Below the pieces are notes generated by a model. That model was given only the letters and a program-made list of their open reading frames with translations, ran no database searches and had not been told where the DNA came from. The translations under genes and the position numbers were made by a program. This document shows, piece after piece, positions 1 through 64,000 of a stretch of 64,000 bases of DNA (the first letter of the stretch is position 1; the number at the start of each line of letters is the position of its first letter). The DNA is from a virus (Duplodnaviria; Caudoviricetes), in the IMG/VR virus record IMGVR_UViG_2758568506_000001, positions 7,710-71,709 of that record. One strand, 5' to 3'.

Positions 1-3000
1 ACGAATATCCATCTGCATTTTTTAAAAAAGTACCATTACCATCATAAATGTGCCCACGACTCAAGTTTAAGCCGTTAATTAAACTGCCGTCACTGCTAGA
101 AGATAGTTTTGTGTTTAGCACTCCGTCGCGTATCATCCAGATATTTTTACTATTAATCACAACGGCGTCACTGCCATTGGCTACGACCACACCATGTGTC
201 CCTGAAATAATGCTACTAATGCTAGAAGGTAGGGCGTCATTGATAGTTCCAACAGTTAATGTGGTGCCTCCAACAACAGTCTTTAAGGCACCATTAACTA
301 GTAGCGATTCAGCGTTTAAAGATTGAATAGTGCCGGCATTAATATATTGAGCATTGACCCAACCTCTTGAATCGATAGCACTTCGTGTTTCTCCATTTGG
401 CCCAAAAAAGCCTAATCCATGGTTATTAAAAATAAGTGACCCTTCACTATTTACAGCTCTAATTTCAACTGGGTCTTTATAAGTTTGATTCCCATTAGCA
501 TCAATAAATTGCAAAACAGCCGTACCACCTGATTCTATCCACGACTTAGTCTCCTCCATTTGCTCATGGTAGTCTTGCAGGGCTTTATCGAACTTTTGTT
601 GTTCAACCATTAAATTGCCAGTTTTTTCATCAATAAGTCTGATACTTTTACCGATTTCCATTTCAGCTTCTTTTCGGGCATTACCTTCTAGCTTTAAAGC
701 TTTAGCAACTGCATCAGTTAATCCATAAGCTCTTTTTATTTGTCCATTAGTTCGGCTGAATTTTTCATTCGATTTGCTCTCAATTTCTTGTTGCATCAAG
801 TGCTGGTAAGTTTCAGGAGGCTTTCCTAACTGTATCTGGGTATAATGATGACTTAAACAGTCGAATTGAACTCCATAAACTTCAGCAGTTTCTTGTAAGT
901 CGTACGGTTGAAAGCGAACATAAAGATTGTCGTATAAACTCAATTGAGTCCAATCGGCATTAATCCCCGACATTTCTTGATAGTTAACTGTGGTTGATAC
1001 ATCGATATGGCCATAACGATATTGTTTTAAGTAATTTTGACCAAGTTGTGTTAACTGACTGATATCCGCATCAGTGGCAACAAAAGACCCATCAGGCTGT
1101 TGTCCTGACAGGTCTTGGTCATCATGCTTAAAATTGCTACTTAAATCAACTGTGTTTACTTTATCGACATTAGGGTCAATACCAAATCCATCTGCATATA
1201 AAGGACCAATTTTTACTGTGACTTCTTTTTGTGATTGGTCAACACTCGCATCATAGTCATCACTACTATTGCTGTCATCATCTGGAGCGTGTAAGGTTGA
1301 GTCAGTTAAATTATCTTCTGGTATCCACCCTGTCCTACCTTTATATGTTACTTCAATATAAGTTTTACCATCACCGCCTTGGGCTTGATGACCAGTTATC
1401 TTAAAATCACCATTTACTGAACTAGCCCCAGCTGGAATCGACCAGTTAGATGCGTTCCGACTATCAGGGGTATCATAAATTTCTACCTTAGAATCATCTT
1501 TGAGTTTTTGATTTAAAATTTCGTCCCATGATTTAGGCTTGTAACTACCATTTCTGTGATAATCAATTGAGCCCGAACTAATCCAACCATACTTAGTATG
1601 ATGGTAAGTTTTGCCACCTTGAACTATAGTTTGGTCAATGGTTGCTCGTCCTTTATGAACTTTAACTTTTACATTTTTTTCTTTGGGCTCATGATAAGAC
1701 TTGTTAGGTACCTTGTGTCTATTTTTACCTTTACCGACCCAGCGATAGGGACTTTTGACTTTACTTGTAGTCACCACTTTTTCAGTTGTTGGCACCATTT
1801 CGTTCTTTTTAGCGTCCCATTGGTATTTAGTAGAGCCTTCTTTAATTTCGCCATAGCCGTTATTAGTGTATTTTTTATAAGACCCATCTTGAGTTAGAGA
1901 TAAGTGCGGACCAAAAAGCCATTCGTGACTACCAATTCTGTACCACAAATCGCCATTTTGATTACGCTCTGCCATATCATATTTAACAACGGTACCATTT
2001 TTATATGTGGTACCTGTACGATAATGGTCAGCGCCAATTTCTGGCGAATAGTAGCCATGAATCACGCCGCCAACTTGATAAGCAACAACAGCTGTACCAG
2101 TCATTCTTACTCTTGTTCCAGCTCCTGATTCATCATATATGCTATTAGATACAACTGTGCCGTCACCTGTAACATCATTAACTAGATAATCACCACTTTT
2201 ATCAAAGCTTATCCAGTTAGCATTAATCCAACCACCACCTTTTAGTGGATACCAATCATCTCCATTAACTGTGTTAATCTGGTATTTCCCGTCTGGTGTC
2301 ATATCGCCATTGTGGACTAACTTACCTAAAAATATTTTGTCGCCATTTTTAATTGAATTGATTAGCTTTTGTCCTTCGACAGGCGAATCATAAATATTTA
2401 CAAAGCCACCTGCCATGTAAACAGTTGCCCGACTAGAATATTCTGTATCCCAGCTATTCCAATCGGTGTTATCTGCGGTTGCAATTGCCTGCCCAGGTGT
2501 ATAAGTGGCAACAAAGACTGCTCCAGTCCACATATTTTCAATGTTACGGTCTTGTGTGATTGATTGAATATTTTTACCGTAATCAACGATTATGCCGGTG
2601 TCTGCACCAGCTTTTTTAGAATGATGAATATCGAAGTTATCAAATTCCAATTCGCCGCCAAAAATCCCCAGAACTGATTGAACTGCAGTGTCGCCTTCAG
2701 CGTCAGGGCTAATCAATAAAGTTCCTGCTTGCTGACCTTTCTCGATATTGATATTACTGATAGTTGTTACGTCACTATCAAAATTAAACTCTTTCTGTGG
2801 AAGCATGGAATTAATAATTTGATTCATCAAATCTTGTGCTGACGCAGAATTAAATTGTATGGCATCTGGTACTGTTGCATCATTTAAAGTCGCTGAAATA
2901 TGATTTGCGTCAATAACTAACTGGTCAAACTCTTTCTGGATATGAACTATTTTAAAAAGTTGATGAACGAATTTGTAGTTAATATCAGCCAAAATATATG

Positions 3001-3229
3001 TGTTTTCGGCTAACTTTTTAGCATGTACACCATCTTTAGGATAAGTTAACTGTAAAGTCGGAAATTGATTATAATTCCACGTTACTTGACAGCTGACAGC
3101 GTCGCTTAAAGTTAAACCGGGAGTTGTTAAATCACTAGTAACACTAGAATACCAATGCGGATAATCTAGCAGATAATCATATTCAGCGTAGTTTGTCTGT
3201 GGTAATTGACCGATTATAATTTTTGCCAT
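1..3229 (-). CDS. Tail-associated lysin/baseplate hub (Tal, prophage endopeptidase family) with internal SH3b/SLAP-like repeats; runs off the left edge, >1070 aa; missing from the ORF track
   Basis: ATG at 3229 overlaps the Dit stop (TAATG). The same frame was open at every point checked (1, 481, 1021, 1321, 1561, 1861, 2161, 2641). Tal motif QSVLGIFGGELEFDNF; follows Dit. Confidence 0.85.
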   Translation of the reverse strand, partial: MAKIIIGQLPQTNYAEYDYLLDYPHWYSSVTSDLTTPGLTLSDAVSCQVTWNYNQFPTLQLTYPKDGVHAKKLAENTYILADINYKFVHQLFKIVHIQKEFDQLVIDANHISATLNDATVPDAIQFNSASAQDLMNQIINSMLPQKEFNFDSDVTTISNINIEKGQQAGTLLISPDAEGDTAVQSVLGIFGGELEFDNFDIHHSKKAGADTGIIVDYGKNIQSITQDRNIENMWTGAVFVATYTPGQAIATADNTDWNSWDTEYSSRATVYMAGGFVNIYDSPVEGQKLINSIKNGDKIFLGKLVHNGDMTPDGKYQINTVNGDDWYPLKGGGWINANWISFDKSGDYLVNDVTGDGTVVSNSIYDESGAGTRVRMTGTAVVAYQVGGVIHGYYSPEIGADHYRTGTTYKNGTVVKYDMAERNQNGDLWYRIGSHEWLFGPHLSLTQDGSYKKYTNNGYGEIKEGSTKYQWDAKKNEMVPTTEKVVTTSKVKSPYRWVGKGKNRHKVPNKSYHEPKEKNVKVKVHKGRATIDQTIVQGGKTYHHTKYGWISSGSIDYHRNGSYKPKSWDEILNQKLKDDSKVEIYDTPDSRNASNWSIPAGASSVNGDFKITGHQAQGGDGKTYIEVTYKGRTGWIPEDNLTDSTLHAPDDDSNSSDDYDASVDQSQKEVTVKIGPLYADGFGIDPNVDKVNTVDLSSNFKHDDQDLSGQQPDGSFVATDADISQLTQLGQNYLKQYRYGHIDVSTTVNYQEMSGINADWTQLSLYDNLYVRFQPYDLQETAEVYGVQFDCLSHHYTQIQLGKPPETYQHLMQQEIESKSNEKFSRTNGQIKRAYGLTDAVAKALKLEGNARKEAEMEIGKSIRLIDEKTGNLMVEQQKFDKALQDYHEQMEETKSWIESGGTAVLQFIDANGNQTYKDPVEIRAVNSEGSLIFNNHGLGFFGPNGETRSAIDSRGWVNAQYINAGTIQSLNAESLLVNGALKTVVGGTTLTVGTINDALPSSISSIISGTHGVVVANGSDAVVINSKNIWMIRDGVLNTKLSSSSDGSLINGLNLSRGHIYDGNGTFLKNADGYS

Positions 3230-4002
3230 TAAGCTAATCGCCTCCATCGTGGCATATACTCAGCACGGGTAATCACTCCATCTGCTGCTTTGATTGAAAT
3301 TCTATTTTCGCCAACCGGCAGTTCGGGTGGTAATAGATTCGGAAAGTGAGTCTGATTATTATAAAGCGTACCTTTAGCATCATAGGTGTCTCCTGTGTCA
3401 CCATTAAGCCAAAATTCGCCGTTCATATTATCAAACTGATAATTTAAATCGTTAACATTTAAGACAAAAGAGCCATTAGCAACAAAGTGCCAGTTGGGTA
3501 TGGCAACCCTTGTTTCAGAATTAAAAACCACACCATTTTCGGGTAAGTCAATGTAATTAATACCATTAACGCGGTATAAATAGGGTTCACAATAAAAAGT
3601 CAATTGACCAGTAGCTAAGTTTGGACAATTTTCATCTGAAGTAAACTGCGGCATTGTTTGTACAATCGCGTTGTAAGCATACTCTGGATCAATTTCAAAC
3701 TGTAAATACTGATACTGCCTTTTACCATTAACTTCAGGAGCAATTAGCCAATCAACCAACTCTCTTTCCCACTCAAATTGTGTGTAATTTAATGGTCTTT
3801 CAACTATACAATTAAATGTTTCGGTCACATTTTGATATGAACCGTTATCTTGAATAAAATCGCCTGAACGTCCTTTGATATGTGTTAAGTCAATATCTGG
3901 TACAGCATGTACTGGGTCAAAAGGATATTTTATTAAAATCCCTAAATCCGTTGAAGACTTATTATTAAAAATTAAGCCTGAAAAACCGTTAGAAATTGCC
4001 AC
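3229..4002 (-). CDS. Distal tail protein (Dit)
   Basis: 257 aa between TMP and Tal; FNNKSSTDLGI start, GRSGD motif, C-terminal PRWRRL. Confidence 0.85.
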   Translation of the reverse strand: MAISNGFSGLIFNNKSSTDLGILIKYPFDPVHAVPDIDLTHIKGRSGDFIQDNGSYQNVTETFNCIVERPLNYTQFEWERELVDWLIAPEVNGKRQYQYLQFEIDPEYAYNAIVQTMPQFTSDENCPNLATGQLTFYCEPYLYRVNGINYIDLPENGVVFNSETRVAIPNWHFVANGSFVLNVNDLNYQFDNMNGEFWLNGDTGDTYDAKGTLYNNQTHFPNLLPPELPVGENRISIKAADGVITRAEYMPRWRRLA

Positions 4003-7000
4003 TTAACCCCCTCCTTTGCTTAATTTGAGCAGCACGTTGGTCTTCTTTGTAAAACGGCTCGACTGTTTGCCACAAAGTTCTACCTTCGGGCGTAGTTAAT
4101 GTAATATTTGCTGAATTATCTTTAGTAGCAATTCGCTCTAGCAACTGCAAAACAGAGTGTCTAAACTCATGCTCTTCTTCAGCTTCTTTTGTATCAATTA
4201 TAGGCTGATTTTTAAAGCCACTTTGGGCAGATAGGATACCAACTGCTTTACCGATTAGTTCCCACGCCCGTGTGGCTTTAGTTGGAACTAAAGGGACAAT
4301 CATTTCAGGCTTGTTACCCTCAGAAATGTGAGCTAGTTTTTCGGTTATTGATAAACCACCATTAGCATATGCACCACCTGCAACACGTGAAAAAGCAGCG
4401 CTATTACTGCCATATGCGTGCTTCATATAATTAATAGCAGCATAAAGGTTGTCATAACCGTTCCAGATATTGGCATGTGCGTTTTGCTTGTACAGGTCAA
4501 AGGTTGGTGGTACTACTTGTGCTAGTCCTTTAGATGGTATTCCAGCTTTAGCATTAGAGTCCCAAGTGTTAATTGCCTTAGGATTACCGTTTGATTCTCG
4601 GGCGATTACTCTCAGCCATGATTGTACTTGAAATGGTGTAGCATTAAACCCATTAGCCTTTAATGCTTTTATAACTGTTGCTTTCCAGCGGGCTACACCA
4701 TCTCCAGCAGGGTCTGCCATATGTTCGCCAAACTGTTCAGCAATTTTACTAATAGTTTTCCAAAAACCGCTACCTACTTGGACTTTGATTTTTTTCTCTA
4801 AAGCAGAATTAGTTTTAACTTTTGGTGTACTATCTTCTTTTAAACCTTTAACTCTAGCAAAAAGTGGTGAACCTTTGCCAACCACACTGCTTAGAGTATT
4901 CATATGTATTCCTTGGCTAGGAGATTCTGCTGAAAAATATTTATTTCCGCCAGCATAAACGCCAACGTGTTCGCTGCCTCCAGGACCCCAGAAAACTAAA
5001 TCGCCTGAGTGAGCTTGAGCCTTGGATATGTGTTGACTTGCAGCATACTGTGCTCCAGAGAAGTGGTCATAGTTAATCCCAAAAGCCTTTTTCAGAGCAT
5101 ATTTAACTAGTCCAGAACAGTCAAATAGCTCTGGACCTTCTGAACCCCAATGGTAAGCATGACCTTCTCCATACTTTTTGACGGCATCAAGCAAAGCAGA
5201 CGGAGAACCCCCGTCATTAATTTTGTTATCAGCCATTTTCCACAGCCGACTCCACCAATCAACGGATTGCTTGCCCATTTTTTTAAGTGAGCCTTCAACC
5301 AAGGCCTTCATAGCACCCTTAGCTGAATCTGTTAGTTTAAAGATATTATCTAAGGTCTTAATTGGTTGCTTGTTATAAGCTTTAGCTTGGTCATATAACT
5401 TTTTAAGATACCCTGTACCACTCGCAAATGGAACTAGCCCAAGCATTTTTGTTTCAGTAGCGTTTAAAACTTCATCGCCAGGGTGTAAAAGAGCCGGCAC
5501 ATTAATACCGTTAACTATGCCTAGTTGACCAGTACTTGGTCGATAGATAGCTTCGCGATTACCAGTTTCCGGCGAATCGTGCCCGTCATTGAGGACAGCC
5601 ATAGTAGGTTGGGTAATAGCTTTTCTTTGGCTACCAAAGAATCCTGTACCTGTAGCAAGGTGAATTTTACTAATGACGTTGCTATTACCACCAAACGATT
5701 TAATGACATTATTAACGCCAGAAGTTGCGCTATTGATTGTGGCAATCATCTTACTCATGCCATTTTTAGCATAACTAGGAATTGCACTTTCAAAAACTTT
5801 TTTGAAATCTCTCTTTAAATAGTCAAGCCAAGAATTAAAGTGAGCATTATACTTTTTAGCACCACTTTCAAAAGTATTTATTAAATGCTTTAAACCGTCA
5901 GCTTGATTATCTTTAGATTTAGTCATTGACTTATCTACTTTTTTAGGAGCATTATCCCAAAGGTCAGCCCAATCCTTGTTATAAGTCTTTTTAAATTCTT
6001 TAAGTGACTTTTCTAAGCTTTTAAATGCATCTTCTAGTTGAACAACAAAAGTTTGTTTTTTACCTTGTTTAGTAAAGGCTTTGTTAGCTTTGTTAATTTG
6101 GTCAGCAATTTGTTTGCCGAACTTATTTTTCTTTAGTGTATTACTTAAGGATTTTATAGATGACTCAAGCTTTTTTACCTTAGAAGTAACTTTTGCCATT
6201 GCCTTAAATCCAGTAGTTACAGGCTTAATATATTTGCCTATTTTTTGAATATCTTTAGCAACATCATTTAGTGGCTTTTTAAGCGATTTGAGTTCACTGA
6301 TAAAGCTTGAGCTTTTTTTGCCTTTGACTTGTGGTTTAACTAGTGACTTAGTTAACTGACTAATATATTTTGAAATATCTTTAGCATCAGCTTTAAGTGA
6401 TTTACGTAATTTATCTAATCCTTTGGCCATGTTCTCGAAAGGATTATTCTTTTTATTAGTAAATTGCTTAGATATTTTGCCGATTTCTTTAAAATCTTTA
6501 GTTGTATCACTTAATTTTTTGTTTAAATGATAAATTTTAGTATCAAGATTATCGAAAGCCTTAGCTACAGATTGAACTTTTTCATAAATACCGGATTTTT
6601 TACTACCAAAACTCTTGTTTAAATCTTTTAGACCACCTATAATGCCTTTTTTGCTTTTACTTAAAGCTTTTTCCAGTTTAGGCAAATCACTGGTTAGTTC
6701 TTTAAAGGCATCAACTTTAGCCATTGATTTTGCAAAGGTTGCAAGATACTTAAAAGCATCTCCAATTGGCTTAATATCTTTAGATAAACGCCCCCAAGTT
6801 TTTTCATGTTTGGACAACGCACTACTTACACTATTTAGCTCTTTGGACGGATCATTTTTCTTAATGGTGCTTTTAACTGCACCTAAGTTTTTAGCATAAT
6901 TCTTGAGTGCTTTAGACATTGACTTAACATTAGCGATAGATTTTTTAGATACATCCATAGCTGATGCCATAACTTTTTCATCAGTAGCACTTAATTTAGA

Positions 7001-10000
7001 AGATTTTTTCTTTTTCCCAGAATCATCATTCCAAAAATTGGACCAGCCTTTAGCGATTCCTTTTCTAGCATTTTCCATATTTTGGGCGTTTCTAGGAAGG
7101 ATTAAAGTTCCTAATTGTGACCAAAAATTATTAGATTTACCACCAGCTTTTGGATTACTAATTCCAGCCGCAAAACTATTCCAATTTCGATTAAGCCCAC
7201 CTAAAAAATCTTTATTAAACCATTTGCCAAAGCTATTAAATCCTGCTTTTAATTGCTTCCACAGTGCAGGTAATTTACCACCAAACGAAGTACCTAATGA
7301 AGCTCCTAAAGTAGCACCTGCAGCAGTTCCAATTCCTGGAACCACTGAACCTAATGCGGCACCAATACCTCCTCCAAGTACAGCACCGACTGTCTTACCT
7401 TTTGCTTGTTGCCTTTTTTTACCTGGTCCGCTTGTAAGTCCTTTAAAAATATCAACTGCATCAAATGCTAAAGCAGCAACTCCAGCCACTTTACCAAATC
7501 CATTTTTAGCAATTGGTAAAAATCTACTTATTAAACCTTTACCACTACTAGTACCGATTTCTTCAGCTGCTTTTGAGGCTGGACGAAAAATTTTAGCCCA
7601 TTTAGTTTTGCCAAGTAATCTGGCATCGCCAATTTTACCCACTAGTTTGCGAGCCCAGCCAAGACCTGCTCCAGAACCAGATTCTTCAGCGATTTTTGTA
7701 CCATTCTGAAAGAGAGCCCTAAATTTGACTTTGCCTTTTGAGTTAAGAATGTTTTTAGAAACACCAGTTACGTATTTCTCAGCATCTTTGGCACCAACTT
7801 TTTCAATTGCAGCTGTTCCTAATTCAGCACCAATTGAACTACCATTATCTGCTTTATTTAAAGCACTTTTAAGTGCAGCATTCTCTTTTAGAAGTTTGTT
7901 AGTTACTGCAAGCGATTCATTATATAAGTCTTGATTCCTTTTACCTAACAAAGTTCCAGAAAATAAATCCGAAAGAGTACGTTTTACTGAAACAATACCT
8001 TTTAAAAGTTTATAGCCGGCAAAAGCTTCTAGCATTTTTTTACCGATATTTGAAACCACTTCAATGTGATTACCTTTGCCAAGCCAATTAATTAAATCAG
8101 CAACCTTATTAGCAATGGTACCAATCCCATTGGCTATTTTTTCAATGCCTTTCATGGTCGAAGGTCGGTTAAATACTTTAACCATTGCGGTAGAGGCTTT
8201 AGACAAAGCCGGCATCATAGCTGTACCTATATCAATCTGAACTGCTTCCATGGCTTCATGAAATTGCTTTTGTTGATTTTTAGTAGCTTTCATGTTTTTG
8301 TTAGCTAACTTGCCAACATAGTTATTTTTATAAGCGCCAGCAACTTGCTTATTAACTCTTTCAAGCTCTTTAGTATTAGTTGCTAAAATTGCAGCTGCAT
8401 TCTGTCCTGTTGTACCAAAAACGTTATGGAAAAAGTTTGACCGGTCAGCTTTTGGAACATGATCAGCAATCTCTTGAAAAATTTTAGCAATTGGCTTTAG
8501 TTTACCGGACTTAGTTTTAAAGTCATCAACCGATAAACCGTATTTTCGAAGCGCATCAGCTCCATTTTTAGATGGAGTTTGCAAACTAATCAAAATTTTT
8601 CTTAGCCCAGTACCAGCTTGCTGAGCTTCAAGTCCAGAGTTGGATAAGACACCCATAGCACTAGCTGTTTCAGTCAATGACACACCAGCTGTTTTAGCAG
8701 AAGTACCAACATAGTTCATACCTACTCCAAGAGATTTGAAATCTGTTGAAGTAGCATCAGCAGCCATCGCTAACTTGTTAGCAACAATTCTAGTATTACG
8801 TAACATGCCAGTGGTAGATTTTGTCCGCATACCGAAAGCTTCAAGCACTGAAGTGGTAACCTGCATGGTGTCGGCAAAATCGTCACCAGATGCTTTAGAT
8901 GCTTGTAAAATAGCTTTCATAGCACCTAATGACTGCTTACCATCATAACCACGTTTGATTAACTCTTGATAACCCTTAGCAATACTATCTTGACTTTGTG
9001 CATATTGGATAGAGTACTTACGTCCATCTTTTTGCATTTCAGCAACTTCTTTAGTTACATCTCTAGCTTTTTCGCCCGATGTAATCAACAAGTTTGTGTT
9101 TTCGGTCAGCGATTTTTGTAAATTACTAGCTTTTTCAGCACCTTTCCATGCAAACGCACCGGTAGCCGCAATACCAGCTGAAGCTGCAATAGCAGTATTT
9201 TTGAAATTGGATATTGTTGATTTTAAAGAATCGCTAAGCTTATGAGTGTTTTGTCTTAAAGTTGTTATCGCTTTGTCAGCAACCGCAATACCTGTTGGGT
9301 GAAATTTATTAAATTCTGCCCGAACATCTTTTTGCTTGTTTCTAAGTTCAGCAAGTGATAATCCAGTCCTATTAACACGATTTTCTTGTATCCGATAAGC
9401 GTCACTAGTTTTACCGGACTCATTTTCAATACGCTTTAATTCCGCTTCTTGCTTTTTAAACTGTTCCGTTAAATTTGCAATTCCAGACCGATATGAATTA
9501 AGTTTAGCTTGACTAGACCCAAAAAGATTATGTTCTTCTTTTAATCTGGAAATATAAATCCTAGAAGATTCAGATGATTCTTTATAATCTCTTTGAAGCT
9601 TGGCTAACCCAGACTCATAGTAATTTAACGACTGTTTAGCTTTACTTTGTTGAGTAGTCAATGAAGTTAATCTGATTTCAGCCTTTTTTAGCTGACCTTC
9701 AGTTTTAGCAATTTGTTCGCCGTATTTACCATACTCAACTTTGCCCTCTTTAGTTGACCTATCAACATTTTTTTGAGCTTCTACTAACTGCTTTTGCTCT
9801 CTGGATAAACCGCTAATGTACTCTTTTTGCTTTTCAATGGTAGTTTTTAAGCCGTCATACTTTGCTTTAGCAGCTTCGGTAGTTTTACCAACCGAATTCA
9901 TTTCCGCGCGTTGTGCTTTCCACGCTGATATGGTATTAGTTACGGCTTGCTTTAATTCCCTTAAAGTTCTTACAGGTTGACTGCCATTTAAGGTCATATC

Positions 10001-10036
10001 AACCGACATTTCGCCAACAGGAATTTTTCCTGACAT
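3989..10036 (-). CDS. Tape measure protein with NlpC/P60 and lytic transglycosylase domains
   Basis: 2015 aa; TP901-type TMP core, FDCSGLV plus HVGVY (NlpC/P60), IARESNGNPKAIN..GLAQ (SLT). Confidence 0.95.
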   Translation of the reverse strand: MSGKIPVGEMSVDMTLNGSQPVRTLRELKQAVTNTISAWKAQRAEMNSVGKTTEAAKAKYDGLKTTIEKQKEYISGLSREQKQLVEAQKNVDRSTKEGKVEYGKYGEQIAKTEGQLKKAEIRLTSLTTQQSKAKQSLNYYESGLAKLQRDYKESSESSRIYISRLKEEHNLFGSSQAKLNSYRSGIANLTEQFKKQEAELKRIENESGKTSDAYRIQENRVNRTGLSLAELRNKQKDVRAEFNKFHPTGIAVADKAITTLRQNTHKLSDSLKSTISNFKNTAIAASAGIAATGAFAWKGAEKASNLQKSLTENTNLLITSGEKARDVTKEVAEMQKDGRKYSIQYAQSQDSIAKGYQELIKRGYDGKQSLGAMKAILQASKASGDDFADTMQVTTSVLEAFGMRTKSTTGMLRNTRIVANKLAMAADATSTDFKSLGVGMNYVGTSAKTAGVSLTETASAMGVLSNSGLEAQQAGTGLRKILISLQTPSKNGADALRKYGLSVDDFKTKSGKLKPIAKIFQEIADHVPKADRSNFFHNVFGTTGQNAAAILATNTKELERVNKQVAGAYKNNYVGKLANKNMKATKNQQKQFHEAMEAVQIDIGTAMMPALSKASTAMVKVFNRPSTMKGIEKIANGIGTIANKVADLINWLGKGNHIEVVSNIGKKMLEAFAGYKLLKGIVSVKRTLSDLFSGTLLGKRNQDLYNESLAVTNKLLKENAALKSALNKADNGSSIGAELGTAAIEKVGAKDAEKYVTGVSKNILNSKGKVKFRALFQNGTKIAEESGSGAGLGWARKLVGKIGDARLLGKTKWAKIFRPASKAAEEIGTSSGKGLISRFLPIAKNGFGKVAGVAALAFDAVDIFKGLTSGPGKKRQQAKGKTVGAVLGGGIGAALGSVVPGIGTAAGATLGASLGTSFGGKLPALWKQLKAGFNSFGKWFNKDFLGGLNRNWNSFAAGISNPKAGGKSNNFWSQLGTLILPRNAQNMENARKGIAKGWSNFWNDDSGKKKKSSKLSATDEKVMASAMDVSKKSIANVKSMSKALKNYAKNLGAVKSTIKKNDPSKELNSVSSALSKHEKTWGRLSKDIKPIGDAFKYLATFAKSMAKVDAFKELTSDLPKLEKALSKSKKGIIGGLKDLNKSFGSKKSGIYEKVQSVAKAFDNLDTKIYHLNKKLSDTTKDFKEIGKISKQFTNKKNNPFENMAKGLDKLRKSLKADAKDISKYISQLTKSLVKPQVKGKKSSSFISELKSLKKPLNDVAKDIQKIGKYIKPVTTGFKAMAKVTSKVKKLESSIKSLSNTLKKNKFGKQIADQINKANKAFTKQGKKQTFVVQLEDAFKSLEKSLKEFKKTYNKDWADLWDNAPKKVDKSMTKSKDNQADGLKHLINTFESGAKKYNAHFNSWLDYLKRDFKKVFESAIPSYAKNGMSKMIATINSATSGVNNVIKSFGGNSNVISKIHLATGTGFFGSQRKAITQPTMAVLNDGHDSPETGNREAIYRPSTGQLGIVNGINVPALLHPGDEVLNATETKMLGLVPFASGTGYLKKLYDQAKAYNKQPIKTLDNIFKLTDSAKGAMKALVEGSLKKMGKQSVDWWSRLWKMADNKINDGGSPSALLDAVKKYGEGHAYHWGSEGPELFDCSGLVKYALKKAFGINYDHFSGAQYAASQHISKAQAHSGDLVFWGPGGSEHVGVYAGGNKYFSAESPSQGIHMNTLSSVVGKGSPLFARVKGLKEDSTPKVKTNSALEKKIKVQVGSGFWKTISKIAEQFGEHMADPAGDGVARWKATVIKALKANGFNATPFQVQSWLRVIARESNGNPKAINTWDSNAKAGIPSKGLAQVVPPTFDLYKQNAHANIWNGYDNLYAAINYMKHAYGSNSAAFSRVAGGAYANGGLSITEKLAHISEGNKPEMIVPLVPTKATRAWELIGKAVGILSAQSGFKNQPIIDTKEAEEEHEFRHSVLQLLERIATKDNSANITLTTPEGRTLWQTVEPFYKEDQRAAQIKQRRGLSGNF

Positions 10037-10051
10037 TCAATTACCTCCTTT

Positions 10052-10240
10052 CTATTTATCCATATTATCTGCAACGTCCCATAAAGTTTTGGGACGCTTA
10101 TCTCGTGGACGTGCGTTCATGATTTCAATAAGCCGCGGGTAATCAGTATTTTCGAAAGTCTCTGGGGTCATATGCGCCCATATAATCATCTGTTGCTCGG
10201 TATAATCAAAATCTTCAATCATTTGCTCATATGCCCGCAC
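10052..10240 (-). CDS. Tail assembly chaperone C-terminal extension (gpT-like)
   Basis: Between TAC and TMP; no clear SD; frame open upstream into the TAC 3' end. Confidence 0.6.
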   Translation of the reverse strand: MRAYEQMIEDFDYTEQQMIIWAHMTPETFENTDYPRLIEIMNARPRDKRPKTLWDVADNMDK

Positions 10241-10253
10241 TGGGTCATCATCA

Positions 10254-10607
10254 CTAAGATTCTGTGTTTTCGCTTTTGTCGGCGTCCCAACCTAGCACTT
10301 TAGCCATGATTTTTTCAGCAAACTCTCTAACATCATTAAAATCCGCTTCTTCATCAATTTTTTTGAACTGTTCGTCTGATAAATTTAAGATATCTCTTAA
10401 AAATTCACCGTATGTAGTAATAGCTTTGTTAGTCGCATCGAGTAATTCCAAAATGGAATCAGCGTTATCATCTTTTAGATTAGAAACTGCCATATTTACC
10501 TTAGCAAACTCTTTTTGTGCAACTAAGCAACGACGCATATTTTTACCTGTAGTTGGGATTTCAAAAGTTTTTAAATGTAATTTTTTACCGCTAATTTTTA
10601 CTGACAT
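10254..10607 (-). CDS. Tail assembly chaperone (gpG-like)
   Basis: 117 aa directly after the major tail protein. Confidence 0.75.
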   Translation of the reverse strand: MSVKISGKKLHLKTFEIPTTGKNMRRCLVAQKEFAKVNMAVSNLKDDNADSILELLDATNKAITTYGEFLRDILNLSDEQFKKIDEEADFNDVREFAEKIMAKVLGWDADKSENTES

Positions 10608-10656
10608 AAATTAATTCCTTTCGTGCCTACCTCTCCCGCCCTGCTTATTCAATTAA

Positions 10657-11358
10657 TTAGTTATTGGGTGTCCCATTAGCATCAGAAGCTTGCTTGTTTT
10701 GAGCAGTGTCATCGCTAGTAATCTGCCCCGTTATAAACTTAATCATTTTAGTAAAATTGAACCCTACTTCGTCTGAATAGAATTTTTCATAAAGCAGTAA
10801 ATCGCTTGGGCGTGAACTTGCGGATAGTGTTAAAGCATCATGTACCACGTTTTCATTTTCCGTGTCAGTGCCTAAATTCAATTCTCCCGGCGCAAAAATT
10901 CCGTACGGGAAAGCCACATATAAATCGATTCCTTTGTTTTTGTTAAAAGTGTGCGCAATCACGCCACCTTTTGTTGGATTTGACCTACCTTTACGAGCAT
11001 AACCACCTAATTCATCTTTAACTAAACCAGTTAATTGATCATAGATGACGTGCGGAATATCGTTAGCGCCCAAAGAAATAGATGGCTGTTCTGTACCACT
11101 ATTAACTTCAGCGATTGCATTCGAACCATAAACGCGAGTTACAGTTGGCGCAATACCAGTAATATTTGCTTGAGTAGCACCTTTTGATGAATCCAAATCA
11201 ATTTTAAATAACCCTGGTAATTCAGCGTGCGTAACTGGGTCAAAAACCTTACCTTTATCGCCATCATATGTAAATCCACCCTTAGAAGGGTCAGTTTTTA
11301 GTTTGTTGTCCTTGTCTAAAGTGAAAACGATAATATCGTCTAAACCTGTAACTTCCAT
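10657..11358 (-). CDS. Major tail protein (phi13-like family)
   Basis: 233 aa; position; GITG..YGSN, VAFPYGIF and LTLSA motifs. Confidence 0.85.
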   Translation of the reverse strand: MEVTGLDDIIVFTLDKDNKLKTDPSKGGFTYDGDKGKVFDPVTHAELPGLFKIDLDSSKGATQANITGIAPTVTRVYGSNAIAEVNSGTEQPSISLGANDIPHVIYDQLTGLVKDELGGYARKGRSNPTKGGVIAHTFNKNKGIDLYVAFPYGIFAPGELNLGTDTENENVVHDALTLSASSRPSDLLLYEKFYSDEVGFNFTKMIKFITGQITSDDTAQNKQASDANGTPNN

Positions 11359-11714
11359 TAATCTCTCCTTGTAAAAAATAAATCTATTTCAATCCGATTC
11401 TGGTCATCAACATAATGGCCAGAGTCGGAATTTCTTTGCCATTTTTGGCGTATAAAAAAAGACGTTATCGATTTTTCGAAAGCGTCCGCATCAACTGTAT
11501 TTGACGGATAACAGATTTTAACCTGTATCTGCTTAACTAATTGATTGTATACATTACTACCATGCTCTGTTGGCACCTGCATAACTTCAGATACTGCAAT
11601 TAGCGTCTTTTTCTCAACTAAAGAACTCGCTGGAATGTAAAAAGCATAAGCTCGACCCAAGTCAGCTATGCCTGCATTATTTAACTCAGCGGCTATAGTT
11701 CCAGCTAGTGTCAT
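11358..11714 (-). CDS. Tail terminator (DUF806-like)
   Basis: 118 aa before MTP; YGSN..QIQVKICY pattern (HGSNVYNQLVKQIQVKICY). Confidence 0.65.
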   Translation of the reverse strand: MTLAGTIAAELNNAGIADLGRAYAFYIPASSLVEKKTLIAVSEVMQVPTEHGSNVYNQLVKQIQVKICYPSNTVDADAFEKSITSFFIRQKWQRNSDSGHYVDDQNRIEIDLFFTRRD

Positions 11715-12190
11715 AAACCGGTCACCTTCTTAAACGCTTGTGCCTCAGCCTTTAAAACTTCAGACTTAGCGTCTAATTCAGCACCTTCCATAAAATGCAT
11801 ATTTTTAACTTCTTTGGGACTCATACCAGCTGTGCCGTTATTGACAAAGCGCGCAACCATAGCTTGATATTTACTATCAAAGCCAACTAAAGTATTACCA
11901 GAAGCCACCCCGTCAACACTTTTACCTGGAACAAAAGTTATAGACTCACGCAAATGCTTAGTTTTGCGCGGCTTTTTACCGTGCTTTGCGTTATTGTGCC
12001 CAGTAGAGCGTCCAAATTTATCATATTTTTCAGAACTCATTGGTGTCTTAACTTTTAATTTATCAGCAAAAACAGCTGCACCTGCACCTGTAACTTTACC
12101 TTTATCAGTAGCAGATAAATTGGTAACATTAACGACCGAGTTATACCAGTCCTCTAATTGTTTATCTAAGTCATCAGCCATTAGCATCAC
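11711..12190 (-). CDS. HK97 gp10-like neck/tail completion protein
   Basis: Position; KHLRESI, VARFVNNGT, MHFMEGA motifs. Confidence 0.75.
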   Translation of the reverse strand: MMLMADDLDKQLEDWYNSVVNVTNLSATDKGKVTGAGAAVFADKLKVKTPMSSEKYDKFGRSTGHNNAKHGKKPRKTKHLRESITFVPGKSVDGVASGNTLVGFDSKYQAMVARFVNNGTAGMSPKEVKNMHFMEGAELDAKSEVLKAEAQAFKKVTGL

Positions 12191-12527
12191 TTACCTTTCT
12201 AATCGTTATTAAATCGTAAGCAGTGGGGTTAGTATATGGGTCCTGATTTATGTTAATCACTTTATAAATGTGATTTTTAAACTGAGCATGAGTAATACCG
12301 GACCAATCATTTTTATGGTGTACCACAACAATTGTATTATCTGTTTGCTGAAGTCCTGCCATTTGAATCATTTGATTAGTAGTTAAACTCCATAACCCGC
12401 AGAGTGTAGGACTCCCACGTGATACAAAGTTACTAGTTGGTAAACCATTAATATCAGTATCTTGGTCATCAATAGTGCCGAATTTAATTGCTAGACTTAG
12501 TCTGTCCGGATTCTGAAGTTGAACCAT
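12174..12527 (-). CDS. Head closure / head-tail adaptor
   Basis: Position after the connector; start re-called at internal ATG (MVQLQNPDRL). Confidence 0.7.
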   Translation of the reverse strand: MVQLQNPDRLSLAIKFGTIDDQDTDINGLPTSNFVSRGSPTLCGLWSLTTNQMIQMAGLQQTDNTIVVVHHKNDWSGITHAQFKNHIYKVININQDPYTNPTAYDLITIRKVSDANG

Positions 12528-12840
12528 TATCCTCCTCGCTTTCGTCAAAACTGCCACGTAGTTGCCCAATAATAGCTTTTGCAGTCGTACTGCTAACAGC
12601 ATTTGATGGGTGGTTAAATAAATTAGCTGCTATTGCAAAACATGCCAATCGATATAGTGGCTCAATATCTTCACGTTTATAAAAATTCGTGCTATTACCA
12701 ATAGCTCCTTGCACATAAATTTCAGCCCCCAGTAGGGTAGATTTCATACGAGCCAGTGTCTGCTCGTCTAAAGCATCATCATCTGGTAAATAGCCTAGCG
12801 TACGCTTAAACTCGTCATCAACTTTTAAAAAGCTAATCAT
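12484..12840 (-). CDS. Head-tail connector (HK97 gp6-like)
   Basis: 118 aa helical protein directly after the MCP. Confidence 0.75.
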   Translation of the reverse strand: MISFLKVDDEFKRTLGYLPDDDALDEQTLARMKSTLLGAEIYVQGAIGNSTNFYKREDIEPLYRLACFAIAANLFNHPSNAVSSTTAKAIIGQLRGSFDESEEDNGSTSESGQTKSSN

Positions 12841-12842
12841 GA

Positions 12843-14072
12843 TTAAGCTTTAGCATCTGAAGTATTAGGCTTTTGATCGGCTACTGTCTTAAATGAAGCA
12901 GCTGCAAATGCGCCTTCATCAATCAATTCCACATCAAAGCGGTCAATGAAGCGGATTTTAGTCGTATCAGTTTCAAATGCTCCACCACCTATGTTAGTTG
13001 GTGTAATAGACATACTTTGACGGTCGTATAAAGTAATCCCTTGCTTTAAATCGCCAAAATATAGTGGGTGAGCCCCATTAACATCTGGTAACCACTTATC
13101 CGCTACCACAGTTACAGCGTGACCACCAATGCGGTAAGTTTCAGGATTTGTTACATCTTGTTGAATCATGTAGCGACCTTCAGCATCTTTCATTTTTGAA
13201 AGAATGTTAAAACCGGATTGATTAGTTACATAACTTGATGTAGCAATAATAGCAGGGTCTAACGTATTATTTTGTAAATCTTTAATATCATCAAACTTGG
13301 TAATTGTAGGCTTAGCAGGCACTTTACCCATAACAGCTAAGATTGCTTGATTACGCGTAACCACATCCTTTTTAGCAGCCCAATTTTCAAGCCAAGAAAT
13401 TATATTGGCGGAGGTATCTGCTAGCAAAGTATTAGTAGCAGTTGTGATACCGGCATAACGATGTATCACATACTTAACTAGTGTCAGTTTCGGTTCATCA
13501 ATATTACCAATTTGAGCTGTTTCATCATCTAAGTTGGCTAGTGGTGTAATATCTGAAAGCTTTTCGTAAACACGTGAGCCACGTGGTGTTGTTACTTTTT
13601 CGATGTTAACCAAGTTTGCCAAAGAAGCAAATTGACGCATCAAAGTATGGATTGCAGTTTGTACATCTTCTGGAATGGTCAAACCTGCATCTGTATCGTC
13701 ACCTGTAATTTTAGTACCGTCCGGCATTTTTCCAGAAGTAGCGATATTCTTTAAATCAGAAACAAATTTGTCAGTAATTTCCTTGGCTAATTCCTTGTCA
13801 CTCTTTTTCTTTTCAACAGGCTTTAAATCAGTTGGCTTTTCCGTTGCACGCGCATCTTCTAAGGTTTGTTTAGCAAAATCACGTGCATCAATTGCATCTT
13901 GATAATCTTTAGCAGCATTCTTCATTTTGTCTTTAAATACTGCTTTTTCATCGTCACTCATATTGGCAAATTTAGCGTTGTATTCCTCATTTAACGCAAT
14001 CTTTTTGTTCAATAAATCAGTGACTTTGTTGCCTTTGGCAATCCAGTCATCATGTAATTGGTTAATATCCAT
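12843..14072 (-). CDS. Major capsid protein, HK97 fold
   Basis: 409 aa; coiled-coil delta domain, GLTIPEDVQTAI, RFIDRFDV. Confidence 0.95.
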   Translation of the reverse strand: MDINQLHDDWIAKGNKVTDLLNKKIALNEEYNAKFANMSDDEKAVFKDKMKNAAKDYQDAIDARDFAKQTLEDARATEKPTDLKPVEKKKSDKELAKEITDKFVSDLKNIATSGKMPDGTKITGDDTDAGLTIPEDVQTAIHTLMRQFASLANLVNIEKVTTPRGSRVYEKLSDITPLANLDDETAQIGNIDEPKLTLVKYVIHRYAGITTATNTLLADTSANIISWLENWAAKKDVVTRNQAILAVMGKVPAKPTITKFDDIKDLQNNTLDPAIIATSSYVTNQSGFNILSKMKDAEGRYMIQQDVTNPETYRIGGHAVTVVADKWLPDVNGAHPLYFGDLKQGITLYDRQSMSITPTNIGGGAFETDTTKIRFIDRFDVELIDEGAFAAASFKTVADQKPNTSDAKA

Positions 14073-14089
14073 CTATTTTGATTCTCCTT

Positions 14090-14752
14090 TTATTCCCATA
14101 ATAAAAGAGCCAAGTTATCTTTAACCTGACTCTTTTTTGTACTATCTTTATGTATTAAATTTTTCATTTTCGGAATTAATTCCGGTTTGATTGGCAACTC
14201 ACCTTCGGCATTAGTCATTACTGGCTGGCTGTCAAACATAATATCATCAGCAAAGCCATTTTCGACTGCCGTTTTTGCATTCATCCAAGTTGTTTTGGAC
14301 ATTAGTGTGTAAATATCTTCTGGCGATTGTCCTGTTTTAGCTGAATATAAATCGACCAGCGACTTATCCATTTCACTCAATTGCATTAAAGAGCTGGACA
14401 AATCATCAACATTGCCCTCAGTGACCACAGAAGCCCTGTGAATCATCATCTGCGCCATTGGCGACATTTCTACCTTGTTAGCCGCTAAAGCTATCCATGA
14501 AGCCGCCGAACATGCTTGACCAACAATCTGTGCTGTGATGTTTCCTGAATACGATTTTAACGCAGTATAAATTTCCGCCCCAGCGGTCACATAACCACCA
14601 GGCGAATTGATTTCCAACACAATATCAGCACCATTGGCGTTGTTTAAGGCTTGTTTAACAGCTTTCGGTGACGAATAATCATAACCCCACCAATCGTAAA
14701 TTTCGGCATCATCATCAGACACCACCGTTCCTTTTATTGGTATTGTTTTCAT
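14090..14752 (-). CDS. ClpP-type prohead protease
   Basis: INSPGG, ACSAASWIA, MMIHRAS catalytic motifs. Confidence 0.95.
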   Translation of the reverse strand: MKTIPIKGTVVSDDDAEIYDWWGYDYSSPKAVKQALNNANGADIVLEINSPGGYVTAGAEIYTALKSYSGNITAQIVGQACSAASWIALAANKVEMSPMAQMMIHRASVVTEGNVDDLSSSLMQLSEMDKSLVDLYSAKTGQSPEDIYTLMSKTTWMNAKTAVENGFADDIMFDSQPVMTNAEGELPIKPELIPKMKNLIHKDSTKKSQVKDNLALLLWE

Positions 14753-15866
14753 CTATCTCACCTCCTTCATATTGTGGTAAATCTTGTGGGAAATAACCCG
14801 CACGTTGTAGCACGAATTGTGCTTGTGTAGGCGATAAGGCTCCGTCATTAACCATTTTAGAGATTCGTCCGGCAAAGCTATCTCCTACTGCATCAACTGC
14901 CGGACGCAAATCTGGTGTAACTGTGACATTTAATTTTTTATTAAACTCACTTACAATTGGTCCAACATAGCGCTTTAAAGCCTTGGCGTACTGGGCATTT
15001 TCTTGGTCAAGATTAGACTGTTGGTCACCAGTTCCATTTACATAGCTATCAGGAATCCCATAAACTTTCGCTATTTGTTTACTCGTCCAGTCAACTTGCG
15101 CCAATAATTTTGCTACATCGCCCTTGATTTCTAAAGGTTTGTATTCTTCTAAATCATCTAAAACAACTACTCTGCCATCACGAATCTGTTTCATAAAAGT
15201 ACGACCACGTGCTGCTTTTTTCTTTTCATCAAGCAAACCACCGCCTTTTACGCTTAAAACACCAGGCGAAGTAACAGATTGGCTTAGTGCATTTTTAGTC
15301 AAATCGTTAGATTTATTTTTTATAGCAAGTTCTTCCGTCAATGCCATAAGAGGCGAGTAACCTGTCAACCCAATTGAATCTCTAGACATTAGCCTAAAAT
15401 GAATCATATCGCCTTGCGGGACATTGGTCATCAAGCCGATATTTGGCTCATCAAAAGCAACATCATAAACTAGCCCTTGACCATTTAACTCTTTGTAAGT
15501 GGTAACCTGAGAGGGTCTAAGACCTTCCCAGTATAAATCTACCCCATTAGCATTTCGCCAGCGATAAGCGTACGCATTGCCGTCTAACAGTAGCTGTGCA
15601 AACATGCTCTGCCAAAAAGAGTAGCCGTTAGTTGAAACACTAGGACTTGCCAAAAAACGCTGCATCCGTGGTGACTTAATTTGAAACCTTACCAGTGCCA
15701 AATCAGCCGACAATTGAGAAATTAATGAATATAAGTCCGAATTAGCTAACGCTTGGTTGGCTGAAATATATTTTTCATTATTACCGCCAGTTAAATAATC
15801 TATAAAATCAGTGCTGTTTAAATCGACAGTTTGACGTTCTTTTTGATTAAAATTGAAAACCGGCAA
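14715..15866 (-). CDS. Portal protein, HK97 family
   Basis: 383 aa; LLLDGNAYAY, MIHFRL, IAKVYGIP. Confidence 0.95.
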   Translation of the reverse strand: MPVFNFNQKERQTVDLNSTDFIDYLTGGNNEKYISANQALANSDLYSLISQLSADLALVRFQIKSPRMQRFLASPSVSTNGYSFWQSMFAQLLLDGNAYAYRWRNANGVDLYWEGLRPSQVTTYKELNGQGLVYDVAFDEPNIGLMTNVPQGDMIHFRLMSRDSIGLTGYSPLMALTEELAIKNKSNDLTKNALSQSVTSPGVLSVKGGGLLDEKKKAARGRTFMKQIRDGRVVVLDDLEEYKPLEIKGDVAKLLAQVDWTSKQIAKVYGIPDSYVNGTGDQQSNLDQENAQYAKALKRYVGPIVSEFNKKLNVTVTPDLRPAVDAVGDSFAGRISKMVNDGALSPTQAQFVLQRAGYFPQDLPQYEGGEIDENNTNKRNGGV

Positions 15867-15868
15867 AA

Positions 15869-16072
15869 TTAATCACCTCCCTTCTTGTCCTGAGGTAGGT
15901 AATCGATAATAAAGCCGGTTACTAGTAATAAAATACCCAACACTACAAAACCGAGTGCCGAGTTAAACATAAAAGCACCGTATGCAATAGCACCAAACCC
16001 TAAAATAAATAATAATAAATCTATAAGTTGCCAAAGCAATTTGAAAAGTGTCTTAATCAGTATCGTAATCAC
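15869..16072 (-). CDS. Small membrane protein between terL and portal (DUF1056-like)
   Basis: 67 aa, two hydrophobic segments, conserved position. Confidence 0.6.
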   Translation of the reverse strand: MITILIKTLFKLLWQLIDLLLFILGFGAIAYGAFMFNSALGFVVLGILLLVTGFIIDYLPQDKKGGD

Positions 16073-17942
16073 CCCCTAACAGTCCAGATTCAGGATTTTC
16101 AAACCATGCTAATACTTGCTCTTGCGTCATACGCTCTACTTCAGTAGATTTGTCGTTAATCAACCCGTACTCTTCAAAATGGTCCATTGCTTTGTACATT
16201 GCGTCAATCAATGCGTCAACCACATCTATTTTTAACGTAGCTTTATCCTTATCGACCTGAATACCGATTTTATCTTCTTTAACAGAAGCATTTAGCAGAG
16301 CTTTTTCCATGATTGGGTCGTTAAAGCGCGTTATTTTTCCCGTAGCAAAACACTCCTGCAAAAACTTAGTAGGATTAGCCAGTTCACTTGTTCTTTGCGC
16401 TATATCTTGAATAAACCACCCTGTATTAGCATTTAAACTCTCTGTAATGTTTTTTACCTGATAGCTACCAAAACGGTCATATCCGAAAAATATCGGCTTT
16501 AGACGGTGTATTTCTACATAATCCAGTAACCATCTATATACTTGTTCTGGATTGATAATACCCTTTGCATGTGCGGTAATCGTGCAATATTCTGGCAACT
16601 CATGATAAGCAATTCCGTCTTGCTTTTCTTTTGCCTCAAGCGAGCCAGCCTGTTGCCACGGTATAAAACTATGTTGGGCTAAGTGCCAGCGTGGTTTACC
16701 GTCTTCATCTTGATAAGGAAAAACGAAGCCAATCGCTGTGTTATCCGAAAACATAGAGTAATCCAATCCAATATAAACGTCCCGTCCATCAATACTAAAG
16801 TTGTCATCAACCGCATCTTCTACATCTTTTAATTTTAAGTAGCTGGTGGTGGACTGCTTGAGCCACAAATTTAAATTTTTGTTTTCAAAATCAGATATAT
16901 TGCCGGTTAGCAGGTCATTGTCGCGCTTGTCTTTTAAGCCTGACATCAAATTGTCTTTTTGGTCTGCCAAATCTAGTAATGGATTGGATTTTATCCAAGT
17001 TTCTGGTTTGTAAGTTTCTTCTAAATCGTCTTGCGACCATATCAGTCCTAAATAGGAATCTGCTTCACGCTTAAAGTCTTGCTCCATTGCTTCCATAATC
17101 ATTTTTTCATCTTCATGAAATGGTACAGTGGGGTCTGGATAGGCAGTTGAAATCTGAACAAATTGGTGGTTTTTGACTTTTACTTGACCAGAAATGATTT
17201 TTGAAATCCGTTCGCGAGTTTTAATTTCGCCAATTTCATCAAAAATCGCTGTCCGGAAGTGATAAGAGTCGTACTGTCCTGCTTCATGCGAAATTGCACG
17301 CAAAATATTGTTGGTTTTCTTCTCAATGATTTGCTCTGATTGAAGTTCAAGCCCAGCCTCTTCGGCTAAAGACTTAAACGGCTCAATATCTATGATTTTG
17401 CGTAGCATCGACTTGATATAGCCAAAGATTTTCATTGTCTGTTTATAGTTAATTGAAGCAACCAGATAATCTTGATTTTCTAAGCTTAGCGACTCTATCA
17501 AGTAACTATAAGCAACTAATATAGCCATAAGGTAAGTTTTACCTTGACCACGCGCTACACTGACAATTACCCGTGTAAACCGCTTATCGTTATCTTTATC
17601 GCGCCAGCCAATCATCAAACAAAAAATAAATTTTTGCCAAGCCATTAATTTTGTCGGCTCCCCAGTGTCCACATTGGGAGAGATTGAAGCGAATTTAAGC
17701 AGCTTATTAGCTTCTTTTATATCGTAATGGTACGGGAAATCTTTTGTATCTTGTCTTTGTAAATCGCGTAAATGACGAAAACAAGCGAGCTTAATCATAT
17801 AGCCCGCTTGTATTTTTTTGTCTAGAACATCAAAGGCGTAGGTAGTGCCTGGATCACGATATTCATCTCTAATAGCTGACCACTCAATTGATTGATAAGC
17901 GCCATCCACATCATGAGTTTGTGTTAAATCAATCTTCATCAT
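16053..17942 (-). CDS. terL: Terminase large subunit (cos type)
   Basis: VARGQGKT Walker A, AIFDEI Walker B, IGLDYS nuclease, KIDVVDALIDA. Confidence 0.95.
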   Translation of the reverse strand: MMKIDLTQTHDVDGAYQSIEWSAIRDEYRDPGTTYAFDVLDKKIQAGYMIKLACFRHLRDLQRQDTKDFPYHYDIKEANKLLKFASISPNVDTGEPTKLMAWQKFIFCLMIGWRDKDNDKRFTRVIVSVARGQGKTYLMAILVAYSYLIESLSLENQDYLVASINYKQTMKIFGYIKSMLRKIIDIEPFKSLAEEAGLELQSEQIIEKKTNNILRAISHEAGQYDSYHFRTAIFDEIGEIKTRERISKIISGQVKVKNHQFVQISTAYPDPTVPFHEDEKMIMEAMEQDFKREADSYLGLIWSQDDLEETYKPETWIKSNPLLDLADQKDNLMSGLKDKRDNDLLTGNISDFENKNLNLWLKQSTTSYLKLKDVEDAVDDNFSIDGRDVYIGLDYSMFSDNTAIGFVFPYQDEDGKPRWHLAQHSFIPWQQAGSLEAKEKQDGIAYHELPEYCTITAHAKGIINPEQVYRWLLDYVEIHRLKPIFFGYDRFGSYQVKNITESLNANTGWFIQDIAQRTSELANPTKFLQECFATGKITRFNDPIMEKALLNASVKEDKIGIQVDKDKATLKIDVVDALIDAMYKAMDHFEEYGLINDKSTEVERMTQEQVLAWFENPESGLLGGDYDTD

Positions 17943-18062
17943 TGCCTACCTTAAAGATAGTTTTTAACAGCTTAATTTCAGCTTTAGAAAAACGAAAATT
18001 ATAGTTAGCATATTTACTCATGTCTAAATACCATTTACCATGGCCGTTTTTAAAATAAAACA

Positions 18063-18518
18063 TCATTTAAAAAACTCCTTAAGTTGGGCAGCGGTTGAAC
18101 GCTTATTATTATCTTCTTCCGGAGCTTTTAAATTAATTAACTCATTCCTTGATTTAGGACTTAGTCCTAATTCTTTGCCAATCATATTAATTTTGTTAAG
18201 TGCATCAGACATCATCTGTACTGACGGATTTTTAGCATATCCCGTAAAATCACGAGCTACAATTGTGCCGTCAAGAGGATTTAAAGCTGTTTTAAATTTC
18301 TTTTGCTGTAAACCGTCTTTCTTAACGCTTTTATATGCCTCTCTGAACACATCATAAGCACTGCAATACTGTGCAATCAAAAATTGGTCCGCTTTAATTA
18401 TACTTTTATTCTGATTGAAATAAGGAATAAGATATTGCCACATCTCTTTACCATATTTGCCTAAATATTCCGGTGGGCTTTTAGGCAACTTTGCCCGAGT
18501 TAAATCATCTTTTGCCAT
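18063..18518 (-). CDS. terS: Terminase small subunit, P27 family
   Basis: PPEYL..KEMW, KNPSV, KELGLSPKSR. Confidence 0.9.
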   Translation of the reverse strand: MAKDDLTRAKLPKSPPEYLGKYGKEMWQYLIPYFNQNKSIIKADQFLIAQYCSAYDVFREAYKSVKKDGLQQKKFKTALNPLDGTIVARDFTGYAKNPSVQMMSDALNKINMIGKELGLSPKSRNELINLKAPEEDNNKRSTAAQLKEFFK

Positions 18519-18571
18519 AGATAACCCCCCCTATCAAAAAGTTTTAAAAAAATAGTGGTGTCAAGAAAGCG

Positions 18572-18588
18572 GACACCACTTGTTGCGG
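18572..18588 (-). other. Candidate cos site CCGCAACAAGTGGTGTC
   Basis: Between HNH and terS, flanked by inverted repeats AGTGGTGTC/GACACCACT and CCCCGCC/GGCGGGG; resembles the S. thermophilus Sfi21 cos CCGCCACAAGGTGTC (from memory). Confidence 0.55.
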
Positions 18589-18624
18589 CTCCCCGCCTAA
18601 CAATATATGGCGGGGGGACAAAAA

Positions 18625-19161
18625 TTATTTTATCGTTTTTACTTTTTCACTTAACTCAGCAATCAATTTTAAATTTATTAGCGGTGGATTGCCTGTAGGT
18701 GTGTTGCCATAGCCAGTTCCATAATACTGTTCCTCAAAGCGAGTTTTCCAATAGTGACAATTTTTGCAACACGTCACTAAATTTTTTAAATCACGCATTT
18801 TTTCTGGGAACCTTTCGACCGGCAAAACATGGTCAACAATGTTTCCCTCTCGAATCACACCACGTGCTTTGCAATACTGACACAAGTGATAGTCACGGTT
18901 TAGTATTATCTGCCTAAAGTCTTTCCATTGCTTAGAGTGATAGAACTTATTTTGTTCAGCCTTAATTGGATTGCGATAGCGTGTTATGTGATTGTACTTC
19001 CATTGTTGTTTCTTTGATTGTCTTGTCGGAAACTTATGCGCGTATTTTTCACGTTCTTGTTGGTATTCTATTTCATGTGAAATATGATTCGAACAATAAT
19101 GATTTGGCACGAACGCCGGAGCTTTGCAACCATGCACACGACACTTTCTAATTCTTGGCAT
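18625..19161 (-). CDS. Terminase-associated HNH endonuclease
   Basis: CQYC..VDHV..NLVTCCKNCHYWKT; upstream of terS. Confidence 0.9.
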   Translation of the reverse strand: MPRIRKCRVHGCKAPAFVPNHYCSNHISHEIEYQQEREKYAHKFPTRQSKKQQWKYNHITRYRNPIKAEQNKFYHSKQWKDFRQIILNRDYHLCQYCKARGVIREGNIVDHVLPVERFPEKMRDLKNLVTCCKNCHYWKTRFEEQYYGTGYGNTPTGNPPLINLKLIAELSEKVKTIK

Positions 19162-19311
19162 CTTCCAGCACTTCCACGGTTGCTTTTAAAACAGCTCTGA
19201 TAACAATTAAAATCCACTTCAAAATCTCTGTTAGCCCCCACAAATTTAGCATTGCTCCCGTGATTGGCCAGATGTTACTGCTTAAATTATTCCATAAATT
19301 GTTAAACATGA

Positions 19312-19635
19312 TTATCTCCTTTTGTACCAGTAAGTTTTAACATCATATTTGTCATAGGCACTAATAATCTTTTGCAATACGATTTCAATTAGTTTGTCTA
19401 GATTATCCCATTTACCTATTGCATAAATTTCTTTATCCCTATTAGACACAATTTTACCCAAACATGCGAGATTGTAGTCTGTATATCCATCATCTGTAAC
19501 CTTGCAATTATTTCCATCTGCATAGCCTATTACATAGAGTTCCATCGAATCACTGAATGGATCTAATGCGTCAATTGCTACTTTCCACGTGTTCTTCTTG
19601 ATTCTAGTCATTGCATACTGCATTTTGTGCCTCAT
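19312..19635 (-). CDS. Hypothetical protein, DUF1828-like
   Basis: DPFSDSMELYV..VTDDGYT..L..LG pattern. Confidence 0.45.
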   Translation of the reverse strand: MRHKMQYAMTRIKKNTWKVAIDALDPFSDSMELYVIGYADGNNCKVTDDGYTDYNLACLGKIVSNRDKEIYAIGKWDNLDKLIEIVLQKIISAYDKYDVKTYWYKRR

Positions 19636-20341
19636 TAATTCTATTTTTTGCTATTTCAAAATATTCCTCGTCTAACTCCATACCAATAAAATCTCTGCCT
19701 GTTTCTACACATGCAACACCTGTTGAACCCGAACCCATAGTATTATCAAGAACAACGCCACCGTTATTAGTATATGTTTTAATTAAATATTTTAATAAAG
19801 CAACAGGTTTCTGTGTTGGGTGCATACCCTTACGACTTATGCTTTTAAAATCAATTACATCAATGGGATATCTATCTCCTGATGATTTACTGCCTTTATA
19901 TTTTTTAGCTGATTTAGCGCTGATTTTATAGTTAGTACTAGTTGTTGGATTATTTTTTATACAGTATGGTTTAAAACCTAATCGCATTTGAGGATTGTAT
20001 ATTGGCAAATGTTTATAAAAAATAGAAATGTTTTCATGTTTTCTTAAAGGCATTTTATGAGATTGAAGAAAGCCAACTGCTTTTGATTTAACCCATATCC
20101 AATCATAGCGATACATTTTTTCATTACTCATTCTCAATTTACTGCTAAAAGGCTCTTGACCAAACAAGGCTATACAACCGTTATCCTTAATTATCCGATT
20201 ATACTGAGACCACAACTTATCAAAAGGAATTACAGTGTCCCAAGCATTATCTGTGATACCGTACGGTAAATCAGCCAAAATCATATCAATAGATTTATTT
20301 TCAATATCTTTCATTAACTCAAGGCAATTGCCTTGTTCCAA
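19604..20341 (-). CDS. Orphan DNA methyltransferase (N4-C/N6-A, beta group)
   Basis: DLPYG catalytic motif; HPTQKP; LDNTMGSGSTG SAM-binding motif. Confidence 0.9.
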   Translation of the reverse strand: MEQGNCLELMKDIENKSIDMILADLPYGITDNAWDTVIPFDKLWSQYNRIIKDNGCIALFGQEPFSSKLRMSNEKMYRYDWIWVKSKAVGFLQSHKMPLRKHENISIFYKHLPIYNPQMRLGFKPYCIKNNPTTSTNYKISAKSAKKYKGSKSSGDRYPIDVIDFKSISRKGMHPTQKPVALLKYLIKTYTNNGGVVLDNTMGSGSTGVACVETGRDFIGMELDEEYFEIAKNRINEAQNAVCND

Positions 20342-20366
20342 CTTAATTATAAAAATTCACCCCATT

Positions 20367-20393
20367 AAAAAAGACAGCTTAAAGCTGTCTTTT
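20367..20393. terminator. Bidirectional intrinsic terminator
   Basis: AAAAGACAGCTT/AAGCTGTCTTTT hairpin with A/T tails. Confidence 0.7.
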
Positions 20394-20501
20394 ATTTTTT
20401 ATTAACATAAAACAAAAACCTCATATCATTGCCATAATACAAGATACAAGGCTCTGTTAGTTCGACACCTACTCCTCGGGCCCTTCGAACTTGATCCTTA
20501 A

Positions 20502-20583
20502 GTGGAGTGTCAGGATTCGAACCTGAAGTCATTGACAGATAGCTACAAACATACAGTTTCTGCAATTAATCCACTACACTCCA
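20502..20583 (-). tRNA. Degenerate tRNA-like element (possibly Tyr-GTA pseudogene)
   Basis: Perfect 7-bp acceptor stem TGGAGTG/CACTCCA and T-arm TCAGG-TTCGAAT-CCTGA; D and anticodon arms irregular; no CCA. Confidence 0.4.
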
Positions 20584-20712
20584 TAATGCAATACGTTCTG
20601 GGTATACGTATTGCTATCACACAATCAGGAATCGAACCCAATTATGTTTACTACCGAAGTCCGCTCGCCAAGTGCTAACTCTCAAAAACACTTTATGGGT
20701 CGTCGCAGACTA

Positions 20713-20755
20713 TTGCGGTAGCAGGACTCGAACCTACTTACAACCATTACCGCAA
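20713..20755 (-). ncRNA. 43-nt tRNA-elbow-like RNA, copy 1
   Basis: TTGCGGT-AATGGTTGTA-AGTAGG-TTCGAGT-CCTGCT-ACCGCAA; covaries with the copy at 49494-49536. Confidence 0.6.
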
Positions 20756-20819
20756 CTCCGAAAGGAGGTATTTTAAACCTAAAAAAGCCAGTGTCGAAAG
20801 GCTATTCCCTTAATCTTTC

Positions 20820-20837
20820 GACAATACCATAATACAA
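20820..20837 (-). promoter_or_regulatory. Putative ArpU-activated late promoter (A)
   Basis: GACAATAC-ATAATACAA conserved just downstream of both ArpU genes; -10 TATTAT on the minus strand. Confidence 0.5.
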
Positions 20838-20889
20838 CGTATTATCTCTGCTCAACCTATGATAATCCTATGCAAAACCTATGATGATT

Positions 20890-21363
20890 CTATGATTTTA
20901 AAAAAACTCGTAAATCGTCAATTGAAGCACTATCTTTTTTTCGCCAGTAATCAAGACGTTCAGCGAACTCAACACACGCATTATTTTTTAATTGATAATA
21001 ACGAGCCGATTGATAACCTAATCTTTCTGCGATTTTTGTATCTGGCATCTTTTTTATAAAAAACAAATATAAGATTATTCCGCTTGAATAATTGCAACTG
21101 CTAAGAGCATGATTAACCGCTCTTACGCAAGCTTGAGCGTCGAGATTAACAACTATGCGTTCATCTTGATGATTGCGTCCATCATGTCCGCCAACGTTAT
21201 TAGGGTCAAGAGTTGGGCTTGATATGTCGCTTAGGTGTTTGTTGGCCAGATTAAGATAATGACCAAAGTCTTCTGTAAAAAAATTTTTAACTGCTTGTGC
21301 TGTTTTTGCTTTATCTAACTTCGCTTTCTTAAACAAAACTGATTGCTCAACTCCAATCATCAT
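20890..21363 (-). CDS. arpU: ArpU family late transcription activator
   Basis: KTAQAVKNFF, ISSPTLD, IAERLGYQ..YY.LKNNACVEFAE. Confidence 0.85.
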   Translation of the reverse strand: MMIGVEQSVLFKKAKLDKAKTAQAVKNFFTEDFGHYLNLANKHLSDISSPTLDPNNVGGHDGRNHQDERIVVNLDAQACVRAVNHALSSCNYSSGIILYLFFIKKMPDTKIAERLGYQSARYYQLKNNACVEFAERLDYWRKKDSASIDDLRVFLKS

Positions 21364-21374
21364 CCATTACCGAC

Positions 21375-21869
21375 CTATTCTTTAATAAAAATTTTCGTAT
21401 TATTCTTAGGAACCATATATCTACCACCTTGGGGTATGTCGCACCAATGAGTGCGTTTAGTTATAAGATTAATATGTTTCCGCATTCGTTTATAAACCTC
21501 ATTAGAATGATTGCTTTGTGAAATACCAAAATATTGTAAATTAGTTGTAGCCGCTAAATAAATTTCAGTTTGATTTTCTGGTTTAACAACATACTTAAAA
21601 ACAGGTCTAGTATGATAACCATATAGCACTGCTATTCTGCGACAAGCGCTAGGATTGTGACCAACTTTTGCGCTAATTTCGCGATAGTTATAGCCAAGCT
21701 TTATCAACCTAATTATTTCTTTATCATAATCATGTTTTACAAATTTCTGAGCTACACCCATCTCTTTATGCAATTTAACCATTAAGGGTTTGTCATCAGG
21801 TATGACAAGCGTTCCATATTTATCTTCTATTTCATGTATTAAATCCCAAACTTTTTGCGGTAATCTCAT
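21375..21869 (-). CDS. Hypothetical HTH-containing protein
   Basis: IIRLIKLGYNYREISAKVGH helix-turn-helix; counterpart at 50219-50713. Confidence 0.5.
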   Translation of the reverse strand: MRLPQKVWDLIHEIEDKYGTLVIPDDKPLMVKLHKEMGVAQKFVKHDYDKEIIRLIKLGYNYREISAKVGHNPSACRRIAVLYGYHTRPVFKYVVKPENQTEIYLAATTNLQYFGISQSNHSNEVYKRMRKHINLITKRTHWCDIPQGGRYMVPKNNTKIFIKE

Positions 21870-22004
21870 GCTTTATCACTTCCCTTTTAAAGCCCTACCA
21901 CTTTAATTTGTGTATTTAACAAATTTTCATGAATTTTAATTTTACCCGTATAACCATTTAATTTTTCAACTATCACTTCGTTTTTTTGACAATATTCACA
22001 GATT

Positions 22005-22346
22005 TTAGTATCCATATCCGACTAACCCTTCTTTCACGATTTTTAGCGCGTCATCTGCGCTCCTAGCTATACCGTGCACAATTTTTCGTTTTTGTAACAT
22101 ATTATGAAATCTGATTTGTTCTGGTCGCGGCTTACCTGTTGCCGACTTTACTTCGATAAAAAATATTTGATTATCAATCCACCGAAAGCCAACTAAATCA
22201 GGAAAACCTTTAGGTAAGCCTGTATCAAACCAGCGACCGTCTTTCATCAGAACTTTACCCACGTTCGCGCGAAAAACTGTACACTGATTGGCTGATAAAT
22301 TTAATTGAATTTGTTTTTGGATTTCGTGTTCCGATTTGATTCCCAT
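22005..22346 (-). CDS. VRR-NUC nuclease
   Basis: SEHEIQ, GFPDL, FIEVK, RPEQ..F. Confidence 0.9.
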   Translation of the reverse strand: MGIKSEHEIQKQIQLNLSANQCTVFRANVGKVLMKDGRWFDTGLPKGFPDLVGFRWIDNQIFFIEVKSATGKPRPEQIRFHNMLQKRKIVHGIARSADDALKIVKEGLVGYGY

Positions 22347-22351
22347 AGCAT

Positions 22352-22576
22352 TTATATATCTAAAATTTCGGTTAAAATAATTGGTATGCCAAGAAAAAAG
22401 TCAAAAAGAACAAAAGCGACACTAACATCTTGAACATCCGATTTACTCATTGGATAGCCAATAATTCTGAATGTGTTAACTATTATAGCTAGTAATACCA
22501 GGGTCAAAATAGCTAAAGAAAACACAGAAACGGCAATCACGATTAATTTATGTTGTTTCATAAAATCACCCATCAA
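22352..22576 (-). CDS. Small membrane protein
   Basis: Two hydrophobic helices; co-oriented in the early operon. Confidence 0.55.
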   Translation of the reverse strand: MMGDFMKQHKLIVIAVSVFSLAILTLVLLAIIVNTFRIIGYPMSKSDVQDVSVAFVLFDFFLGIPIILTEILDI

Positions 22577-23045
22577 CAGGCACCTTCTTGCAATCTTCTA
22601 AGTGAAATTTCTTAATTTCTGCTTCGGTAAATTCACAGCTGTTATCCAAGCCGTTAAGTTGGTCATATACTCCCTGAACCGATTGCGCACCTAATACATC
22701 ACTGTCAAACCACTTGTGATAGAAAGTTTTATGTGCGTGCGGCACTTTCACGTACCACATTTTCTTTGACACAGGCTTGCTATATCTGTCCCAAAATTTT
22801 TCCATTGCTTCCTTATCTGGAGCTCCATACCAGTGCAAAATTGTGCTTGCATATCGTTCTAAATTTTCATTAGTAGCTAATTTTATAAATTCCTGCTTTG
22901 TCATAGGAATCGGTTCAGCTCCCGCATATACTCCTGTACTATCATAGCCTCCATCTAAAACTTTTTTATCACGCCAGTTTTTTGTTATATAGAGGCATCT
23001 TCCGTTATGCTTAATAACTCTTTTTTCTTCAGTCATTTTTACCAC
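22566..23045 (-). CDS. Hypothetical phage protein
   Basis: Operon-coupled 159-aa ORF. Confidence 0.55.
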   Translation of the reverse strand: MVKMTEEKRVIKHNGRCLYITKNWRDKKVLDGGYDSTGVYAGAEPIPMTKQEFIKLATNENLERYASTILHWYGAPDKEAMEKFWDRYSKPVSKKMWYVKVPHAHKTFYHKWFDSDVLGAQSVQGVYDQLNGLDNSCEFTEAEIKKFHLEDCKKVPVDG

Positions 23046-23295
23046 CTAGAATTAATTTGATTTCGTCAGAACTATATATACGATTAAATGGATATTCCCA
23101 TAAATATTCTGTCAACTCAGAGCTAGTAAATTTACACTGCTTGATTACACCTCTAACTAGATCAACTAGAGCATATGTACCGTCTAGATTGTCAGCAATC
23201 ATTAAGTACTCTGCACGTTTTCCGATTAATCGATTAGTCCTAATTATTGAACCCTGTTTAATTTTAGAGTTATCTTTAGTTATAATTTTCATCAT
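23029..23295 (-). CDS. Hypothetical phage protein
   Basis: Operon-coupled 88-aa ORF. Confidence 0.55.
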   Translation of the reverse strand: MMKIITKDNSKIKQGSIIRTNRLIGKRAEYLMIADNLDGTYALVDLVRGVIKQCKFTSSELTEYLWEYPFNRIYSSDEIKLILGGKND

Positions 23296-23471
23296 TTACC
23301 ACCCCCAGCTAGTCCACCACATATACTTTTCAAGTAACCCAGCTAATAATGCTAAAACAGTAAACGCTACAAAGAATGCCAAACCTAATTTTTCGTTATC
23401 TAGGTAAAAACACACGAACGCTGTTATACATGCAATTGCTCCCAACAAGCCGATTAAAATTATTAATAATT

Positions 23472-23870
23472 TCATTGGTTACCCCCGCATTCACTAACTT
23501 TTTTGTCTTTTATTCGCTCTTTTAAAATCCGAACGCATTTAGCATATGTTTTTTTGTTAACATAATACGTTTGCTTAAAAGGCTTAGGAGAATCGTCAAA
23601 AATACCACTTTTATTGGGCACGTGTCTAAAATTAATTACATATTGTCCGTTAGAATGAATTTCTCCACTACTCAAATTTTCGATAAGTTCTTCATAATCG
23701 CGTTCCTTTTTAATATCAGTAAATCTAATTGCTTTTTTAGTTATTTCTTTCATTTTTAGCTCCCTCCGTATCTGCGAATTTCTCGTTTTCATCCAACGGA
23801 TAGTTGTCGGGCACGTGCCCTCGAAACACGTATTCTCCGTTTTTGTTTTTACGATATAGTTTTTTAACAT
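23472..23870 (-). CDS. Hypothetical phage protein (real start probably internal, MKEITKK)
   Basis: Co-oriented ORF; SD GGGAG before the internal ATG. Confidence 0.45.
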   Translation of the reverse strand: MLKNYIVKTKTENTCFEGTCPTTIRWMKTRNSQIRRELKMKEITKKAIRFTDIKKERDYEELIENLSSGEIHSNGQYVINFRHVPNKSGIFDDSPKPFKQTYYVNKKTYAKCVRILKERIKDKKVSECGGNQ

Positions 23871-23879
23871 GCGTCATAG

Positions 23880-24107
23880 TTATTTAATCCTTTTAAAACC
23901 AATGCTGATAGTTAACTCTTCTGAATTTTTATTGGAAGTTTTATTAAATAACAATTCACTTAAAGTTAAATCCTTATCATTTGCAATGCCAGATATAGCT
24001 TGTAGCTGCATAATTACAGCTGCTAATTCAGGGTACTTTGTATCAATTAAAAATTTTTCTTCTTTTTTCATTGCTAGTCCTCCTTTAAAATAGTGGCACT
24101 TCGGCAT
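23880..24107 (-). CDS. Hypothetical phage protein (start probably MKKEEK)
   Basis: GGAGG SD before the internal ATG. Confidence 0.5.
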   Translation of the reverse strand: MPKCHYFKGGLAMKKEEKFLIDTKYPELAAVIMQLQAISGIANDKDLTLSELLFNKTSNKNSEELTISIGFKRIK

Positions 24108-24837
24108 GCTTTAGCATTTTTTTCGCGGCTTTTTGATACATTTTTTTATCTATTTCAAAACCGTAAGCGTCACGATTCAGCTCAATAGCTGCTCTTAAAG
24201 TTGACCCACTCCCAGCTACAGGATCAATCACCACATCACCAGGGTCAGTAAAGATTTCAATTAAATGCCTCAAAACTGGTATTGGCTTCTGCGTGGGCGC
24301 TATTTTGGGATAGCTACTATCAATGTCCCATCTGAACCAGTTTTTTATCATACGACCACCGTTGTTAAATTTCGGCAGTTTATCTCGATATAGGACTAGA
24401 GCATACTCAGTAGCGCCAACAATTTTCATGTTTACTTTTAAAACTTGCGCAGATGTTGGCTTGATAAAAACTAAAGGAATATAGTGATTAAAGCCATATT
24501 TTTTACCGTACTCGATAACCATCTCCAACTGCTGAAAAGCACAAAAAACAATCATTGCCGGTGCCTTACCTGTCCCCTTAGGCTCCTTAACCAGCATGTG
24601 TGAACAGAAATGCATAAATTCTGCAACTCTAAAATCTACGTCAGTGTTAAAGAAGTTTGAGTTAGCCTTATCACTTTCGCCATTTTTGATTTCACCATTT
24701 TTGTACCACTCACGGCTACTAGCATAAGCATCATTAGCGATATTGTAGGGTATGTCTGCTATAACTAGTTGTGCTTTAGGAAGCTGATATCTTTTGTAGT
24801 TTTGAAAATGGTCATTAAACAGTTTCATTTTTACCAT
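24085..24837 (-). CDS. Second orphan DNA methyltransferase (N4-C/N6-A, beta group)
   Basis: DIPYN, PTQKP, VIDPVAGSGSTL. Confidence 0.9.
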   Translation of the reverse strand: MVKMKLFNDHFQNYKRYQLPKAQLVIADIPYNIANDAYASSREWYKNGEIKNGESDKANSNFFNTDVDFRVAEFMHFCSHMLVKEPKGTGKAPAMIVFCAFQQLEMVIEYGKKYGFNHYIPLVFIKPTSAQVLKVNMKIVGATEYALVLYRDKLPKFNNGGRMIKNWFRWDIDSSYPKIAPTQKPIPVLRHLIEIFTDPGDVVIDPVAGSGSTLRAAIELNRDAYGFEIDKKMYQKAAKKMLKHAEVPLF

Positions 24838-24839
24838 TG

Positions 24840-25040
24840 CTAGTCCCCCTTTAAGTCCTGCACTTTCATTACATCAACATCTACATCATTTAAAGTTAAA
24901 AAGCCTTCGACTAAATAGCCTTCAACGCACGAGTAAGAACAAAAACATGTTGTTTCATCAAAAACGGCGCCTTTCATAACCCAAACATCGTCATTCTCAC
25001 TTAATTCTCTGTCGCACAATTCACATCTTATTTTTTTCAT
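24840..25040 (-). CDS. Small TRASH-like zinc-finger protein
   Basis: CELC...FCSYSC. Confidence 0.6.
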   Translation of the reverse strand: MKKIRCELCDRELSENDDVWVMKGAVFDETTCFCSYSCVEGYLVEGFLTLNDVDVDVMKVQDLKGD

Positions 25041-25062
25041 TATTTTTCTCTTTCCGGTTACA

Positions 25063-25878
25063 CTAGGTGACAGTTAACCGTCACCTGTTTTTAACTTACT
25101 CTCCCAAGGCTTTATGACTATATTTTTCAAAGGTGACAGTAAAATTGAAAAAAAACTTTTAAAAGCTATCGATAGGCTTATTTATATAAATAAAAAGTTT
25201 TATTAAAATATACTGTCTTACTGTCACCTAACCATAATTCAACTTACTCTTCCAAGGCTTTAGATAGGTGACAGTAACCGTCTCCTATCTGTCACCTACT
25301 GTCACTTTTTAAATCCCCTAACCGTCTTACCATCTATTTTTTTACGGGCACTCGTATCATATCCGAGGTGTTCCATGTAGTAATTACGGTAAAATTACAG
25401 TAACTGTAATGTGCTTTACCGTTACTCTCTCAAGGAATTAGATACCATAATTTTAGAAATTACAGTAAAAATTGAAAAAACTTTTAAAAGCTATTAATAG
25501 GCTTATTTATATAAATAAAAAGTTTATATAAATAATAGTGTAATAGTGTAATTTATATTTATAACTCTTAGAGTGACAAGGGTTTGCAAGATTACAGTAA
25601 CCGTAATTTTACTGTAATTATTGTTTAATAGATGACGCTTCAATGACAGTTACTGTCATTGCCCTCCTCCTTACTCTTTCATAGGTTTGAGGCTCCTAAA
25701 ATTGCTAATGACAGTAAAATCGAAAAAAACTTTTAAAAGCTATTAATAGACTTATTTATATAAATAAAAAGTTTTATTAAAATATACTGTCTTACTGTCA
25801 TTAGTACCTCTCGTCCTTACTCTACCAGCGCTTTTCGAAATGACAGTAACCGTCATTAACTGTCATTATCCGTCATCA
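25063..25878. repeat. Three tandem ~240-bp origin-like units with different iterons
   Basis: Shared core CAGTAAAA(A)T(T/C)GAAAAAA..CTTTTAAAAGCTAT..ATAG(G/A)CTTATTTATATAAATAAAAAGTTT; flanking inverted iterons GGTGACAG, ATTACAG, AATGACAG; immediately downstream of VapE. Confidence 0.8.
25302..25382 (-). pseudogene. Silent alternative 3' end of the VapE gene
   Basis: Translates to YYMEHLGYDTSARKKIDGKTVRGFKK*, 18/26 identical to the VapE C-terminus. Confidence 0.85.
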
Positions 25879-25879
25879 T

Positions 25880-27202
25880 TTATTTTGAAAAGCCACGTAT
25901 TGTCACTCCGTTAATTGTTCTTCTTGCACTTGTATTAAATCCTAAATGCTCCATGTAATACCGTACGTTTTTAGTTTGTTTATTGTTACGCGACAGTGCG
26001 TTGTAGTCTTGAAACAAAGCAAAGGCCAAATCACGGTTTGGAATAAATTCTTGATTTTTAAATTTATTTTCTAAAATATCCATTAAGTCATCTTCTAACC
26101 CAGTCGTATATCTGAACTGCTCACGATTAGCTTTTAGTAACTCCTCTTGTCTGGGCGTAAACAAAAACGGGTCTTTGGCATTTTTATAGAGCCACACCGC
26201 TTCGCCCCACACCTGCTCCACCACCTCTGGAGATAGTTCAGTTATCGGACTTTTTGTTTGTTGTTCAGGGTGCGCATAGATTGATAGAAAACGCCGGTCG
26301 CCTGAACGGTCTTTTAAGTGACGAACTTCATTAGTTGTCCGCGTTATGATAAATTTTTTCTGGAATTTAATTGGCTTATGTGCATACGGTTTACGATATT
26401 CAAAGTCTTGCATTGTGATAAATTTTTTAATTTCTTCAAAACTAGCATCATTACTCGCAGTCATTTCATCATCATTGACGATAAGCGCGTTTTTCATGAC
26501 TTCAAAATCGTCTTTTTTAGTAAAGCTATTAAATTGGTCGGTATATAGTCCCATTGGAGCAATATTTTTTAAGCACGTTGTTTTACCAACACCTTGGCCA
26601 CCGACTAAATCGGTAACATAATCTACCTTAACTGCTGGGTCATAAGCCTTTGCTACTACCGCCATATAAAATATCCGTGTAATTAACACATTAGTTTCAT
26701 TATTATCCGCGCCCAGATATTCAACAAAAAATTTATCCAAACGGCGTTTTTTATCCCAGTGCTTATAAGCGTTATCCATATACTCCACCACGGGGTTATA
26801 TGGATTCATGTAGGCAACATTATCAACGGCTTGCTCTATAATCATATTTTTAAAAGACGCGTGACCATAAGCCTCTTGGCTTTCGATATATAATTCGATT
26901 GAATTAGTAACTTGGTCGGTGTATCGACCTTTAGTAATCGCTACCTTACCAATGTCCGGCAGCGCAATTTCAACCGATTTGACTACATCAACTTCGCCGG
27001 TAAACTTATTTAAGCGAAACAAACCTTTTAGATTGGGGTCACGGAGAAGAATCATGACTACGTTTTTAACGCTGGCCGTTTTAACCGCGCCATTAGTTTG
27101 CTTGTCGAGGTTGATTGTGGTATTGCGCAATTTATTCGCATTTTTCTCATCAATATGAATAATGTCACTCATCAATCCCCCTCCTTCGTATTTCTTTTTC
27201 AA
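25880..27202 (-). CDS. VapE-family helicase/ATPase
   Basis: GGQGVGKTT Walker A, LIVNDDEM, FEYRKPY, GDRRF; real start probably MSDIIHI. Confidence 0.9.
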   Translation of the reverse strand: MKKKYEGGGLMSDIIHIDEKNANKLRNTTINLDKQTNGAVKTASVKNVVMILLRDPNLKGLFRLNKFTGEVDVVKSVEIALPDIGKVAITKGRYTDQVTNSIELYIESQEAYGHASFKNMIIEQAVDNVAYMNPYNPVVEYMDNAYKHWDKKRRLDKFFVEYLGADNNETNVLITRIFYMAVVAKAYDPAVKVDYVTDLVGGQGVGKTTCLKNIAPMGLYTDQFNSFTKKDDFEVMKNALIVNDDEMTASNDASFEEIKKFITMQDFEYRKPYAHKPIKFQKKFIITRTTNEVRHLKDRSGDRRFLSIYAHPEQQTKSPITELSPEVVEQVWGEAVWLYKNAKDPFLFTPRQEELLKANREQFRYTTGLEDDLMDILENKFKNQEFIPNRDLAFALFQDYNALSRNNKQTKNVRYYMEHLGFNTSARRTINGVTIRGFSK

Positions 27203-27959
27203 TCATAGAGTTAACTGTTCGTTCGACCTCAGTGAGTGGTAAGCTGTCCACCGTGTTTGTGTTGGCTATGATAGCCAGCTTAGCAACGGCATCTGGGTCG
27301 ACTCCACGATATAGTAGACCACCCACAAAACTAGCCAACGTTTTATTTCTTTGGCCATCATCACCCAAGCCGTTTACTATCTTTTCAAACAAACCTGTTG
27401 TTTGCGTTTTTGTTGAAATTTTATAGCTTAAAATCTTCCGCTTTTCGGGCTTCGCTTTTTCTTTTATCAAATCCAGCAAGCCTTGCGGCGCTGGTCTAAT
27501 CGGTTTGTGGTTGAGCCATTTATAAGATTTATCGCCTATACGGCTAGGTGCAACAACTACGTAGTTATTTTCGTGTGCTTTCAAATCCACTCCGGGCAGG
27601 AAACCGATATTTTGTGATATATTTTCATCTTTAGGTTTTTGGAAAAAGAAATGAAAACCGTTGTGTGCTGTGCGTTCAGTTAAGGTATTTTTAAACCATT
27701 CATCATGTTTTAAAGCTCGGATTGCGTCCATACCATCTACCTCACCATGTCGGTCAACATCAATCACAAAAAACTGGTCGGTTTTAAGAGCGATATTAGC
27801 TAGTGGATAGCGTTGCCAAGTTTGTTTGATTTCATCAATTGTCATTGCAGGTCGGTTAGCAAACTTAACTAAAGGTCGCTTATTGGCGCCAATTGGAATT
27901 ACACCAAAACCGTGATTAGCGTAGCTAATTGCGTAATTTACTAAATTTTCTAGTGCCAT
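27165..27959 (-). CDS. Bifunctional DNA primase/polymerase (Prim-Pol + PriCT-1)
   Basis: VIDVDRH, TAHNGFHFFF, GQRNKTLASFVG. Confidence 0.9.
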   Translation of the reverse strand: MALENLVNYAISYANHGFGVIPIGANKRPLVKFANRPAMTIDEIKQTWQRYPLANIALKTDQFFVIDVDRHGEVDGMDAIRALKHDEWFKNTLTERTAHNGFHFFFQKPKDENISQNIGFLPGVDLKAHENNYVVVAPSRIGDKSYKWLNHKPIRPAPQGLLDLIKEKAKPEKRKILSYKISTKTQTTGLFEKIVNGLGDDGQRNKTLASFVGGLLYRGVDPDAVAKLAIIANTNTVDSLPLTEVERTVNSMIEKEIRRRGIDE

Positions 27960-27964
27960 AATAT

Positions 27965-28534
27965 TTAGAATGGAAGATCATCATCTGAAACTTCTGTTGT
28001 GTTCCCAGTGCCATTAAACGGATCTTTTGCATCTGCAACCTTAGGCTGTTCGTGTTTTTCAAATTTGTAGTTTCGGAATGGATATTGTGGGTTCTTTTTA
28101 TTTGGCGTAGTTGCAATCGTTACTTTTAAAAGTCTGCCTAAAGCGCCTTGAAGTTTGTCAGCGATTGCATCATAGGCTTCGGTTTCTATATCAAAATCAA
28201 AGCAACTGTTTGGAATCGGATTGTCTACTGCTTCACCCAAAATTTGAATTTTCGAAATAGTGCGGGCAATAAAATCGGGAGAAATCGGGGTACCATCGTT
28301 TTTAGTCTGTCTTAATGATGGGAAGTAAGACTCACGACGACCCTCATATTCGCCTTCTACTACACTAAAACTAATTATCAAAAAATCGTGGTCATTTTTA
28401 ACACTGTGTGAAGCACCATCAAGTGTCATCAGATAATTGCCATCTGGGATTCGTTCGTTGGGGTTAAATTCCTTGCCATCTTTAGGGTCAAAACCGTTTT
28501 TCTTTAGTTCATTAACTGCATCTATTAAACTCAT
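27965..28534 (-). CDS. DUF669-like phage ssDNA-binding protein
   Basis: IPDGNY, VVEGEYEGR, acidic DDDLPF tail. Confidence 0.65.
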   Translation of the reverse strand: MSLIDAVNELKKNGFDPKDGKEFNPNERIPDGNYLMTLDGASHSVKNDHDFLIISFSVVEGEYEGRRESYFPSLRQTKNDGTPISPDFIARTISKIQILGEAVDNPIPNSCFDFDIETEAYDAIADKLQGALGRLLKVTIATTPNKKNPQYPFRNYKFEKHEQPKVADAKDPFNGTGNTTEVSDDDLPF

Positions 28535-28536
28535 AG

Positions 28537-29268
28537 TTATTTATTCTCCTTTTTAAAAATTCCGTTGCATGTTTGTAAAAGTTGTAGAACCCGCTTATCA
28601 GTTATATTTTTTGGGTCGTATTGGGTTCTTAAACCCTTAACTTCTCTGAAATAAGTGGCGTTTGTACCATCACCAACTTTTTTAGTGCGAATCTCAATAT
28701 CGCAGTTACCGTTGACGATGTTGTAGTATTTCGTTTTAAGTGAAGGGTGGTAAGTAGTCGCCCCAGTGTTTTCATCAGTAATCGCTATTTCGCGCGAAAT
28801 ATAGATGATGTTCATCGGCAGCGCTTTTAAATCCATGACCATTTGCTGAAGCGCGGCATTAAATAGTGCGTAGCCTTTGCCATAGCCGATATCACCTAGC
28901 GACTTCACTTTGTTTTCCCAACAGATAGCCTGCTCCAACATGACAACAATATCGTCAATTACATCAACTACTAATGTTTTAAATTGTTCTTCTGGTTTTC
29001 TCTGCTCATTTTCGTTTTGCAAAGCTAGAACAATATCGTCGATTTGATTAGTGACCAGTTGCTTAGGCCGGCCATTTTTATCTCTTAAATTTCTGATTTG
29101 AAATGCCGGTGCAGTTCCTTGCTCGCTGTTTCCGTCCGTATTTAGGATTAACGGGTTGGGAAAGTAGCTTGCAAAGTAACTTTTACCAGACATGGGAGCG
29201 CCCCAGATAAAAAAGTTATGGGGTTGAGATTTCGGAGCCAGTTGCTCCGCTTTGGGTAAAATAATCAC
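28537..29268 (-). CDS. AAA NTPase (Sak4/AAA_24-like recombinase)
   Basis: GAPMSGKS, TLVVDVID, GDIGYGKGY. Confidence 0.8.
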   Translation of the reverse strand: MIILPKAEQLAPKSQPHNFFIWGAPMSGKSYFASYFPNPLILNTDGNSEQGTAPAFQIRNLRDKNGRPKQLVTNQIDDIVLALQNENEQRKPEEQFKTLVVDVIDDIVVMLEQAICWENKVKSLGDIGYGKGYALFNAALQQMVMDLKALPMNIIYISREIAITDENTGATTYHPSLKTKYYNIVNGNCDIEIRTKKVGDGTNATYFREVKGLRTQYDPKNITDKRVLQLLQTCNGIFKKENK

Positions 29269-30650
29269 TTTTTAAAATATCCTCTCTGTTTTAATTGAAA
29301 GTAAACCCAGCCTGGCTTATAGCCATGAAGGTTTGCATAAGCTTTAAATTCGGCTGGCGACTTTAACTCACTTACTTTCTTTGTTGCAACTTTTTTTAAT
29401 AAGTCGTTATGTACAATTTCTTTAATTAATTTTTGACGTTTTTTAGCCTCAACTAAATCAACATCTGCCACTTGTTTGTCTTCGTGAACCTTGATTGGTT
29501 CTCCGCATAAAGGGCATTTACCATTTTTAACTTCGGCTACCTTTACCACGGCGAAACAATAATCGCAGGTGATAATTGCAGTTCCTTGGTTGCTCGTTGC
29601 TGTCGTGTCACCTTTTACACCACTTACGATTGCTTGTCGCCAGTCGCGGTCGTCATCTGGATAGCCAAATCTTTGCACGTTGTTAGCGTGGTCGATAATG
29701 ATTGCCGTCTTGCCTTTTCGCGGGTTTAAGCACCGCATCGAAAACTGGAGGTATAAAGCAAGAGACGTGGTAGGTCTGGCCATAATTACGCAGTCGACGT
29801 TTGGCAGGTCAACACCTTCAGTAAATAAATTGACGTTGACAAGTATTTTTAATTGTTGTTTGCGAAAATCGTTAACAGTGCTATCGCGCTCGGCGTCAGA
29901 AGTTTTACCATCAACTTCTTTAGCGCTAATGCCTGCCCGATTAAACTCATCGGCAATCTTTTTAGCTGAGTCGATTGAGTAGGTATAAACCACTGCTTGC
30001 TTATCTGGCGCTATCCGCTGATACTGCTTAACGATGTGACCATAAATTTTAGAACTCATAGCGTCATCAATTGACTGTGTCGTATAGTCACCAGTTGAAC
30101 TCCTTTTTAGCAGCTTGCTATTAAAATCGTTTGGAGGTTGGAAATATCTGAACGGTGCTAAAAAGCCTTTGTCAGTTAGCTCCCTAATTGATTGACCGAT
30201 GATAATATCATCAGCAATCTGGTCTAGTTGTTGTTTACCAGTTCGCCGCGGTGTTGCTGTAAAAAATAAAATGTAAGCATTCTTAAACTTATTTAGTATT
30301 TTTTGATAACTTTTCGCTAAAGCGTGGTGACCTTCGTCAATCAAAATTAGCTGAGGTTCGGGCAGTTTATCGACTCGTCGGCAAAGCGTCTGTACTAGTC
30401 CCATAGTTGCCAGTTCAGGATTAACTCCCTGCGATTTGAATGTTGCAATGGCTTGGTCTAAAACTTCTTTGCGGTGGATAATGAACATCACGCGATTATT
30501 TTTAAGTGTTGTCCGTCTAGCAATTTCAGCCATAACCACCGTCTTTCCTGTCCTCGGCGGCGACTGCACAATAATGTGGTGGTGCCCAGTCTGCATTGAT
30601 TTAGTAATTCGCTTGATTAAGTCATTCTGATATGGTCTTAATTCGTACAT
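29265..30650 (-). CDS. SF2 DEAD/DEAH-like helicase
   Basis: PPRTGKT, DEGHH, TATP, EGVDLP, C-terminal Zn ribbon. Confidence 0.9.
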   Translation of the reverse strand: MYELRPYQNDLIKRITKSMQTGHHHIIVQSPPRTGKTVVMAEIARRTTLKNNRVMFIIHRKEVLDQAIATFKSQGVNPELATMGLVQTLCRRVDKLPEPQLILIDEGHHALAKSYQKILNKFKNAYILFFTATPRRTGKQQLDQIADDIIIGQSIRELTDKGFLAPFRYFQPPNDFNSKLLKRSSTGDYTTQSIDDAMSSKIYGHIVKQYQRIAPDKQAVVYTYSIDSAKKIADEFNRAGISAKEVDGKTSDAERDSTVNDFRKQQLKILVNVNLFTEGVDLPNVDCVIMARPTTSLALYLQFSMRCLNPRKGKTAIIIDHANNVQRFGYPDDDRDWRQAIVSGVKGDTTATSNQGTAIITCDYCFAVVKVAEVKNGKCPLCGEPIKVHEDKQVADVDLVEAKKRQKLIKEIVHNDLLKKVATKKVSELKSPAEFKAYANLHGYKPGWVYFQLKQRGYFKK

Positions 30651-31208
30651 TTATAAATTATCGTAAAAATTCAGCAATTCATTCGCTATATTAATATCTC
30701 GCTTTTTATTGGAGCCATTAGCATGCTTCATATTTTTATTTATGAAAGAGTTTTTTTCTTTATTAGTTAAGCTCATCAATTCTATAGTTTTGTTAACTAC
30801 AGCCTTAAATTGGTCATAAGGATTAATATTTAGTTCTTGGTGGATTAGTAGAATTAAACAGTTCAAAGCTAAACACTTTTTAGTTTCCCTATCATAATCC
30901 GCAAATTCACCTTGATTAAATGAATCTAATGCACTATCGGTGCAATTAATCAGTAGCATGGTTTGTAGAATTTTTTGTATTTTGTTTATATCAATTTCGC
31001 CTTTTATGTAACTGATGGGTACCTTGAAATAATCAGCTAAGTTTTCCCACATAGCTTCAGTCGGGGTATTTATACCGTTTTCCCACCTAGACCATGTGGG
31101 GAAGGTAATGGTTTTCTTTTCCTTATCACGTAAAAAACAATTTAAATCTAAGCATAGCTTGCTTTGTGATAAGCCTTTTTGCTCCCGCAGTTCTTTTAAC
31201 CTATTCAT
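30651..31208 (-). CDS. XRE-family HTH protein
   Basis: NRLKELREQKGLSQ..WSRWENG. Confidence 0.75.
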   Translation of the reverse strand: MNRLKELREQKGLSQSKLCLDLNCFLRDKEKKTITFPTWSRWENGINTPTEAMWENLADYFKVPISYIKGEIDINKIQKILQTMLLINCTDSALDSFNQGEFADYDRETKKCLALNCLILLIHQELNINPYDQFKAVVNKTIELMSLTNKEKNSFINKNMKHANGSNKKRDINIANELLNFYDNL

Positions 31209-31218
31209 CTTTTCCTCC

Positions 31219-31698
31219 CTAGTTAATAATTGTCTTACGATTAGGCTCTAGGTAAGCACCAGGTACAGACAGACCATTTTTTAAGTCAGTGTAAAGTTTT
31301 ACCTTATTGATTGAAATAACTTCCTTTTTAACGCGGTATTCTGTCGGTATTTTTTGCTCATCAGAAATGATTGTTTTTTGCCGATAATTACGTGGTTTTA
31401 AAATATAATGCTTAGTTTGTACCTGCTTGACACCTGCATTATCGATAACTTCAGTCATATACTTAAGTAAATTATCTTTCTGTTTTTCATAATGACGTTT
31501 CTGTTCCGTTAACTGCTTAATTTTATTGGTCAAAAAATCGATATCAGCTGTATCCCGCTCAATTAAACCAGCTAGTCCATCAAGTTTTTCGTCTCTAGTT
31601 AACTCCAAAGTATCCAGTGTATCTTTCAAAGCTTGCGGATCAATATCATCTCTATCCACTATCTGCTTAATGGAATCGTTAATTTCAAATAAATTCAT
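31219..31698 (-). CDS. Siphovirus Gp157 family protein
   Basis: MNLFEI, DTLDTL, KLYTDLKNG..VPGAYLE. Confidence 0.85.
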   Translation of the reverse strand: MNLFEINDSIKQIVDRDDIDPQALKDTLDTLELTRDEKLDGLAGLIERDTADIDFLTNKIKQLTEQKRHYEKQKDNLLKYMTEVIDNAGVKQVQTKHYILKPRNYRQKTIISDEQKIPTEYRVKKEVISINKVKLYTDLKNGLSVPGAYLEPNRKTIIN

Positions 31699-31723
31699 AA
31701 TTCAGCATCTCACTTCCATACTC

Positions 31724-31945
31724 TTAAAATGGCTCCGCATATCGAGCTAAAAAAATCAGTGGTATAATCGTAACTGTTATAATCAGTAGCAAAACCACGA
31801 TTGAACCTTTTTTTGAAATTGGTGTCTCGCCATAGCTGCCAAAATCAAAATATTTGTTTAAAAAAATAGTCCATTTGTTGATTGATTTTTGTAAAAATAC
31901 AAGCATTTTACTCCCCCTTTGCAATAGCATCGAAGTACTCATCAA
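31724..31945 (-). CDS. Small membrane protein
   Basis: C-terminal hydrophobic helix. Confidence 0.45.
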   Translation of the reverse strand: MMSTSMLLQRGSKMLVFLQKSINKWTIFLNKYFDFGSYGETPISKKGSIVVLLLIITVTIIPLIFLARYAEPF

Positions 31946-32138
31946 ACCATTCTTGCTGGTCAGATAAATCTAACGCCAGCTTTGCAACGCTTTTCCAGAT
32001 GTGCGCAGCTGAGTAGCTCACGCCATCAACGATTTCTGTTTCTAAATTTTCTGCCGAATCAATTAAATTTCTAATTTGTGTAATATCTGCGGACATTTTA
32101 TTGTCACGTTTATCGAATTCTTTGTCTGTTAAATTCAT
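31908..32138 (-). CDS. Hypothetical phage protein
   Basis: SD AAGGA before the ATG; early operon. Confidence 0.55.
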   Translation of the reverse strand: MNLTDKEFDKRDNKMSADITQIRNLIDSAENLETEIVDGVSYSAAHIWKSVAKLALDLSDQQEWFDEYFDAIAKGE

Positions 32139-32190
32139 TAATTGTCCTTTCTTCTTTTGTTATAATCGTCTCTAGAAAGGAGGCGATTAT

Positions 32191-32403
32191 ATGACTTTTT
32201 ATGAATGGCTTTTAACCATTACTGATAGAGATAATCCTATTGGCGATTTTGCTCGTGACGCCCAATCTGATAGTAAATTCCCACAAGAAGCTAATAGTTG
32301 GGAAGAACTTAATGATTATTTAGAAAACCACACTCATGCGGTTAACCGTGCTATTGAAGCTGGGCATGATGCTTTTGTGGAATATAAACAGTCTCAGTGT
32401 TAA
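32191..32403 (+). CDS. YozE/SAM-like domain protein
   Basis: TFYEWL..DNPIGDFARDAQSDSKFP; AGGAGG SD. Confidence 0.7.
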   Translation: MTFYEWLLTITDRDNPIGDFARDAQSDSKFPQEANSWEELNDYLENHTHAVNRAIEAGHDAFVEYKQSQC

Positions 32404-32533
32404 TTTGCTTGCTGTTATATTTAGAAATCAAATCGTAATGACTATACTTGCCAACATTAATTTTTTTAAAATAATTTCTATTAGTTAGTTCCTGAAGTAA
32501 TTCTTCAGAACTAGCTTTTTTAATATCAGTCAT
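32351..32533 (-). CDS. Hypothetical phage protein
   Basis: DIKKASSEELLQEL pattern; SD AAGGA. Confidence 0.45.
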   Translation of the reverse strand: MTDIKKASSEELLQELTNRNYFKKINVGKYSHYDLISKYNSKQINTETVYIPQKHHAQLQ

Positions 32534-32689
32534 TCCTTACACTCCATATAAGTTTTTTTGTTTTTTACCGTCTATTGGCGAAATGTAAATATTTTCGGTG
32601 TGCTTCTTGTCTTCAGCTTGAAGTACACTTTTTATTTCTTCTGGTGAACCTTTTAAAATGAATTCCATTGTTATTGCTCCTTTTTATAG

Positions 32690-32887
32690 CTAAATAGACG
32701 AAATTATAAATGACTTGCCATTTAGCCAAACATAAATCTTTTTGCCATTTGATTTATCCATTAATGCTGATAGTTCTTCTTTTGATAAGAAGATTACCAT
32801 TGACAAATCATTGGCGTTACCCGTTACAATTGGTACATTTTCTCCACATCTATTTTTGTAATAATAGATGTAATCTATTGAGGACAT
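32690..32887 (-). CDS. Hypothetical phage protein
   Basis: SD GGGAG; similar in character to 57185-57520. Confidence 0.5.
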   Translation of the reverse strand: MSSIDYIYYYKNRCGENVPIVTGNANDLSMVIFLSKEELSALMDKSNGKKIYVWLNGKSFIISSI

Positions 32888-33001
32888 TGCATTCTCCCTT
32901 TAATACTTCCATCAGACTTAATACAAGTCTTTATTCCATTAATAGTTAGCACCGCGTGTTTGTGTGGTGCTTTTTATTTTTGTCCTGCATTAGCAATCCT
33001 T

Positions 33002-33256
33002 TTACTCCATTCCTAAAATTCGATAAATTTTTTTTCGAATTTTAACATCACGCGGTGTTGTTCCTCCTCGAATAGCATAACTGACTAGCGATTTGCGTAT
33101 ATTTAACAAATCTGCCAAGCTGACATTTGAATACCCTTGTCGGTCCATTTCAAACTTTATATCTTTATAGATACGATTTTTAGCATCAAGCAAAGCTTTT
33201 TCCGCTGACATCTTCAACCTCCTTTTGTTACGTAAAGCGATACGTATTTTTATCAA
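33002..33256 (-). CDS. Cro-like repressor (start probably MSAEKA)
   Basis: HTH SNVSLADLLNIRKSLVSYAI; divergent from cI. Confidence 0.75.
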   Translation of the reverse strand: MIKIRIALRNKRRLKMSAEKALLDAKNRIYKDIKFEMDRQGYSNVSLADLLNIRKSLVSYAIRGGTTPRDVKIRKKIYRILGME

Positions 33257-33273
33257 TATTTTTATGAAACCCG

Positions 33274-33450
33274 TTGACTTTTATTAGCGAAAACGCTAAT
33301 ATGTAAACATAGTCGCAATTATTAAGCATGTATCTCCCCAGACATTTGCTACTTTTTTTGCGTTACGTAATTTCATAAGTAATTCAATTGACAAATATAT
33401 TATTACGCGTTTTCACTAATAAGTCAAATATTTTTAGTGTTTTCGCTAAT
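33274..33450. promoter_or_regulatory. cI/cro switch region of element A with operators TTAGYG-N4-CRCTAA
   Basis: Palindrome ATTAGCG-AAAA-CGCTAAT (33283-33300) overlapping TTGACT-17-TAATAT; two degenerate copies near 33406 and 33434. Confidence 0.6.
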
Positions 33451-33481
33451 ATTTTTTGTCAAGGATAGAAGAGGCCTTGAT

Positions 33482-33874
33482 ATGACTGCATTTGATAGAA
33501 TAAAAAAATTAGCTAAAGAACAGCATTTGACTTTAGCTAAAATAAATGAAAAAGCTGGTATAGGGACAAACTCTATATATAGATGGAAAACTCAAGTTCC
33601 TACTAGTGAAAATTTACAAAAAGTTGCCAAAGTCTTACATACTTCAACCGACTATCTGCTGGGCAATACCAATGACCCATCACAGGTGTCACAAAAATCC
33701 GACGAAGATGAAGACCTAACTTGGCAAGATTTTGGTATGGCTTACGGTGGTCGCATACCAGACGATTTACGAAAATTGTACACCGCAATGGCAGAACAAT
33801 ACGTTAAAGACCATCCTGAAGCACTTAAAGAGTCTTTTGAGGAAGAAGATGATGATTTAGATGACCTCTTATGA
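33482..33874 (+). CDS. CI/ImmR-like XRE repressor
   Basis: FDRIKKLAKEQHLTLAKI..IYRWK..STDYLLG; AGAGG SD before ATG 33482. Confidence 0.85.
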   Translation: MTAFDRIKKLAKEQHLTLAKINEKAGIGTNSIYRWKTQVPTSENLQKVAKVLHTSTDYLLGNTNDPSQVSQKSDEDEDLTWQDFGMAYGGRIPDDLRKLYTAMAEQYVKDHPEALKESFEEEDDDLDDLL

Positions 33875-34265
33875 AGATGTGATGATGTGGTTAGCTGATT
33901 ATTGCGAAAAGCATAAAATTGAAATCAATTATTTGAGTGACATGAGTCCTACAGATAAACCTCAGTCTTTTCGGTATCCCAAAATTATATTTTTGAACGA
34001 TAAGTGGTTTAATATAAATGAAAAACCATTTATATTTGCACATGAAATAGGTCACACACTGTGTGCCAGAGAAGACTTGGTTAAAAAAAGCGATACTTAT
34101 AGTAAAAAATCTAAAAATGAGTATTTTGCTAACCGTTTTGCTATTCGATTGCTTCAAAAATACTGCGAAGAAAACGACATTGTGTTTAATTCGGTCTATG
34201 ACTTTGCAAATGCTTTTGGCATTCCGAGCAAGTACTGGTATTTGTTAGAGAAAGTCTGTTCTTAA
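33861..34265 (+). CDS. ImmA/IrrE family metallopeptidase
   Basis: FAHEIGH, EYFANRFAI. Confidence 0.9.
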   Translation: MTSYEDVMMWLADYCEKHKIEINYLSDMSPTDKPQSFRYPKIIFLNDKWFNINEKPFIFAHEIGHTLCAREDLVKKSDTYSKKSKNEYFANRFAIRLLQKYCEENDIVFNSVYDFANAFGIPSKYWYLLEKVCS

Positions 34266-34322
34266 CAAGATTGTCCATAGAGCCAGTGACATAAAACCTA
34301 TGGCATAAAGGAGGTTTTAAAC

Positions 34323-34874
34323 ATGAAATTAAAAAAAGTAATGGCAGCAGGAGTGGCTTCACTAACACTACTAGCCACCAGCGTAAATGTGGTTAGCGCT
34401 CATTCTGTAGGCACATTAATTGTACTAGACGCTAATATGCCAGCGTATAATACTAAAGGCCAAAAAATCAAAAAAGTACGTCCTTTTGCTAAAGGCAATC
34501 TTTATGAGATTCTTGGCGCCAAAAAAATAAAAGGAAAAAAATTTTATCGACTTACAAAAAAGAAGTATATAATTGCGGACGACTCTAAACTGATAGATGA
34601 CCGTACTATTCCTACTGAAAAACCAATCGAAAAGCCTTGGGAATCCAGACATTTGGTTGATACCGACAAAGGAGGATTAGTAACTCAAATTAAAAAAGCT
34701 TTAGCATTAGAAGGCGAAGATAGACTTGAAGCTGAGCAAGAGATTGCCGCTCAAATGAACATGAATCCTAAATCCGTCACTTCAGCAACGCAAAAAGGAT
34801 TTGAAGACCGATTAAGAAGCTATATTAATTCGATGGACTCTGCCAAAAACTGGATTGAGAACGGCGGTAAATAA
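34323..34874 (+). CDS. Secreted SLAP-domain protein
   Basis: Signal peptide ending VVSA; YNTKGQKIKK..GAKKIKGKKFYRLTKKKYI. Confidence 0.7.
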   Translation: MKLKKVMAAGVASLTLLATSVNVVSAHSVGTLIVLDANMPAYNTKGQKIKKVRPFAKGNLYEILGAKKIKGKKFYRLTKKKYIIADDSKLIDDRTIPTEKPIEKPWESRHLVDTDKGGLVTQIKKALALEGEDRLEAEQEIAAQMNMNPKSVTSATQKGFEDRLRSYINSMDSAKNWIENGGK

Positions 34875-34891
34875 TTTGAATTGTAGCTTTT

Positions 34892-34917
34892 AAGAACCCT
34901 GATTTATGGGTTCTTTT
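34892..34917. terminator. Terminator between convergent SLAP and rep genes
   Basis: AAGAACCC/GGGTTCTT hairpin plus T-tract. Confidence 0.7.
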
Positions 34918-35673
34918 TTATACCTGTGGTTGAGTATCCCCAAACGTTTGTGCTTCAAAGTCAGCAAACCATTGTTGGATACTATCCATATCGGCAGTAC
35001 AATTTTCAGCCACATGCTTAGACCAGTCTGTAGCTTTTTCAATATGCTTTTTAAATGGTTGATAGTGGGACTTAGTAGATTGACGCTGTTTATATTGCTG
35101 GTAATATCTCTTATTCGATTTGGTTGGTTGATGTTGTTGTTCAGTCTGATTGCTATTTACAGTTTGAGATTCAGATTGTGATTGATTTGAATTGAATTTA
35201 TAGACTGTAGTAATTTTTGTGTTACTCTCTGGTAATCTTTGGTTATTGCTTGGAACTGTGAGTCCCTTTCCATTGGGACTGTCAGTCCCTTTGCTTTGGA
35301 ACTGTGAGTCCTCTTGGCAGGAACTGGTAGTCCCTTCGGCATCTAATTCAGATTCTCCTAGCATTTCAGCTAATTTTTTGTAATCAACACGATACCACTT
35401 AGTTCTGTCAATTCTCATTTTGTTGAAGTTGTCAGCAACTAATAAACCCATTTTTACCAGTGATTTTAAGTATCTTTGTACAGTTTTAACGCTAAGCCAA
35501 TCGAATTGTTCCTGCCAGTCTTTGGCCGTGTTATAAACCCAACTATAGCCTTCTCTAATATTGACGTTTTTGTCTGTCCAGTAGCTAATTTGGCTAACCA
35601 TGATAGCTTTATCAACACCAATTTTTCTTGCAAGTCTGTGGTCAAATCCTCTGTTTAATTCTAATGTTGTCAT
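34918..35673 (-). CDS. Replication initiator (N-terminal wHTH, internal iterons)
   Basis: KAIMVSQISYW..WVYNT..DW..TVQRYLKSL..DRTKWYRVDY. Confidence 0.75.
   Translation of the reverse strand: MTTLELNRGFDHRLARKIGVDKAIMVSQISYWTDKNVNIREGYSWVYNTAKDWQEQFDWLSVKTVQRYLKSLVKMGLLVADNFNKMRIDRTKWYRVDYKKLAEMLGESELDAEGTTSSCQEDSQFQSKGTDSPNGKGLTVPSNNQRLPESNTKITTVYKFNSNQSQSESQTVNSNQTEQQHQPTKSNKRYYQQYKQRQSTKSHYQPFKKHIEKATDWSKHVAENCTADMDSIQQWFADFEAQTFGDTQPQV
35250..35335. repeat. Four ~23-bp iterons inside rep
   Basis: TTGG(A/G)ACTGT(G/C)AGTCCCT-type units at 35250, 35273, 35296, 35318; AT-rich tract adjacent. Confidence 0.75.
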
Positions 35674-35675
35674 GG

Positions 35676-36011
35676 TTACGCCTCCTTACTACCTTTAATT
35701 AGTTCATCAATTTTTTCATAGTCAACTCTGTACCATTTAGTTTTGTCATACTTAGTCTTGTTAAAATTGCCTGTAATTAGTAAACCTTGCTTCTCTAATT
35801 CTGAAAAAGCTCGTTTTAACGTGCTAAGAGCTACCCAGCTAATTTTTTTATGCCAATCTTTTAAACTTTTACATACCCACTTTTTACTATCATGAGTGTT
35901 TGTCGATTTAGTTGTTTCTTCATCAACCAATTGAATGATAATCGCTTCCGTCATACCTAACTTGTTTACGATTTTTTCATCTGCTACAATTTTTCTGCCG
36001 TAATTAATCAT
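35676..36011 (-). CDS. Stand-alone initiator-type wHTH, paralogue of the rep N-terminus
   Basis: EAIIIQ..KKWVCKSLKDW..TLKRAFSELEKQGLL..DKTKWYRVDY; AGGAG SD. Confidence 0.7.
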   Translation of the reverse strand: MINYGRKIVADEKIVNKLGMTEAIIIQLVDEETTKSTNTHDSKKWVCKSLKDWHKKISWVALSTLKRAFSELEKQGLLITGNFNKTKYDKTKWYRVDYEKIDELIKGSKEA

Positions 36012-36039
36012 GTTTATATCTCCTATAAAAAATTAATAA

Positions 36040-36406
36040 ATAAAAAGAACTAAGTAACACCGTGCCTAGTCTACTTAGTTCTCTTACTTAATTTTTATAG
36101 TTTGCTACTTGATAAAAGCTACAAAAAAGTATAAAATACTATACATAAGTTAAAGAGAACTTAAGTATGTAGATATTAGGCTTAAGTTAAAAGGTTGACT
36201 AACTCTAACCGCCAAGTAAGAGTTAATTCAACAAAGTAACATGTGGTGTTACTAATATGAATCAGGTAAGGCTTTAAAAGGTCTTGCTTTTTTCATATCT
36301 TCTTTTTTATTCAGTTTTCAATGCTATTTCTAGTCTGCTAATTTCAGCGGAACTGAAATAGCTTTTTTATATTACTGATTTTAACGTCTTCCAAAGTAAA
36401 AAGCAA
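36040..36406 (-). promoter_or_regulatory. rep promoter and ~360-nt leader with terminator/antiterminator
   Basis: TTGCTT-17-TAAAAT (36406-36378); segment 36072-36085 pairs with either 36046-36056 (terminator plus U-tract) or 36153-36167. Confidence 0.7.
36144..36293 (+). ncRNA. Predicted antisense copy-control RNA (~150 nt)
   Basis: TTGATA-17-TAAAAT promoter (36109-36137), two stem-loops, terminator GTAAGGC/GTCTTGC plus T6. Confidence 0.65.
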
Positions 36407-36419
36407 GCCTTAATTATTC

Positions 36420-36620
36420 ATGTAGTATTTACTACAAGTGTTAAAAGCTACAAGTATTATTGTATGCAATATTACAATACTACAATAATACATGTAGTTT
36501 TTACCATGCTGATTAACCCAACATACAAAAGTATTTTTCAAAATAATTCTGTTGTATAGTTGCATTATTGTATGCTATACTACAAGTAGTAAATGCTACA
36601 TGTATAAATTACTACATTAT
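36420..36620. repeat. Candidate parS centromere / par operator repeats
   Basis: Repeated CTACAAGT/CTACATGT and ATTATTGTATGC x2 directly upstream of parA. Confidence 0.5.
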
Positions 36621-36643
36621 AATCAATTAAGGAGGCTCATAAA

Positions 36644-37450
36644 ATGACCCAAATTATTACATTTGGTAACTTTAAAGGAGGGGTAGGCAAAACTACCAAT
36701 GCTGTTCAAGTTGCCTATGAACTATCTAAACGTAATGCTAAAACTTTACTCGTAGATTTAGACCCACAAGCTAATGCGACAAATATCCTGCTAAAAACTA
36801 AAGCGAATATAGACAATGAGTTAGCACATTTTGAATCTTCTCTAATGGTAGCTGTTCAAAATGAAAATTTAGAATCTTCCATAATTACAGTTAAGGATAA
36901 TCTTGATTTAATGGGTTCAGCACCCGATTTTGCTCTTTTCCCTAGGCACATGGAAAAAATGTTCCCTAATAGTTATATAGACCGTGTTAAATACTTAAGT
37001 ACTTTATTAGCACCATTATCTAAAAAGTACGACTATGTAATCATTGATATACCACCAACGATATCTTTAATCACAGACGCTGCTTTATACGCATCTGACT
37101 GGTGCTTAGTAATCATGCAAACACAACAACAGTCTTTTGATGGGGCAACAGCATTTATTGAATACATTCAAGATGACATCATTAATAAATATGGGGCACC
37201 AAGGTTAGACGTTATTGGCATTTTAGCAGTTCTTATTCAAGCTGGAGCCCCAGTTGATGAGTCAACAATGATTAATGCCAAAAAATATTTTGGCGAAGAC
37301 AACATTCTACCAACAGCTATACACAATATGCAGCGCTTAAAACGATATGGAATAACTGGCATTACTGATACGCAAAGACACGATAAAAAAGTTTTTGATG
37401 TTTATGCAAAGGTTACAGATGAAATTCTAGAAAGAATAGGAGATAAATAA
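36644..37450 (+). CDS. parA: ParA/Soj partition ATPase (type Ib)
   Basis: KGGVGKTT, LVDLDPQANAT, IIDIPP; no N-terminal HTH. Confidence 0.95.
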   Translation: MTQIITFGNFKGGVGKTTNAVQVAYELSKRNAKTLLVDLDPQANATNILLKTKANIDNELAHFESSLMVAVQNENLESSIITVKDNLDLMGSAPDFALFPRHMEKMFPNSYIDRVKYLSTLLAPLSKKYDYVIIDIPPTISLITDAALYASDWCLVIMQTQQQSFDGATAFIEYIQDDIINKYGAPRLDVIGILAVLIQAGAPVDESTMINAKKYFGEDNILPTAIHNMQRLKRYGITGITDTQRHDKKVFDVYAKVTDEILERIGDK

Positions 37451-37752
37451 TGAGTTTAGTAAATAGCAATCGATCAGTCACTGATTTCAAGCCAAAAAAA
37501 ATGATGACTATGGATGATTTAACGGAAGAAAAAGCAACTAAATCTGTCACATTTGACACTAGTATCCGTATAAGTAATCATTTAAAAAATAAGCTTCAAG
37601 CTATGATTGCTTTAGGGTATACATCTACTATAAAAGGTGCAATCGCTTTAACATTTGATGCTTACTATAACAATTTAAGTGATTCTGAAAAACGAGATTT
37701 AGATGTTCAGATAAAAACTTTTGAAAAACGAGACGCAAAGTTAAAAAAATGA
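37450..37752 (+). CDS. Small centromere-binding partner (RHH-type, DUF5388-like)
   Basis: Coupled to parA (TAATG); TSIRISNHLKNKL beta-strand/helix. Confidence 0.7.
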   Translation: MSLVNSNRSVTDFKPKKMMTMDDLTEEKATKSVTFDTSIRISNHLKNKLQAMIALGYTSTIKGAIALTFDAYYNNLSDSEKRDLDVQIKTFEKRDAKLKK

Positions 37753-37935
37753 AACATTATTTTTTATAGTGCATAAATTATATACAGTAGATTGTATACA
37801 GTAACACTATCATTATTAACTAGACCACTGGTAACTTTACATAATAGCCATTAAACGAAGTAGCTAAAAAACATGACTAAATCAAGACTGATAATTGCCA
37901 CAAATAATAGTTTGTGAAATCCTCATGTTTCACGG

Positions 37936-37967
37936 ATAAGAATCCCATTAATTCGGGGTTCTTTTTT
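37936..37967 (+). terminator. Terminator downstream of the par operon
   Basis: AAGAATCCC/GGGGTTCTT hairpin plus T-tract. Confidence 0.6.
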
Positions 37968-38081
37968 TCGTCCAAAATAAAATTCACAAAGTATACCAAT
38001 TTAATTTTTGACAAATAAAAAGCAGCTAAACCTAATAGGTCTAGCCGCTTTGCTAAATGTCTAATCCGTGGTATCATATCC

Positions 38082-38253
38082 ATGAGATATGAAGTGATAG
38101 TGGAACGGAGCTATGAGATTAAACTTTTAGGCACTGCGTTCCGAGGTACATGGGCGTGTACCTCATAGCCAGTGCCGTTAACCAAAAGGATTGTCAAATA
38201 GAAAACTCCTTTTCGAATACTACGAGGTACATGATAAATCATGTACCATTTTT
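38082..38253. ncRNA. Structured RNA candidate with crossing helices, between convergent promoters and terminators
   Basis: Perfect pairings GGAACG/CGTTCC, GCTATGAG/CTCATAGC, GGCACTG/CAGTGCC and hairpin GAGGTACA/TGTACCTC within 38102-38176. Confidence 0.45.
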
Positions 38254-38350
38254 TATTATATCAAAAATGGTCAGCATCTGCATTTTAGTTAATTTTATAC
38301 ACAAAAAGCCACCCAGAAATTAATCTGAGTGTCTTTTTTTATGTTGTTAT

Positions 38351-38653
38351 TTATATTTTTTGATAGTAATCAAATCCCACATTCATGATGGCCAGCTCGG
38401 TTAAATCCGTGTCTAACTTGTCCATATCAGATTGCGATCTAGAGCTTAAACCATTGTCATCAATAATTTTGTTTAGCACTTCTGAAACAGAATCCTCATT
38501 CGAATCAAAAATACCGTGATTATCGTAGATAACCATATCAGCGATTTTTGTTAAATCGTCGCTTTCGACTTTTGCAACTGTTCTGGAAAAAGCTCCTTTA
38601 GGACTATCTTCTAGCAATTCACCAATCATTATAACTGAGTTTTCATTTTTCAT
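38351..38653 (-). CDS. Hypothetical protein (cassette 1)
   Basis: Own promoter repeat, AAGGAG SD and terminator. Confidence 0.65.
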   Translation of the reverse strand: MKNENSVIMIGELLEDSPKGAFSRTVAKVESDDLTKIADMVIYDNHGIFDSNEDSVSEVLNKIIDDNGLSSRSQSDMDKLDTDLTELAIMNVGFDYYQKI

Positions 38654-38833
38654 TTTTAAGTTCTCCTTTATCTTTTTTTCAACTTTATAATTATAGTATA
38701 GGCTTAAGTCTATAATTTGTCAAGACTTTTTTGCATAAAAATTCAAAAAAATGTATAATATTATTACTCCGAGTTTTGGATTTCAACTTTATAAAAAAAG
38801 ACACCTAGCTTAATTTCTAGGTGTCTTTTTTGT

Positions 38834-39031
38834 TTAATCATTTAATTCATCAGTAATAGTTTCTTTTGTTTCTTGTAAGTCATCAAAGTAGCTTACGCCA
38901 TCATCAATACTGTCTGGCCATAGAACCCAACAATTTTGTTCTTTATCGAACTCTAAAGTGCCGTACCTATCTTCGTCTACATATACATCAAATCTGTTTG
39001 TATCAACTTCGTTAAATTCTACTTTTTTCAT
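38834..39031 (-). CDS. Hypothetical acidic protein (cassette 2)
   Basis: Own promoter repeat, AAGGAG SD and terminator. Confidence 0.65.
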   Translation of the reverse strand: MKKVEFNEVDTNRFDVYVDEDRYGTLEFDKEQNCWVLWPDSIDDGVSYFDDLQETKETITDELND

Positions 39032-39097
39032 TTTAAGTTCTCCTTTTTCTTTCTTTCAAACTTTATAATTATAGTATAGACTTAAGTCTATAATTTG

Positions 39098-39268
39098 TCA
39101 ACTATTTTTTTCAACGGTTTTAATAAATTTACTTAAGTCATCCAAATCTTCGGGCGTTGCCATTTTGATAAAGCGTTTGGCTTGTGCTTTGGCATCAGTG
39201 TATAGCTTCTTTTCACGGTTGGCAGCACGCCATTTTTTGGTGGCTCTTTTTTGTGCTTCTGTTGTCAC
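39098..39268 (-). CDS. Small basic protein (cassette 3)
   Basis: GTG start with AAGGAG SD; EAQKRATKKW..AKRFIK..ATPEDLDDL. Confidence 0.65.
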   Translation of the reverse strand: MTTEAQKRATKKWRAANREKKLYTDAKAQAKRFIKMATPEDLDDLSKFIKTVEKNS

Positions 39269-39333
39269 GCATTTTTCTCCTTTCAACTTTATAATTATAG
39301 TATAGACTTAAGTCTATAATTTGTCAACAGAAA

Positions 39334-39510
39334 TTTATATTTTTTTCCGTTTTTCTGCAATTATTTTTTCTAATTCGTCTAAATCCTCGCTGGTAGCAAA
39401 GCGACGAATGAAACTCTTGGCTTGTGACCTGTAGACTAAATATTTTTTTCGGTCTTTATTCTTCTCGTCCCACTTTTTATTAGCACGTTTCTTTGCTTCA
39501 CTTAAAGTCA
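39334..39510 (-). CDS. Small basic protein, paralogue of 39098-39268 (not in ORF track)
   Basis: MTLSEAKKRANKKWDEKNKDRKKYLVYRSQAKSFIRRFATSEDLDELEKIIAEKRKKI. Confidence 0.65.
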
Positions 39511-39822
39511 TAATAATTCACCAATTTCAAATAATATTATTCCAAGCAAGATAGCAAAAAGTGGAGCTTAGCTCCACATCTTTTGGTTATTTACAAAAGG
39601 CTTTAGCAATTTTTTCATTTGATTCTTGTTGAAGTCTTTTTTGCTTCTTTGACATCTATTTCTCACCCCCTTACATATTATATAACGCACTACATAACGT
39701 GTACTGTCAACTATTTTTTTAAAAAAAGCCACCCTAGTTTTACCTAGAGTGACTTCAAAAAGGAATTAAATCATGTGATAAAAATTTAATTCATATTCCA
39801 TTCGTATATAAGTATACATCAA

Positions 39823-40527
39823 CTATTTAGTTAATGCAATATTTAGCCCGCTAAAACCTTTGGTCAAATCCTTAGCAAACTTGGCTTTTGATATGCCAAT
39901 TTTAGGCAAGTATTGCCAAGGGTCGGTATGGTCTGTATTACTGTAGCCATGTTGCACAAGCCAAGAGTGAGTTTTGATTCCACGATATGAGTTAGTGTCT
40001 AGAGCTAATGGTATGCCATACTTTTTAGCTGACCATCTGAGCCAGTTTACATAGTGTTTATACGCTTTTAAGGCTCGTCTGTGATTGCTAAACTCGCATA
40101 ATTCAATTTGTACAGGAGCCAAACTATTAGCAGGACTACCAGCACCCCACGCTACATATCCAAGCTCTCCCACTTGATATATGCTTTTATCGTCAATTAC
40201 AAAGTGCACGTAAGTCTGGCTAACATTGATGCCATTTTTCATGTTGCGGGAAATAGCCCAGGCTTCTCCATTTGGTGTAGCGGTTGAGTGAGCAATAATA
40301 AGTCTCGGTGTTGCCAGTTGTGAACTTCCTTTATTGTCACCAGTTTGCTTTTTGAGCGTCTTTAAATCCTTGTCACGCTCTGCAATTTGGCTCTGTAGCG
40401 ACTGATTGGTCTTGCCCAGCTCATCTGTCTTAGCTTTCATTGCTTCGACATCAGCACCATGCAAGCTCATGACCTTGTCAATTTGTTCATCGATTAAAGC
40501 TAATTTTTTTAATTCTTCACGTCTCAT
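39823..40527 (-). pseudogene. In-frame chimera: Gp20-type scaffolding N-terminus fused to Amidase_2 endolysin
   Basis: MRREELKKL..DEQIDKVMSLHG..KQTGDN followed by GSSQ..IIAHSTA..VHF..IELCE..HTDP. Confidence 0.85.
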
Positions 40528-40647
40528 CTTATTTCCTCTCTCGCAATATTTTACGTGGGGCGACCACTTTCAAGGTATAAAAAATAAGCCTTTTTTACGC
40601 CATACTCAGGGCAAAATAAAAAGCAGCTAATTTGGCTGCCTTAAATT

Positions 40648-40947
40648 TTATTTAATCAATGGAAGCCAATCTCTGACTTCTTTAAAAATTCTATATGCTT
40701 TCTGCATCATTGAGTTTTCTGCAAGATACTGCAATCCGTCACTTGTTATAACCGTACTTCTTCTATTTCCTAACAGTACGCCACCATCTAACACTGGTGA
40801 GAACGTAAGTCCTTTAATGTAGCTATCATCACTTAGCATCTGTAGCGTACGAATGAATTGTTGCTGAGATATATCAAAAGTATCAGCTTTCAATATATTA
40901 GGGTCTTCATCTTGACCATTTTCATAGCAATATTTTAGATAACTCAA
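40648..40947 (-). CDS. YjcQ-like protein
   Basis: DYFTIAYKILSYL upstream in frame; ITSDGLQYLAENSMMQKA. Confidence 0.7.
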   Translation of the reverse strand: MSYLKYCYENGQDEDPNILKADTFDISQQQFIRTLQMLSDDSYIKGLTFSPVLDGGVLLGNRRSTVITSDGLQYLAENSMMQKAYRIFKEVRDWLPLIK

Positions 40948-40994
40948 TATTTTATAAGCAATTGTAAAATAATCGTTGTTACTAATTACTCTAC

Positions 40995-41204
40995 CTATGC
41001 TGGTTCTGCACTAACAATATCAGAAATGCCTATCTCATCTTCTAAAGTTCCGCCAATGAAAGTAAGCTCAGGCTCATCATCATCTTCATTTAAGATGTCC
41101 TCAACAAATATCGTTTTATGCTTACCATTCTTTAAAGTGAACTTCACATTCCTGCCATAGAAATGCTGATCAATTTCTTTAATCGTCATTTTTCGTGGGT
41201 TCAT
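40995..41204 (-). CDS. Putative immunity protein for the MuF toxin
   Basis: 69 aa acidic beta-rich ORF directly after the toxin; GGAGG SD. Confidence 0.55.
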   Translation of the reverse strand: MNPRKMTIKEIDQHFYGRNVKFTLKNGKHKTIFVEDILNEDDDEPELTFIGGTLEDEIGISDIVSAEPA

Positions 41205-41216
41205 GATTTGCCCTCC

Positions 41217-42641
41217 TTATTTTAAATAATCTGGCTTCTGAGGCGTGACATGACAGCCTCTCTTACTGTAGCCGATACGTCCTTGCTTAGTTGGATAATA
41301 ATTGCCATTTATGTCCGCCCATAAGCCTATATAAGAATTATGGTTGAACAAAACCTTTTGTTTATCCGTATTCTGGCGTTTCTTACCATATTTGTCAATT
41401 AATGCTTGAGTTTCAACAGGTGAAATAATCAATTCACTTACTGGTCGTTTACGACCTTTAGCATAGTTATCAAATTCGGGCGTTCCCTTTACATGTTTAT
41501 TATACTGCTCTGCATTGAGTTCATTCCAGTTATATTTTCCCGATTTTGGAATATATCTAGCAGCAGTATTCGGTAACGACTCATTTTGCCTTTGGTAATC
41601 AACCGCCTTCTTCCACTGGTCGAAAGTCATGTTGTCAACATAAGTGCCTTTACCAGTTTCTGGATCTCTTGACCACCTTACTCGGTCATCTGGTAAGACT
41701 TCAATATAAGGAACTGTTGTACATCTACAATAAGGATGAATTAACGGATAATTAATGCCATCTTTTCTATCTTTCAGGTCAAAAATCTCACCATCTAAGT
41801 GCCCACATTCTTCGCAAGTGTGGGACTCTAACGTTGCTAAATACTGGTACTGTTCAACTCCCTCTTCTTTGTAAGCATCTGCAGTAGCTGTTTCGGCAAT
41901 GTGCCCCATTTCAGTAATCACTAAGCGATGCAATTGATAGTCTTCAACGTCTCTCAATCGCTGGCGCATCATTTTAAACACTTGCTCATGAGAATGTCCT
42001 AAAACAGAGCCCCTTAATAACGCATCACCTAATTCATTAGGTAACACCTCAGTGTAGTTTTTCCAAATCCGTTTAGAGAAGTTGCTGCCATTCCAGGGCT
42101 TGTTGACAATTACTTTGACTTGATATTCATTAACATTGGCAAAGTTACTAGATAATTTAGCCTGCTCTAATTGTGTTAAGTAGATGCTGTGCATGTATGT
42201 TTGTTGAAATTGGTTAGATAGACTTTGTGCTAATTTGTTACTCTCAGCTGTCGCATATTGACTTAATAGGTTGGTCAGTTGCTCGTCTATGTTCTCAAGT
42301 CTTGATAATTGACTTTTGAAATATTCGGCATCTAGTTCTTTATCAAAGCCACCTTCTTTAGCCTTACGCTTGAACTCCTTCAATGTCATGTGCCAATCAC
42401 GAGTACCAATTGTGCTCAAGATTTTACGAGCATCTTCTTTGCTGATTTTTTGATTGTTGGCATAACGATTGAGCCAGTATTCAACTTCCTGCTCTAGTAT
42501 TGGCTGAACCTCTTTTAAACGAGCACGCATGGCTGACTCATATTCAGCTGCATTAGTCAACTGATTGTCTTTTTCCTGTAAAAACCTCTTTTGCCAATAG
42601 CTACGACTTCTTGCTGTCTTCTTGCTCATCGTCATCATCAC
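41217..42641 (-). CDS. MuF/SPP1 gp7 minor head protein with C-terminal Ntox50-like toxin domain
   Basis: FSKRIW, HPYCRCTT; tail QYNKHVKG..IGLW..TKQGRIGYSKRGCHVTP. Confidence 0.8.
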   Translation of the reverse strand: MMMTMSKKTARSRSYWQKRFLQEKDNQLTNAAEYESAMRARLKEVQPILEQEVEYWLNRYANNQKISKEDARKILSTIGTRDWHMTLKEFKRKAKEGGFDKELDAEYFKSQLSRLENIDEQLTNLLSQYATAESNKLAQSLSNQFQQTYMHSIYLTQLEQAKLSSNFANVNEYQVKVIVNKPWNGSNFSKRIWKNYTEVLPNELGDALLRGSVLGHSHEQVFKMMRQRLRDVEDYQLHRLVITEMGHIAETATADAYKEEGVEQYQYLATLESHTCEECGHLDGEIFDLKDRKDGINYPLIHPYCRCTTVPYIEVLPDDRVRWSRDPETGKGTYVDNMTFDQWKKAVDYQRQNESLPNTAARYIPKSGKYNWNELNAEQYNKHVKGTPEFDNYAKGRKRPVSELIISPVETQALIDKYGKKRQNTDKQKVLFNHNSYIGLWADINGNYYPTKQGRIGYSKRGCHVTPQKPDYLK

Positions 42642-44043
42642 CGTTTAAGCTATTAGGGTTTCCGTACTCGCCATTGCGATTTTTAAGGTCTTCTTGTTGG
42701 TCTTTGAGTTCCTCTTGCCAGTCTTCCACAATTGGATTAGCTTTAGCGATTGCTTCTTTACTTGTCCAGTTAGCTAATTGACTAACTACTTGAGCTCGTT
42801 CAACATCATTTTGAATTGCTGTTCTAGTCCAAGTTTGATTAATTCTTCGACTATCCGCATCTGAAATATTTAACCAATGCATGATTGCTCTAACTAATTC
42901 AGTCACTGCATCCCTAAAATAGGCTTCTGTTTTAGCTGCTTTTAACTCCAAATGAGAATAGAGCATCTTAATTGCAGTCCCAGTTGCATTGTTAGTTTTA
43001 AAATCCGTTGGGTCAATGCCTTGCGCATGAACAAAAATATTAGTCTTAGTTGTTTCTAGCATTGAATTCCGAGCTTCAGTAGGGATATTAATGGCTAATT
43101 GGTCAACACCTGAATCATTGCCACTGCCCATACTCCTAACTTTAATGGACTTATACCGTTGGAGGTCTTCCCTAAATTCATCCAAATCTTGACCGTCGTA
43201 ATTCTTTAAGATTAAAAATATTTGTTGAATATCATCTAAATCATTAACGTAGCCGTTATAAATTTTGTCATAAACGTCAATTAAGCCCTTGTAATGAAAT
43301 AAATCTGGTTGCTGTTCCTTGTTTTTTGGAAACGCAATAAACGGAATTCGACCAAAACCATGATAGTTAACACTTGACGTTCCTGTAAGTTCATCTGTTG
43401 TTAAATCATAAACGTTGAATCTATCTTCAATAGGCTCTAAATTATTAAATTGCTCGTCACGTGATTTAAAAACAGTGACTGTTTCATCATCCCAGTATTC
43501 ATGTACCCAATAAGTTTTAGCGGTTTCTGAATCAAGTTCTTTATACGAGCGTCTTAGTGCTACTAACTTACGATTTAAATCAGTTGAATAAATTGGTGTT
43601 ACTTGGTCTGGTGGCACAATCGCATATCTAAACTGGCTATTTTCATCAAGCCAATAATGTAGCCATGCTATACCAGCATTGGCTGCATCAACAACCAATT
43701 CATTTAGTCTTAAAGCAAAGTTGTCGCCTAAAGTATCTTTGATTTGGTCATTTAGCTTATCTTCACCTACATCAATAGTGGGGGGCTTAGTAACCAAATA
43801 GCCCGCCTCTTGGTCAACTAGCAATTGATGAAAGTTAGAACTCACACGGTTATCAGCTGGTCTTAACGGATTTTTACTCTTTTTTGCCGCATCGTCTTCT
43901 TTAGTTTTAGACTCGCCATTGTTTTTTATCGTGATGTCATTCTCATTGAGGTAATAGCTTTTAGATTTAGCATATTTAGCATTAAAATTAACTCGCCTTG
44001 TTTGCGTGTTTTGTAGCAATTTTTTCATTGCTTCTAATTCCAT
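42601..44043 (-). CDS. Portal protein, SPP1 gp6-like
   Basis: NFHQLLVDQEAGYL, GRIPFIAF, ATGTAIKMLYSHLELKA. Confidence 0.95.
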   Translation of the reverse strand: MELEAMKKLLQNTQTRRVNFNAKYAKSKSYYLNENDITIKNNGESKTKEDDAAKKSKNPLRPADNRVSSNFHQLLVDQEAGYLVTKPPTIDVGEDKLNDQIKDTLGDNFALRLNELVVDAANAGIAWLHYWLDENSQFRYAIVPPDQVTPIYSTDLNRKLVALRRSYKELDSETAKTYWVHEYWDDETVTVFKSRDEQFNNLEPIEDRFNVYDLTTDELTGTSSVNYHGFGRIPFIAFPKNKEQQPDLFHYKGLIDVYDKIYNGYVNDLDDIQQIFLILKNYDGQDLDEFREDLQRYKSIKVRSMGSGNDSGVDQLAINIPTEARNSMLETTKTNIFVHAQGIDPTDFKTNNATGTAIKMLYSHLELKAAKTEAYFRDAVTELVRAIMHWLNISDADSRRINQTWTRTAIQNDVERAQVVSQLANWTSKEAIAKANPIVEDWQEELKDQQEDLKNRNGEYGNPNSLNGDDDDEQEDSKKS

Positions 44044-45284
44044 TTAATAAAACCTCCTTTCCTGATTAAACTCTCAAGAGCATATCTTGTAGCGTCCATA
44101 GTGTGGTCGTTGCCATCTGGATAACCTGACTTGTAATTGCCATTCAAATCAATTTCAAATTCATAACTAGTAAATTCACGCCAGGCATCGGGACAACGGT
44201 TGGGGTCAATGATAATTTCACGTAAATCTTCCAGCCACTTGTAGCCGTGATCACGTGAACCTCCGCCTTTGATTGCACCATAAATGTTCAGTCCCTGGTC
44301 TTGGTATTCCGCAATCATATCAGGGGAGGCTGAATCAGCTGTTAATGGTTCATTTCTGGGATTACGTTGCTTTATCATCGCAACTGCATCACGTACTTTT
44401 AGACCAACACGTTCAAATTCATCAAAAATAAAAATGCGACGCCTTGCTGAGTCCCAATAAATTTTAACGAATGCCGTCGGGTCTTTAGCAAAGCCAAAAT
44501 CAAGTCCGTAGTAAACCTTATCAAATCTAGCAATTTCATCATCTGTAATTGGTCTGGTAGTAATATTGTTGAACACTTCTGCACCAGTTCCAGTTACTTC
44601 ACCCAGATATTCATGTCGGTATGCTTTCTCATTGTCTTTTTCAAGTTGTCTCGCGTCAGCAAGGAATTCAACTCCAAGCCAACTTTTAGGTACAGAACGA
44701 TAATCTGATAAGTTAACTAGCGTATCATCACGCATTTGTTCACTATCAACTGCTTGATTAACCCAGTTAGATTGTCTTGCTGGTGGATTATATGAATAGA
44801 AAGTAATAATACCAGACCCACCTCGACCAAGAGATTGGTTGATTGACCGAATTTCTTCCATGCCTTTAAATTCGGTCACCTCTTCAAAATGTTTGAACTT
44901 GGTGTAACCCTGTCTAAACGTTTGCGACTTGATTTTCCTTGGATCATCTGCACCCTTAAATCTAACTTGCTGACCAGTTGGCTTATATGTCAACTGCATC
45001 GGGCTTACTGATGACTGCCAGTAGTCATCAACATGGAGTAAGTCAATCGCCCACAAATATTGTTCAAAAACCGAATCACGTAGAGTGTTAGCCACCTTAC
45101 GCAGAACAATCGCATTAGCATCCTTATCTTGCATTATTCCCAGTACAATCATGAGCGAAATAAAAGAGGACTTGGTCGAACCACGTCCTCCTTTGAGCCA
45201 ATAATTGGCATGTTTTTTGTTATGAATATCCCAAAAAAGCTTATAGAAAGCCGGCGAGATATTATCTTTAAGACTCACTTGCAT
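44034..45284 (-). CDS. terL: Terminase large subunit, PBSX family (pac type)
   Basis: GGRGSTKSS, HFEEV, YGLDFGF, DHTMDATRYA. Confidence 0.95.
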   Translation of the reverse strand: MQVSLKDNISPAFYKLFWDIHNKKHANYWLKGGRGSTKSSFISLMIVLGIMQDKDANAIVLRKVANTLRDSVFEQYLWAIDLLHVDDYWQSSVSPMQLTYKPTGQQVRFKGADDPRKIKSQTFRQGYTKFKHFEEVTEFKGMEEIRSINQSLGRGGSGIITFYSYNPPARQSNWVNQAVDSEQMRDDTLVNLSDYRSVPKSWLGVEFLADARQLEKDNEKAYRHEYLGEVTGTGAEVFNNITTRPITDDEIARFDKVYYGLDFGFAKDPTAFVKIYWDSARRRIFIFDEFERVGLKVRDAVAMIKQRNPRNEPLTADSASPDMIAEYQDQGLNIYGAIKGGGSRDHGYKWLEDLREIIIDPNRCPDAWREFTSYEFEIDLNGNYKSGYPDGNDHTMDATRYALESLIRKGGFIKWN

Positions 45285-45777
45285 TATTGTCCTCCTTTGG
45301 GATATTGAAATTGATGTTGACTGTCGTGTCTAGATCATCACTGTTTAACTGCTCAACTTTATATTCAGCCATCTTAGCTTCGGCAACCATTTTACGCAGT
45401 TGCGCATTAGAAATAGGGTCACTTGGATACCGTTTAAGCAATTCTTTAGCAGCAGTAATTCTGTCTTTAGCCGAAACTTCAATACCCTCAAAAATGCCCT
45501 TAGCAGTCGCTACAGTCTCCGTTTGTTCGCCTCGCATAACTGAGGTTAAGTATTCTAAAACCTCTTTGGCGCTCGCTAATTTGGCAGATTCGAGCCGTTT
45601 CATGCGCGATTCGATATAAGCTTTAACGTTAGCATTTGTTAGCATGCGACTAGCATTAGCTCTCGCAGTTTCATTATTTTTAACCTTGTAGCCAGCATTT
45701 ACATATGCTTCGGTCGCATTACCACTTTTGATATACTCGTCAGCAAACTTTTTTTGTTTACCTTTTAATTCAGTCAC
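45268..45777 (-). CDS. terS: Terminase small subunit
   Basis: KQKKFADEYIKSGNATEAY..AGY, AKEVLEYLTSVMRGE. Confidence 0.95.
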   Translation of the reverse strand: MTELKGKQKKFADEYIKSGNATEAYVNAGYKVKNNETARANASRMLTNANVKAYIESRMKRLESAKLASAKEVLEYLTSVMRGEQTETVATAKGIFEGIEVSAKDRITAAKELLKRYPSDPISNAQLRKMVAEAKMAEYKVEQLNSDDLDTTVNINFNIPKEDNNASES

Positions 45778-45932
45778 ATCATTTCACCACCTCCTGATTT
45801 TGGGGCACTAAAAAAGAGCACCGCTGGGATGCTCTTTATTACTTAACTAGTTCATATGTTTTCTTAAAAACTGCCATATTAGCAAAGTGCACTGACTTTA
45901 AATAAATTAATAATAATTGCGTTCACAAAAGA

Positions 45933-48167
45933 TTATTCAAGCTTAATATTTTGATTGCCTTGTTCATAAACATCAATTCGATTCTGAACGTCAATTTTGT
46001 TTACCAACCAGCCACGAAAATTTGCTTGTTGAATAAAGTCATCAATTCGATTAACATTGTTCATTTCTTTTAGAGTAACAACAATACCAAATTTCAGACC
46101 TCGACCATCTTTGTTAGATAATCTTTCCTTCTCCCTGAGTTCAATTCCCCAAATTGGATCTTCACCATAAGTACATCTCGGTCTTGGATTCGTTGTAATC
46201 TGCTCACTGATGGTCTTAACATTATCCCATTTTCTGAACTGCTTTCTGGCCATTGCCTCATTAACTAGTGGGTAACCATCATTTTGATGATTATTATTAA
46301 TCGATTTGATTTTGGCTTTACCTTTAACACTCTGTAACCGACCAAAAGACAGGTCAAGTTCTGTATTAGTGTAGTCAACCCCTTGATTTCTTGTGCACTT
46401 TGGAAAATAACACAGAGTTGCTTTGGCAAAAAAAGGATACTTATTTTTAACAACAGGAACGGGAATTTGATAATTATAAGTATTCCATTTTTCTGCTATA
46501 CCTTCTAAGGTAAACTTAATCTCATTATCAGGACAATTAATAATATCTTCAATTCTAACAGGTACTACACCATTGCCTATCATTTCAAGATCCCCATTAG
46601 TTTCATTTTTTCTGGACCAGCCAACTGATGAATCGATCAACAAGGCCTTAGCAATTTCTCTGCTAAGTCCCAAAATATCAATCAAGTAAGCTAATTTTCG
46701 TGCAATCCAAGGAGCAGCAAAAGAAGTCCCGCTCACAATAACTTCACCATTAGGACCATAAGCCTTGAGAGGATTTTTTTTATCACCATCATAATAACTT
46801 AAATCTGGTTTAGTAAAAAAAGATAAAACTATTCCCTTACGCGAATATGGTTCTGGGTTACGGCTACTATCAACAGCATTTACAACAACTGAATTAATTG
46901 AGTCAGCAGGAGCACCTATTTTTTTTGGAGGCTCACCTAGCTCTTTATTAGTACCAGCAATTACAAAAAGCACATTATTTTCAAATTGAATTTCATCTAG
47001 AGCTGCTCCTTCAGCTGATACAAAATTCCGATTAATTTCGAATTTTGAACCTAGCGAAAGATTCCAAACATGAATTTCAGGGTTGGCAACCACCGCTTCT
47101 CTTATACTCTTAATAATGGCGAAAGAACTAAAACCTTTTTCAACTGAGACACCAAAATGTTTAACTCTAAACCTGCCACAACCGTCATCAAAAATCGGAT
47201 TTAATGCTGGGCCATCAACAATAATTGATGAAACAGCCGTACCATGATCATAATCTTCCGAAGTTGTACTGATATTAGAATCAAGCATGTTTTGATAACT
47301 GACCCAGTCATTAAAATAAACACTTTGATCAAAAAGTGTATCAATTACGCCAATTATTGGTTCATCATTAGGGGCTGGAATGCTACGCTGATAAGTATCT
47401 GTTGAGCTCGCAGCAACTGACGGAGAAAGCTGGGCCAAATCCTCAGTCGCCATCGATACTAAGTAAGGCGCTTTTTCCATCAATAAATTAACAGAATCAG
47501 TATCCATTAACACCGTTCTATCATCTAAAAAATTTATCTGATAAGTCTTGATTCCAATTTTATCCAATACTTTACTTAAATCTTCATCCGTTTGATAAAA
47601 GGAAACTATGGAATTGTTATTAATAGAAAAATCAGCTTTCTCCACATCAAATTTAGCAACAAACCAAGCATCTATAACAATTTTTTGAAACTGTGTTTTA
47701 CTAATTGAAAACCGCGGAAAGTCAATTTCCTCTAAATTAGATTTATTATTAAATTGAATATTAGAAACATTTCCATTAAAGTATTGATCTAGGATTTTAG
47801 CGACTTTTTCACCGTCACTAATTGCATTTTTCATTTGCAAATTAGATATTAAATAAGTAATTATGTGCTTTTCATCTTGATCAAACTTAGAGCCAACAAT
47901 CAATTTATCAGGGTCACTACCAAAAAAGCCTTTAATCCGATTAGATTTAGCAATATTTTGGCGATAATGCGCACTAACCAGCATTTTCGAGATGATATTG
48001 TGCTGTTTTTGCCAAAACTGCTGAATGACTTTCAAATCGTTGACTAAGTTTCTAATTATGGTACTGCTTACCATGACACCTTTTCTATTTGGTAGTGTTA
48101 GCACTACCTGACTTTGTGGGTGTTTTTGCTGTTCAAATTTTCCTTTAAGAGTTAAAATTTCATTCAT
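45933..48167 (-). CDS. ietS: S8 subtilase, IetS-like
   Basis: Catalytic triad IGVIDT / DHGTAV / GTSFAAP; coupled to an AAA ATPase. Confidence 0.85.
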   Translation of the reverse strand: MNEILTLKGKFEQQKHPQSQVVLTLPNRKGVMVSSTIIRNLVNDLKVIQQFWQKQHNIISKMLVSAHYRQNIAKSNRIKGFFGSDPDKLIVGSKFDQDEKHIITYLISNLQMKNAISDGEKVAKILDQYFNGNVSNIQFNNKSNLEEIDFPRFSISKTQFQKIVIDAWFVAKFDVEKADFSINNNSIVSFYQTDEDLSKVLDKIGIKTYQINFLDDRTVLMDTDSVNLLMEKAPYLVSMATEDLAQLSPSVAASSTDTYQRSIPAPNDEPIIGVIDTLFDQSVYFNDWVSYQNMLDSNISTTSEDYDHGTAVSSIIVDGPALNPIFDDGCGRFRVKHFGVSVEKGFSSFAIIKSIREAVVANPEIHVWNLSLGSKFEINRNFVSAEGAALDEIQFENNVLFVIAGTNKELGEPPKKIGAPADSINSVVVNAVDSSRNPEPYSRKGIVLSFFTKPDLSYYDGDKKNPLKAYGPNGEVIVSGTSFAAPWIARKLAYLIDILGLSREIAKALLIDSSVGWSRKNETNGDLEMIGNGVVPVRIEDIINCPDNEIKFTLEGIAEKWNTYNYQIPVPVVKNKYPFFAKATLCYFPKCTRNQGVDYTNTELDLSFGRLQSVKGKAKIKSINNNHQNDGYPLVNEAMARKQFRKWDNVKTISEQITTNPRPRCTYGEDPIWGIELREKERLSNKDGRGLKFGIVVTLKEMNNVNRIDDFIQQANFRGWLVNKIDVQNRIDVYEQGNQNIKLE

Positions 48168-49212
48168 CCATTTTCTCCTTCAACATTCTAGCAGCCTGAC
48201 TCTTTGAAATATTCTTTAAGACACCAATTTCTCTTACAGTAAAGCCTTGCCTTTTTAACTTTGTTGGATCAAGATCCTGATTTTGCTTATTCAGAGATTG
48301 ATAAAGTCGAATCAAATAATCAAAATGTGCGTCTGGATTACTAAAAGCTAAAGAAACTTTAATGAGATTTTTCAATTCACCAGGATTAGGAAGAGCAGGA
48401 CAAGTATTAAGAATTTTTTTAAATAACTTAGTATCTCTACTTACTTTAGTAAAATTTTTCAGATAATTATTTAATATTCCAACTCCTATATCATCTACTA
48501 AGTCAGTTTTTGAATAACGATCAAAATTGACGATACTATCAAACCTACGTTGAAAAGCTTTGTCCAGTTGTTTATATAAGTTAGTAGTAGCAATGATGAC
48601 TACTTCCTCATTAACATTATCCAGTGCTTTTAGGATATTAGAAGTAGCACGACCCATTTCTCTAATATCATTTGTATTAACTCGATCCAAAGCAATTACA
48701 TCAATTTCATCAAACAAAATGACTACTTTATCTGGATGTGGCATCCGATTTATTTCATTAAAGACTATTGAAATATTTTTAGCAGTTTGACCCATTTTAC
48801 TATCAATTATTTCATTAAAATCAACAGAATACAAAGACCGTTGTAATAATCGAGCTACTTGCTTGGCTGATTCAGTTTTTCCTGTACCAGGTGCACCTTC
48901 AAACAAAAACTTGTTGATACCAACATGATGATTAACAGCATTCATAATACCTTTAATATCAGCCATAATAGGAATTGGTAAAAACAAAGAAGGACTATCA
49001 AGAGCAATTTTTTTAAAAAATTGACTTTCAAAAGAAATAGACTGAGGCTTAAACATATTAACATTTGAAATTAGGCTCATCACATATTGAGCTAACTGGT
49101 AGTCACCTTCTTCATCAAAGCTTCGTGCCACATCATTAGAAGTCTTTCTAAACAGATTGTCATCGCAATCATAATGGGCACGAATCAAATTAATTATTTC
49201 CTTCTTCTTCAT
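48160..49212 (-). CDS. ietA: AAA ATPase, IetA-like
   Basis: GAPGTGKT, LFDEID, AFQRRFD; overlaps the subtilase start. Confidence 0.85.
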   Translation of the reverse strand: MKKKEIINLIRAHYDCDDNLFRKTSNDVARSFDEEGDYQLAQYVMSLISNVNMFKPQSISFESQFFKKIALDSPSLFLPIPIMADIKGIMNAVNHHVGINKFLFEGAPGTGKTESAKQVARLLQRSLYSVDFNEIIDSKMGQTAKNISIVFNEINRMPHPDKVVILFDEIDVIALDRVNTNDIREMGRATSNILKALDNVNEEVVIIATTNLYKQLDKAFQRRFDSIVNFDRYSKTDLVDDIGVGILNNYLKNFTKVSRDTKLFKKILNTCPALPNPGELKNLIKVSLAFSNPDAHFDYLIRLYQSLNKQNQDLDPTKLKRQGFTVREIGVLKNISKSQAARMLKEKMDE

Positions 49213-49493
49213 GATTTTACACCTCTTGATTTTATTGTAACACTTTCTGGGACATTTTTATACATTATGGGACAAATATAATTATTTCGCCAAAAAAATA
49301 CCACACAAATAAATTGTGAGATATTTTGTTTAAAATTAAAAAATTCAATATAACCTGAACCTTATACTAAAAAATCTTGTTCCAGATTGTGTTTGGGACA
49401 ACATAGGTTATCATGATTTCTCAAAAATAACAAACTATTTATTTCACCTAAGTTTGTACTTACTCCTTACCAAATTGAAAGATCACACGTCTA

Positions 49494-49536
49494 TTGCGGT
49501 GTCGAGAATCGAACTCGGCTACAACCATTACCGCAG
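49494..49536 (-). ncRNA. 43-nt tRNA-elbow-like RNA, copy 2
   Basis: CTGCGGT-AATGGTTGTA-GCCGAG-TTCGATT-CTCGAC-ACCGCAA. Confidence 0.6.
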
Positions 49537-49637
49537 CTCTTTTTTGCATTTAATGAGGTTAGAAATGAATAAAATCTAGCTAGTTTAACGTCGTTTCGGA
49601 CGGTTTTAAAGCTATTAGGAATTACCCTAATTTTTTG

Positions 49638-49655
49638 ACAATACAATAATACAAT
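49638..49655 (-). promoter_or_regulatory. Putative ArpU-activated late promoter (B)
   Basis: 17/18 identical to 20820-20837. Confidence 0.5.
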
Positions 49656-49701
49656 AGATTATGACCGCCTGGCTTTCGCTCTTTGACCGCTCTTATGTCG
49701 C

Positions 49702-50217
49702 TCAATGACCGCTTTTTGAAATTTCCTCAGCCGTTTCTAAGCTCTCAAAAACTTGTAAATCTTCAATGGATGAGCCATCTTCTTTTCGCCAGAAATCAAA
49801 GCGTTCAGCAAATTCAACACACGCATCATTTTTTACCTCATTAAATCTAGTACTTTGATATCCCAACTTAGACCTAATTCGGTCATTAGACCAGTGTTTA
49901 ATAAAATACAGATAAAGGATAGTTCCACTAATGTGGCTGCAACTACTGATAGTATGATCTACTGCCAGCACGCAAGTTTGAGCATCAAGATTAGCTGTCA
50001 TTCGCTCGTCTTGATGATTAAGCCCATCATGGCCGCCAACATTATTAGGATCAAGTGTTGGACTAGATATATCACTCAAATGTTTGTTGGCCAGATTAAG
50101 ATAATGACCAAAGTCTTCTGTAAAAAAATCCTTAACTGCCTGGGCTGTTTTGGCTTTATCTAACTTCGCTTTTTTAAACAAAACTAATTGTTCAACTCCA
50201 ATCATCATCCTAACCAA
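49702..50217 (-). CDS. arpU: ArpU family activator
   Basis: Clear homologue of 20890-21363. Confidence 0.85.
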   Translation of the reverse strand: MVRMMIGVEQLVLFKKAKLDKAKTAQAVKDFFTEDFGHYLNLANKHLSDISSPTLDPNNVGGHDGLNHQDERMTANLDAQTCVLAVDHTISSCSHISGTILYLYFIKHWSNDRIRSKLGYQSTRFNEVKNDACVEFAERFDFWRKEDGSSIEDLQVFESLETAEEISKSGH

Positions 50218-50218
50218 C

Positions 50219-50713
50219 TTATTTTTTATTTATCTTACCGTTAACAATATACAAATCACCTAAATCAATGTCTTGCCAATTATACTTATTTCTATTCTGT
50301 ATTAGTTCATAACCTGCATGGGCTAGATTTATCTTTGCCCCAATAAAAGATGGACAATTGACCATATAACTGTAACCAGTGTAAGTTGTACTGTAGATTT
50401 TGGCATAAGTTATTTCGTTTATCGCTAAATACTTAAATTGTGGATGAGCAACAAGCTTATTTTCACGAATAACCTTTAAAATCACATCGTCTGAAGTATC
50501 CATTGCTTCAGCAATACTCCTTATGCTGTATCCTTCGTCCAACAGTCTTGCAACATTGTCACGGTATCTATCGACTTTTGTTCGGTTCTCAAGTCCTTCA
50601 AGTTTGTTACGTAGCTTTATTAACATCTCGTTATTTTCAGGAATATAGCCCTTATTTTTATATTTATCTTCAAGATAGTGTAACAAGTTATATGGTATAG
50701 TACTGCTCATCAC
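50219..50713 (-). CDS. Hypothetical HTH-containing protein
   Basis: LLDEGYSIRSIAEAMDTS; same slot as 21375-21869. Confidence 0.5.
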   Translation of the reverse strand: MMSSTIPYNLLHYLEDKYKNKGYIPENNEMLIKLRNKLEGLENRTKVDRYRDNVARLLDEGYSIRSIAEAMDTSDDVILKVIRENKLVAHPQFKYLAINEITYAKIYSTTYTGYSYMVNCPSFIGAKINLAHAGYELIQNRNKYNWQDIDLGDLYIVNGKINKK

Positions 50714-50725
50714 TAATCACCTTCC

Positions 50726-51211
50726 TCATTCTTCATGCCACAAGGCTGTTATTTCAACCTGTGGCTCTTTCCCATACCATTTTTCAACTGTCAAATCGAC
50801 TACTTGCTTATCGTCTCTATATAGCCCTTCGCTTAGGCACACAGCCTTGTGCAATGCGTGATTAACTTTCATTTTAGGATTTAACCCATCTAGCACAATC
50901 TTCGCTATATTGTCGCTATCAGGCTTTTTAGTTGGTCTCTCTTCCCCACTTAAGCACCTTGCCCTGCGCTTTTTTGAATAAGAAGTCGGTATTCCAAAAT
51001 ACACTTTGATTGAAATAGCCATATCCTGCGATATTGGCTTATTTATGTTGTGCGCTCTTCTTGCAACTTGAGCACTGTACCTAACTTGATCTTCATAGTG
51101 ATGCGTTTTATCAGGTGTGTAAGTAATTACATGATCATTTTGCCTAGAAAATCGTGGTCTTGCTTTACTTTTAGGTTCCCCAGGGACGATAAATTTCAAA
51201 CAACGCTCCAT
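50726..51211 (-). CDS. rusA: RusA Holliday junction resolvase
   Basis: GEPKSKARPR, KPDSDNIAK..LDGL, DDKQVV. Confidence 0.9.
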   Translation of the reverse strand: MERCLKFIVPGEPKSKARPRFSRQNDHVITYTPDKTHHYEDQVRYSAQVARRAHNINKPISQDMAISIKVYFGIPTSYSKKRRARCLSGEERPTKKPDSDNIAKIVLDGLNPKMKVNHALHKAVCLSEGLYRDDKQVVDLTVEKWYGKEPQVEITALWHEE

Positions 51212-51220
51212 AGTTTCCTC

Positions 51221-51694
51221 CTAAAAAGGTAAATCATCGTCTGTTATATCAATCGTGTCGCTTGAACCGCTAAATGGGTCTTGCGGGGCGCTATTATTGC
51301 TGTTACCTGTATTATTGCCACCATTGCTACTATAACCGCCGTCATTCCCCATATTTGCGTTATTTTGCCTATCCTTTTTAGACTCAAGTAATGAAAAGCT
51401 ATCAACGACTACTTCAGTCACATAAACCTTTTGCCCATTTCGGCCATCGTATGATCTAGTTTGAATTCGCCCATCAATGCCAACAAGTGACCCTTTTGAC
51501 GTAAAATTACAGAAATTCTCTGCGGCCTTGCGCCAAATGACACAACTGATAAAGTCTGCTCCTCTCTCACCTTGAGCGTTAGTATACTGACGATTAACAG
51601 CAAGCGTAAATGTGGCTACTGACAGCCCACTCTGCGTTGTTTTTAATTCCGGATCTCGTGTTAAGCGACCAACAAGTACAACTCGATTAATCAT
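51221..51694 (-). CDS. ssb: Single-stranded DNA-binding protein
   Basis: [17 protein letters not shown]; DDDLPF tail. Confidence 0.97.
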
Positions 51695-51900
51695 TTTCGG
51701 TCTCCTTTTTTTCTATAAGAATAGTAAGCAACTACTATATTTTCGATAAAGAAAAACGCTGAGCATAGTGTGGCAAACAACGCTATTTTGCTTTGCCATA
51801 TGAAATAAGCAATTATAGCAACCACTAAAAATACGCCCCAAGTTTTCGTATTACTTGCCCTTTTTTCAAATTTACTTTGCCAATCATTATTTACTTCCAT
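51691..51900 (-). CDS. Small membrane protein
   Basis: Two hydrophobic helices. Confidence 0.55.
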
Positions 51901-51903
51901 TGA

Positions 51904-52089
51904 TTACCTCAATTCGTCTAAGCTGATACCTAACGCATCAGCAATTTTACATACTTTACTAAAGCTGGGTTCCTGCCCAGCAAATTTATATTTTTTCAAT
52001 GTTTCATAATTTACATTAGATTCCCTGGCTAATTTCGCTAAAGACCAATGCTTTTTATTTAAAACAATTTGTATTTTATTCCACAACAT
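51904..52089 (-). CDS. XRE HTH protein
   Basis: SLAKLARES..PSFSKVCKIADALGISLDEL. Confidence 0.8.
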   Translation of the reverse strand: MLWNKIQIVLNKKHWSLAKLARESNVNYETLKKYKFAGQEPSFSKVCKIADALGISLDELR

Positions 52090-52158
52090 CTTGTGCCTTT
52101 CGTGTATAATAGTACATATATTTAGTATTAAATTAACTTTTTAAAAAAGGAGATTTTT

Positions 52159-52914
52159 ATGGATCCAGAAAATCCACTTAATTTTTTACCTCAAAATACT
52201 CAAGAACTATTGATGAATCCTACTGCTAAAAATATTGGTGACACCTTAGGTGGTATTTCAGAATTATTATTATCGCCATTCAACATAGTGACAACATGGA
52301 CTAATGCACATATAAGAAAATTTAAGCAGTCAATTATTGATAATGTAAATAAAATTCCTGAAGAAAATAGGGATTTTTCTAAACTAAACTTAGCTATGAA
52401 AACCATAGAAGATTCTAAATATCAAATAAGTGATGATAACCTAAGAGAAATGTTCGCTAAACTTATTGCCGCATCAGTTGATAAAAATCAAAATCAAAAT
52501 TTATCTCCAAGGTTTTCAAACATTTTATCTCAGCTAAGTCCATCAGATGCAAAGCTGTTAAAACAATTATCTTTTAATCCCCCTCTTCCAATTCCTACTG
52601 TGAGTTATACATTGGATATGGGATCAAAAATTGAATATCCTATATTTGAACACCGCATTGGTATTAACTATTCTAAAAAAGATATAATCATAAATGAGGC
52701 TGGACTTGATACTTTGACATCATTGGGAATAGTTAGGTTAAGAGATAACTTTGAAATTCCAGAAGCAAGTATTCAAAAATTTTATAAAGAAATGAAATAT
52801 GCAGAATATCCTATGCAATCAATTGATGGACGCGCAGAAAGAGATATGAAAATTGTAAATGGGATTATACAATTTACAACATTTGGTGAAACTTTTATAA
52901 ATACAGTTATTTAA
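52159..52914 (+). CDS. DUF4393 / Abi-alpha-like protein
   Basis: LREMFAKLIAASVD..PRFSNILSQLSPSDAKLL..LDTLTSLGIV..FTTFGETF; antisense to the operon with its own SD. Confidence 0.7.
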   Translation: MDPENPLNFLPQNTQELLMNPTAKNIGDTLGGISELLLSPFNIVTTWTNAHIRKFKQSIIDNVNKIPEENRDFSKLNLAMKTIEDSKYQISDDNLREMFAKLIAASVDKNQNQNLSPRFSNILSQLSPSDAKLLKQLSFNPPLPIPTVSYTLDMGSKIEYPIFEHRIGINYSKKDIIINEAGLDTLTSLGIVRLRDNFEIPEASIQKFYKEMKYAEYPMQSIDGRAERDMKIVNGIIQFTTFGETFINTVI

Positions 52915-52982
52915 GTCTATATCAATGATCTAATAAATTAATTCCATCTTGCTATAATTTCAACCCGTGACTCCTCCGCATA

Positions 52983-53273
52983 TCACTTCTCAACATGCAG
53001 ACATACAACCTGCTTGTCATCTCTGTATAAACTTTCGTGTACACATTCTGCTTTATGCAGATCATGGTTCAGCTTCATCTTCGGGTTAAGCCTATCCAAA
53101 ATAATCTTGGCGATATTGTCGCTATCGGGCTTCTTTCCTGGCCGCTCGATTCCGTTCAAGCAATCCTGTCTGCACTTCTTTGAATATAACCTGGGCACTG
53201 GGAAGTATGCCTTAATGCTTAACGCCATATCTTTTGATATTGGCTTTTTTATTTCGTCTTCAACTCTTGCCAT
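52983..53273 (-). pseudogene. rusA: Truncated second rusA
   Basis: KPISKDMA..KPDSDNIAK..YRDDKQVV; lacks both termini of 50726-51211. Confidence 0.75.
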
Positions 53274-53277
53274 CAGA

Positions 53278-53454
53278 TCATATCCTATATGTAAGCGTTA
53301 CTTTATAGACATATACTTTTAAATAATCATCTAAACATTTTTTGCTACAAAAAAATTTGTTCGATATCGTAAATGGTGCTATATATGCTTCTGCATTTTC
53401 ATGCAATTCATGGCCGCAACCAGCACACGAAAGTGTATTCTTCTTATCAGTCAT
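53278..53454 (-). CDS. Small TRASH-like zinc-finger protein (not in track)
   Basis: MTDKKNTLSCAGC..FFCSKKCLDDYL, 58 aa. Confidence 0.6.
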   Translation of the reverse strand: MTDKKNTLSCAGCGHELHENAEAYIAPFTISNKFFCSKKCLDDYLKVYVYKVTLTYRI

Positions 53455-53456
53455 TG

Positions 53457-53624
53457 CTAGTCCTCAACCTTTCTACAATTTGCAATTCCCTCATCATCAC
53501 ACATTGCCCGATACAGTTCGAAGCATTGTCTGGAGCAAAACACTGAATCGTCATAATCGCATACATAAAATTTGGATTTTAATTTTTTGCTGCATAATGT
53601 GCATCGATTTATTTCTTCTGTCAT
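53457..53624 (-). CDS. Small TRASH-like zinc-finger protein (not in track)
   Basis: MTEEINRCTLC..VFCSRQCFE, 55 aa; ATGA-coupled to the upstream gene. Confidence 0.6.
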   Translation of the reverse strand: MTEEINRCTLCSKKLKSKFYVCDYDDSVFCSRQCFELYRAMCDDEGIANCRKVED

Positions 53625-54109
53625 TGCTTTTCTCCCATATACTTATTTTCAAAATCTACAAAAAACTGATGTATCTTTTGACAGTCTTCTTGTTCTTTTT
53701 GCTCAAATGCTCCAGCACCATGGACTTGATTGTAGTTTGCAATTAGTTGCTCCCGTTTGTTCTGTCTCTTTAGCTCTACTTCAGCCCAGTCAGTACCAAC
53801 CTCCACTGCTTTTTTAGAAGAAAACCCGCTTTTAGTACTTTTACTAATCTGACTATTAAATGGGTCAGCAGCTGGTCTAATTACCCTTAATTGCCTAGTA
53901 ATGTAGGAAACTGGCTGCATACAATGCTGTTTAATTGCTTGATGAAAAACACGATTAAGATCTTTATATGAGATGTTTGGATATAGCCCTTTTAAGTCAT
54001 CCATTTCAGGTTGGCTAATGCTACAATTAGGGATTTGTATTTTAAGATAATCTACTAAATCTTCAATTTTAGGTTTATCCATATTGCTATCCCCCCGCTT
54101 TGACTGCAT
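53621..54109 (-). CDS. Replication accessory protein (DnaD-like)
   Basis: Follows the initiator; PVSYI and VGTDW motifs. Confidence 0.5.
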   Translation of the reverse strand: MQSKRGDSNMDKPKIEDLVDYLKIQIPNCSISQPEMDDLKGLYPNISYKDLNRVFHQAIKQHCMQPVSYITRQLRVIRPAADPFNSQISKSTKSGFSSKKAVEVGTDWAEVELKRQNKREQLIANYNQVHGAGAFEQKEQEDCQKIHQFFVDFENKYMGEKQ

Positions 54110-54839
54110 TATCTAGGCACTTGAATAGGTAAGTTATGCTATTATTCTTGTCTGGTGCAGCGATAGCATTATTAATTACCTCTTTCACTGTTTCAGCTGG
54201 TAATCTATCCATGTAATTACTAATGACTGATTGTTGCTCTGCTTTAGTAAATTTGCATCCTGTTAGTTTTTGATAAGAGTCAAGTAACTGCTTAAATAAA
54301 ATATGATTTTCGTCATCGTCTAGATGATGATGACTTTCTATTGATATTTCTTTATCTTGATAATTCTTACTATTGATATTACTTAGTGTGGGATTTTCCG
54401 CCGGACGGTTTTTCCGTCCTCCGGATTTTCCGTCCTCCGACAAATCCCTGACTTTTTGCTGTTTTTGGCTGTTTTTACCGTCATCGGTATTTTCCCCATG
54501 ACGGTTAAGCTGTCCTGTATCATCAAGAATCCAGTCTAACCCTCCAAATCTACCCTTTTTAGTATGCCGATTAACCCTTTTCAAATAGCCTCTGTTTTCA
54601 AGTTCTTCTAAGCCTTTCCTCAATGAATCTTCTCCATCAATCGAATGTTTGGCTATTTCACTGACATAAAAATTCCAGCCATCTGCTTGACTCCACAGGT
54701 AGTTAAAAATACCCCTAGCTTTCCACGTTAATTTTGGATCTCTTACCAAGGTATTATCCGTGTTGGTATAATTGCCTCTACTCTTTTTTATTAGTCGTAC
54801 CACGGTCAAGCACCTGCCTTTGTGGAATTGTCTAACCAA
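54087..54839 (-). CDS. Phage replication initiator / replisome organizer
   Basis: YTNTDN..DPKLTWKARGIFNYL..GLEELENRGYLKR; internal iterons. Confidence 0.85.
   Translation of the reverse strand: MVRQFHKGRCLTVVRLIKKSRGNYTNTDNTLVRDPKLTWKARGIFNYLWSQADGWNFYVSEIAKHSIDGEDSLRKGLEELENRGYLKRVNRHTKKGRFGGLDWILDDTGQLNRHGENTDDGKNSQKQQKVRDLSEDGKSGGRKNRPAENPTLSNINSKNYQDKEISIESHHHLDDDENHILFKQLLDSYQKLTGCKFTKAEQQSVISNYMDRLPAETVKEVINNAIAAPDKNNSITYLFKCLDNAVKAGG
54390..54505. repeat. Iterons (lytic origin of element B)
   Basis: TTTTCCGTCCTCCG x2 and related TTTTCCG/TTTTACCG units inside the initiator gene. Confidence 0.65.
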
Positions 54840-55519
54840 CTCTTATATAGCTCCCTAGCGTAAATTTGCTTATAAGCTTCGTGACTTTCGCCACCTAAGC
54901 TTTTAATCGTCGCTGCACTATCAGGGTTACCATTAATAGCTTCTGAAACAACTTGCACTAGTTTGACAGTGCCTTTTTTGTCAGTAATTTCATAATCCAA
55001 TAATTGTTGGTCAGTAAATTGTGGCTTTGCTGGCTGTTTTCTAGTTGATGTTGCTTGCCGTGGTTTAGATGCTTGCTCATTACTCTTCTCCTCAGGCAAA
55101 TCCTCCCCTGCATAGACACTTAAGCCTAATCCCGCAATTGCTAGTGCTTTTACCAAAGCTCGTTGCTGCGTTTTATTAATTTCGAAATAAGTTGCCTTGG
55201 ATAAGGCTTTATTGCGGTAATCCATGACAAACAATTTTGAGCTGTACTCTTGTCCATCAATGGTCACAACTGCTTCAACTTCATATCCGGCAGCCGTTTG
55301 TCGATAGTCAACATCTCTGCCAGTAGCTACCCAGCCCTCTTTGGTTAGAATGTATTCAGGAAATTCTGTGATTTTGTAGTTTGCGCTGGGATATGCCCGT
55401 TTAACTAGCGTCCATGCCTTGGCCCAACTGAGATAGTCTAGCCCGACCTTTTTATCCAAATAAGGACTAACATCGATTTCTGATAAGGTAGCAAAGACAC
55501 TCTTTTTATCTTCCGTCAT
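54806..55519 (-). CDS. Sak3/DUF1071 single-strand annealing protein
   Basis: LDYLSWAKAW, INKTQQRALVKALAIAGLGLSVYAGEDLP. Confidence 0.85.
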   Translation of the reverse strand: MTEDKKSVFATLSEIDVSPYLDKKVGLDYLSWAKAWTLVKRAYPSANYKITEFPEYILTKEGWVATGRDVDYRQTAAGYEVEAVVTIDGQEYSSKLFVMDYRNKALSKATYFEINKTQQRALVKALAIAGLGLSVYAGEDLPEEKSNEQASKPRQATSTRKQPAKPQFTDQQLLDYEITDKKGTVKLVQVVSEAINGNPDSAATIKSLGGESHEAYKQIYARELYKSWLDNSTKAGA

Positions 55520-55532
55520 TGTGCATTCCTCC

Positions 55533-56018
55533 TTAACTAATTATTGTTCTGCGGTTAGGCTCTAGATGTGCCCCTGATACTTCCATGCCATCTTTTAAAT
55601 CTTTATATATTTGATTTGTGTTAACTTTAGTAGATTCAGTTACTTTAGTAATTTTGTATTTATCTGGCAGTTTTTTCTCATCTGAAATAATGGTTTTTTG
55701 TCTTGCACCTCGTGTCTTTAAAAGATAGTGTTTCGTTTGAAGTTGCTTAATATGGGCGTTGTCTATAACGTCGGTCATATATTTTTGTAGATTGTCTTTC
55801 TGCTTTTCTAAATGACTTTTTTGTTCTGATAGTTCTTTAATCTTGTTAGCAAGGAAAGCAATATTAGCTATATCCCGTTCAATCAATCCAGCTAAACCGT
55901 CAAGCTTCTCATCTCTAGTTAATTCCAGTGAATCAAGCGTATCTTTAAGTGTCTGTGGGTCAATGTCGTCACGGTCTGCAATTTGCTTTATAGCATCATT
56001 AATTTCAAATAAATTCAT
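55533..56018 (-). CDS. Siphovirus Gp157 family protein
   Basis: Homologue of 31219-31698. Confidence 0.85.
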   Translation of the reverse strand: MNLFEINDAIKQIADRDDIDPQTLKDTLDSLELTRDEKLDGLAGLIERDIANIAFLANKIKELSEQKSHLEKQKDNLQKYMTDVIDNAHIKQLQTKHYLLKTRGARQKTIISDEKKLPDKYKITKVTESTKVNTNQIYKDLKDGMEVSGAHLEPNRRTIIS

Positions 56019-56029
56019 AATTCAGTACC

Positions 56030-56383
56030 TCACTCAAACAAATCGCTAAGTTTTACGCCGTTGTAGCAATCAACTAGGACATCAGTCATGTTATCTAAGC
56101 CCATCATTAAATCATCGATAAAATCGTATTTTCTTCTATACCCTAGTTCATCAGCCAACTTGTCAATCGAGCCGCCATTAGCTTTAAGCCTGCTTCTTAA
56201 GTAATCTGCAGCATCATCATATGCATAGTCAATATCGTTGGCATAATCTGTATTGATGATTGACTCAGTTTTGTCGTAAAGCAAAATTGCATCTGGATCA
56301 TCTTTTGCTAAGCTACGCATTTCTTCATCTTGATTAATTTGATAAATAGTTTTCGATAATTTTTTGCCAGTTTTAACTTCCAT
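56030..56383 (-). CDS. Hypothetical phage protein
   Basis: Operon-coupled 117-aa ORF. Confidence 0.6.
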   Translation of the reverse strand: MEVKTGKKLSKTIYQINQDEEMRSLAKDDPDAILLYDKTESIINTDYANDIDYAYDDAADYLRSRLKANGGSIDKLADELGYRRKYDFIDDLMMGLDNMTDVLVDCYNGVKLSDLFE

Positions 56384-56588
56384 ATGGTATAATCTCCTTA
56401 TATGGTTTATATTTTTTAATTGAGTCCGATTGTCGTCGGGCTCTTTTTATGTTCCGGGAAGTCTTTCTGGTAGGGTCAATATGTAGATCGTTCCTACCAA
56501 ACCAAGAATTACTAGTAATAATGAGATTATCAGTGACATCTTGGTGTGTAGTTCTAGGTCTGTGTAGGTTCTTAAAAAGTTTGCCCAT
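56373..56588 (-). CDS. Hypothetical phage protein
   Basis: Co-oriented ORF coupled to 56030-56383. Confidence 0.45.
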   Translation of the reverse strand: MGKLFKNLHRPRTTHQDVTDNLIITSNSWFGRNDLHIDPTRKTSRNIKRARRQSDSIKKYKPYKEIIPYGS

Positions 56589-56607
56589 TTTTTCAATATC
56601 CTTTCAA

Positions 56608-56946
56608 TCATGGTAGTTTTGCGTCCCAATCTATTTCTGTATCATGTTCATCCATCCACTTTGCTGCCCTTCTTTGAAAAATAATTGTTGTTTTTCCGTT
56701 TTTAGTTCGCCGTGGATGTACTACCCACCCGCCGTTCTTAACATCAACTTCTGGATATTCGTCGAAAATGAATGTCCGTATCCACTCAGGTGCTCTATTT
56801 CCGCAATAATTTTCGCTAAATTCTTTCATCTTGATGGTTTTGCCTTCCAGCGACTCTGCTGGAACATAACCACGTTCTTGCATGATTTGATCAACCACTT
56901 CAATCAGAGGCCCCACTTGTATTTGTAGATTTACTAGATCAGTCAC
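56608..56946 (-). CDS. DUF771-like early protein
   Basis: PEWIRTFIF..GGWVVHP..AAKWMDEH. Confidence 0.6.
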   Translation of the reverse strand: MTDLVNLQIQVGPLIEVVDQIMQERGYVPAESLEGKTIKMKEFSENYCGNRAPEWIRTFIFDEYPEVDVKNGGWVVHPRRTKNGKTTIIFQRRAAKWMDEHDTEIDWDAKLP

Positions 56947-57184
56947 TTGATTTCACCTCGTTTTCCATTAGTTTTCTTCCTCTCTTAGTTTGTCTAAGCT
57001 GCTTTTAAAGTCTATCTTTCAAAACGGACTGGTATCGACTTTAGCTGATGATTCCGTTTATCAAGTTCTTTAATGGCTTCATTAGCTTTGATTTCAACTA
57101 AAGCTTTATTTTTATATTTCTTATCTTTTATAACTTTAAATTCAATCTCTATTTTGTTTAAACCAATTTGAGCTACTAACTTTT

Positions 57185-57520
57185 TCATTTTGTCTCGTTT
57201 TCGTTAATAATATTTTTTAATCGTTCTAGATTAAGCTCTTCTGGTTTTTTAATTTTGAATTCAGTTCCATCAATCCACACATAAAGCTTTTGTGACAGAC
57301 CACATTCCTTAGATATTCCTGTTAAAATTCTTGAATATTTTTCATCAATCAAAGTTGCCCGTTTTAGTTCATTTGGCTCCAATGACATTGTGGCTAAAGG
57401 TACTTTGCTGTTGTCTCTATCATGAGCATAAAAGATAACGCCATAACTTTTTGTATTTTGTTTTAAAATTTTCGAGTAATCATTTGATTGCTCTTTTTTA
57501 GTGCTGTCTTTTTCCATCAC
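57185..57520 (-). CDS. Hypothetical phage protein
   Basis: Coupled to the antirepressor stop. Confidence 0.55.
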   Translation of the reverse strand: MMEKDSTKKEQSNDYSKILKQNTKSYGVIFYAHDRDNSKVPLATMSLEPNELKRATLIDEKYSRILTGISKECGLSQKLYVWIDGTEFKIKKPEELNLERLKNIINENETK

Positions 57521-58266
57521 TACACCTCCAGCAAATTCATTTGTTCTAGTACAGGATGAATATTATCTTCAGCAAGTAAGTCATAGATGAACTTCTTTCC
57601 TTTCTGGGTCCACTTCAAATTGTTGTGGACACCCTGATCTTTCTTGCCATCTTTTGCATAAGAATATGGTTCATACTGTGTATAACCTTTTGCGTCATAT
57701 TTTCGATATAGCACCCACACTTTCCCTTGCTTATAAATAACATGACGATTATGAAGTTCAATGTTCATCTTCTTAGCAGTCCAGCCATAGTCCTTTGCTA
57801 TTTCAGTAGTTGTCATTAAGCCTGGATTGTGCATCTGGCTGTCGTAATAGTCTGCTTTTGGCTTAATTTTCAAATAAGCTTTCTTTTCCTCAACCCACTT
57901 TTGTGCCCTTTTGACTGGGTCTTCAATCATGTAGCTGTCGAGATGTCCAGCTTGAATTGCTTTTATTTCGTTCTCCATTTGATTAAAAGCATTGATATAC
58001 TTGAGCTTAAAATTGAGAGCCTTCTTTCCTGTAAATCCCATAGCCAATAATATAAAACCGTCTCGTGTCATAAAATATGCTCGGCGTTTTCTACCATAAC
58101 TATCAGGCTTGTTACCTTCTTCAAACATCTCCCCAAAATTGGGGACATCTTTTTGAATTGCTTCAATATCCCTTAAAATATGGTCATGTCTTTTTCCAAA
58201 CGTTTTTGCAACTTGTAAGCTGCTAGTCACAGCTTGTTGATTTTGCATAATTACTAATTCCTGCAT
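57520..58266 (-). CDS. Rha-KilAC/ANT antirepressor
   Basis: VTSSLQVAKTFGKRHDHILRDI; KPKADYYD..TTTEIAKDYG..KWTQKG. Confidence 0.9.
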   Translation of the reverse strand: MQELVIMQNQQAVTSSLQVAKTFGKRHDHILRDIEAIQKDVPNFGEMFEEGNKPDSYGRKRRAYFMTRDGFILLAMGFTGKKALNFKLKYINAFNQMENEIKAIQAGHLDSYMIEDPVKRAQKWVEEKKAYLKIKPKADYYDSQMHNPGLMTTTEIAKDYGWTAKKMNIELHNRHVIYKQGKVWVLYRKYDAKGYTQYEPYSYAKDGKKDQGVHNNLKWTQKGKKFIYDLLAEDNIHPVLEQMNLLEV

Positions 58267-58525
58267 GTTGTTTTCTTCTTTCCTTAACTATATTTATTTT
58301 TTGTTCTCTTTTGTCTACACTTTTTGTAAAAAAAATCGAAATTTTATTTTCTGGATATCCCAGTACAGTAAGCATTCGTGTAAATTCTTCCACTCCAATA
58401 TCTGATTTTCCATTTTCTTTTTTCCAATAACTTGTTCTGCTTATACCGCTACGTTTTGCCATTTCAGCCTGAGTTAACCCTTTAGCAACTCGTTCAGCTT
58501 TCAGACGCTTAAAATTAAAAATCAC
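58223..58525 (-). CDS. Cro-like XRE protein
   Basis: RLKAERVAKGLTQAEMAK..YWKKENG. Confidence 0.8.
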   Translation of the reverse strand: MIFNFKRLKAERVAKGLTQAEMAKRSGISRTSYWKKENGKSDIGVEEFTRMLTVLGYPENKISIFFTKSVDKREQKINIVKERRKQHAGISNYAKSTSCD

Positions 58526-58538
58526 TTTTCCGCCTCCT

Positions 58539-58633
58539 GTTCACTTTAGCGAACAAATATATAATAATTCCTTTGTTTCTTTTTGTCAACAAAAATATCA
58601 AAAAAATAATTTTATTGTTTATTTTAATGAACA
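58539..58633. promoter_or_regulatory. cI/cro operators of element B (TGTT-N10-AACA)
   Basis: TGTTCACTTTAGCGAACA, TGTTTCTTTTTGTCAACA, TGTTTATTTTAATGAACA. Confidence 0.55.
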
Positions 58634-58670
58634 TCAGTAATATAATATTATTTAAAAGTAAGGAGAGAAA

Positions 58671-59321
58671 ATGAAAACAAGTAGACAAATAATTGACGAA
58701 CTTAATGAACTAAGAAAAGAGCAAGGTATGTCAATTACGGAACTAGCGAAACATGTAGGGATGGCTAAGTCGGGTGTGTCAAAATATTTTAATCATACAA
58801 GAGAATTTCCAATTAACAGAACCCCAGAATTTGCTAAAGCTTTACATACTACGGTTGAAAAAGTTTTAGGAGTTGACAATAGTCAATCCGATTTAGATCC
58901 CAAATTTCCTTCTAATGCAATAGATTTATCAAATTTGCATCATGTACGCATTCCTATTGTTGGTGATATAGCTTGTGGTACCCCTATTACTGCTGAACAA
59001 AACGTTGAAGGTTATCACGATGTTTACTTAAAACACGTGCCAGCTGGTAAATTGTTTGCATTACGCTGTAAAGGCGACTCTATGGAGCCTAGAATTCCAA
59101 ATGGTGCATATGTTACTATTCTTCAACAGCCAACGATTGAAACAAACGAAGTTGCAGCAGTTTTAATTAATGGTGAAGCGACGCTTAAACAATTTAAGCA
59201 AATGGATTCAAAACACGCTATCCTCTACCCCTTTAATACTAAATATGAACCCATTTTTTTAGATGGTAATGATGATGTAAAAATACTAGGAAAAGCTATC
59301 CATTACGATGGCGAACTATAG
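58671..59321 (+). CDS. CI repressor, XRE + S24 peptidase (LexA-like)
   Basis: HTH; IACG Ala/Cys-Gly cleavage site, GDSMEP, ATLKQF. Confidence 0.95.
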   Translation: MKTSRQIIDELNELRKEQGMSITELAKHVGMAKSGVSKYFNHTREFPINRTPEFAKALHTTVEKVLGVDNSQSDLDPKFPSNAIDLSNLHHVRIPIVGDIACGTPITAEQNVEGYHDVYLKHVPAGKLFALRCKGDSMEPRIPNGAYVTILQQPTIETNEVAAVLINGEATLKQFKQMDSKHAILYPFNTKYEPIFLDGNDDVKILGKAIHYDGEL

Positions 59322-59356
59322 AATTTAACTAAGATATAAAATAGGTTTAATAAATA

Positions 59357-59989
59357 ATGGCAAATTTAGGTTCTAAATTAAAAGCGTATAGGAACAGTAA
59401 AAAATTAACTTTAGAGCAGTTAGCACAAGCATTAAATTCTAAATATTCAAATGCAAAAATATCAAAAGGTAGGCTCTCACGTTGGGAAAATGATAAGGAA
59501 GAACCCAAACTTTCTTCTTTAAAATTATTAGCTGATTATTTTGATGTTTCTTTAGATAACTTAATAGGATTGAATGAGGAAATAGTTTCAAATACAACTC
59601 CAGAATATTTATTGAAAGATAAATCTCCTTCTAACAAGGATGGCATATCCTGGCAAGACATAGATTTACCATATATTGGAGAAGTTCCGGATGAATTAAA
59701 AAGATATTTTCATGCAATTTCAAAGGTGTATGTAAACTATCATCCTGAAATTATCCAGTCTAAAAAAATTAAAGATGAAACAAAAATATCAAAGTACATT
59801 GGTCTACAAATAAAAAAATTGCGTAAGTCATTAGATATGGATCAGCAAACCTTTGCAGACAAAATTGGCACTTTACGCATAAATGTTTCCAGATATGAAA
59901 ATGGATTAAGAAATGTTAATTCGGAAATAATTTTTAAAATAGCTAAGGAATTTAATATTGATATTAATTATTTCTTTCCTAAAATATAA
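59357..59989 (+). CDS. Double XRE-HTH regulator
   Basis: Two HTHs (LSRWEND; VSRYENG). Confidence 0.8.
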   Translation: MANLGSKLKAYRNSKKLTLEQLAQALNSKYSNAKISKGRLSRWENDKEEPKLSSLKLLADYFDVSLDNLIGLNEEIVSNTTPEYLLKDKSPSNKDGISWQDIDLPYIGEVPDELKRYFHAISKVYVNYHPEIIQSKKIKDETKISKYIGLQIKKLRKSLDMDQQTFADKIGTLRINVSRYENGLRNVNSEIIFKIAKEFNIDINYFFPKI

Positions 59990-60100
59990 AATCATTAAGC
60001 TGTCCAATTAATATTAAGAAGAAAGTTTTAGGAAAAATATAATGGTTTAAAATATTAATAACAATAATTTTGTTATGCACCATACTTAATGGAATAGGAT

Positions 60101-60976
60101 ATGAAATATACTATGAATCTTAAAAAAATTATACATAGTTTAATGTTGAAAAAAGCTCAGCAATATAAGCATAAAAAGTATATGCTTACAAAATCTTCTC
60201 AGATTATAGCTGCTAAACAAAAAAAGGAAAACTATATTACTAAGCTTGAAGACAAATACCGAGAAAATAACTATAATAATATTCCTTATATTAAAGATGA
60301 AGAATCAGCCGAATATGTTTTAAATAATTGGAATACTTCCGCCCCCGTACCACGTGCTTACATGAAAAATCAGATTTTTAAGGGCAAAAAGCTTGTTACG
60401 GGCGAAATAGTTTTATTATGGTGGTTAACATCTCGAAAAAATACTAATAGTATTCCGCTTTACTTTTATAGAGAATATGGAATTAATGCTAATGAAAGTA
60501 TTAAAAAACTGCAACGTTACGGATTATTATCTACTGAAAAAAGACTAACTTTAGATGGAAAACAACTTCTAAAAAACAAACAAAAAATTATTCATAACCA
60601 TAAAACCGATAAAACTTGGGCAGGAATTGGCCCGATTAAGTATCATTATAACAAAGTCAAAGAAGCCGAAGAGTTAGAAAATGCAACCTATCAAGAATAT
60701 TTAGATAGTGGCATAAAGCAATATTCTTTTCTAGCTACACTTGATACAAAAACTTGCTCTATATGTGGTAACTTAGATGGAAAAATATTCGACATTAAAG
60801 AAACAAAGACAGGTATCAACTATCCTTTAATACATCCTGGTTGTAGATGTACAACTATGCCATACATCGAGGGCTTGCCTGATAGTTCCGAAAGATGGGC
60901 ACGAAATCCGAAAACGGGAAAGGGAGAATATATCGATAATATTAGTTTTAACAAATGGAAAAGTAAATATATTTAG
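60101..60976 (+). CDS. Chimeric protein: winged-helix-like domain plus MuF Cys-rich subdomain
   Basis: C-terminal LATLD..TCSICG.LDG..HPGCRCTT matches MuF 41217-42641. Confidence 0.75.
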   Translation: MKYTMNLKKIIHSLMLKKAQQYKHKKYMLTKSSQIIAAKQKKENYITKLEDKYRENNYNNIPYIKDEESAEYVLNNWNTSAPVPRAYMKNQIFKGKKLVTGEIVLLWWLTSRKNTNSIPLYFYREYGINANESIKKLQRYGLLSTEKRLTLDGKQLLKNKQKIIHNHKTDKTWAGIGPIKYHYNKVKEAEELENATYQEYLDSGIKQYSFLATLDTKTCSICGNLDGKIFDIKETKTGINYPLIHPGCRCTTMPYIEGLPDSSERWARNPKTGKGEYIDNISFNKWKSKYI

Positions 60977-61027
60977 AAAGATAAAAACTGCTGTACTTCT
61001 ATAGCACAGCAGTTATCTTAATAAAAT

Positions 61028-61609
61028 CTAATTTACTCCAAGTTTGTTACTTTGAGATGTAAACTTGCCAAGCTTGAATGTCTTTTGGCCAATTTTTGGT
61101 CCATCAACACCTTTGGTAGCTTTCAAAGTAACGGGAATCTTATTACTATCAAGGTTATATGCAATAGCACCTTCGAGTTTTCCACCTTTTTTTATGGACT
61201 TATTTTGATTATTCAAGATTTTACCAGCATAGTTCAAAGGTGTTGAACCAACTTCTAGTTTGCCATCTGTATTTTTATTATCTTGATATGCATTGAATAC
61301 GGCCAACCAAGAAGTTGTGATATCTAATTTCTTTTTACTCTTATTTTTTACAATATATTCAAAAGCTATTTGTTTTTTATCCTTAGGAGTTAATCCCTTA
61401 AAAAACCTAACTTTTGTAATAGTTATATCTAAATCACGGATACTTGCCTTTTCACCATCAAAATAATACTTTGGCTTAGGTTTAACTGTGGATGTTTTAG
61501 ATTGATTATTACTCTTGTTAGTAGAGGAACTAGAGCATCCCGCTAATGACAAACTTGCAATCACAGCAGAAATAATTGTAATAATTTTCTTCATAGTATA
61601 CTCCTTCAT
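61028..61609 (-). CDS. Lipoprotein, DUF5067-like
   Basis: Lipobox LAGC; IAFEYIVKN..FNAYQD. Confidence 0.75.
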   Translation of the reverse strand: MKEYTMKKIITIISAVIASLSLAGCSSSSTNKSNNQSKTSTVKPKPKYYFDGEKASIRDLDITITKVRFFKGLTPKDKKQIAFEYIVKNKSKKKLDITTSWLAVFNAYQDNKNTDGKLEVGSTPLNYAGKILNNQNKSIKKGGKLEGAIAYNLDSNKIPVTLKATKGVDGPKIGQKTFKLGKFTSQSNKLGVN

Positions 61610-61701
61610 AAAATGATTATTTCATATATATAATTATTATATTTGATTAAAAATATAAAGAAAAGAGTAATTTTGTCCACAACACCAGTGACGTTAAACC
61701 T

Positions 61702-62571
61702 ATGGCAGTATTTTGGGAGAAAGTAATGAGTAAAGAGAGTAAAGAGAGTAAAGAAATAATCTACTTAGACACAATCGAGTTGTATTCATCTTTAGCACAA
61801 ATTGATCATGGACTTATTGAATCTATTCAGTCTGGTAAGCAAAAGAGCGAAAGCCAAGAAAATTCAACCAAAGGAGCCGGCGATATAGAAACAAGTTTAT
61901 TCAAGTTAGTTGAAGGAGGTATACAATTAGAATTAACAAATTCTCAAAGCAATTTATCTTCTGAACAAGAACTAGTAAATATTACCTTTAATGATTATCA
62001 ATTAGATAGATTACTTAACAAATTAGGTGTAGGCAAACTTAACAACAATTCCAAGCAAGGTGATCCTACAATAGAGAATGGTGAATTTGAAATATATGAC
62101 TTTTCGTCATTAGCTAGCTTGAGCAATGATTCTTTTGGAAGTTTTATTAACTTATTAATGGAGTTTGCTAATGATCAAAAAGACGTAGAAGATGATAAAG
62201 AAGCTAAAGATATTAAAACTGGACTGGATATACTTAAGAAATATGGTCAAGTTATGACAGACTTATTACCTGAAACTGTGTTGTTAAAAGTTGGCAATAG
62301 TATTTCATTCTTAAAAACAGGCTGTTTAAGAATGAGCAACAGTCAATTACAATTACTTTCTGGATCTATACGAAAAATTCATGTTTTAGGTGTGATTGAA
62401 AATGAGATTTCAAATGAAAAGAGAGAACTAGAATCATTATTTGAAAAGATTGGCGATAATCCTAGTTTAATAACTAAGTTTGTCCCTGATTTTATTGACT
62501 TCTTATTGATTCAAAGTCAAATTGCACAAAAAAACGACAAACTTATCAAGCCTGTCGCAGTTTATTTTTAA
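61702..62571 (+). CDS. Hypothetical protein, DUF6414-like
   Basis: IIYLD..SSLAQI..GL start; C-terminal IKPVAVYF. Confidence 0.5.
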   Translation: MAVFWEKVMSKESKESKEIIYLDTIELYSSLAQIDHGLIESIQSGKQKSESQENSTKGAGDIETSLFKLVEGGIQLELTNSQSNLSSEQELVNITFNDYQLDRLLNKLGVGKLNNNSKQGDPTIENGEFEIYDFSSLASLSNDSFGSFINLLMEFANDQKDVEDDKEAKDIKTGLDILKKYGQVMTDLLPETVLLKVGNSISFLKTGCLRMSNSQLQLLSGSIRKIHVLGVIENEISNEKRELESLFEKIGDNPSLITKFVPDFIDFLLIQSQIAQKNDKLIKPVAVYF

Positions 62572-62914
62572 ATCTTATTAAACCAAGAATCATTTTTATC
62601 TTTTAATTTTTTAAACTCTTTATGCGATTTTTTGATTTTTTCTTCAGTAAAAAGCTTGTTCTTCTTTACATCAGTAGCTAATGAGGCAAAATTTTCTAAA
62701 ATTAATTTCTTATACTTCATTTTAACCACCCTTCTTACTTTGAGTTAAGTATAAAACATTTAAAGATTAAAGCAAATACTAAATTCAAAAACGTATAAAA
62801 ATCAACAAAAAGCCCCTAAGAACTTGCTTGGAACCAACTCTTAAAGGCTTAATCACTGTAGACAAAAGCTTTTTGTCTACCCTATTTTAGCAAATTTTAA
62901 AGGGAAAATAAAAT

Positions 62915-64000
62915 ATGGCATATTTCAAAAAACGCGGCAACAGTTGGCAAGCACAAGTATCGTGGTATGACACAGACAATACTAGGAAGTATAAAACCAA
63001 AAGTGGCTTTGCTACTAAGACTCAAGCTAAAAAGTGGGCTAATGAATTCGAAGTTGCTAAAGATAAAAATCAAATAACAAATTATGACCCTATTTTTATT
63101 GAATACTTTTTAGATTGGGCCAAAACTTATCGCATCCCTGGCAAAACAACCACTTCTGTTGATAGATATTACCAAATTTACAAGCACCTAAAAGAATATT
63201 TTAAAAATCAAAAACTAAGTAAAATTAGTCGATCTCAATATCAAAAATTTATTAACGAATATGGTAGCAAACACGCTAAAATAACAGTACAAAAAAATCA
63301 TAGTACAATTAGCGCTTGCGTGAATGACGCAATTGCAGATAAGATTATTACCACTGATTTTACTAAACGAATTAATTTAATTTGGGATAAAGACAAAACT
63401 AGAACGGTTGATTATTTAACTAATAAAGAAGTTGTTGCATTACTTGCAAATTTAGAAAATAAAATTAATCCACGTTTTACTAGTCGTTACATGATAATAA
63501 CTGCGCTTTATACTGGAATGCGAATTGGCGAAATCATGGCTCTTGAATGGACTGATATTAATTTTAAGAAAAATACCATTTCAATCACTAAGACTTACGA
63601 TTATATCAATAACAAACTTAAAGAACCCAAAACCCCTTCTTCTATTAGAACGATTAGAGTCAATGATAGTTTGCTAAATTTATTGCAACAGCTTAACACT
63701 AATAATCAAAAATTTGTCTTTGCAGACAAAAATGGTAAGCTTCCATCACCCGCTGGCATAAATAAAGTTTTGCGCATCCACTTAAAAGAATGCGATATTA
63801 ATCGAAGTGGTTTCCATTTTCATAGTCTAAGACACACGCATGTGGCTATGCTTCTTTTTAAAGGAATTGATCTATATGCTATTTCTAAGCGTTTAGGACA
63901 CTCAAATATGACTATAACAGCCAAAGCATATGCTTACATGTTAGAAGAATATAAGGCTCAGCAAGATGACAAAATTGAGAACATACTTAATGAGATATAA
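62915..64000 (+). CDS. int: Tyrosine integrase
   Basis: TGMRIGE, FHFHSLRHTH, RLGHSN, YAY catalytic motifs; N-terminal arm-binding domain. Confidence 0.97.
   Translation: MAYFKKRGNSWQAQVSWYDTDNTRKYKTKSGFATKTQAKKWANEFEVAKDKNQITNYDPIFIEYFLDWAKTYRIPGKTTTSVDRYYQIYKHLKEYFKNQKLSKISRSQYQKFINEYGSKHAKITVQKNHSTISACVNDAIADKIITTDFTKRINLIWDKDKTRTVDYLTNKEVVALLANLENKINPRFTSRYMIITALYTGMRIGEIMALEWTDINFKKNTISITKTYDYINNKLKEPKTPSSIRTIRVNDSLLNLLQQLNTNNQKFVFADKNGKLPSPAGINKVLRIHLKECDINRSGFHFHSLRHTHVAMLLFKGIDLYAISKRLGHSNMTITAKAYAYMLEEYKAQQDDKIENILNEI

Follow-up and report, generated by a model that had tools for sequence, protein, structure and literature searches.

A 43-nt tRNA-elbow mimic downstream of two ArpU-family genes belongs to a widespread structured RNA family and is a candidate cleavage signal

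The stretch of viral DNA analysed here (64,000 nt, called the window below) is part of a 71.7-kb provirus record and carries, downstream of each of two genes for ArpU-family late-gene activators, a 43-nt segment that looks like the upper half of a tRNA. The question raised by this locus is whether the two segments are functional RNA and, if so, which machinery would read them. A sequence-only reading had described them as an anticodon-less tRNA mimic composed of an acceptor-like stem, a linker and a stem capped by a T-loop; it had placed both exactly, and both are read on the minus strand.

Two copies behind two ArpU-family genes

Copy 1 reads UUGCGGU-AAUGGUUGUA-AGUAGG-UUCGAGU-CCUGCU-ACCGCAA on the minus strand, and copy 2, which has the same architecture, reads CUGCGGU-AAUGGUUGUA-GCCGAG-UUCGAUU-CUCGAC-ACCGCAA. 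The acceptor-like stem (UGCGGU/ACCGCA) comprises 6-7 bp, the extra outer pair being found in copy 1, and in both copies a 6-bp stem with a G-C closing pair and a 7-nt loop (UUCGAGU or UUCGAUU) forms a textbook T-arm. The T-stems have diverged and still pair, as had been claimed: five of the six positions differ (from copy 1 to copy 2, A-U to G-C, G-C to C.A, U.G to C-G, A-U to G-C and G-C to A-U, with one G-C pair unchanged), and the single C.A mismatch, at the second T-stem pair of copy 2, recurs in the relatives L010, L057, L153, L165 and L175. When copy 1 was folded alone, its minimum free energy structure (-16.9 kcal/mol, z -2.6) was the proposed fold. The proposed fold was not recovered from copy 2 alone (z -0.1) because of the C.A mismatch, and this copy is thermodynamically marginal. 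No third full copy was found in the provirus record with the covariance model R1 (see below).

Both upstream genes score above the cutoff of TIGR01637 (43.1 bits) and also match phrog_248 (Table 1), whereas no Pfam match was found for the gene at 20890..21363. The position behind both ArpU genes was confirmed, with distances of 134-165 nt. The shared promoter-like motif that had been placed 65-105 nt upstream lies close to that range, ~60-80 nt from copy 1 and 96-118 nt from copy 2. In both copies it has the form TTGTATTAT(G/T)GTATTGTC(G/A)AAA and contains an extended -10-like TGnTATTGT, and it is conserved in relatives among the ArpU phages (L010, L039, L064, L153, L174 and L190). An array of short repeats lies upstream of each motif (Table 1), and the relatives carry repeats of their own at the same site (GCGGTCA, TGGCAGA, TCGGGTC and GGAAGATCTAGAA). 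These phage-specific arrays look like ArpU binding boxes matched in specificity to each activator. We infer that the motif would be the late promoter and the repeats its activator boxes, in which case transcription would start near 20814 and the element would lie ~60 nt into the late transcript for copy 1 and ~96 nt for copy 2. Because the 11-nt-spaced repeat boxes and the TGnTATTGT -10-like motif are just upstream, the element may plausibly belong to the 5' leader of the late transcript.

The leader segment between the promoter-like motif and copy 2 consists of a hairpin, UUAGGGUAAUUCCUAA, and then CGUCCGAAACGACGUUAAACUA, and it is also present in L010, L024, L057, L064 and L174. Copy 1 and its closest relatives have the leader hairpin GUCGAAAG...CUUUCGAC instead.

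Table 1. Positions of the features discussed (in the window, unless a locus is named)
Feature	Position	Strand	Remarks
ArpU-family late-gene activator, copy 1	20890..21363	-	TIGR01637, 68 bits; phrog_248 (transcriptional activator), 1.8e-32
Repeat array, CATAG(G/A) x4	20856..20894	-	exactly 11-nt spacing; between ArpU stop codon and promoter-like motif
Promoter-like motif, copy 1	20815..20837	-	TTGTATTATGGTATTGTCGAAAG; extended -10-like TGGTATTGT at 20821-20829
Mini-tRNA element, copy 1	20713..20755	-	model R1, 59.5 bits, E 3.5e-13
Acceptor-like stem of copy 1	20749-20755 with 20713-20719	-	
Linker of copy 1	20739-20748	-	AAUGGUUGUA
T-stem of copy 1	20733-20738 with 20720-20725	-	
T-loop of copy 1	20726-20732	-	UUCGAGU
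Second structured module	20659..20710	-	stem GUCUGC/GCGGAC around a hairpin; directly after copy 1
T-arm-like hairpin	20624-20644	-	downstream of copy 1
tRNA-like RNA, 80 nt	20503..20582	-	irregular middle; GGAGUG...UCAGG-UUCGAAU-CCUGA-CACUCC-A
Terminator-like hairpin	20369..20393	.	T-runs on both sides
DNA methylase, first late ORF	19604-20341	-	PF01555, 1.3e-30
ArpU-family late-gene activator, copy 2	49702..50217	-	TIGR01637, 57.5 bits; phrog_248, 1.8e-28
Repeat array, GCGGTCA x3	49662..49712	-	22 nt apart, alternating with GAGCGA; counterpart of the array of copy 1
Promoter-like motif, copy 2	49632..49654	-	TTGTATTATTGTATTGTCAAAAA; same motif as copy 1
Leader segment before copy 2	49581-49630	-	
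Mini-tRNA element, copy 2	49494..49536	-	model R1, 59.9 bits, E 2.7e-13
AAA ATPase (350 aa) and S8 peptidase (744 aa)	45933-49212	-	prophage 2; after ArpU leader and mini-tRNA
Nine mini-tRNA copies	L180:5300-10700	-	in 5.4 kb
rRNA operon leader	L205:5540-5960	-	
rRNA operon leader	L209		
rRNA operon leader	L212:40-470	-	

Downstream of copy 1 the order is a ~340-nt block of tRNA-like RNA, followed by genes for the methylase, an HNH protein, TerS and TerL. Copy 1 is directly followed by ~270 nt (20440-20712, minus strand) of non-coding, RNA-like sequence that received no call from ARAGORN or Rfam. Within it, the second structured module of Table 1 is common to L010 and L039 and shows compensatory changes, an observation that is tentative with only three variants. 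R1 gave partial matches of 11.7 and 16.5 bits in the 80-nt tRNA-like RNA and the T-arm-like hairpin. L165 and L174 have other long tRNA-like RNAs at the place after the element. The terminator-like hairpin separates the non-coding RNA block from the first late ORF; it was scored on the plus strand by the tool used, and a T-run is visible on the minus strand as well. Hairpins of this kind occupy the same place in L010 and L039, and the layout is reminiscent of the PR'-6S RNA-tR' arrangement of lambda, which requires antitermination.

No terminator was found downstream of copy 2, where the cargo is the ATPase/peptidase pair. This pair has a distant likeness to the anti-phage pair IteA/IteS (scores of 97 and 157 bits, which fall well short of the equivalog cutoffs) and may be a defence moron under late control. 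The cargo that follows the element in relatives varies (methylase, ATPase/protease, membrane protein or a real tRNA-Trp), and among the Lactobacillus phages similarity between relatives stops right after ...ACCGCAAUAG.

Structure and distribution of the family

Two copies alone are insufficient to rule out chance, which was ruled out by a wider sample of 69 relatives. An earlier search pattern, the 16-mer TGCGGTAATGGTTGTA, mostly matched an unrelated coding region; six of its distinct matches were true elements, and it was replaced by AATGGTTGTA-N5-GTTCGANTC, which combines linker and T-loop. Searched against IMG/VR, the latter revealed the motif in 88 viral contigs, nearly all of which have both stems paired although the stem sequences are very dissimilar. 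In an alignment of the 69 distinct copies (A1), 95.0% of the stem cells are paired compared with 49.5% after shuffling, a value that none of 500 shuffles reached. Changes on both sides occurred at 12 of the 13 pairs, and the covariation score was 1.136, as against 0.207 in shuffled alignments and 0.14-0.23 in registers slid by 1-3 columns. The covariation on which the sequence-only reading had staked its proposal is therefore present in the larger alignment.

The firm part of the structure is the 6+6 = 12 inner pairs, which are kept in 97-100% of the 69 copies; a seventh, outer pair is formed in 35 of them. The G53-C61 pair closes the loop in all 69, with the caveat that the search pattern itself fixed this G, this C and the loop, but copies found by the model free of that constraint still keep GUUCGANUC. 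Among the inner pairs there are 38 G.U and 8 A.C combinations, and from this excess we conclude that the fold is selected on this one strand.

The covariance model R1 gave no match in a negative control of 888 kb of unrelated viral DNA, whereas in the element-bearing loci it found ~46 further, more divergent copies. These copies reveal the part of the linker that is important: the consensus is AAYGGUU and then 2-4 variable bases, with a penultimate base that is usually a pyrimidine, and the GG is present in all of them. The likeness to a D-loop first seen in the two window copies extends to the divergent members. The D-loop of tRNA has the pattern A14 R15 Y G18 G19 U, and by analogy the linker fits a stemless D-loop whose GG would dock on the T-loop as in the tRNA elbow.

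The 3' tail has the consensus A-C-U-A, with C at +2 in 48 of 69 copies, CC in 3 and a complete NCCA tail in 3. It resembles CCA yet avoids CC, which would fit access by RNase Z, an enzyme that is blocked by CC after the 3' strand. The first pair is A-U or U-A in 51 of the 69 copies, the third pair is G.U (the equivalent of G3.U70) in a single one, and the stems vary freely; the element has no feature that would serve decoding or confer a fixed aminoacylation identity. The two copies in the window are members of a large structured RNA family, widespread and unnamed, in which only the top half of a tRNA is present.

As for its genomic position, the element falls between genes and in sense orientation: when ORFs of 80 aa or more are considered, the nearest one shares the strand of the element in 121 cases and is on the other strand in 28. 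Of random windows drawn from these loci, 62% fall within ORFs. A stop codon lies within 15 nt upstream of 16 of 72 copies (mode, 7-12 nt), and a start codon follows within 50 nt in 17 of 73; over the whole set, the distance to the start codon ranges from 13 to >300 nt and is often 13-60 nt. An all-against-all BLAST of the flanking ORFs revealed no common protein family except ArpU in the Lactobacillus group. The association with ArpU, which holds for both copies in the window, is thus not general; the family is widespread, and the sequence-only reading had underestimated its scope. The phages that carry the element between genes span at least six bacterial phyla. When the region from ArpU to the element was compared by blastn with 50,697 GenBank phages, no match was found.

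Two kinds of copy number stand out. Multi-copy phages have a copy in each gene gap, up to 9 in total, with every copy on a single strand and with differing stems. In the uncultured phage L180, in which each of the nine copies has stems of its own (Table 1), most gene gaps contain the mini-tRNA, a UUGACAC-N4-GUGUCAA hairpin, the Shine-Dalgarno sequence GAGGAGG and ATG, in this order. The stem of this inverted repeat is invariant and its 4-nt loop is variable, and instead of being only a structural hairpin the repeat may be an operator or the site of a protein. The genes of this operon are small, and their PHROGs matches were only to families of unknown function. The second kind is represented by five complete phages of 155-289 kb with exactly one copy each, which in three of the five is located among tRNA/tmRNA genes. 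In several jumbo phages the element lies within a tRNA array, and in L143 it ends 4-6 nt ahead of tRNA-Ala. The jumbo-phage loci L119, L142, L155 and L159 have their own tmRNA and 13-23 tRNAs, which as read by ARAGORN include four-base anticodons and suppressor-type CUA anticodons. Three jumbo-phage contexts had diverged too far for a useful alignment.

In bacterial genomes (one per species) the pattern occurred in 21 stretches, ~15 of them with stems and 6 without; the 6 stemless stretches are chance matches and serve as an internal control. The true copies come from Bacillota, Bacteroidota, Caldisericota, Fibrobacterota, Chloroflexota and Actinomycetota, and they include 6 species of bee-gut Lactobacillus, probably the host group of the window.

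A cellular, non-phage use is represented by the rRNA leaders of Flavobacteriaceae. In Candidatus Marifrigoribacter (both rRNA operons) and in a related Flavobacteriaceae MAG, the element is located ~200 nt upstream of the 16S rRNA gene on the same strand (Table 1). A TAnnTTTG promoter box precedes the element by ~35 nt, and a boxB-like hairpin and a boxA-like GUUCAUUGA follow it. The copies of the two species are one compensatory change apart. Among 141 family members and 35 relatives, of which part of the candidates were scored and many MAGs contain no rRNA operon, no rRNA-leader copy was found outside the two genomes already known.

What the element may do

The leading hypothesis, to which we give about the same weight for as against, is that RNase P and RNase Z recognise the element as a minimal substrate and that it would serve as a portable signal that says "cut here". 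In tRNA, the acceptor stem and the T-stem stack to 7+5 = 12 bp, a distance that RNase P, RNase Z and the CCA-adding enzyme measure, and for all three the minimal substrate is an acceptor/T-arm helix of 12 pairs whose elbow is intact; acceptor/T-arm minihelices, the McClain/Altman model substrates, are reportedly accepted. The transcribed mini-tRNA would present a helix of 12 stacked bp (6+6) with an elbow in which a canonical T-loop meets a stemless mimic of the D-loop (AAYGGUU...), and it would have no anticodon arm. RNase P would then cut at the 5' edge of the element, and RNase Z, or RNase E together with exonucleases, would cut 3' to the unpaired base adjoining the 3' strand. Both cuts together would sever the upstream RNA from the downstream RNA. 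Applied to the window, such processing would strip the 5' leader from the ArpU-dependent late transcript and set the 5' end of the RNAs downstream, that is, the ~340-nt tRNA-like block and the late genes in the case of copy 1 and the ATPase/protease pair in the case of copy 2.

The element, or in the last case a tRNA-like unit that resembles it, is encountered in five contexts (gaps between cistrons, tRNA arrays, an rRNA leader, a late-operon leader and the published tRNA introns described below, which need to be excised), and one cutting role is the explanation that best unifies them. The conserved 12-bp ruler, the CC-avoiding tail, the proximity to stop codons and the copies in gene gaps, tRNA arrays and rRNA leaders all support it. 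Other observations argue against it. G1-C72 is typical of RNase P substrates, whereas A-U or U-A predominates at the first pair of the element; copy 2 alone has marginal thermodynamic stability; and one copy per 155-289-kb phage or per Lactobacillus late region looks more like a gene with a product. The near-invariance of the linker may also exceed the needs of a mere cleavage signal. Three functions had been proposed from the two window copies. The wider family favours the first, a processing signal; the second, put-like antitermination, fits poorly with phages that have one copy in each gene gap; and the third, a decoy, may still apply.

An alternative that we regard as unlikely, albeit a serious contender, is that the released mini-tRNA of 41-46 nt is itself the product. 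It would be stable and probably CCA-tailed, and it would act in trans on a reader of the acceptor end or of the elbow, candidates being a defence toxin modifying or cleaving tRNA 3' ends, RNase P or RNase Z, the CCA-adding enzyme, EF-Tu, a T-box or the ribosomal contact of the elbow. The phages with exactly one copy, three of five amid tRNA/tmRNA genes, are what one would expect of such a product, as is the one copy of the Lactobacillus phages, which adjoins other tRNA-like RNAs or a real tRNA-Trp, and the strong retention of the elbow-forming linker across hosts of six phyla points to a universal partner. This explanation has to contend with an aminoacylation identity that is not conserved (G3.U70 in 1 of 69), with the absence of a co-occurring partner gene among the flanking ORFs and with nine copies of differing stems placed precisely between ORFs, which exceed the needs of dosage; moreover, the bacterial rRNA-leader copies are hard to square with anti-defence decoys. 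The cutting and the trans-product readings are not exclusive, given that release would need the same cuts. A dual use of one universal module by phages of many phyla, with cis cuts by host RNase P and RNase Z placed anywhere (gaps, leaders and, in anticodon loops, as a new type of tRNA intron) and the CCA-tailed RNA accumulating and acting in trans as a decoy of acceptor-end factors or toxins, strikes us as rather unlikely.

It is improbable that the element acts in cis with no excision, as a structure that folds fast and serves either as a shield against Rho or a terminator (put- or EAR-like), as protection of mRNA ends or in the tuning of translation. Its place soon after an inferred promoter in the window, in relatives and in rRNA leaders would suit such a device, as would its position ahead of the terminator that precedes the late ORFs (copy 1, L010 and L039) and the frequent occurrence of a start codon 13-60 nt downstream or of a stop codon 7-12 nt upstream. 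However, the 12-bp tRNA ruler, the T-loop and the GG elbow would be left unexplained, copy 2 is not followed by a terminator, and the copies in tRNA arrays and in every gene gap, as well as start-codon distances of 13 to >300 nt, are unlike a promoter-proximal device.

We consider it very improbable that the site works at the DNA level, as a landing pad or recombination boundary at which variable cargo is swapped, in the way that integrases use tRNA 3' ends. The break in similarity of the Lactobacillus phages after ...ACCGCAAUAG and the different cargo found each time would be accounted for, but the compensatory changes and the ratio of 38 G.U to 8 A.C reveal selection on a single-stranded fold, no integrase gene is adjacent, and the copies of one genome differ in their stems. 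Finally, phage tRNA genes do decay, and copy 1 has a weak Rfam tRNA match, yet the identical, precise deletion of D-stem and anticodon arm in ~90 lineages, together with 95% pairing and a conserved linker, leaves a negligible probability for functionless remnants of tRNA genes.

Comparison with known RNAs

The view that the element belongs to no named family was upheld by Rfam 15, which gave nothing at gathering scores. With loose thresholds, the tRNA model RF00005 matched copy 1 with 16.9 bits (E 1.1; gathering score, 29), and no match to copy 2 was found at E <= 10. ARAGORN found 0 tRNA and 0 tmRNA genes in the window, in keeping with an anticodon-less mimic in which a 10-nt linker takes the place of the D-arm and the anticodon arm. 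The element shares with tRNA the T-arm with G53-C61 and UUCGANU, a 12-bp stack, a GG capable of pairing with the T-loop and an occasional place in tRNA arrays; it differs in the lack of D-stem, anticodon arm and anticodon and in a stack of 6/6 instead of 7/5. With only the linker where a cloverleaf has a D-arm and a 7-nt anticodon loop, it is not a tRNA.

Other candidates were rejected on similar grounds. The tRNA-like domain of tmRNA (RF00023 clan), including its reduced forms, likewise combines an acceptor stem and a T-arm with a stemless D-loop analogue, but the element has no G3.U70, encoded CCA, helix 2 or tag reading frame, and its Rfam scores were 6-12 bits. The bacterial Y RNA YrlA is also a tRNA mimic, whose tRNA-like module interrupts a long Ro-binding helix and whose locus is close to an rsr gene; the flanks of our element are unpaired, the Ro-binding helix is absent, no Rfam match was found, and the neighbours are ArpU, methylase and terminase genes. 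The element is not followed by the U-tract of an intrinsic terminator, and it is not a recently mobile repeat, as copies of one genome carry different stems. The RNA mascRNA of MALAT1 and the viral 3' tRNA-like structures are tRNA mimics read by tRNA enzymes, and in the case of mascRNA cleavage by RNase P and RNase Z sets the ends of the host transcript. Unlike the element, these are eukaryotic or plant-viral, and no Rfam match to them was found. In the literature, likewise, we found no account of the family in free-standing form, of its linker or distribution, or of its contexts between genes and in rRNA leaders.

If the cutting hypothesis is true, a minimal tRNA of 41-45 nt would be a general punctuation of transcripts in phages and in some bacterial rRNA operons. 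To our knowledge, the principle of tRNA punctuation has so far been demonstrated in mitochondria and in a few eukaryotic lncRNAs, and not in phage operons. It would also explain how neighbouring cistrons are uncoupled in some compact phage genomes, a task for which T7 uses RNase III sites. The tRNA-shaped introns of megaphages, as yet unexplained, would become more open to a mechanistic account, and annotation pipelines would gain a new RNA family with a very clean covariation signal. As a natural minimal tRNA elbow that has no D-stem, the motif is of interest for RNA structure and as a small part for programmed RNA cleavage.

The nearest published likeness by sequence and shape is found in the Lak megaphages, whose 'enigmatic' tRNA introns of 79-93 nt are without an Rfam hit (Devoto et al. 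2019, PMC6784885, Table S6) and are also noted in PMC13037316. Compared by eye, the tRNA-Phe intron contains an acceptor stem, a linker that includes AAUGGUUAUU and the T-arm AAUGG-UUCGAUU-CCAUU, and the ...CUA at the end of the tRNA-Tyr intron recalls the tail consensus of the element. The Lak units differ in being longer and nested in anticodon loops, and PMC6784885 gives no description of a function or family. Nesting in a tRNA was observed in 0 of 112 element-bearing loci, where the ARAGORN intron search gave only artefactual introns of 0.7-2 kb, and tRNA halves are absent alongside the window copies.

In function, the element comes closest to plant-mitochondrial t-elements and to the punctuation of mitochondrial transcripts by tRNAs (PMC1920247), with mascRNA next. 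The t-elements are non-decoding tRNA-like folds beside coding regions, at which RNase P and RNase Z make mRNA ends (Forner et al. 2007, PMC1920247). They are organellar, unrelated in sequence and mostly closer to a full cloverleaf, whereas the phage and bacterial element has a linker of 9-11 nt, and its cleavage is proposed here by analogy. What the element shares with t-elements and tRNA punctuation is its intercistronic position, its sense orientation and its closeness to stop and start codons.

Follow-up and report, generated by a model that had tools for sequence, protein, structure and literature searches.

A probable integrase-less phiadh-like phage-plasmid of Lactobacillus and its proposed entry into a defective prophage by one homologous crossover

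Organization of the replication and partition module

The window examined in this study is a 64,000-bp stretch of viral DNA (positions 7,710 to 71,709 of the IMG/VR record IMGVR_UViG_2758568506_000001), and it contains genes of two elements, here called element A and prophage B. Between the lysogeny block of A and a group of small genes, the region 34918-37752 carries a pair of rep genes, one of them containing four iterons, then a leader in which a candidate antisense RNA is encoded, a set of centromere-like repeats, a parA gene and a gene for a DUF5388 protein (Table 1). An earlier inspection of the letters (hereafter, the sequence-only reading) had described the order lysin, small genes, par, rep, SLAP-immA-cI and then cro, and all of the genes that it named were found where it had placed them, with a reservation about the lysin that is given below. 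The GC content of the module region was lower (0.29-0.32). No tRNA genes were found in the window.

Table 1. Coordinates of the features of element A and prophage B, numbered from the first position of the window
Feature	Position	Strand	Evidence
Element A lytic genes	1..33256	-	PHROG and Pfam matches, synteny with G001 and 43-kb contigs
cro-like gene of A	33002-33256	-	
Lysogeny block of A: HTH repressor, ImmA/M78 metalloprotease, SLAP-domain protein	33437..34874	+	Pfam HTH_3, Peptidase_M78, SlpA
HTH repressor of A (cI)	33437-33874	+	
ImmA/M78 of A	33861-34265	+	
SLAP protein of A	34323-34874	+	
rep2, predicted main initiator, 251 aa	34918..35673	-	phrog_6493, phrog_11233, phrog_9773, E 2e-33 to 6e-19
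Four tandem 22-23-bp iterons within rep2, consensus TTGGAACTGTGAGTCCCTTTCCA	35250..35341	.	Tandem Repeats Finder and repeat finder
rep1, stand-alone copy of the initiator winged-helix N-terminal domain, 111 aa	35676..36011	-	phrog_6493 E 1e-23
rep leader, putative control region	36012..36410	.	Promoter and terminator scan
Short direct/inverted repeat cluster (CTACAWGTA and variants), directly upstream of parA	36410..36625	.	
parA, deviant-Walker-A partition ATPase, 268 aa	36644..37450	+	AAA_31 E 8e-40, phrog_164 E 4e-59
DUF5388 protein, 100 aa, gene overlaps parA stop codon	37450..37752	+	PF17363 E 3e-22
A-type small genes, par to 718-bp repeat	37753..39320	.	92-96% identity to L014
Right-hand copy of the 718-bp repeat (putative crossover)	39321..40038	.	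Self-BLAST, site-pattern analysis, exact-run check
Prophage B scaffold(1-67)::amidase fusion	39823..40527	-	Pfam Phage_scaffold and Amidase_2
Prophage B tyrosine integrase	62915..64000	+	Pfam Phage_integrase E 4e-27

The rep2 product is laid out as a winged-helix N-terminal domain, a disordered linker rich in Q, S and N, and a helical C-terminal domain. In its AlphaFold model, residues 8-107 formed the winged helix with pLDDT values of 80-90, and residues 108-184 had values below 50. The stop codon of rep1 lies 2 nt ahead of the rep2 start, and both Reps matched phrog_6493, a replication-initiator / DnaD-like family (E 2e-33 for rep2 and 1e-23 for rep1). When the Rep N-terminal domain was used in a structure search, the RepA_N initiator 4pta_D ranked first (Z 9.7, 96 residues aligned), tied with generic winged-helix proteins (Z 9.5-8.0), and the DnaD N-terminal domain gave Z 7.8; the Foldseek E-values for this domain were about 1e-2. 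Against Pfam at E <= 0.01, Rep gave nothing but one sub-threshold, unrelated match, and RepA_N (PF06970) was not recovered. Searches of NCBIfam and of the PDB sequences gave no match to Rep, and the Rep alignment recovered no relative when it was run over the species genomes.

The four iterons span codons of about 111-141 of rep2, inside the predicted disordered linker. The motif GGRACTGNNAGTCC occurred four times, always in the iteron block, against 0.13 occurrences expected per 64-kb window. The iterons are kept in G001, a free relative described below, and partly in another relative (L021), and distant relatives have different palindromic repeats at this place. We regard the block as a putative plasmid origin. 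The motif AGAACTTAAGTA, considered as a rep-proximal iteron, was dropped because it was not enriched (12 sites against 12.4 expected).

The leader of rep contains, on the - strand, an attenuator-like hairpin with a U-run at about 36043-36085, and the inverted pair found there is probably better read as an attenuator hairpin than as an iteron. A candidate countertranscript of about 156 nt was recognized on the + strand, with a promoter-like sequence at 36109-36137 and a terminator-like sequence at 36264-36289, and it was predicted to form four hairpins (fold z = -5.1). G001 keeps the stems of the attenuator, the terminator and the promoter-like -10 element, and its loops differ. These features suggest that the leader is a copy-control region of rep. 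Rfam scans of 33000-40000 and of the ORF-free stretch of G001 gave no meaningful match.

On the other side of the leader, four of the five CTACAWGTA sites of the window fall within 157 bp (36448-36604), where about one site would be expected in 64 kb, and none of 100 shuffles reached five sites. This cluster is the probable centromere and par operator. ParA has the Walker A motif KGGVGKT at residues 11-17 and, like type Ib ParA proteins, is small and without an N-terminal DNA-binding domain; the small downstream protein and the repeats upstream of the operon also agree with the type Ib layout. Its best NCBIfam model, PrgP, scored 186 bits where 400 is the cut-off, so ParA is a relative and not an equivalog of PrgP. 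A mobilisable Dellaglioa plasmid carries the same par family (ParA identity, 66%) together with a MobA/MobL relaxase gene. The DUF5388 gene directly followed parA on this plasmid and in all of the relatives, and its product, which had no sequence match in the PDB, is presumed to bind the centromere as the partner of ParA.

Element A and its free circular relatives

Element A has a unit length of 44,552 bp. Its lytic genes in the window comprise early genes, a replicon with helicase, AAA_24, Prim-Pol and VapE genes, HNH, the small and large terminase subunits (TerS and TerL), portal, protease, major head, major tail, tape measure and tail genes; the separate lytic replicon had been pointed out by the sequence-only reading. 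Inspection of the record to the left of the window, which that reading had proposed, revealed the holin and lysin of A (record 2980-3869), the intact lysin being record 2980-3525, and a second copy of the 718-bp repeat. Except for the integrase of prophage B, a search with PF00589 found no tyrosine integrase anywhere in the 71.7-kb record, nor did a search with PF00239 find a serine recombinase there. Phage-plasmids in the sense of Pfeifer et al. 2021 combine a full set of morphogenesis, packaging and lysis genes with plasmid-type maintenance genes, lack an integration module and persist in lysogens as extrachromosomal molecules. A has the full set, amidase and holin included, as well as ParA with the DUF5388 protein, the repeat cluster and a Rep with four iterons, and it gave no match of its own in the two recombinase searches.

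Judged from its genes, element A is a complete phiadh-like cos siphovirus of bee-gut-type Lactobacillus. It shares with Lactobacillus gasseri phage phiadh (NC_000896.1) the packaging module, in which TerL is 74% identical and HNH and P27-type TerS genes surround the annotated cos, and also the lysogeny order of exclusion-type gene, metalloprotease, repressor and cro. The phiadh order, however, is lys-attP-intG-ORFA-metalloprotease-repressor and then cro, so that attP and intG lie between the lysin and the lysogeny block, whereas A has parBA and rep there. The module accordingly sits at the int/attP position, as had been claimed from the letters.

Megablast searches of the module, element A and element B against PLSDB plasmids and INPHARED phages gave only a 165-bp match to L. 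helveticus phages, and pattern scans of IMG/VR for ParA and for ImmA yielded no relative. Circular contigs with the rep/par-cI junction, for which the sequence-only reading had suggested a search, were found among metagenome assemblies. Three circularly permuted contigs of 43,069, 43,197 and 43,175 bp from three samples are nearly A and carry the same module. When the ends of two of them were compared, a 15-kb overlap was 100% identical and the termini lay in different genes. Relative to A, ParA and cI were 100% identical, the lysogeny-block proteins 97-100%, and the other proteins compared 94-99% except for Gp157 (87%) and Rep. The gene order in these contigs is lysin, small genes, DUF5388, ParA, Rep, SlpA, M78, HTH and then the early genes, and the same lysin-par-rep-repressor order was also seen in a 37-kb and a 21.5-kb contig. 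The module has the same place and orientation, with the neighbour genes of A on both sides, in at least five independent phage-sized contigs. These results support the suggestion that A is a cos-type Lactobacillus phage-plasmid of about 40 kb or more, and they run counter to the supposition that its homologues might never carry rep and par at this position.

Smaller relatives were also obtained. Two 33,215-bp contigs from different samples were permuted relative to each other, and G001, a 31,752-bp contig bearing a terminal repeat of 127 bp, has rep and par beside the lysin; NCBI names the G001 Rep for Lactobacillus sp. ESL0225. Neither an integrase (PF00589) nor a serine recombinase (PF00239) was found in G001, and the 31.7-33-kb relatives have no replication initiator besides the Rep of the module. 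The same replicon was found on two different phage backbones. The Rep of G001 is the closest to that of A (86% identity for rep2 and 81% for rep1). When rep2 was compared with the single Rep of the 43-kb relatives, the C-terminal domains were about 90% identical, whereas the N-terminal domain and the linker differed; at the protein level, rep1 was 50% identical to, and collinear with, the N-terminal domain of that Rep. The permuted 43-kb contigs and the terminal repeat of G001 suggest, indirectly, that phages of the A type may persist outside the chromosome.

The junction between element A and prophage B

Direct repeats flank element A and share a 718-bp run of 100% identity; the left-hand copy of this run (record 2478-3195) lies left of the window, 44,552 bp from the right-hand copy. 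The flanks of the two copies change parentage at this run. Sister genomes matched the left copy with 94-96% identity to the left of the run, and to the right of it about 140 of 150 informative sites in one sister genome (L019) agreed with the right copy. Stretches within 37753-39320 showed 92-96% identity to a free contig (L014) and 73-80% to the copy at the left end of the record. An uninterrupted site was found in two sister genomes, in which the scaffold::amidase fusion was already present. Flanking direct repeats, hybrid flanks that switch parentage and an empty site are the marks of a Campbell-type insertion, and together they support the entry of circular A into prophage B by one homologous crossover, in line with the recombination of A into B that the sequence-only reading had inferred. 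The crossover can be bounded by the 718-bp run but no more finely, because identity to the sister genomes across the site is just 86-96%. Either repeat copy is only 79-90% identical to the lysin of the free 43-kb contigs, so the assignment of the right-hand part of the left copy to A rests on its contiguity with the holin and tail genes of A.

The same comparison clarified the lysin that had been placed beside par. An amidase gene does lie there, but it is the scaffold::amidase hybrid of prophage B, the intact lysin of A being the one left of the window. This 234-aa architecture is also found in sister genomes without A. The fusion marks an older deletion of the capsid-to-holin genes of B, and B was already defective before the probable entry of A. 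The integrase of B is followed by host ABC-transporter genes. Two genes of B encoding 744-aa and 350-aa proteins were considered as primase genes and rejected, their products being a Peptidase_S8 and an AAA protein. Prophage-calling tools treated the 71.7 kb as a single complete provirus, although the region combines an intact putative phage-plasmid with a defective prophage.

The two copies would also be expected to be perfectly identical if a collapsed repeat node had been passed twice during assembly, A being in fact a free circular phage-plasmid that was threaded into the chromosome through the 718-bp sequence it has in common with B. Ellegaard et al. 2015 (PMC4449606) reported for phage regions of Firm-5 that some read pairs indicated circularisation and others a chromosomal placement, which would fit such an artefact. 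A recent true crossover, however, likewise gives identical copies, and the host contig carrying A and B is 899 kb long and runs through both copies, which requires spanning information under either structure. We regard the artefact as improbable; under it, A would remain a phage-plasmid and only its recombination into B would fall away. Taken together, these findings make it quite probable that element A is an integrase-less phiadh-like cos phage-plasmid that entered the defective prophage B by one homologous crossover.

Function of the module and comparison with known systems

A different function of the module was also considered, in which Rep would be a replisome organiser for lytic or carrier-state replication, ParA would be accessory and A would persist in another way. 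The Rep family is labelled DnaD-like or O-like in PHROGs, Rep matched none of the Pfam and NCBIfam models of plasmid Reps, and the wider family includes distant homologues placed in early lytic operons of phages, so a purely phage-type role is conceivable. However, A already possesses a full Prim-Pol/VapE/helicase replicon for lytic growth, and its rep lies outside the lytic operon, on the far side of the repressor block, with a leader of its own, a candidate antisense RNA and internal iterons. Moreover, rep forms a divergent pair with a par locus equipped with a repeat cluster, and the Rep of the module is the sole initiator in the 31.7-33-kb relatives. Furthermore, A has a cI/ImmA switch and no integrase, and a temperate life would therefore need an autonomous replicon. 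We consider this other function very improbable. The alternative named in the sequence-only reading, by which a fragment of an unrelated plasmid would have been caught between prophages that had integrated independently, is scarcely credible: the par family does occur on an ordinary mobilisable plasmid and the GC content of the module is lower, but the module keeps its fixed place among the genes of A in the independent phage contigs, the ParA of the free 43-kb phage is 100% identical, neither an integrase nor an att site belongs to A itself, and the borders of A are homologous repeats.

The design of the replicon of A resembles that of the RepA_N replicons of Firmicutes plasmids (pSK41, pAD1, and pCF10 prgW with PrgP/PrgO). 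Both have an initiator with a winged-helix N-terminal and a separate C-terminal domain, iterons inside the central rep coding region and a divergently transcribed par operon; in addition, PrgP is the nearest NCBIfam model for the ParA of A, and 4pta_D is the top-ranked structural match of its Rep N-terminal domain. The rep of pSK41 is controlled by an antisense RNA and an attenuator, which the candidate elements of A resemble. The likeness is one of design and does not establish membership in this group: the Rep of A gave no Pfam RepA_N match at E <= 0.01, the structural match was tied and the PrgP score was far below the cut-off.

The module has the same layout in Enterococcus phage EF62phi (NC_017732.1), which we take to be an extrachromosomal temperate phage of E. 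faecalis 62. It has a small protein gene and parA in one direction, a DnaD-like initiator gene in the other, and then a further gene, cI and the early genes; it also has a second initiator/DnaC pair in the early region and a HicAB pair, and no integrase is annotated. The ParA proteins, which are of the same par family, are 44-48% identical, whereas similarity between the small partner proteins is slight (E 0.02), and the DnaD-like initiator, considered as a homologue of the Rep of A, showed no detectable sequence similarity. Unlike A, EF62phi is a 30.5-kb phage with annotated collar and connector and is not a phiadh-like siphovirus.

Among Lactobacillaceae, the pLP39 community comprises predicted phage-plasmids, none of which had been experimentally shown to be one according to Pfeifer et al. 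2021 (PMC7969092). The pLP39-type examples compared, L. brevis pBRV434 (NZ_CP113123.1) and Lactobacillus phage Lb (NC_047983.1), are circular and about 43 kb in size, with full siphovirus or myovirus gene sets. Like A, they have no annotated integrase, encode ParA and a small protein downstream of it in the interval from the lysin to the repressor block, and carry an S-layer/SLAP-type gene adjoining the repressor. The ParA proteins of A and phage Lb are 43% identical, and no similarity to A was seen at the nucleotide level. In pBRV434 the Rep homologue belongs to the early lytic operon, next to a DnaC-like ATPase, and there is no separate rep at par, whereas A has a dedicated divergent rep with internal iterons, candidate antisense control and a separate Prim-Pol/VapE lytic replicon.

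P1-like phage-plasmids have likewise been found in chromosomes with their replication and partition genes, and the cause of their integration was described as yet to be clarified (Pfeifer and Rocha 2024, PMC10879196). Unlike in those cases, the probable route taken by A is readable, as a 718-bp crossover in a resident defective prophage for which empty sites exist.

From these features we propose the following working of the module. In lysogeny, A would be maintained by the plasmid-type replicon and the partition locus instead of int/attP, the Prim-Pol/VapE replicon being used for lytic growth. Rep2 would bind the four iterons inside its own gene, and its conserved C-terminal domain would recruit host replication proteins. 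The countertranscript of about 156 nt would act on the leader attenuator and so throttle rep expression, and ParA with the DUF5388 protein would segregate the copies by way of the CTACAWGTA cluster. A single RecA-type crossover between the lysin/post-lysin region of A and the equivalent region of the resident prophage B would have left the 718-bp perfect direct repeat at either side of A, and recombination between these repeats could free the circle again.

A wider idea, which is tentative and which we think rather unlikely, is that defective prophages are landing pads for integrase-less phage-plasmids and that Rep N-terminal domains and iterons are swapped, with rep1 as an interference factor. 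A RecA crossover in a shared lysis cassette may allow alternation between plasmid and chromosome as for F in Hfr strains, the 718-bp repeats possibly serving as a substitute att site. Replicon specificity may be changed by exchanging the Rep N-terminal domain together with the iterons while the C-terminal domain stays constant, and rep1 may be a leftover N-terminal domain that acts as an incompatibility or exclusion factor against phage-plasmids with a related iteron type.

Phage-plasmids are already known, and A is a well-resolved further example and not a new kind of element. Those of Lactobacillaceae have so far mostly been predictions, and this locus offers a phiadh-like phage with a dedicated rep/par module in the place of int/attP, together with near-identical free circular relatives for comparison. 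The probable integration route can be read base by base from the 718-bp crossover, the hybrid flanks and the empty sites. The apparent swap of the Rep N-terminal domain and iterons against a constant C-terminal domain, on two backbones, may provide a tractable system for incompatibility and replicon exchange in phages of gut symbionts.

Two elements within one provirus record

The window comprises bases 7710–71709 of a 71,709-bp IMG/VR "provirus" record, which had been excised from an 899-kb contig of the NCBI assembly GCA_003692805.1. Nearly all genes of the record lie on the minus strand, and two phage-derived elements, A and then B, are arranged in tandem, with host ABC-transporter genes beyond the B integrase. 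Element A carries a full virion and lysis gene set. When the whole record was searched, the only tyrosine integrase was that of B, and no serine recombinase was found. In the public virus catalogue, the 71.7-kb record is listed as a single provirus with an estimated completeness of 100%; in fact, it combines an intact 44.5-kb element with a defective prophage that has no capsid and tail genes.

Features of the record and of related contigs (window positions unless stated)
Feature	Position	Strand	Remarks
Element A	record left end to ~37752		begins with lysis genes left of the window
Element B	~37817 to B integrase (62915–64000)		
rep2	34918–35673	-	251 aa; PHROG replication-initiator / DnaD-like families
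Iterons	35250–35341		inside rep2; four tandem 22–23-bp repeats
rep1	35676–36011	-	111 aa; PHROG replication-initiator / DnaD-like families
ParA	36644–37450	divergent to rep	deviant Walker A KGGVGKT
DUF5388 protein	37450–37752	divergent to rep	after ParA
14-bp direct repeats	37777–37803		ATTATATACAGTAG / ATTGTATACAGTAA
MuF-type proteins of B	41217–42641 and 60101–60976		
AAA ATPase and Peptidase_S8 genes of B	45933–49212	-	350 and 744 aa
Two HicA/HicB pairs	L004:691–2180 (record, left of window)		tandem
ORF-free stretch, class II	L006:11098–12975 (G001); L022:10781–13146; L030:1437–3723		no ORF of at least 60 aa

The rep/par module proposed from the sequence-only reading was confirmed by PHROG matches for the rep genes, the deviant Walker A motif of ParA and the DUF5388 gene. 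rep1 and rep2 are adjacent ORFs matching PHROG through the same N-terminal domain, and a 632-bp AT-rich spacer separates them from parA. On the A side, the module is followed by plus-strand genes for SLAP, ImmA/M78 and the HTH repressor, and then by cro and early genes of minus orientation. Helicase, AAA_24, Prim-Pol and VapE are among these early genes, in agreement with the separate lytic replicon that had been claimed. The TerL proteins of A and of L. gasseri phage phiadh share 74% identity, and the phiadh gene order is lys-attP-intG-ORFA-metalloprotease-repressor|cro; therefore, rep/par of A occupies the int/attP position, as had also been read from the gene order.

Probable entry of A into the chromosome

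The sequence left of the window, which remained to be inspected after the first reading, contained the A lysis genes and the left copy of a long repeat. Self-comparison of the record showed that the lysin and post-lysin region (record 1193–3471) recurs at window 37817–40314. Within it, record 2478–3195 and window 39321–40038 are identical at 718 of 718 positions; the spacing of these copies is 44,552 bp, and identity falls off steeply to either side. Two sister genomes contain the uninterrupted site, consisting of HicAB-HicAB, small genes and a 234-aa scaffold::amidase fusion. In the sequence to the left of this run, the sisters showed 94–96% identity to the left copy versus 83–89% to the right copy, and to the right of it, the sister L019 agreed with the right copy at ~140 of 150 informative sites. 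Furthermore, on the par-side flank, a free A-type contig was 92–96% identical, compared with 73–80% for the other copy. This reciprocal switch of parentage fits one homologous crossover of a 44.5-kb circle with the chromosome, by which A would have entered. The perfect repeat, the parentage switch and the empty sister sites thus support the earlier proposal that A recombined into prophage B.

Alternatively, the assembler could have led a free circular A through the shared repeat, A not being truly integrated. Such a path would likewise yield two perfectly identical repeat copies; if it is true, the claim of integration falls and that of a phage-plasmid gains strength. Under integration by crossover, which speaks for homologous and against microhomology recombination, the order of events also follows: because the scaffold::amidase fusion is present in the sisters lacking A as well, the loss of the capsid-to-holin genes of B preceded the arrival of A, the fusion representing an old deletion.

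Just upstream of the B terminase genes, an AAA ATPase gene is followed by that of a Peptidase_S8 protein, which may be a defence-type pair. The MuF head-morphogenesis protein of B has a C-terminal Ntox50 toxin domain, and a second MuF-fragment protein is encoded in the lysogeny-side cargo beside DUF5067 and DUF6414 genes; in the sister genomes, this MuF/Ntox50 region contains Ntox50 and ADP-ribosyltransferase remnants. The tandem HicA/HicB toxin-antitoxin pairs at the outer end of the B remnant are kept in the sister genomes. A 37-kb relative likewise has a HicAB pair between its lysin and par genes, and HicAB is found in Enterococcus phage EF62phi.

Free phages carrying the module

Rep homologues were followed back to their source contigs, and their neighbourhoods were compared. 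All close relatives had Rep adjoining ParA together with a small downstream gene, and the Rep/ParA pair adjoined an amidase lysin in each such locus reaching the lysis genes. Class I relatives are free contigs of 43,069, 43,197 and 43,175 bp, each from a different one of three metagenome samples. In two of these contigs, which overlap over 15 kb at 100% identity, the end genes differ, one record beginning in VapE and the other terminating in lysin; they are circular permutations of one genome. The search for circular contigs with the module, suggested by the sequence-only reading, yielded permuted contigs carrying rep and par. Identity to A proteins was 100% for ParA and cI, 99% for DUF5388, 98% for ImmA, 97% for SLAP, 94–98% for helicase/AAA_24/Prim-Pol/VapE and 87% for Gp157; thus, by these protein comparisons, A is essentially the class I free phage.

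Class II relatives are G001 (31,752 bp with a 127-bp terminal repeat), whose Rep bears an NCBI name given for Lactobacillus sp. ESL0225, and two mutually permuted 33,215-bp contigs. They have tail, lysis, par and rep genes in common with A, and the Rep pair closest to that of A is in G001 (81% and 86% identical). No integrase, other replication initiator, or recognisable cI, cro or ImmA was found in class II. Since phages of both classes carry the module, with Rep adjoining ParA in all close phage relatives, the alternative of an unrelated plasmid remnant between two prophages was rejected.

Directly downstream of rep, the class II relatives have an ORF-free stretch of 1.9–2.4 kb, in which no Rfam match was obtained for G001; past it lies a conserved protein of 414–419 aa with no match in PHROG and none recorded in Pfam. 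A third design was observed in related Lactobacillus phages (L032 and L033, ENA contigs carrying P0064), where the lysogeny block holds ParA with a small protein, SlpA and two S24 repressors, and a 304-aa Rep homologue is placed in the early lytic operon. The organisation of L. brevis pBRV434 is similar. In the wider Rep family, some initiators are likewise located in phage early operons.

Putative origin, control elements and replicon exchange

In RepA_N-type replicons, the origin lies within the rep gene. Similarly, the putative origin of A, the iterons, lies inside rep2, at codons ~111–141, in a linker predicted by AlphaFold to be disordered. The iteron core motif is absent from the rest of the window (0.13 occurrences expected in the window). 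The iterons are kept in G001, and distant relatives have different palindromic repeats in the same place. The best structural match of the Rep2 N-terminal winged helix was a RepA_N initiator (Z 9.7), tied with generic winged-helix proteins, and a Pfam search gave no match of Rep2 to the RepA_N model. Between Rep2 and the class I proteins, the C-terminal domain is ~90% identical and the N-terminal domain and linker differ; thus, the putative specificity part (N-terminal domain and iterons) has been swapped, the C-terminal domain staying constant.

rep1 encodes an initiator N-terminal domain on its own, which is 50% identical to, and collinear with, the N-terminal domain of the single Rep in the class I relatives. 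It is a separate gene upstream of rep2 in A and G001, and not in the class I phages; its product may act in incompatibility or exclusion.

In the rep leader, a promoter-like site on the plus strand (36109–36137) and a terminator-like hairpin bound a candidate ~156-nt antisense RNA with four predicted hairpins (z = -5.1), and an attenuator-like hairpin with a U-run immediately precedes the rep1 ribosome-binding site. All three kinds of element are kept in G001. Four of the five CTACAWGTA sites of the window are clustered within 157 bp upstream of parA, as expected for a putative type Ib centromere and operator. The 14-bp repeats just downstream of the DUF5388 gene may be a second partition or terminator-associated site.

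The par genes also occur elsewhere. In Dellaglioa, a plasmid that carries a MobA/MobL relaxase encodes a ParA 66% identical to that of A, followed by a DUF5388 protein, and EF62phi has a ParA of 44–48% identity and shares the ParA | initiator | cI layout of A. The pLP39 community comprised predicted Lactobacillus phage-plasmids, of which zero had been experimentally verified at that time (PMC7969092), and phage-plasmids with repA beside parA occur in Apilactobacillus kunkeei, a symbiont of honey bees (PMC9648514). Chromosomal integration has been described for P1-like phage-plasmids, its cause being left open (PMC10879196). Phage-plasmids are already well known, and A is probably a further example; what it adds is an integration route that is wholly readable and a documented replicon swap.
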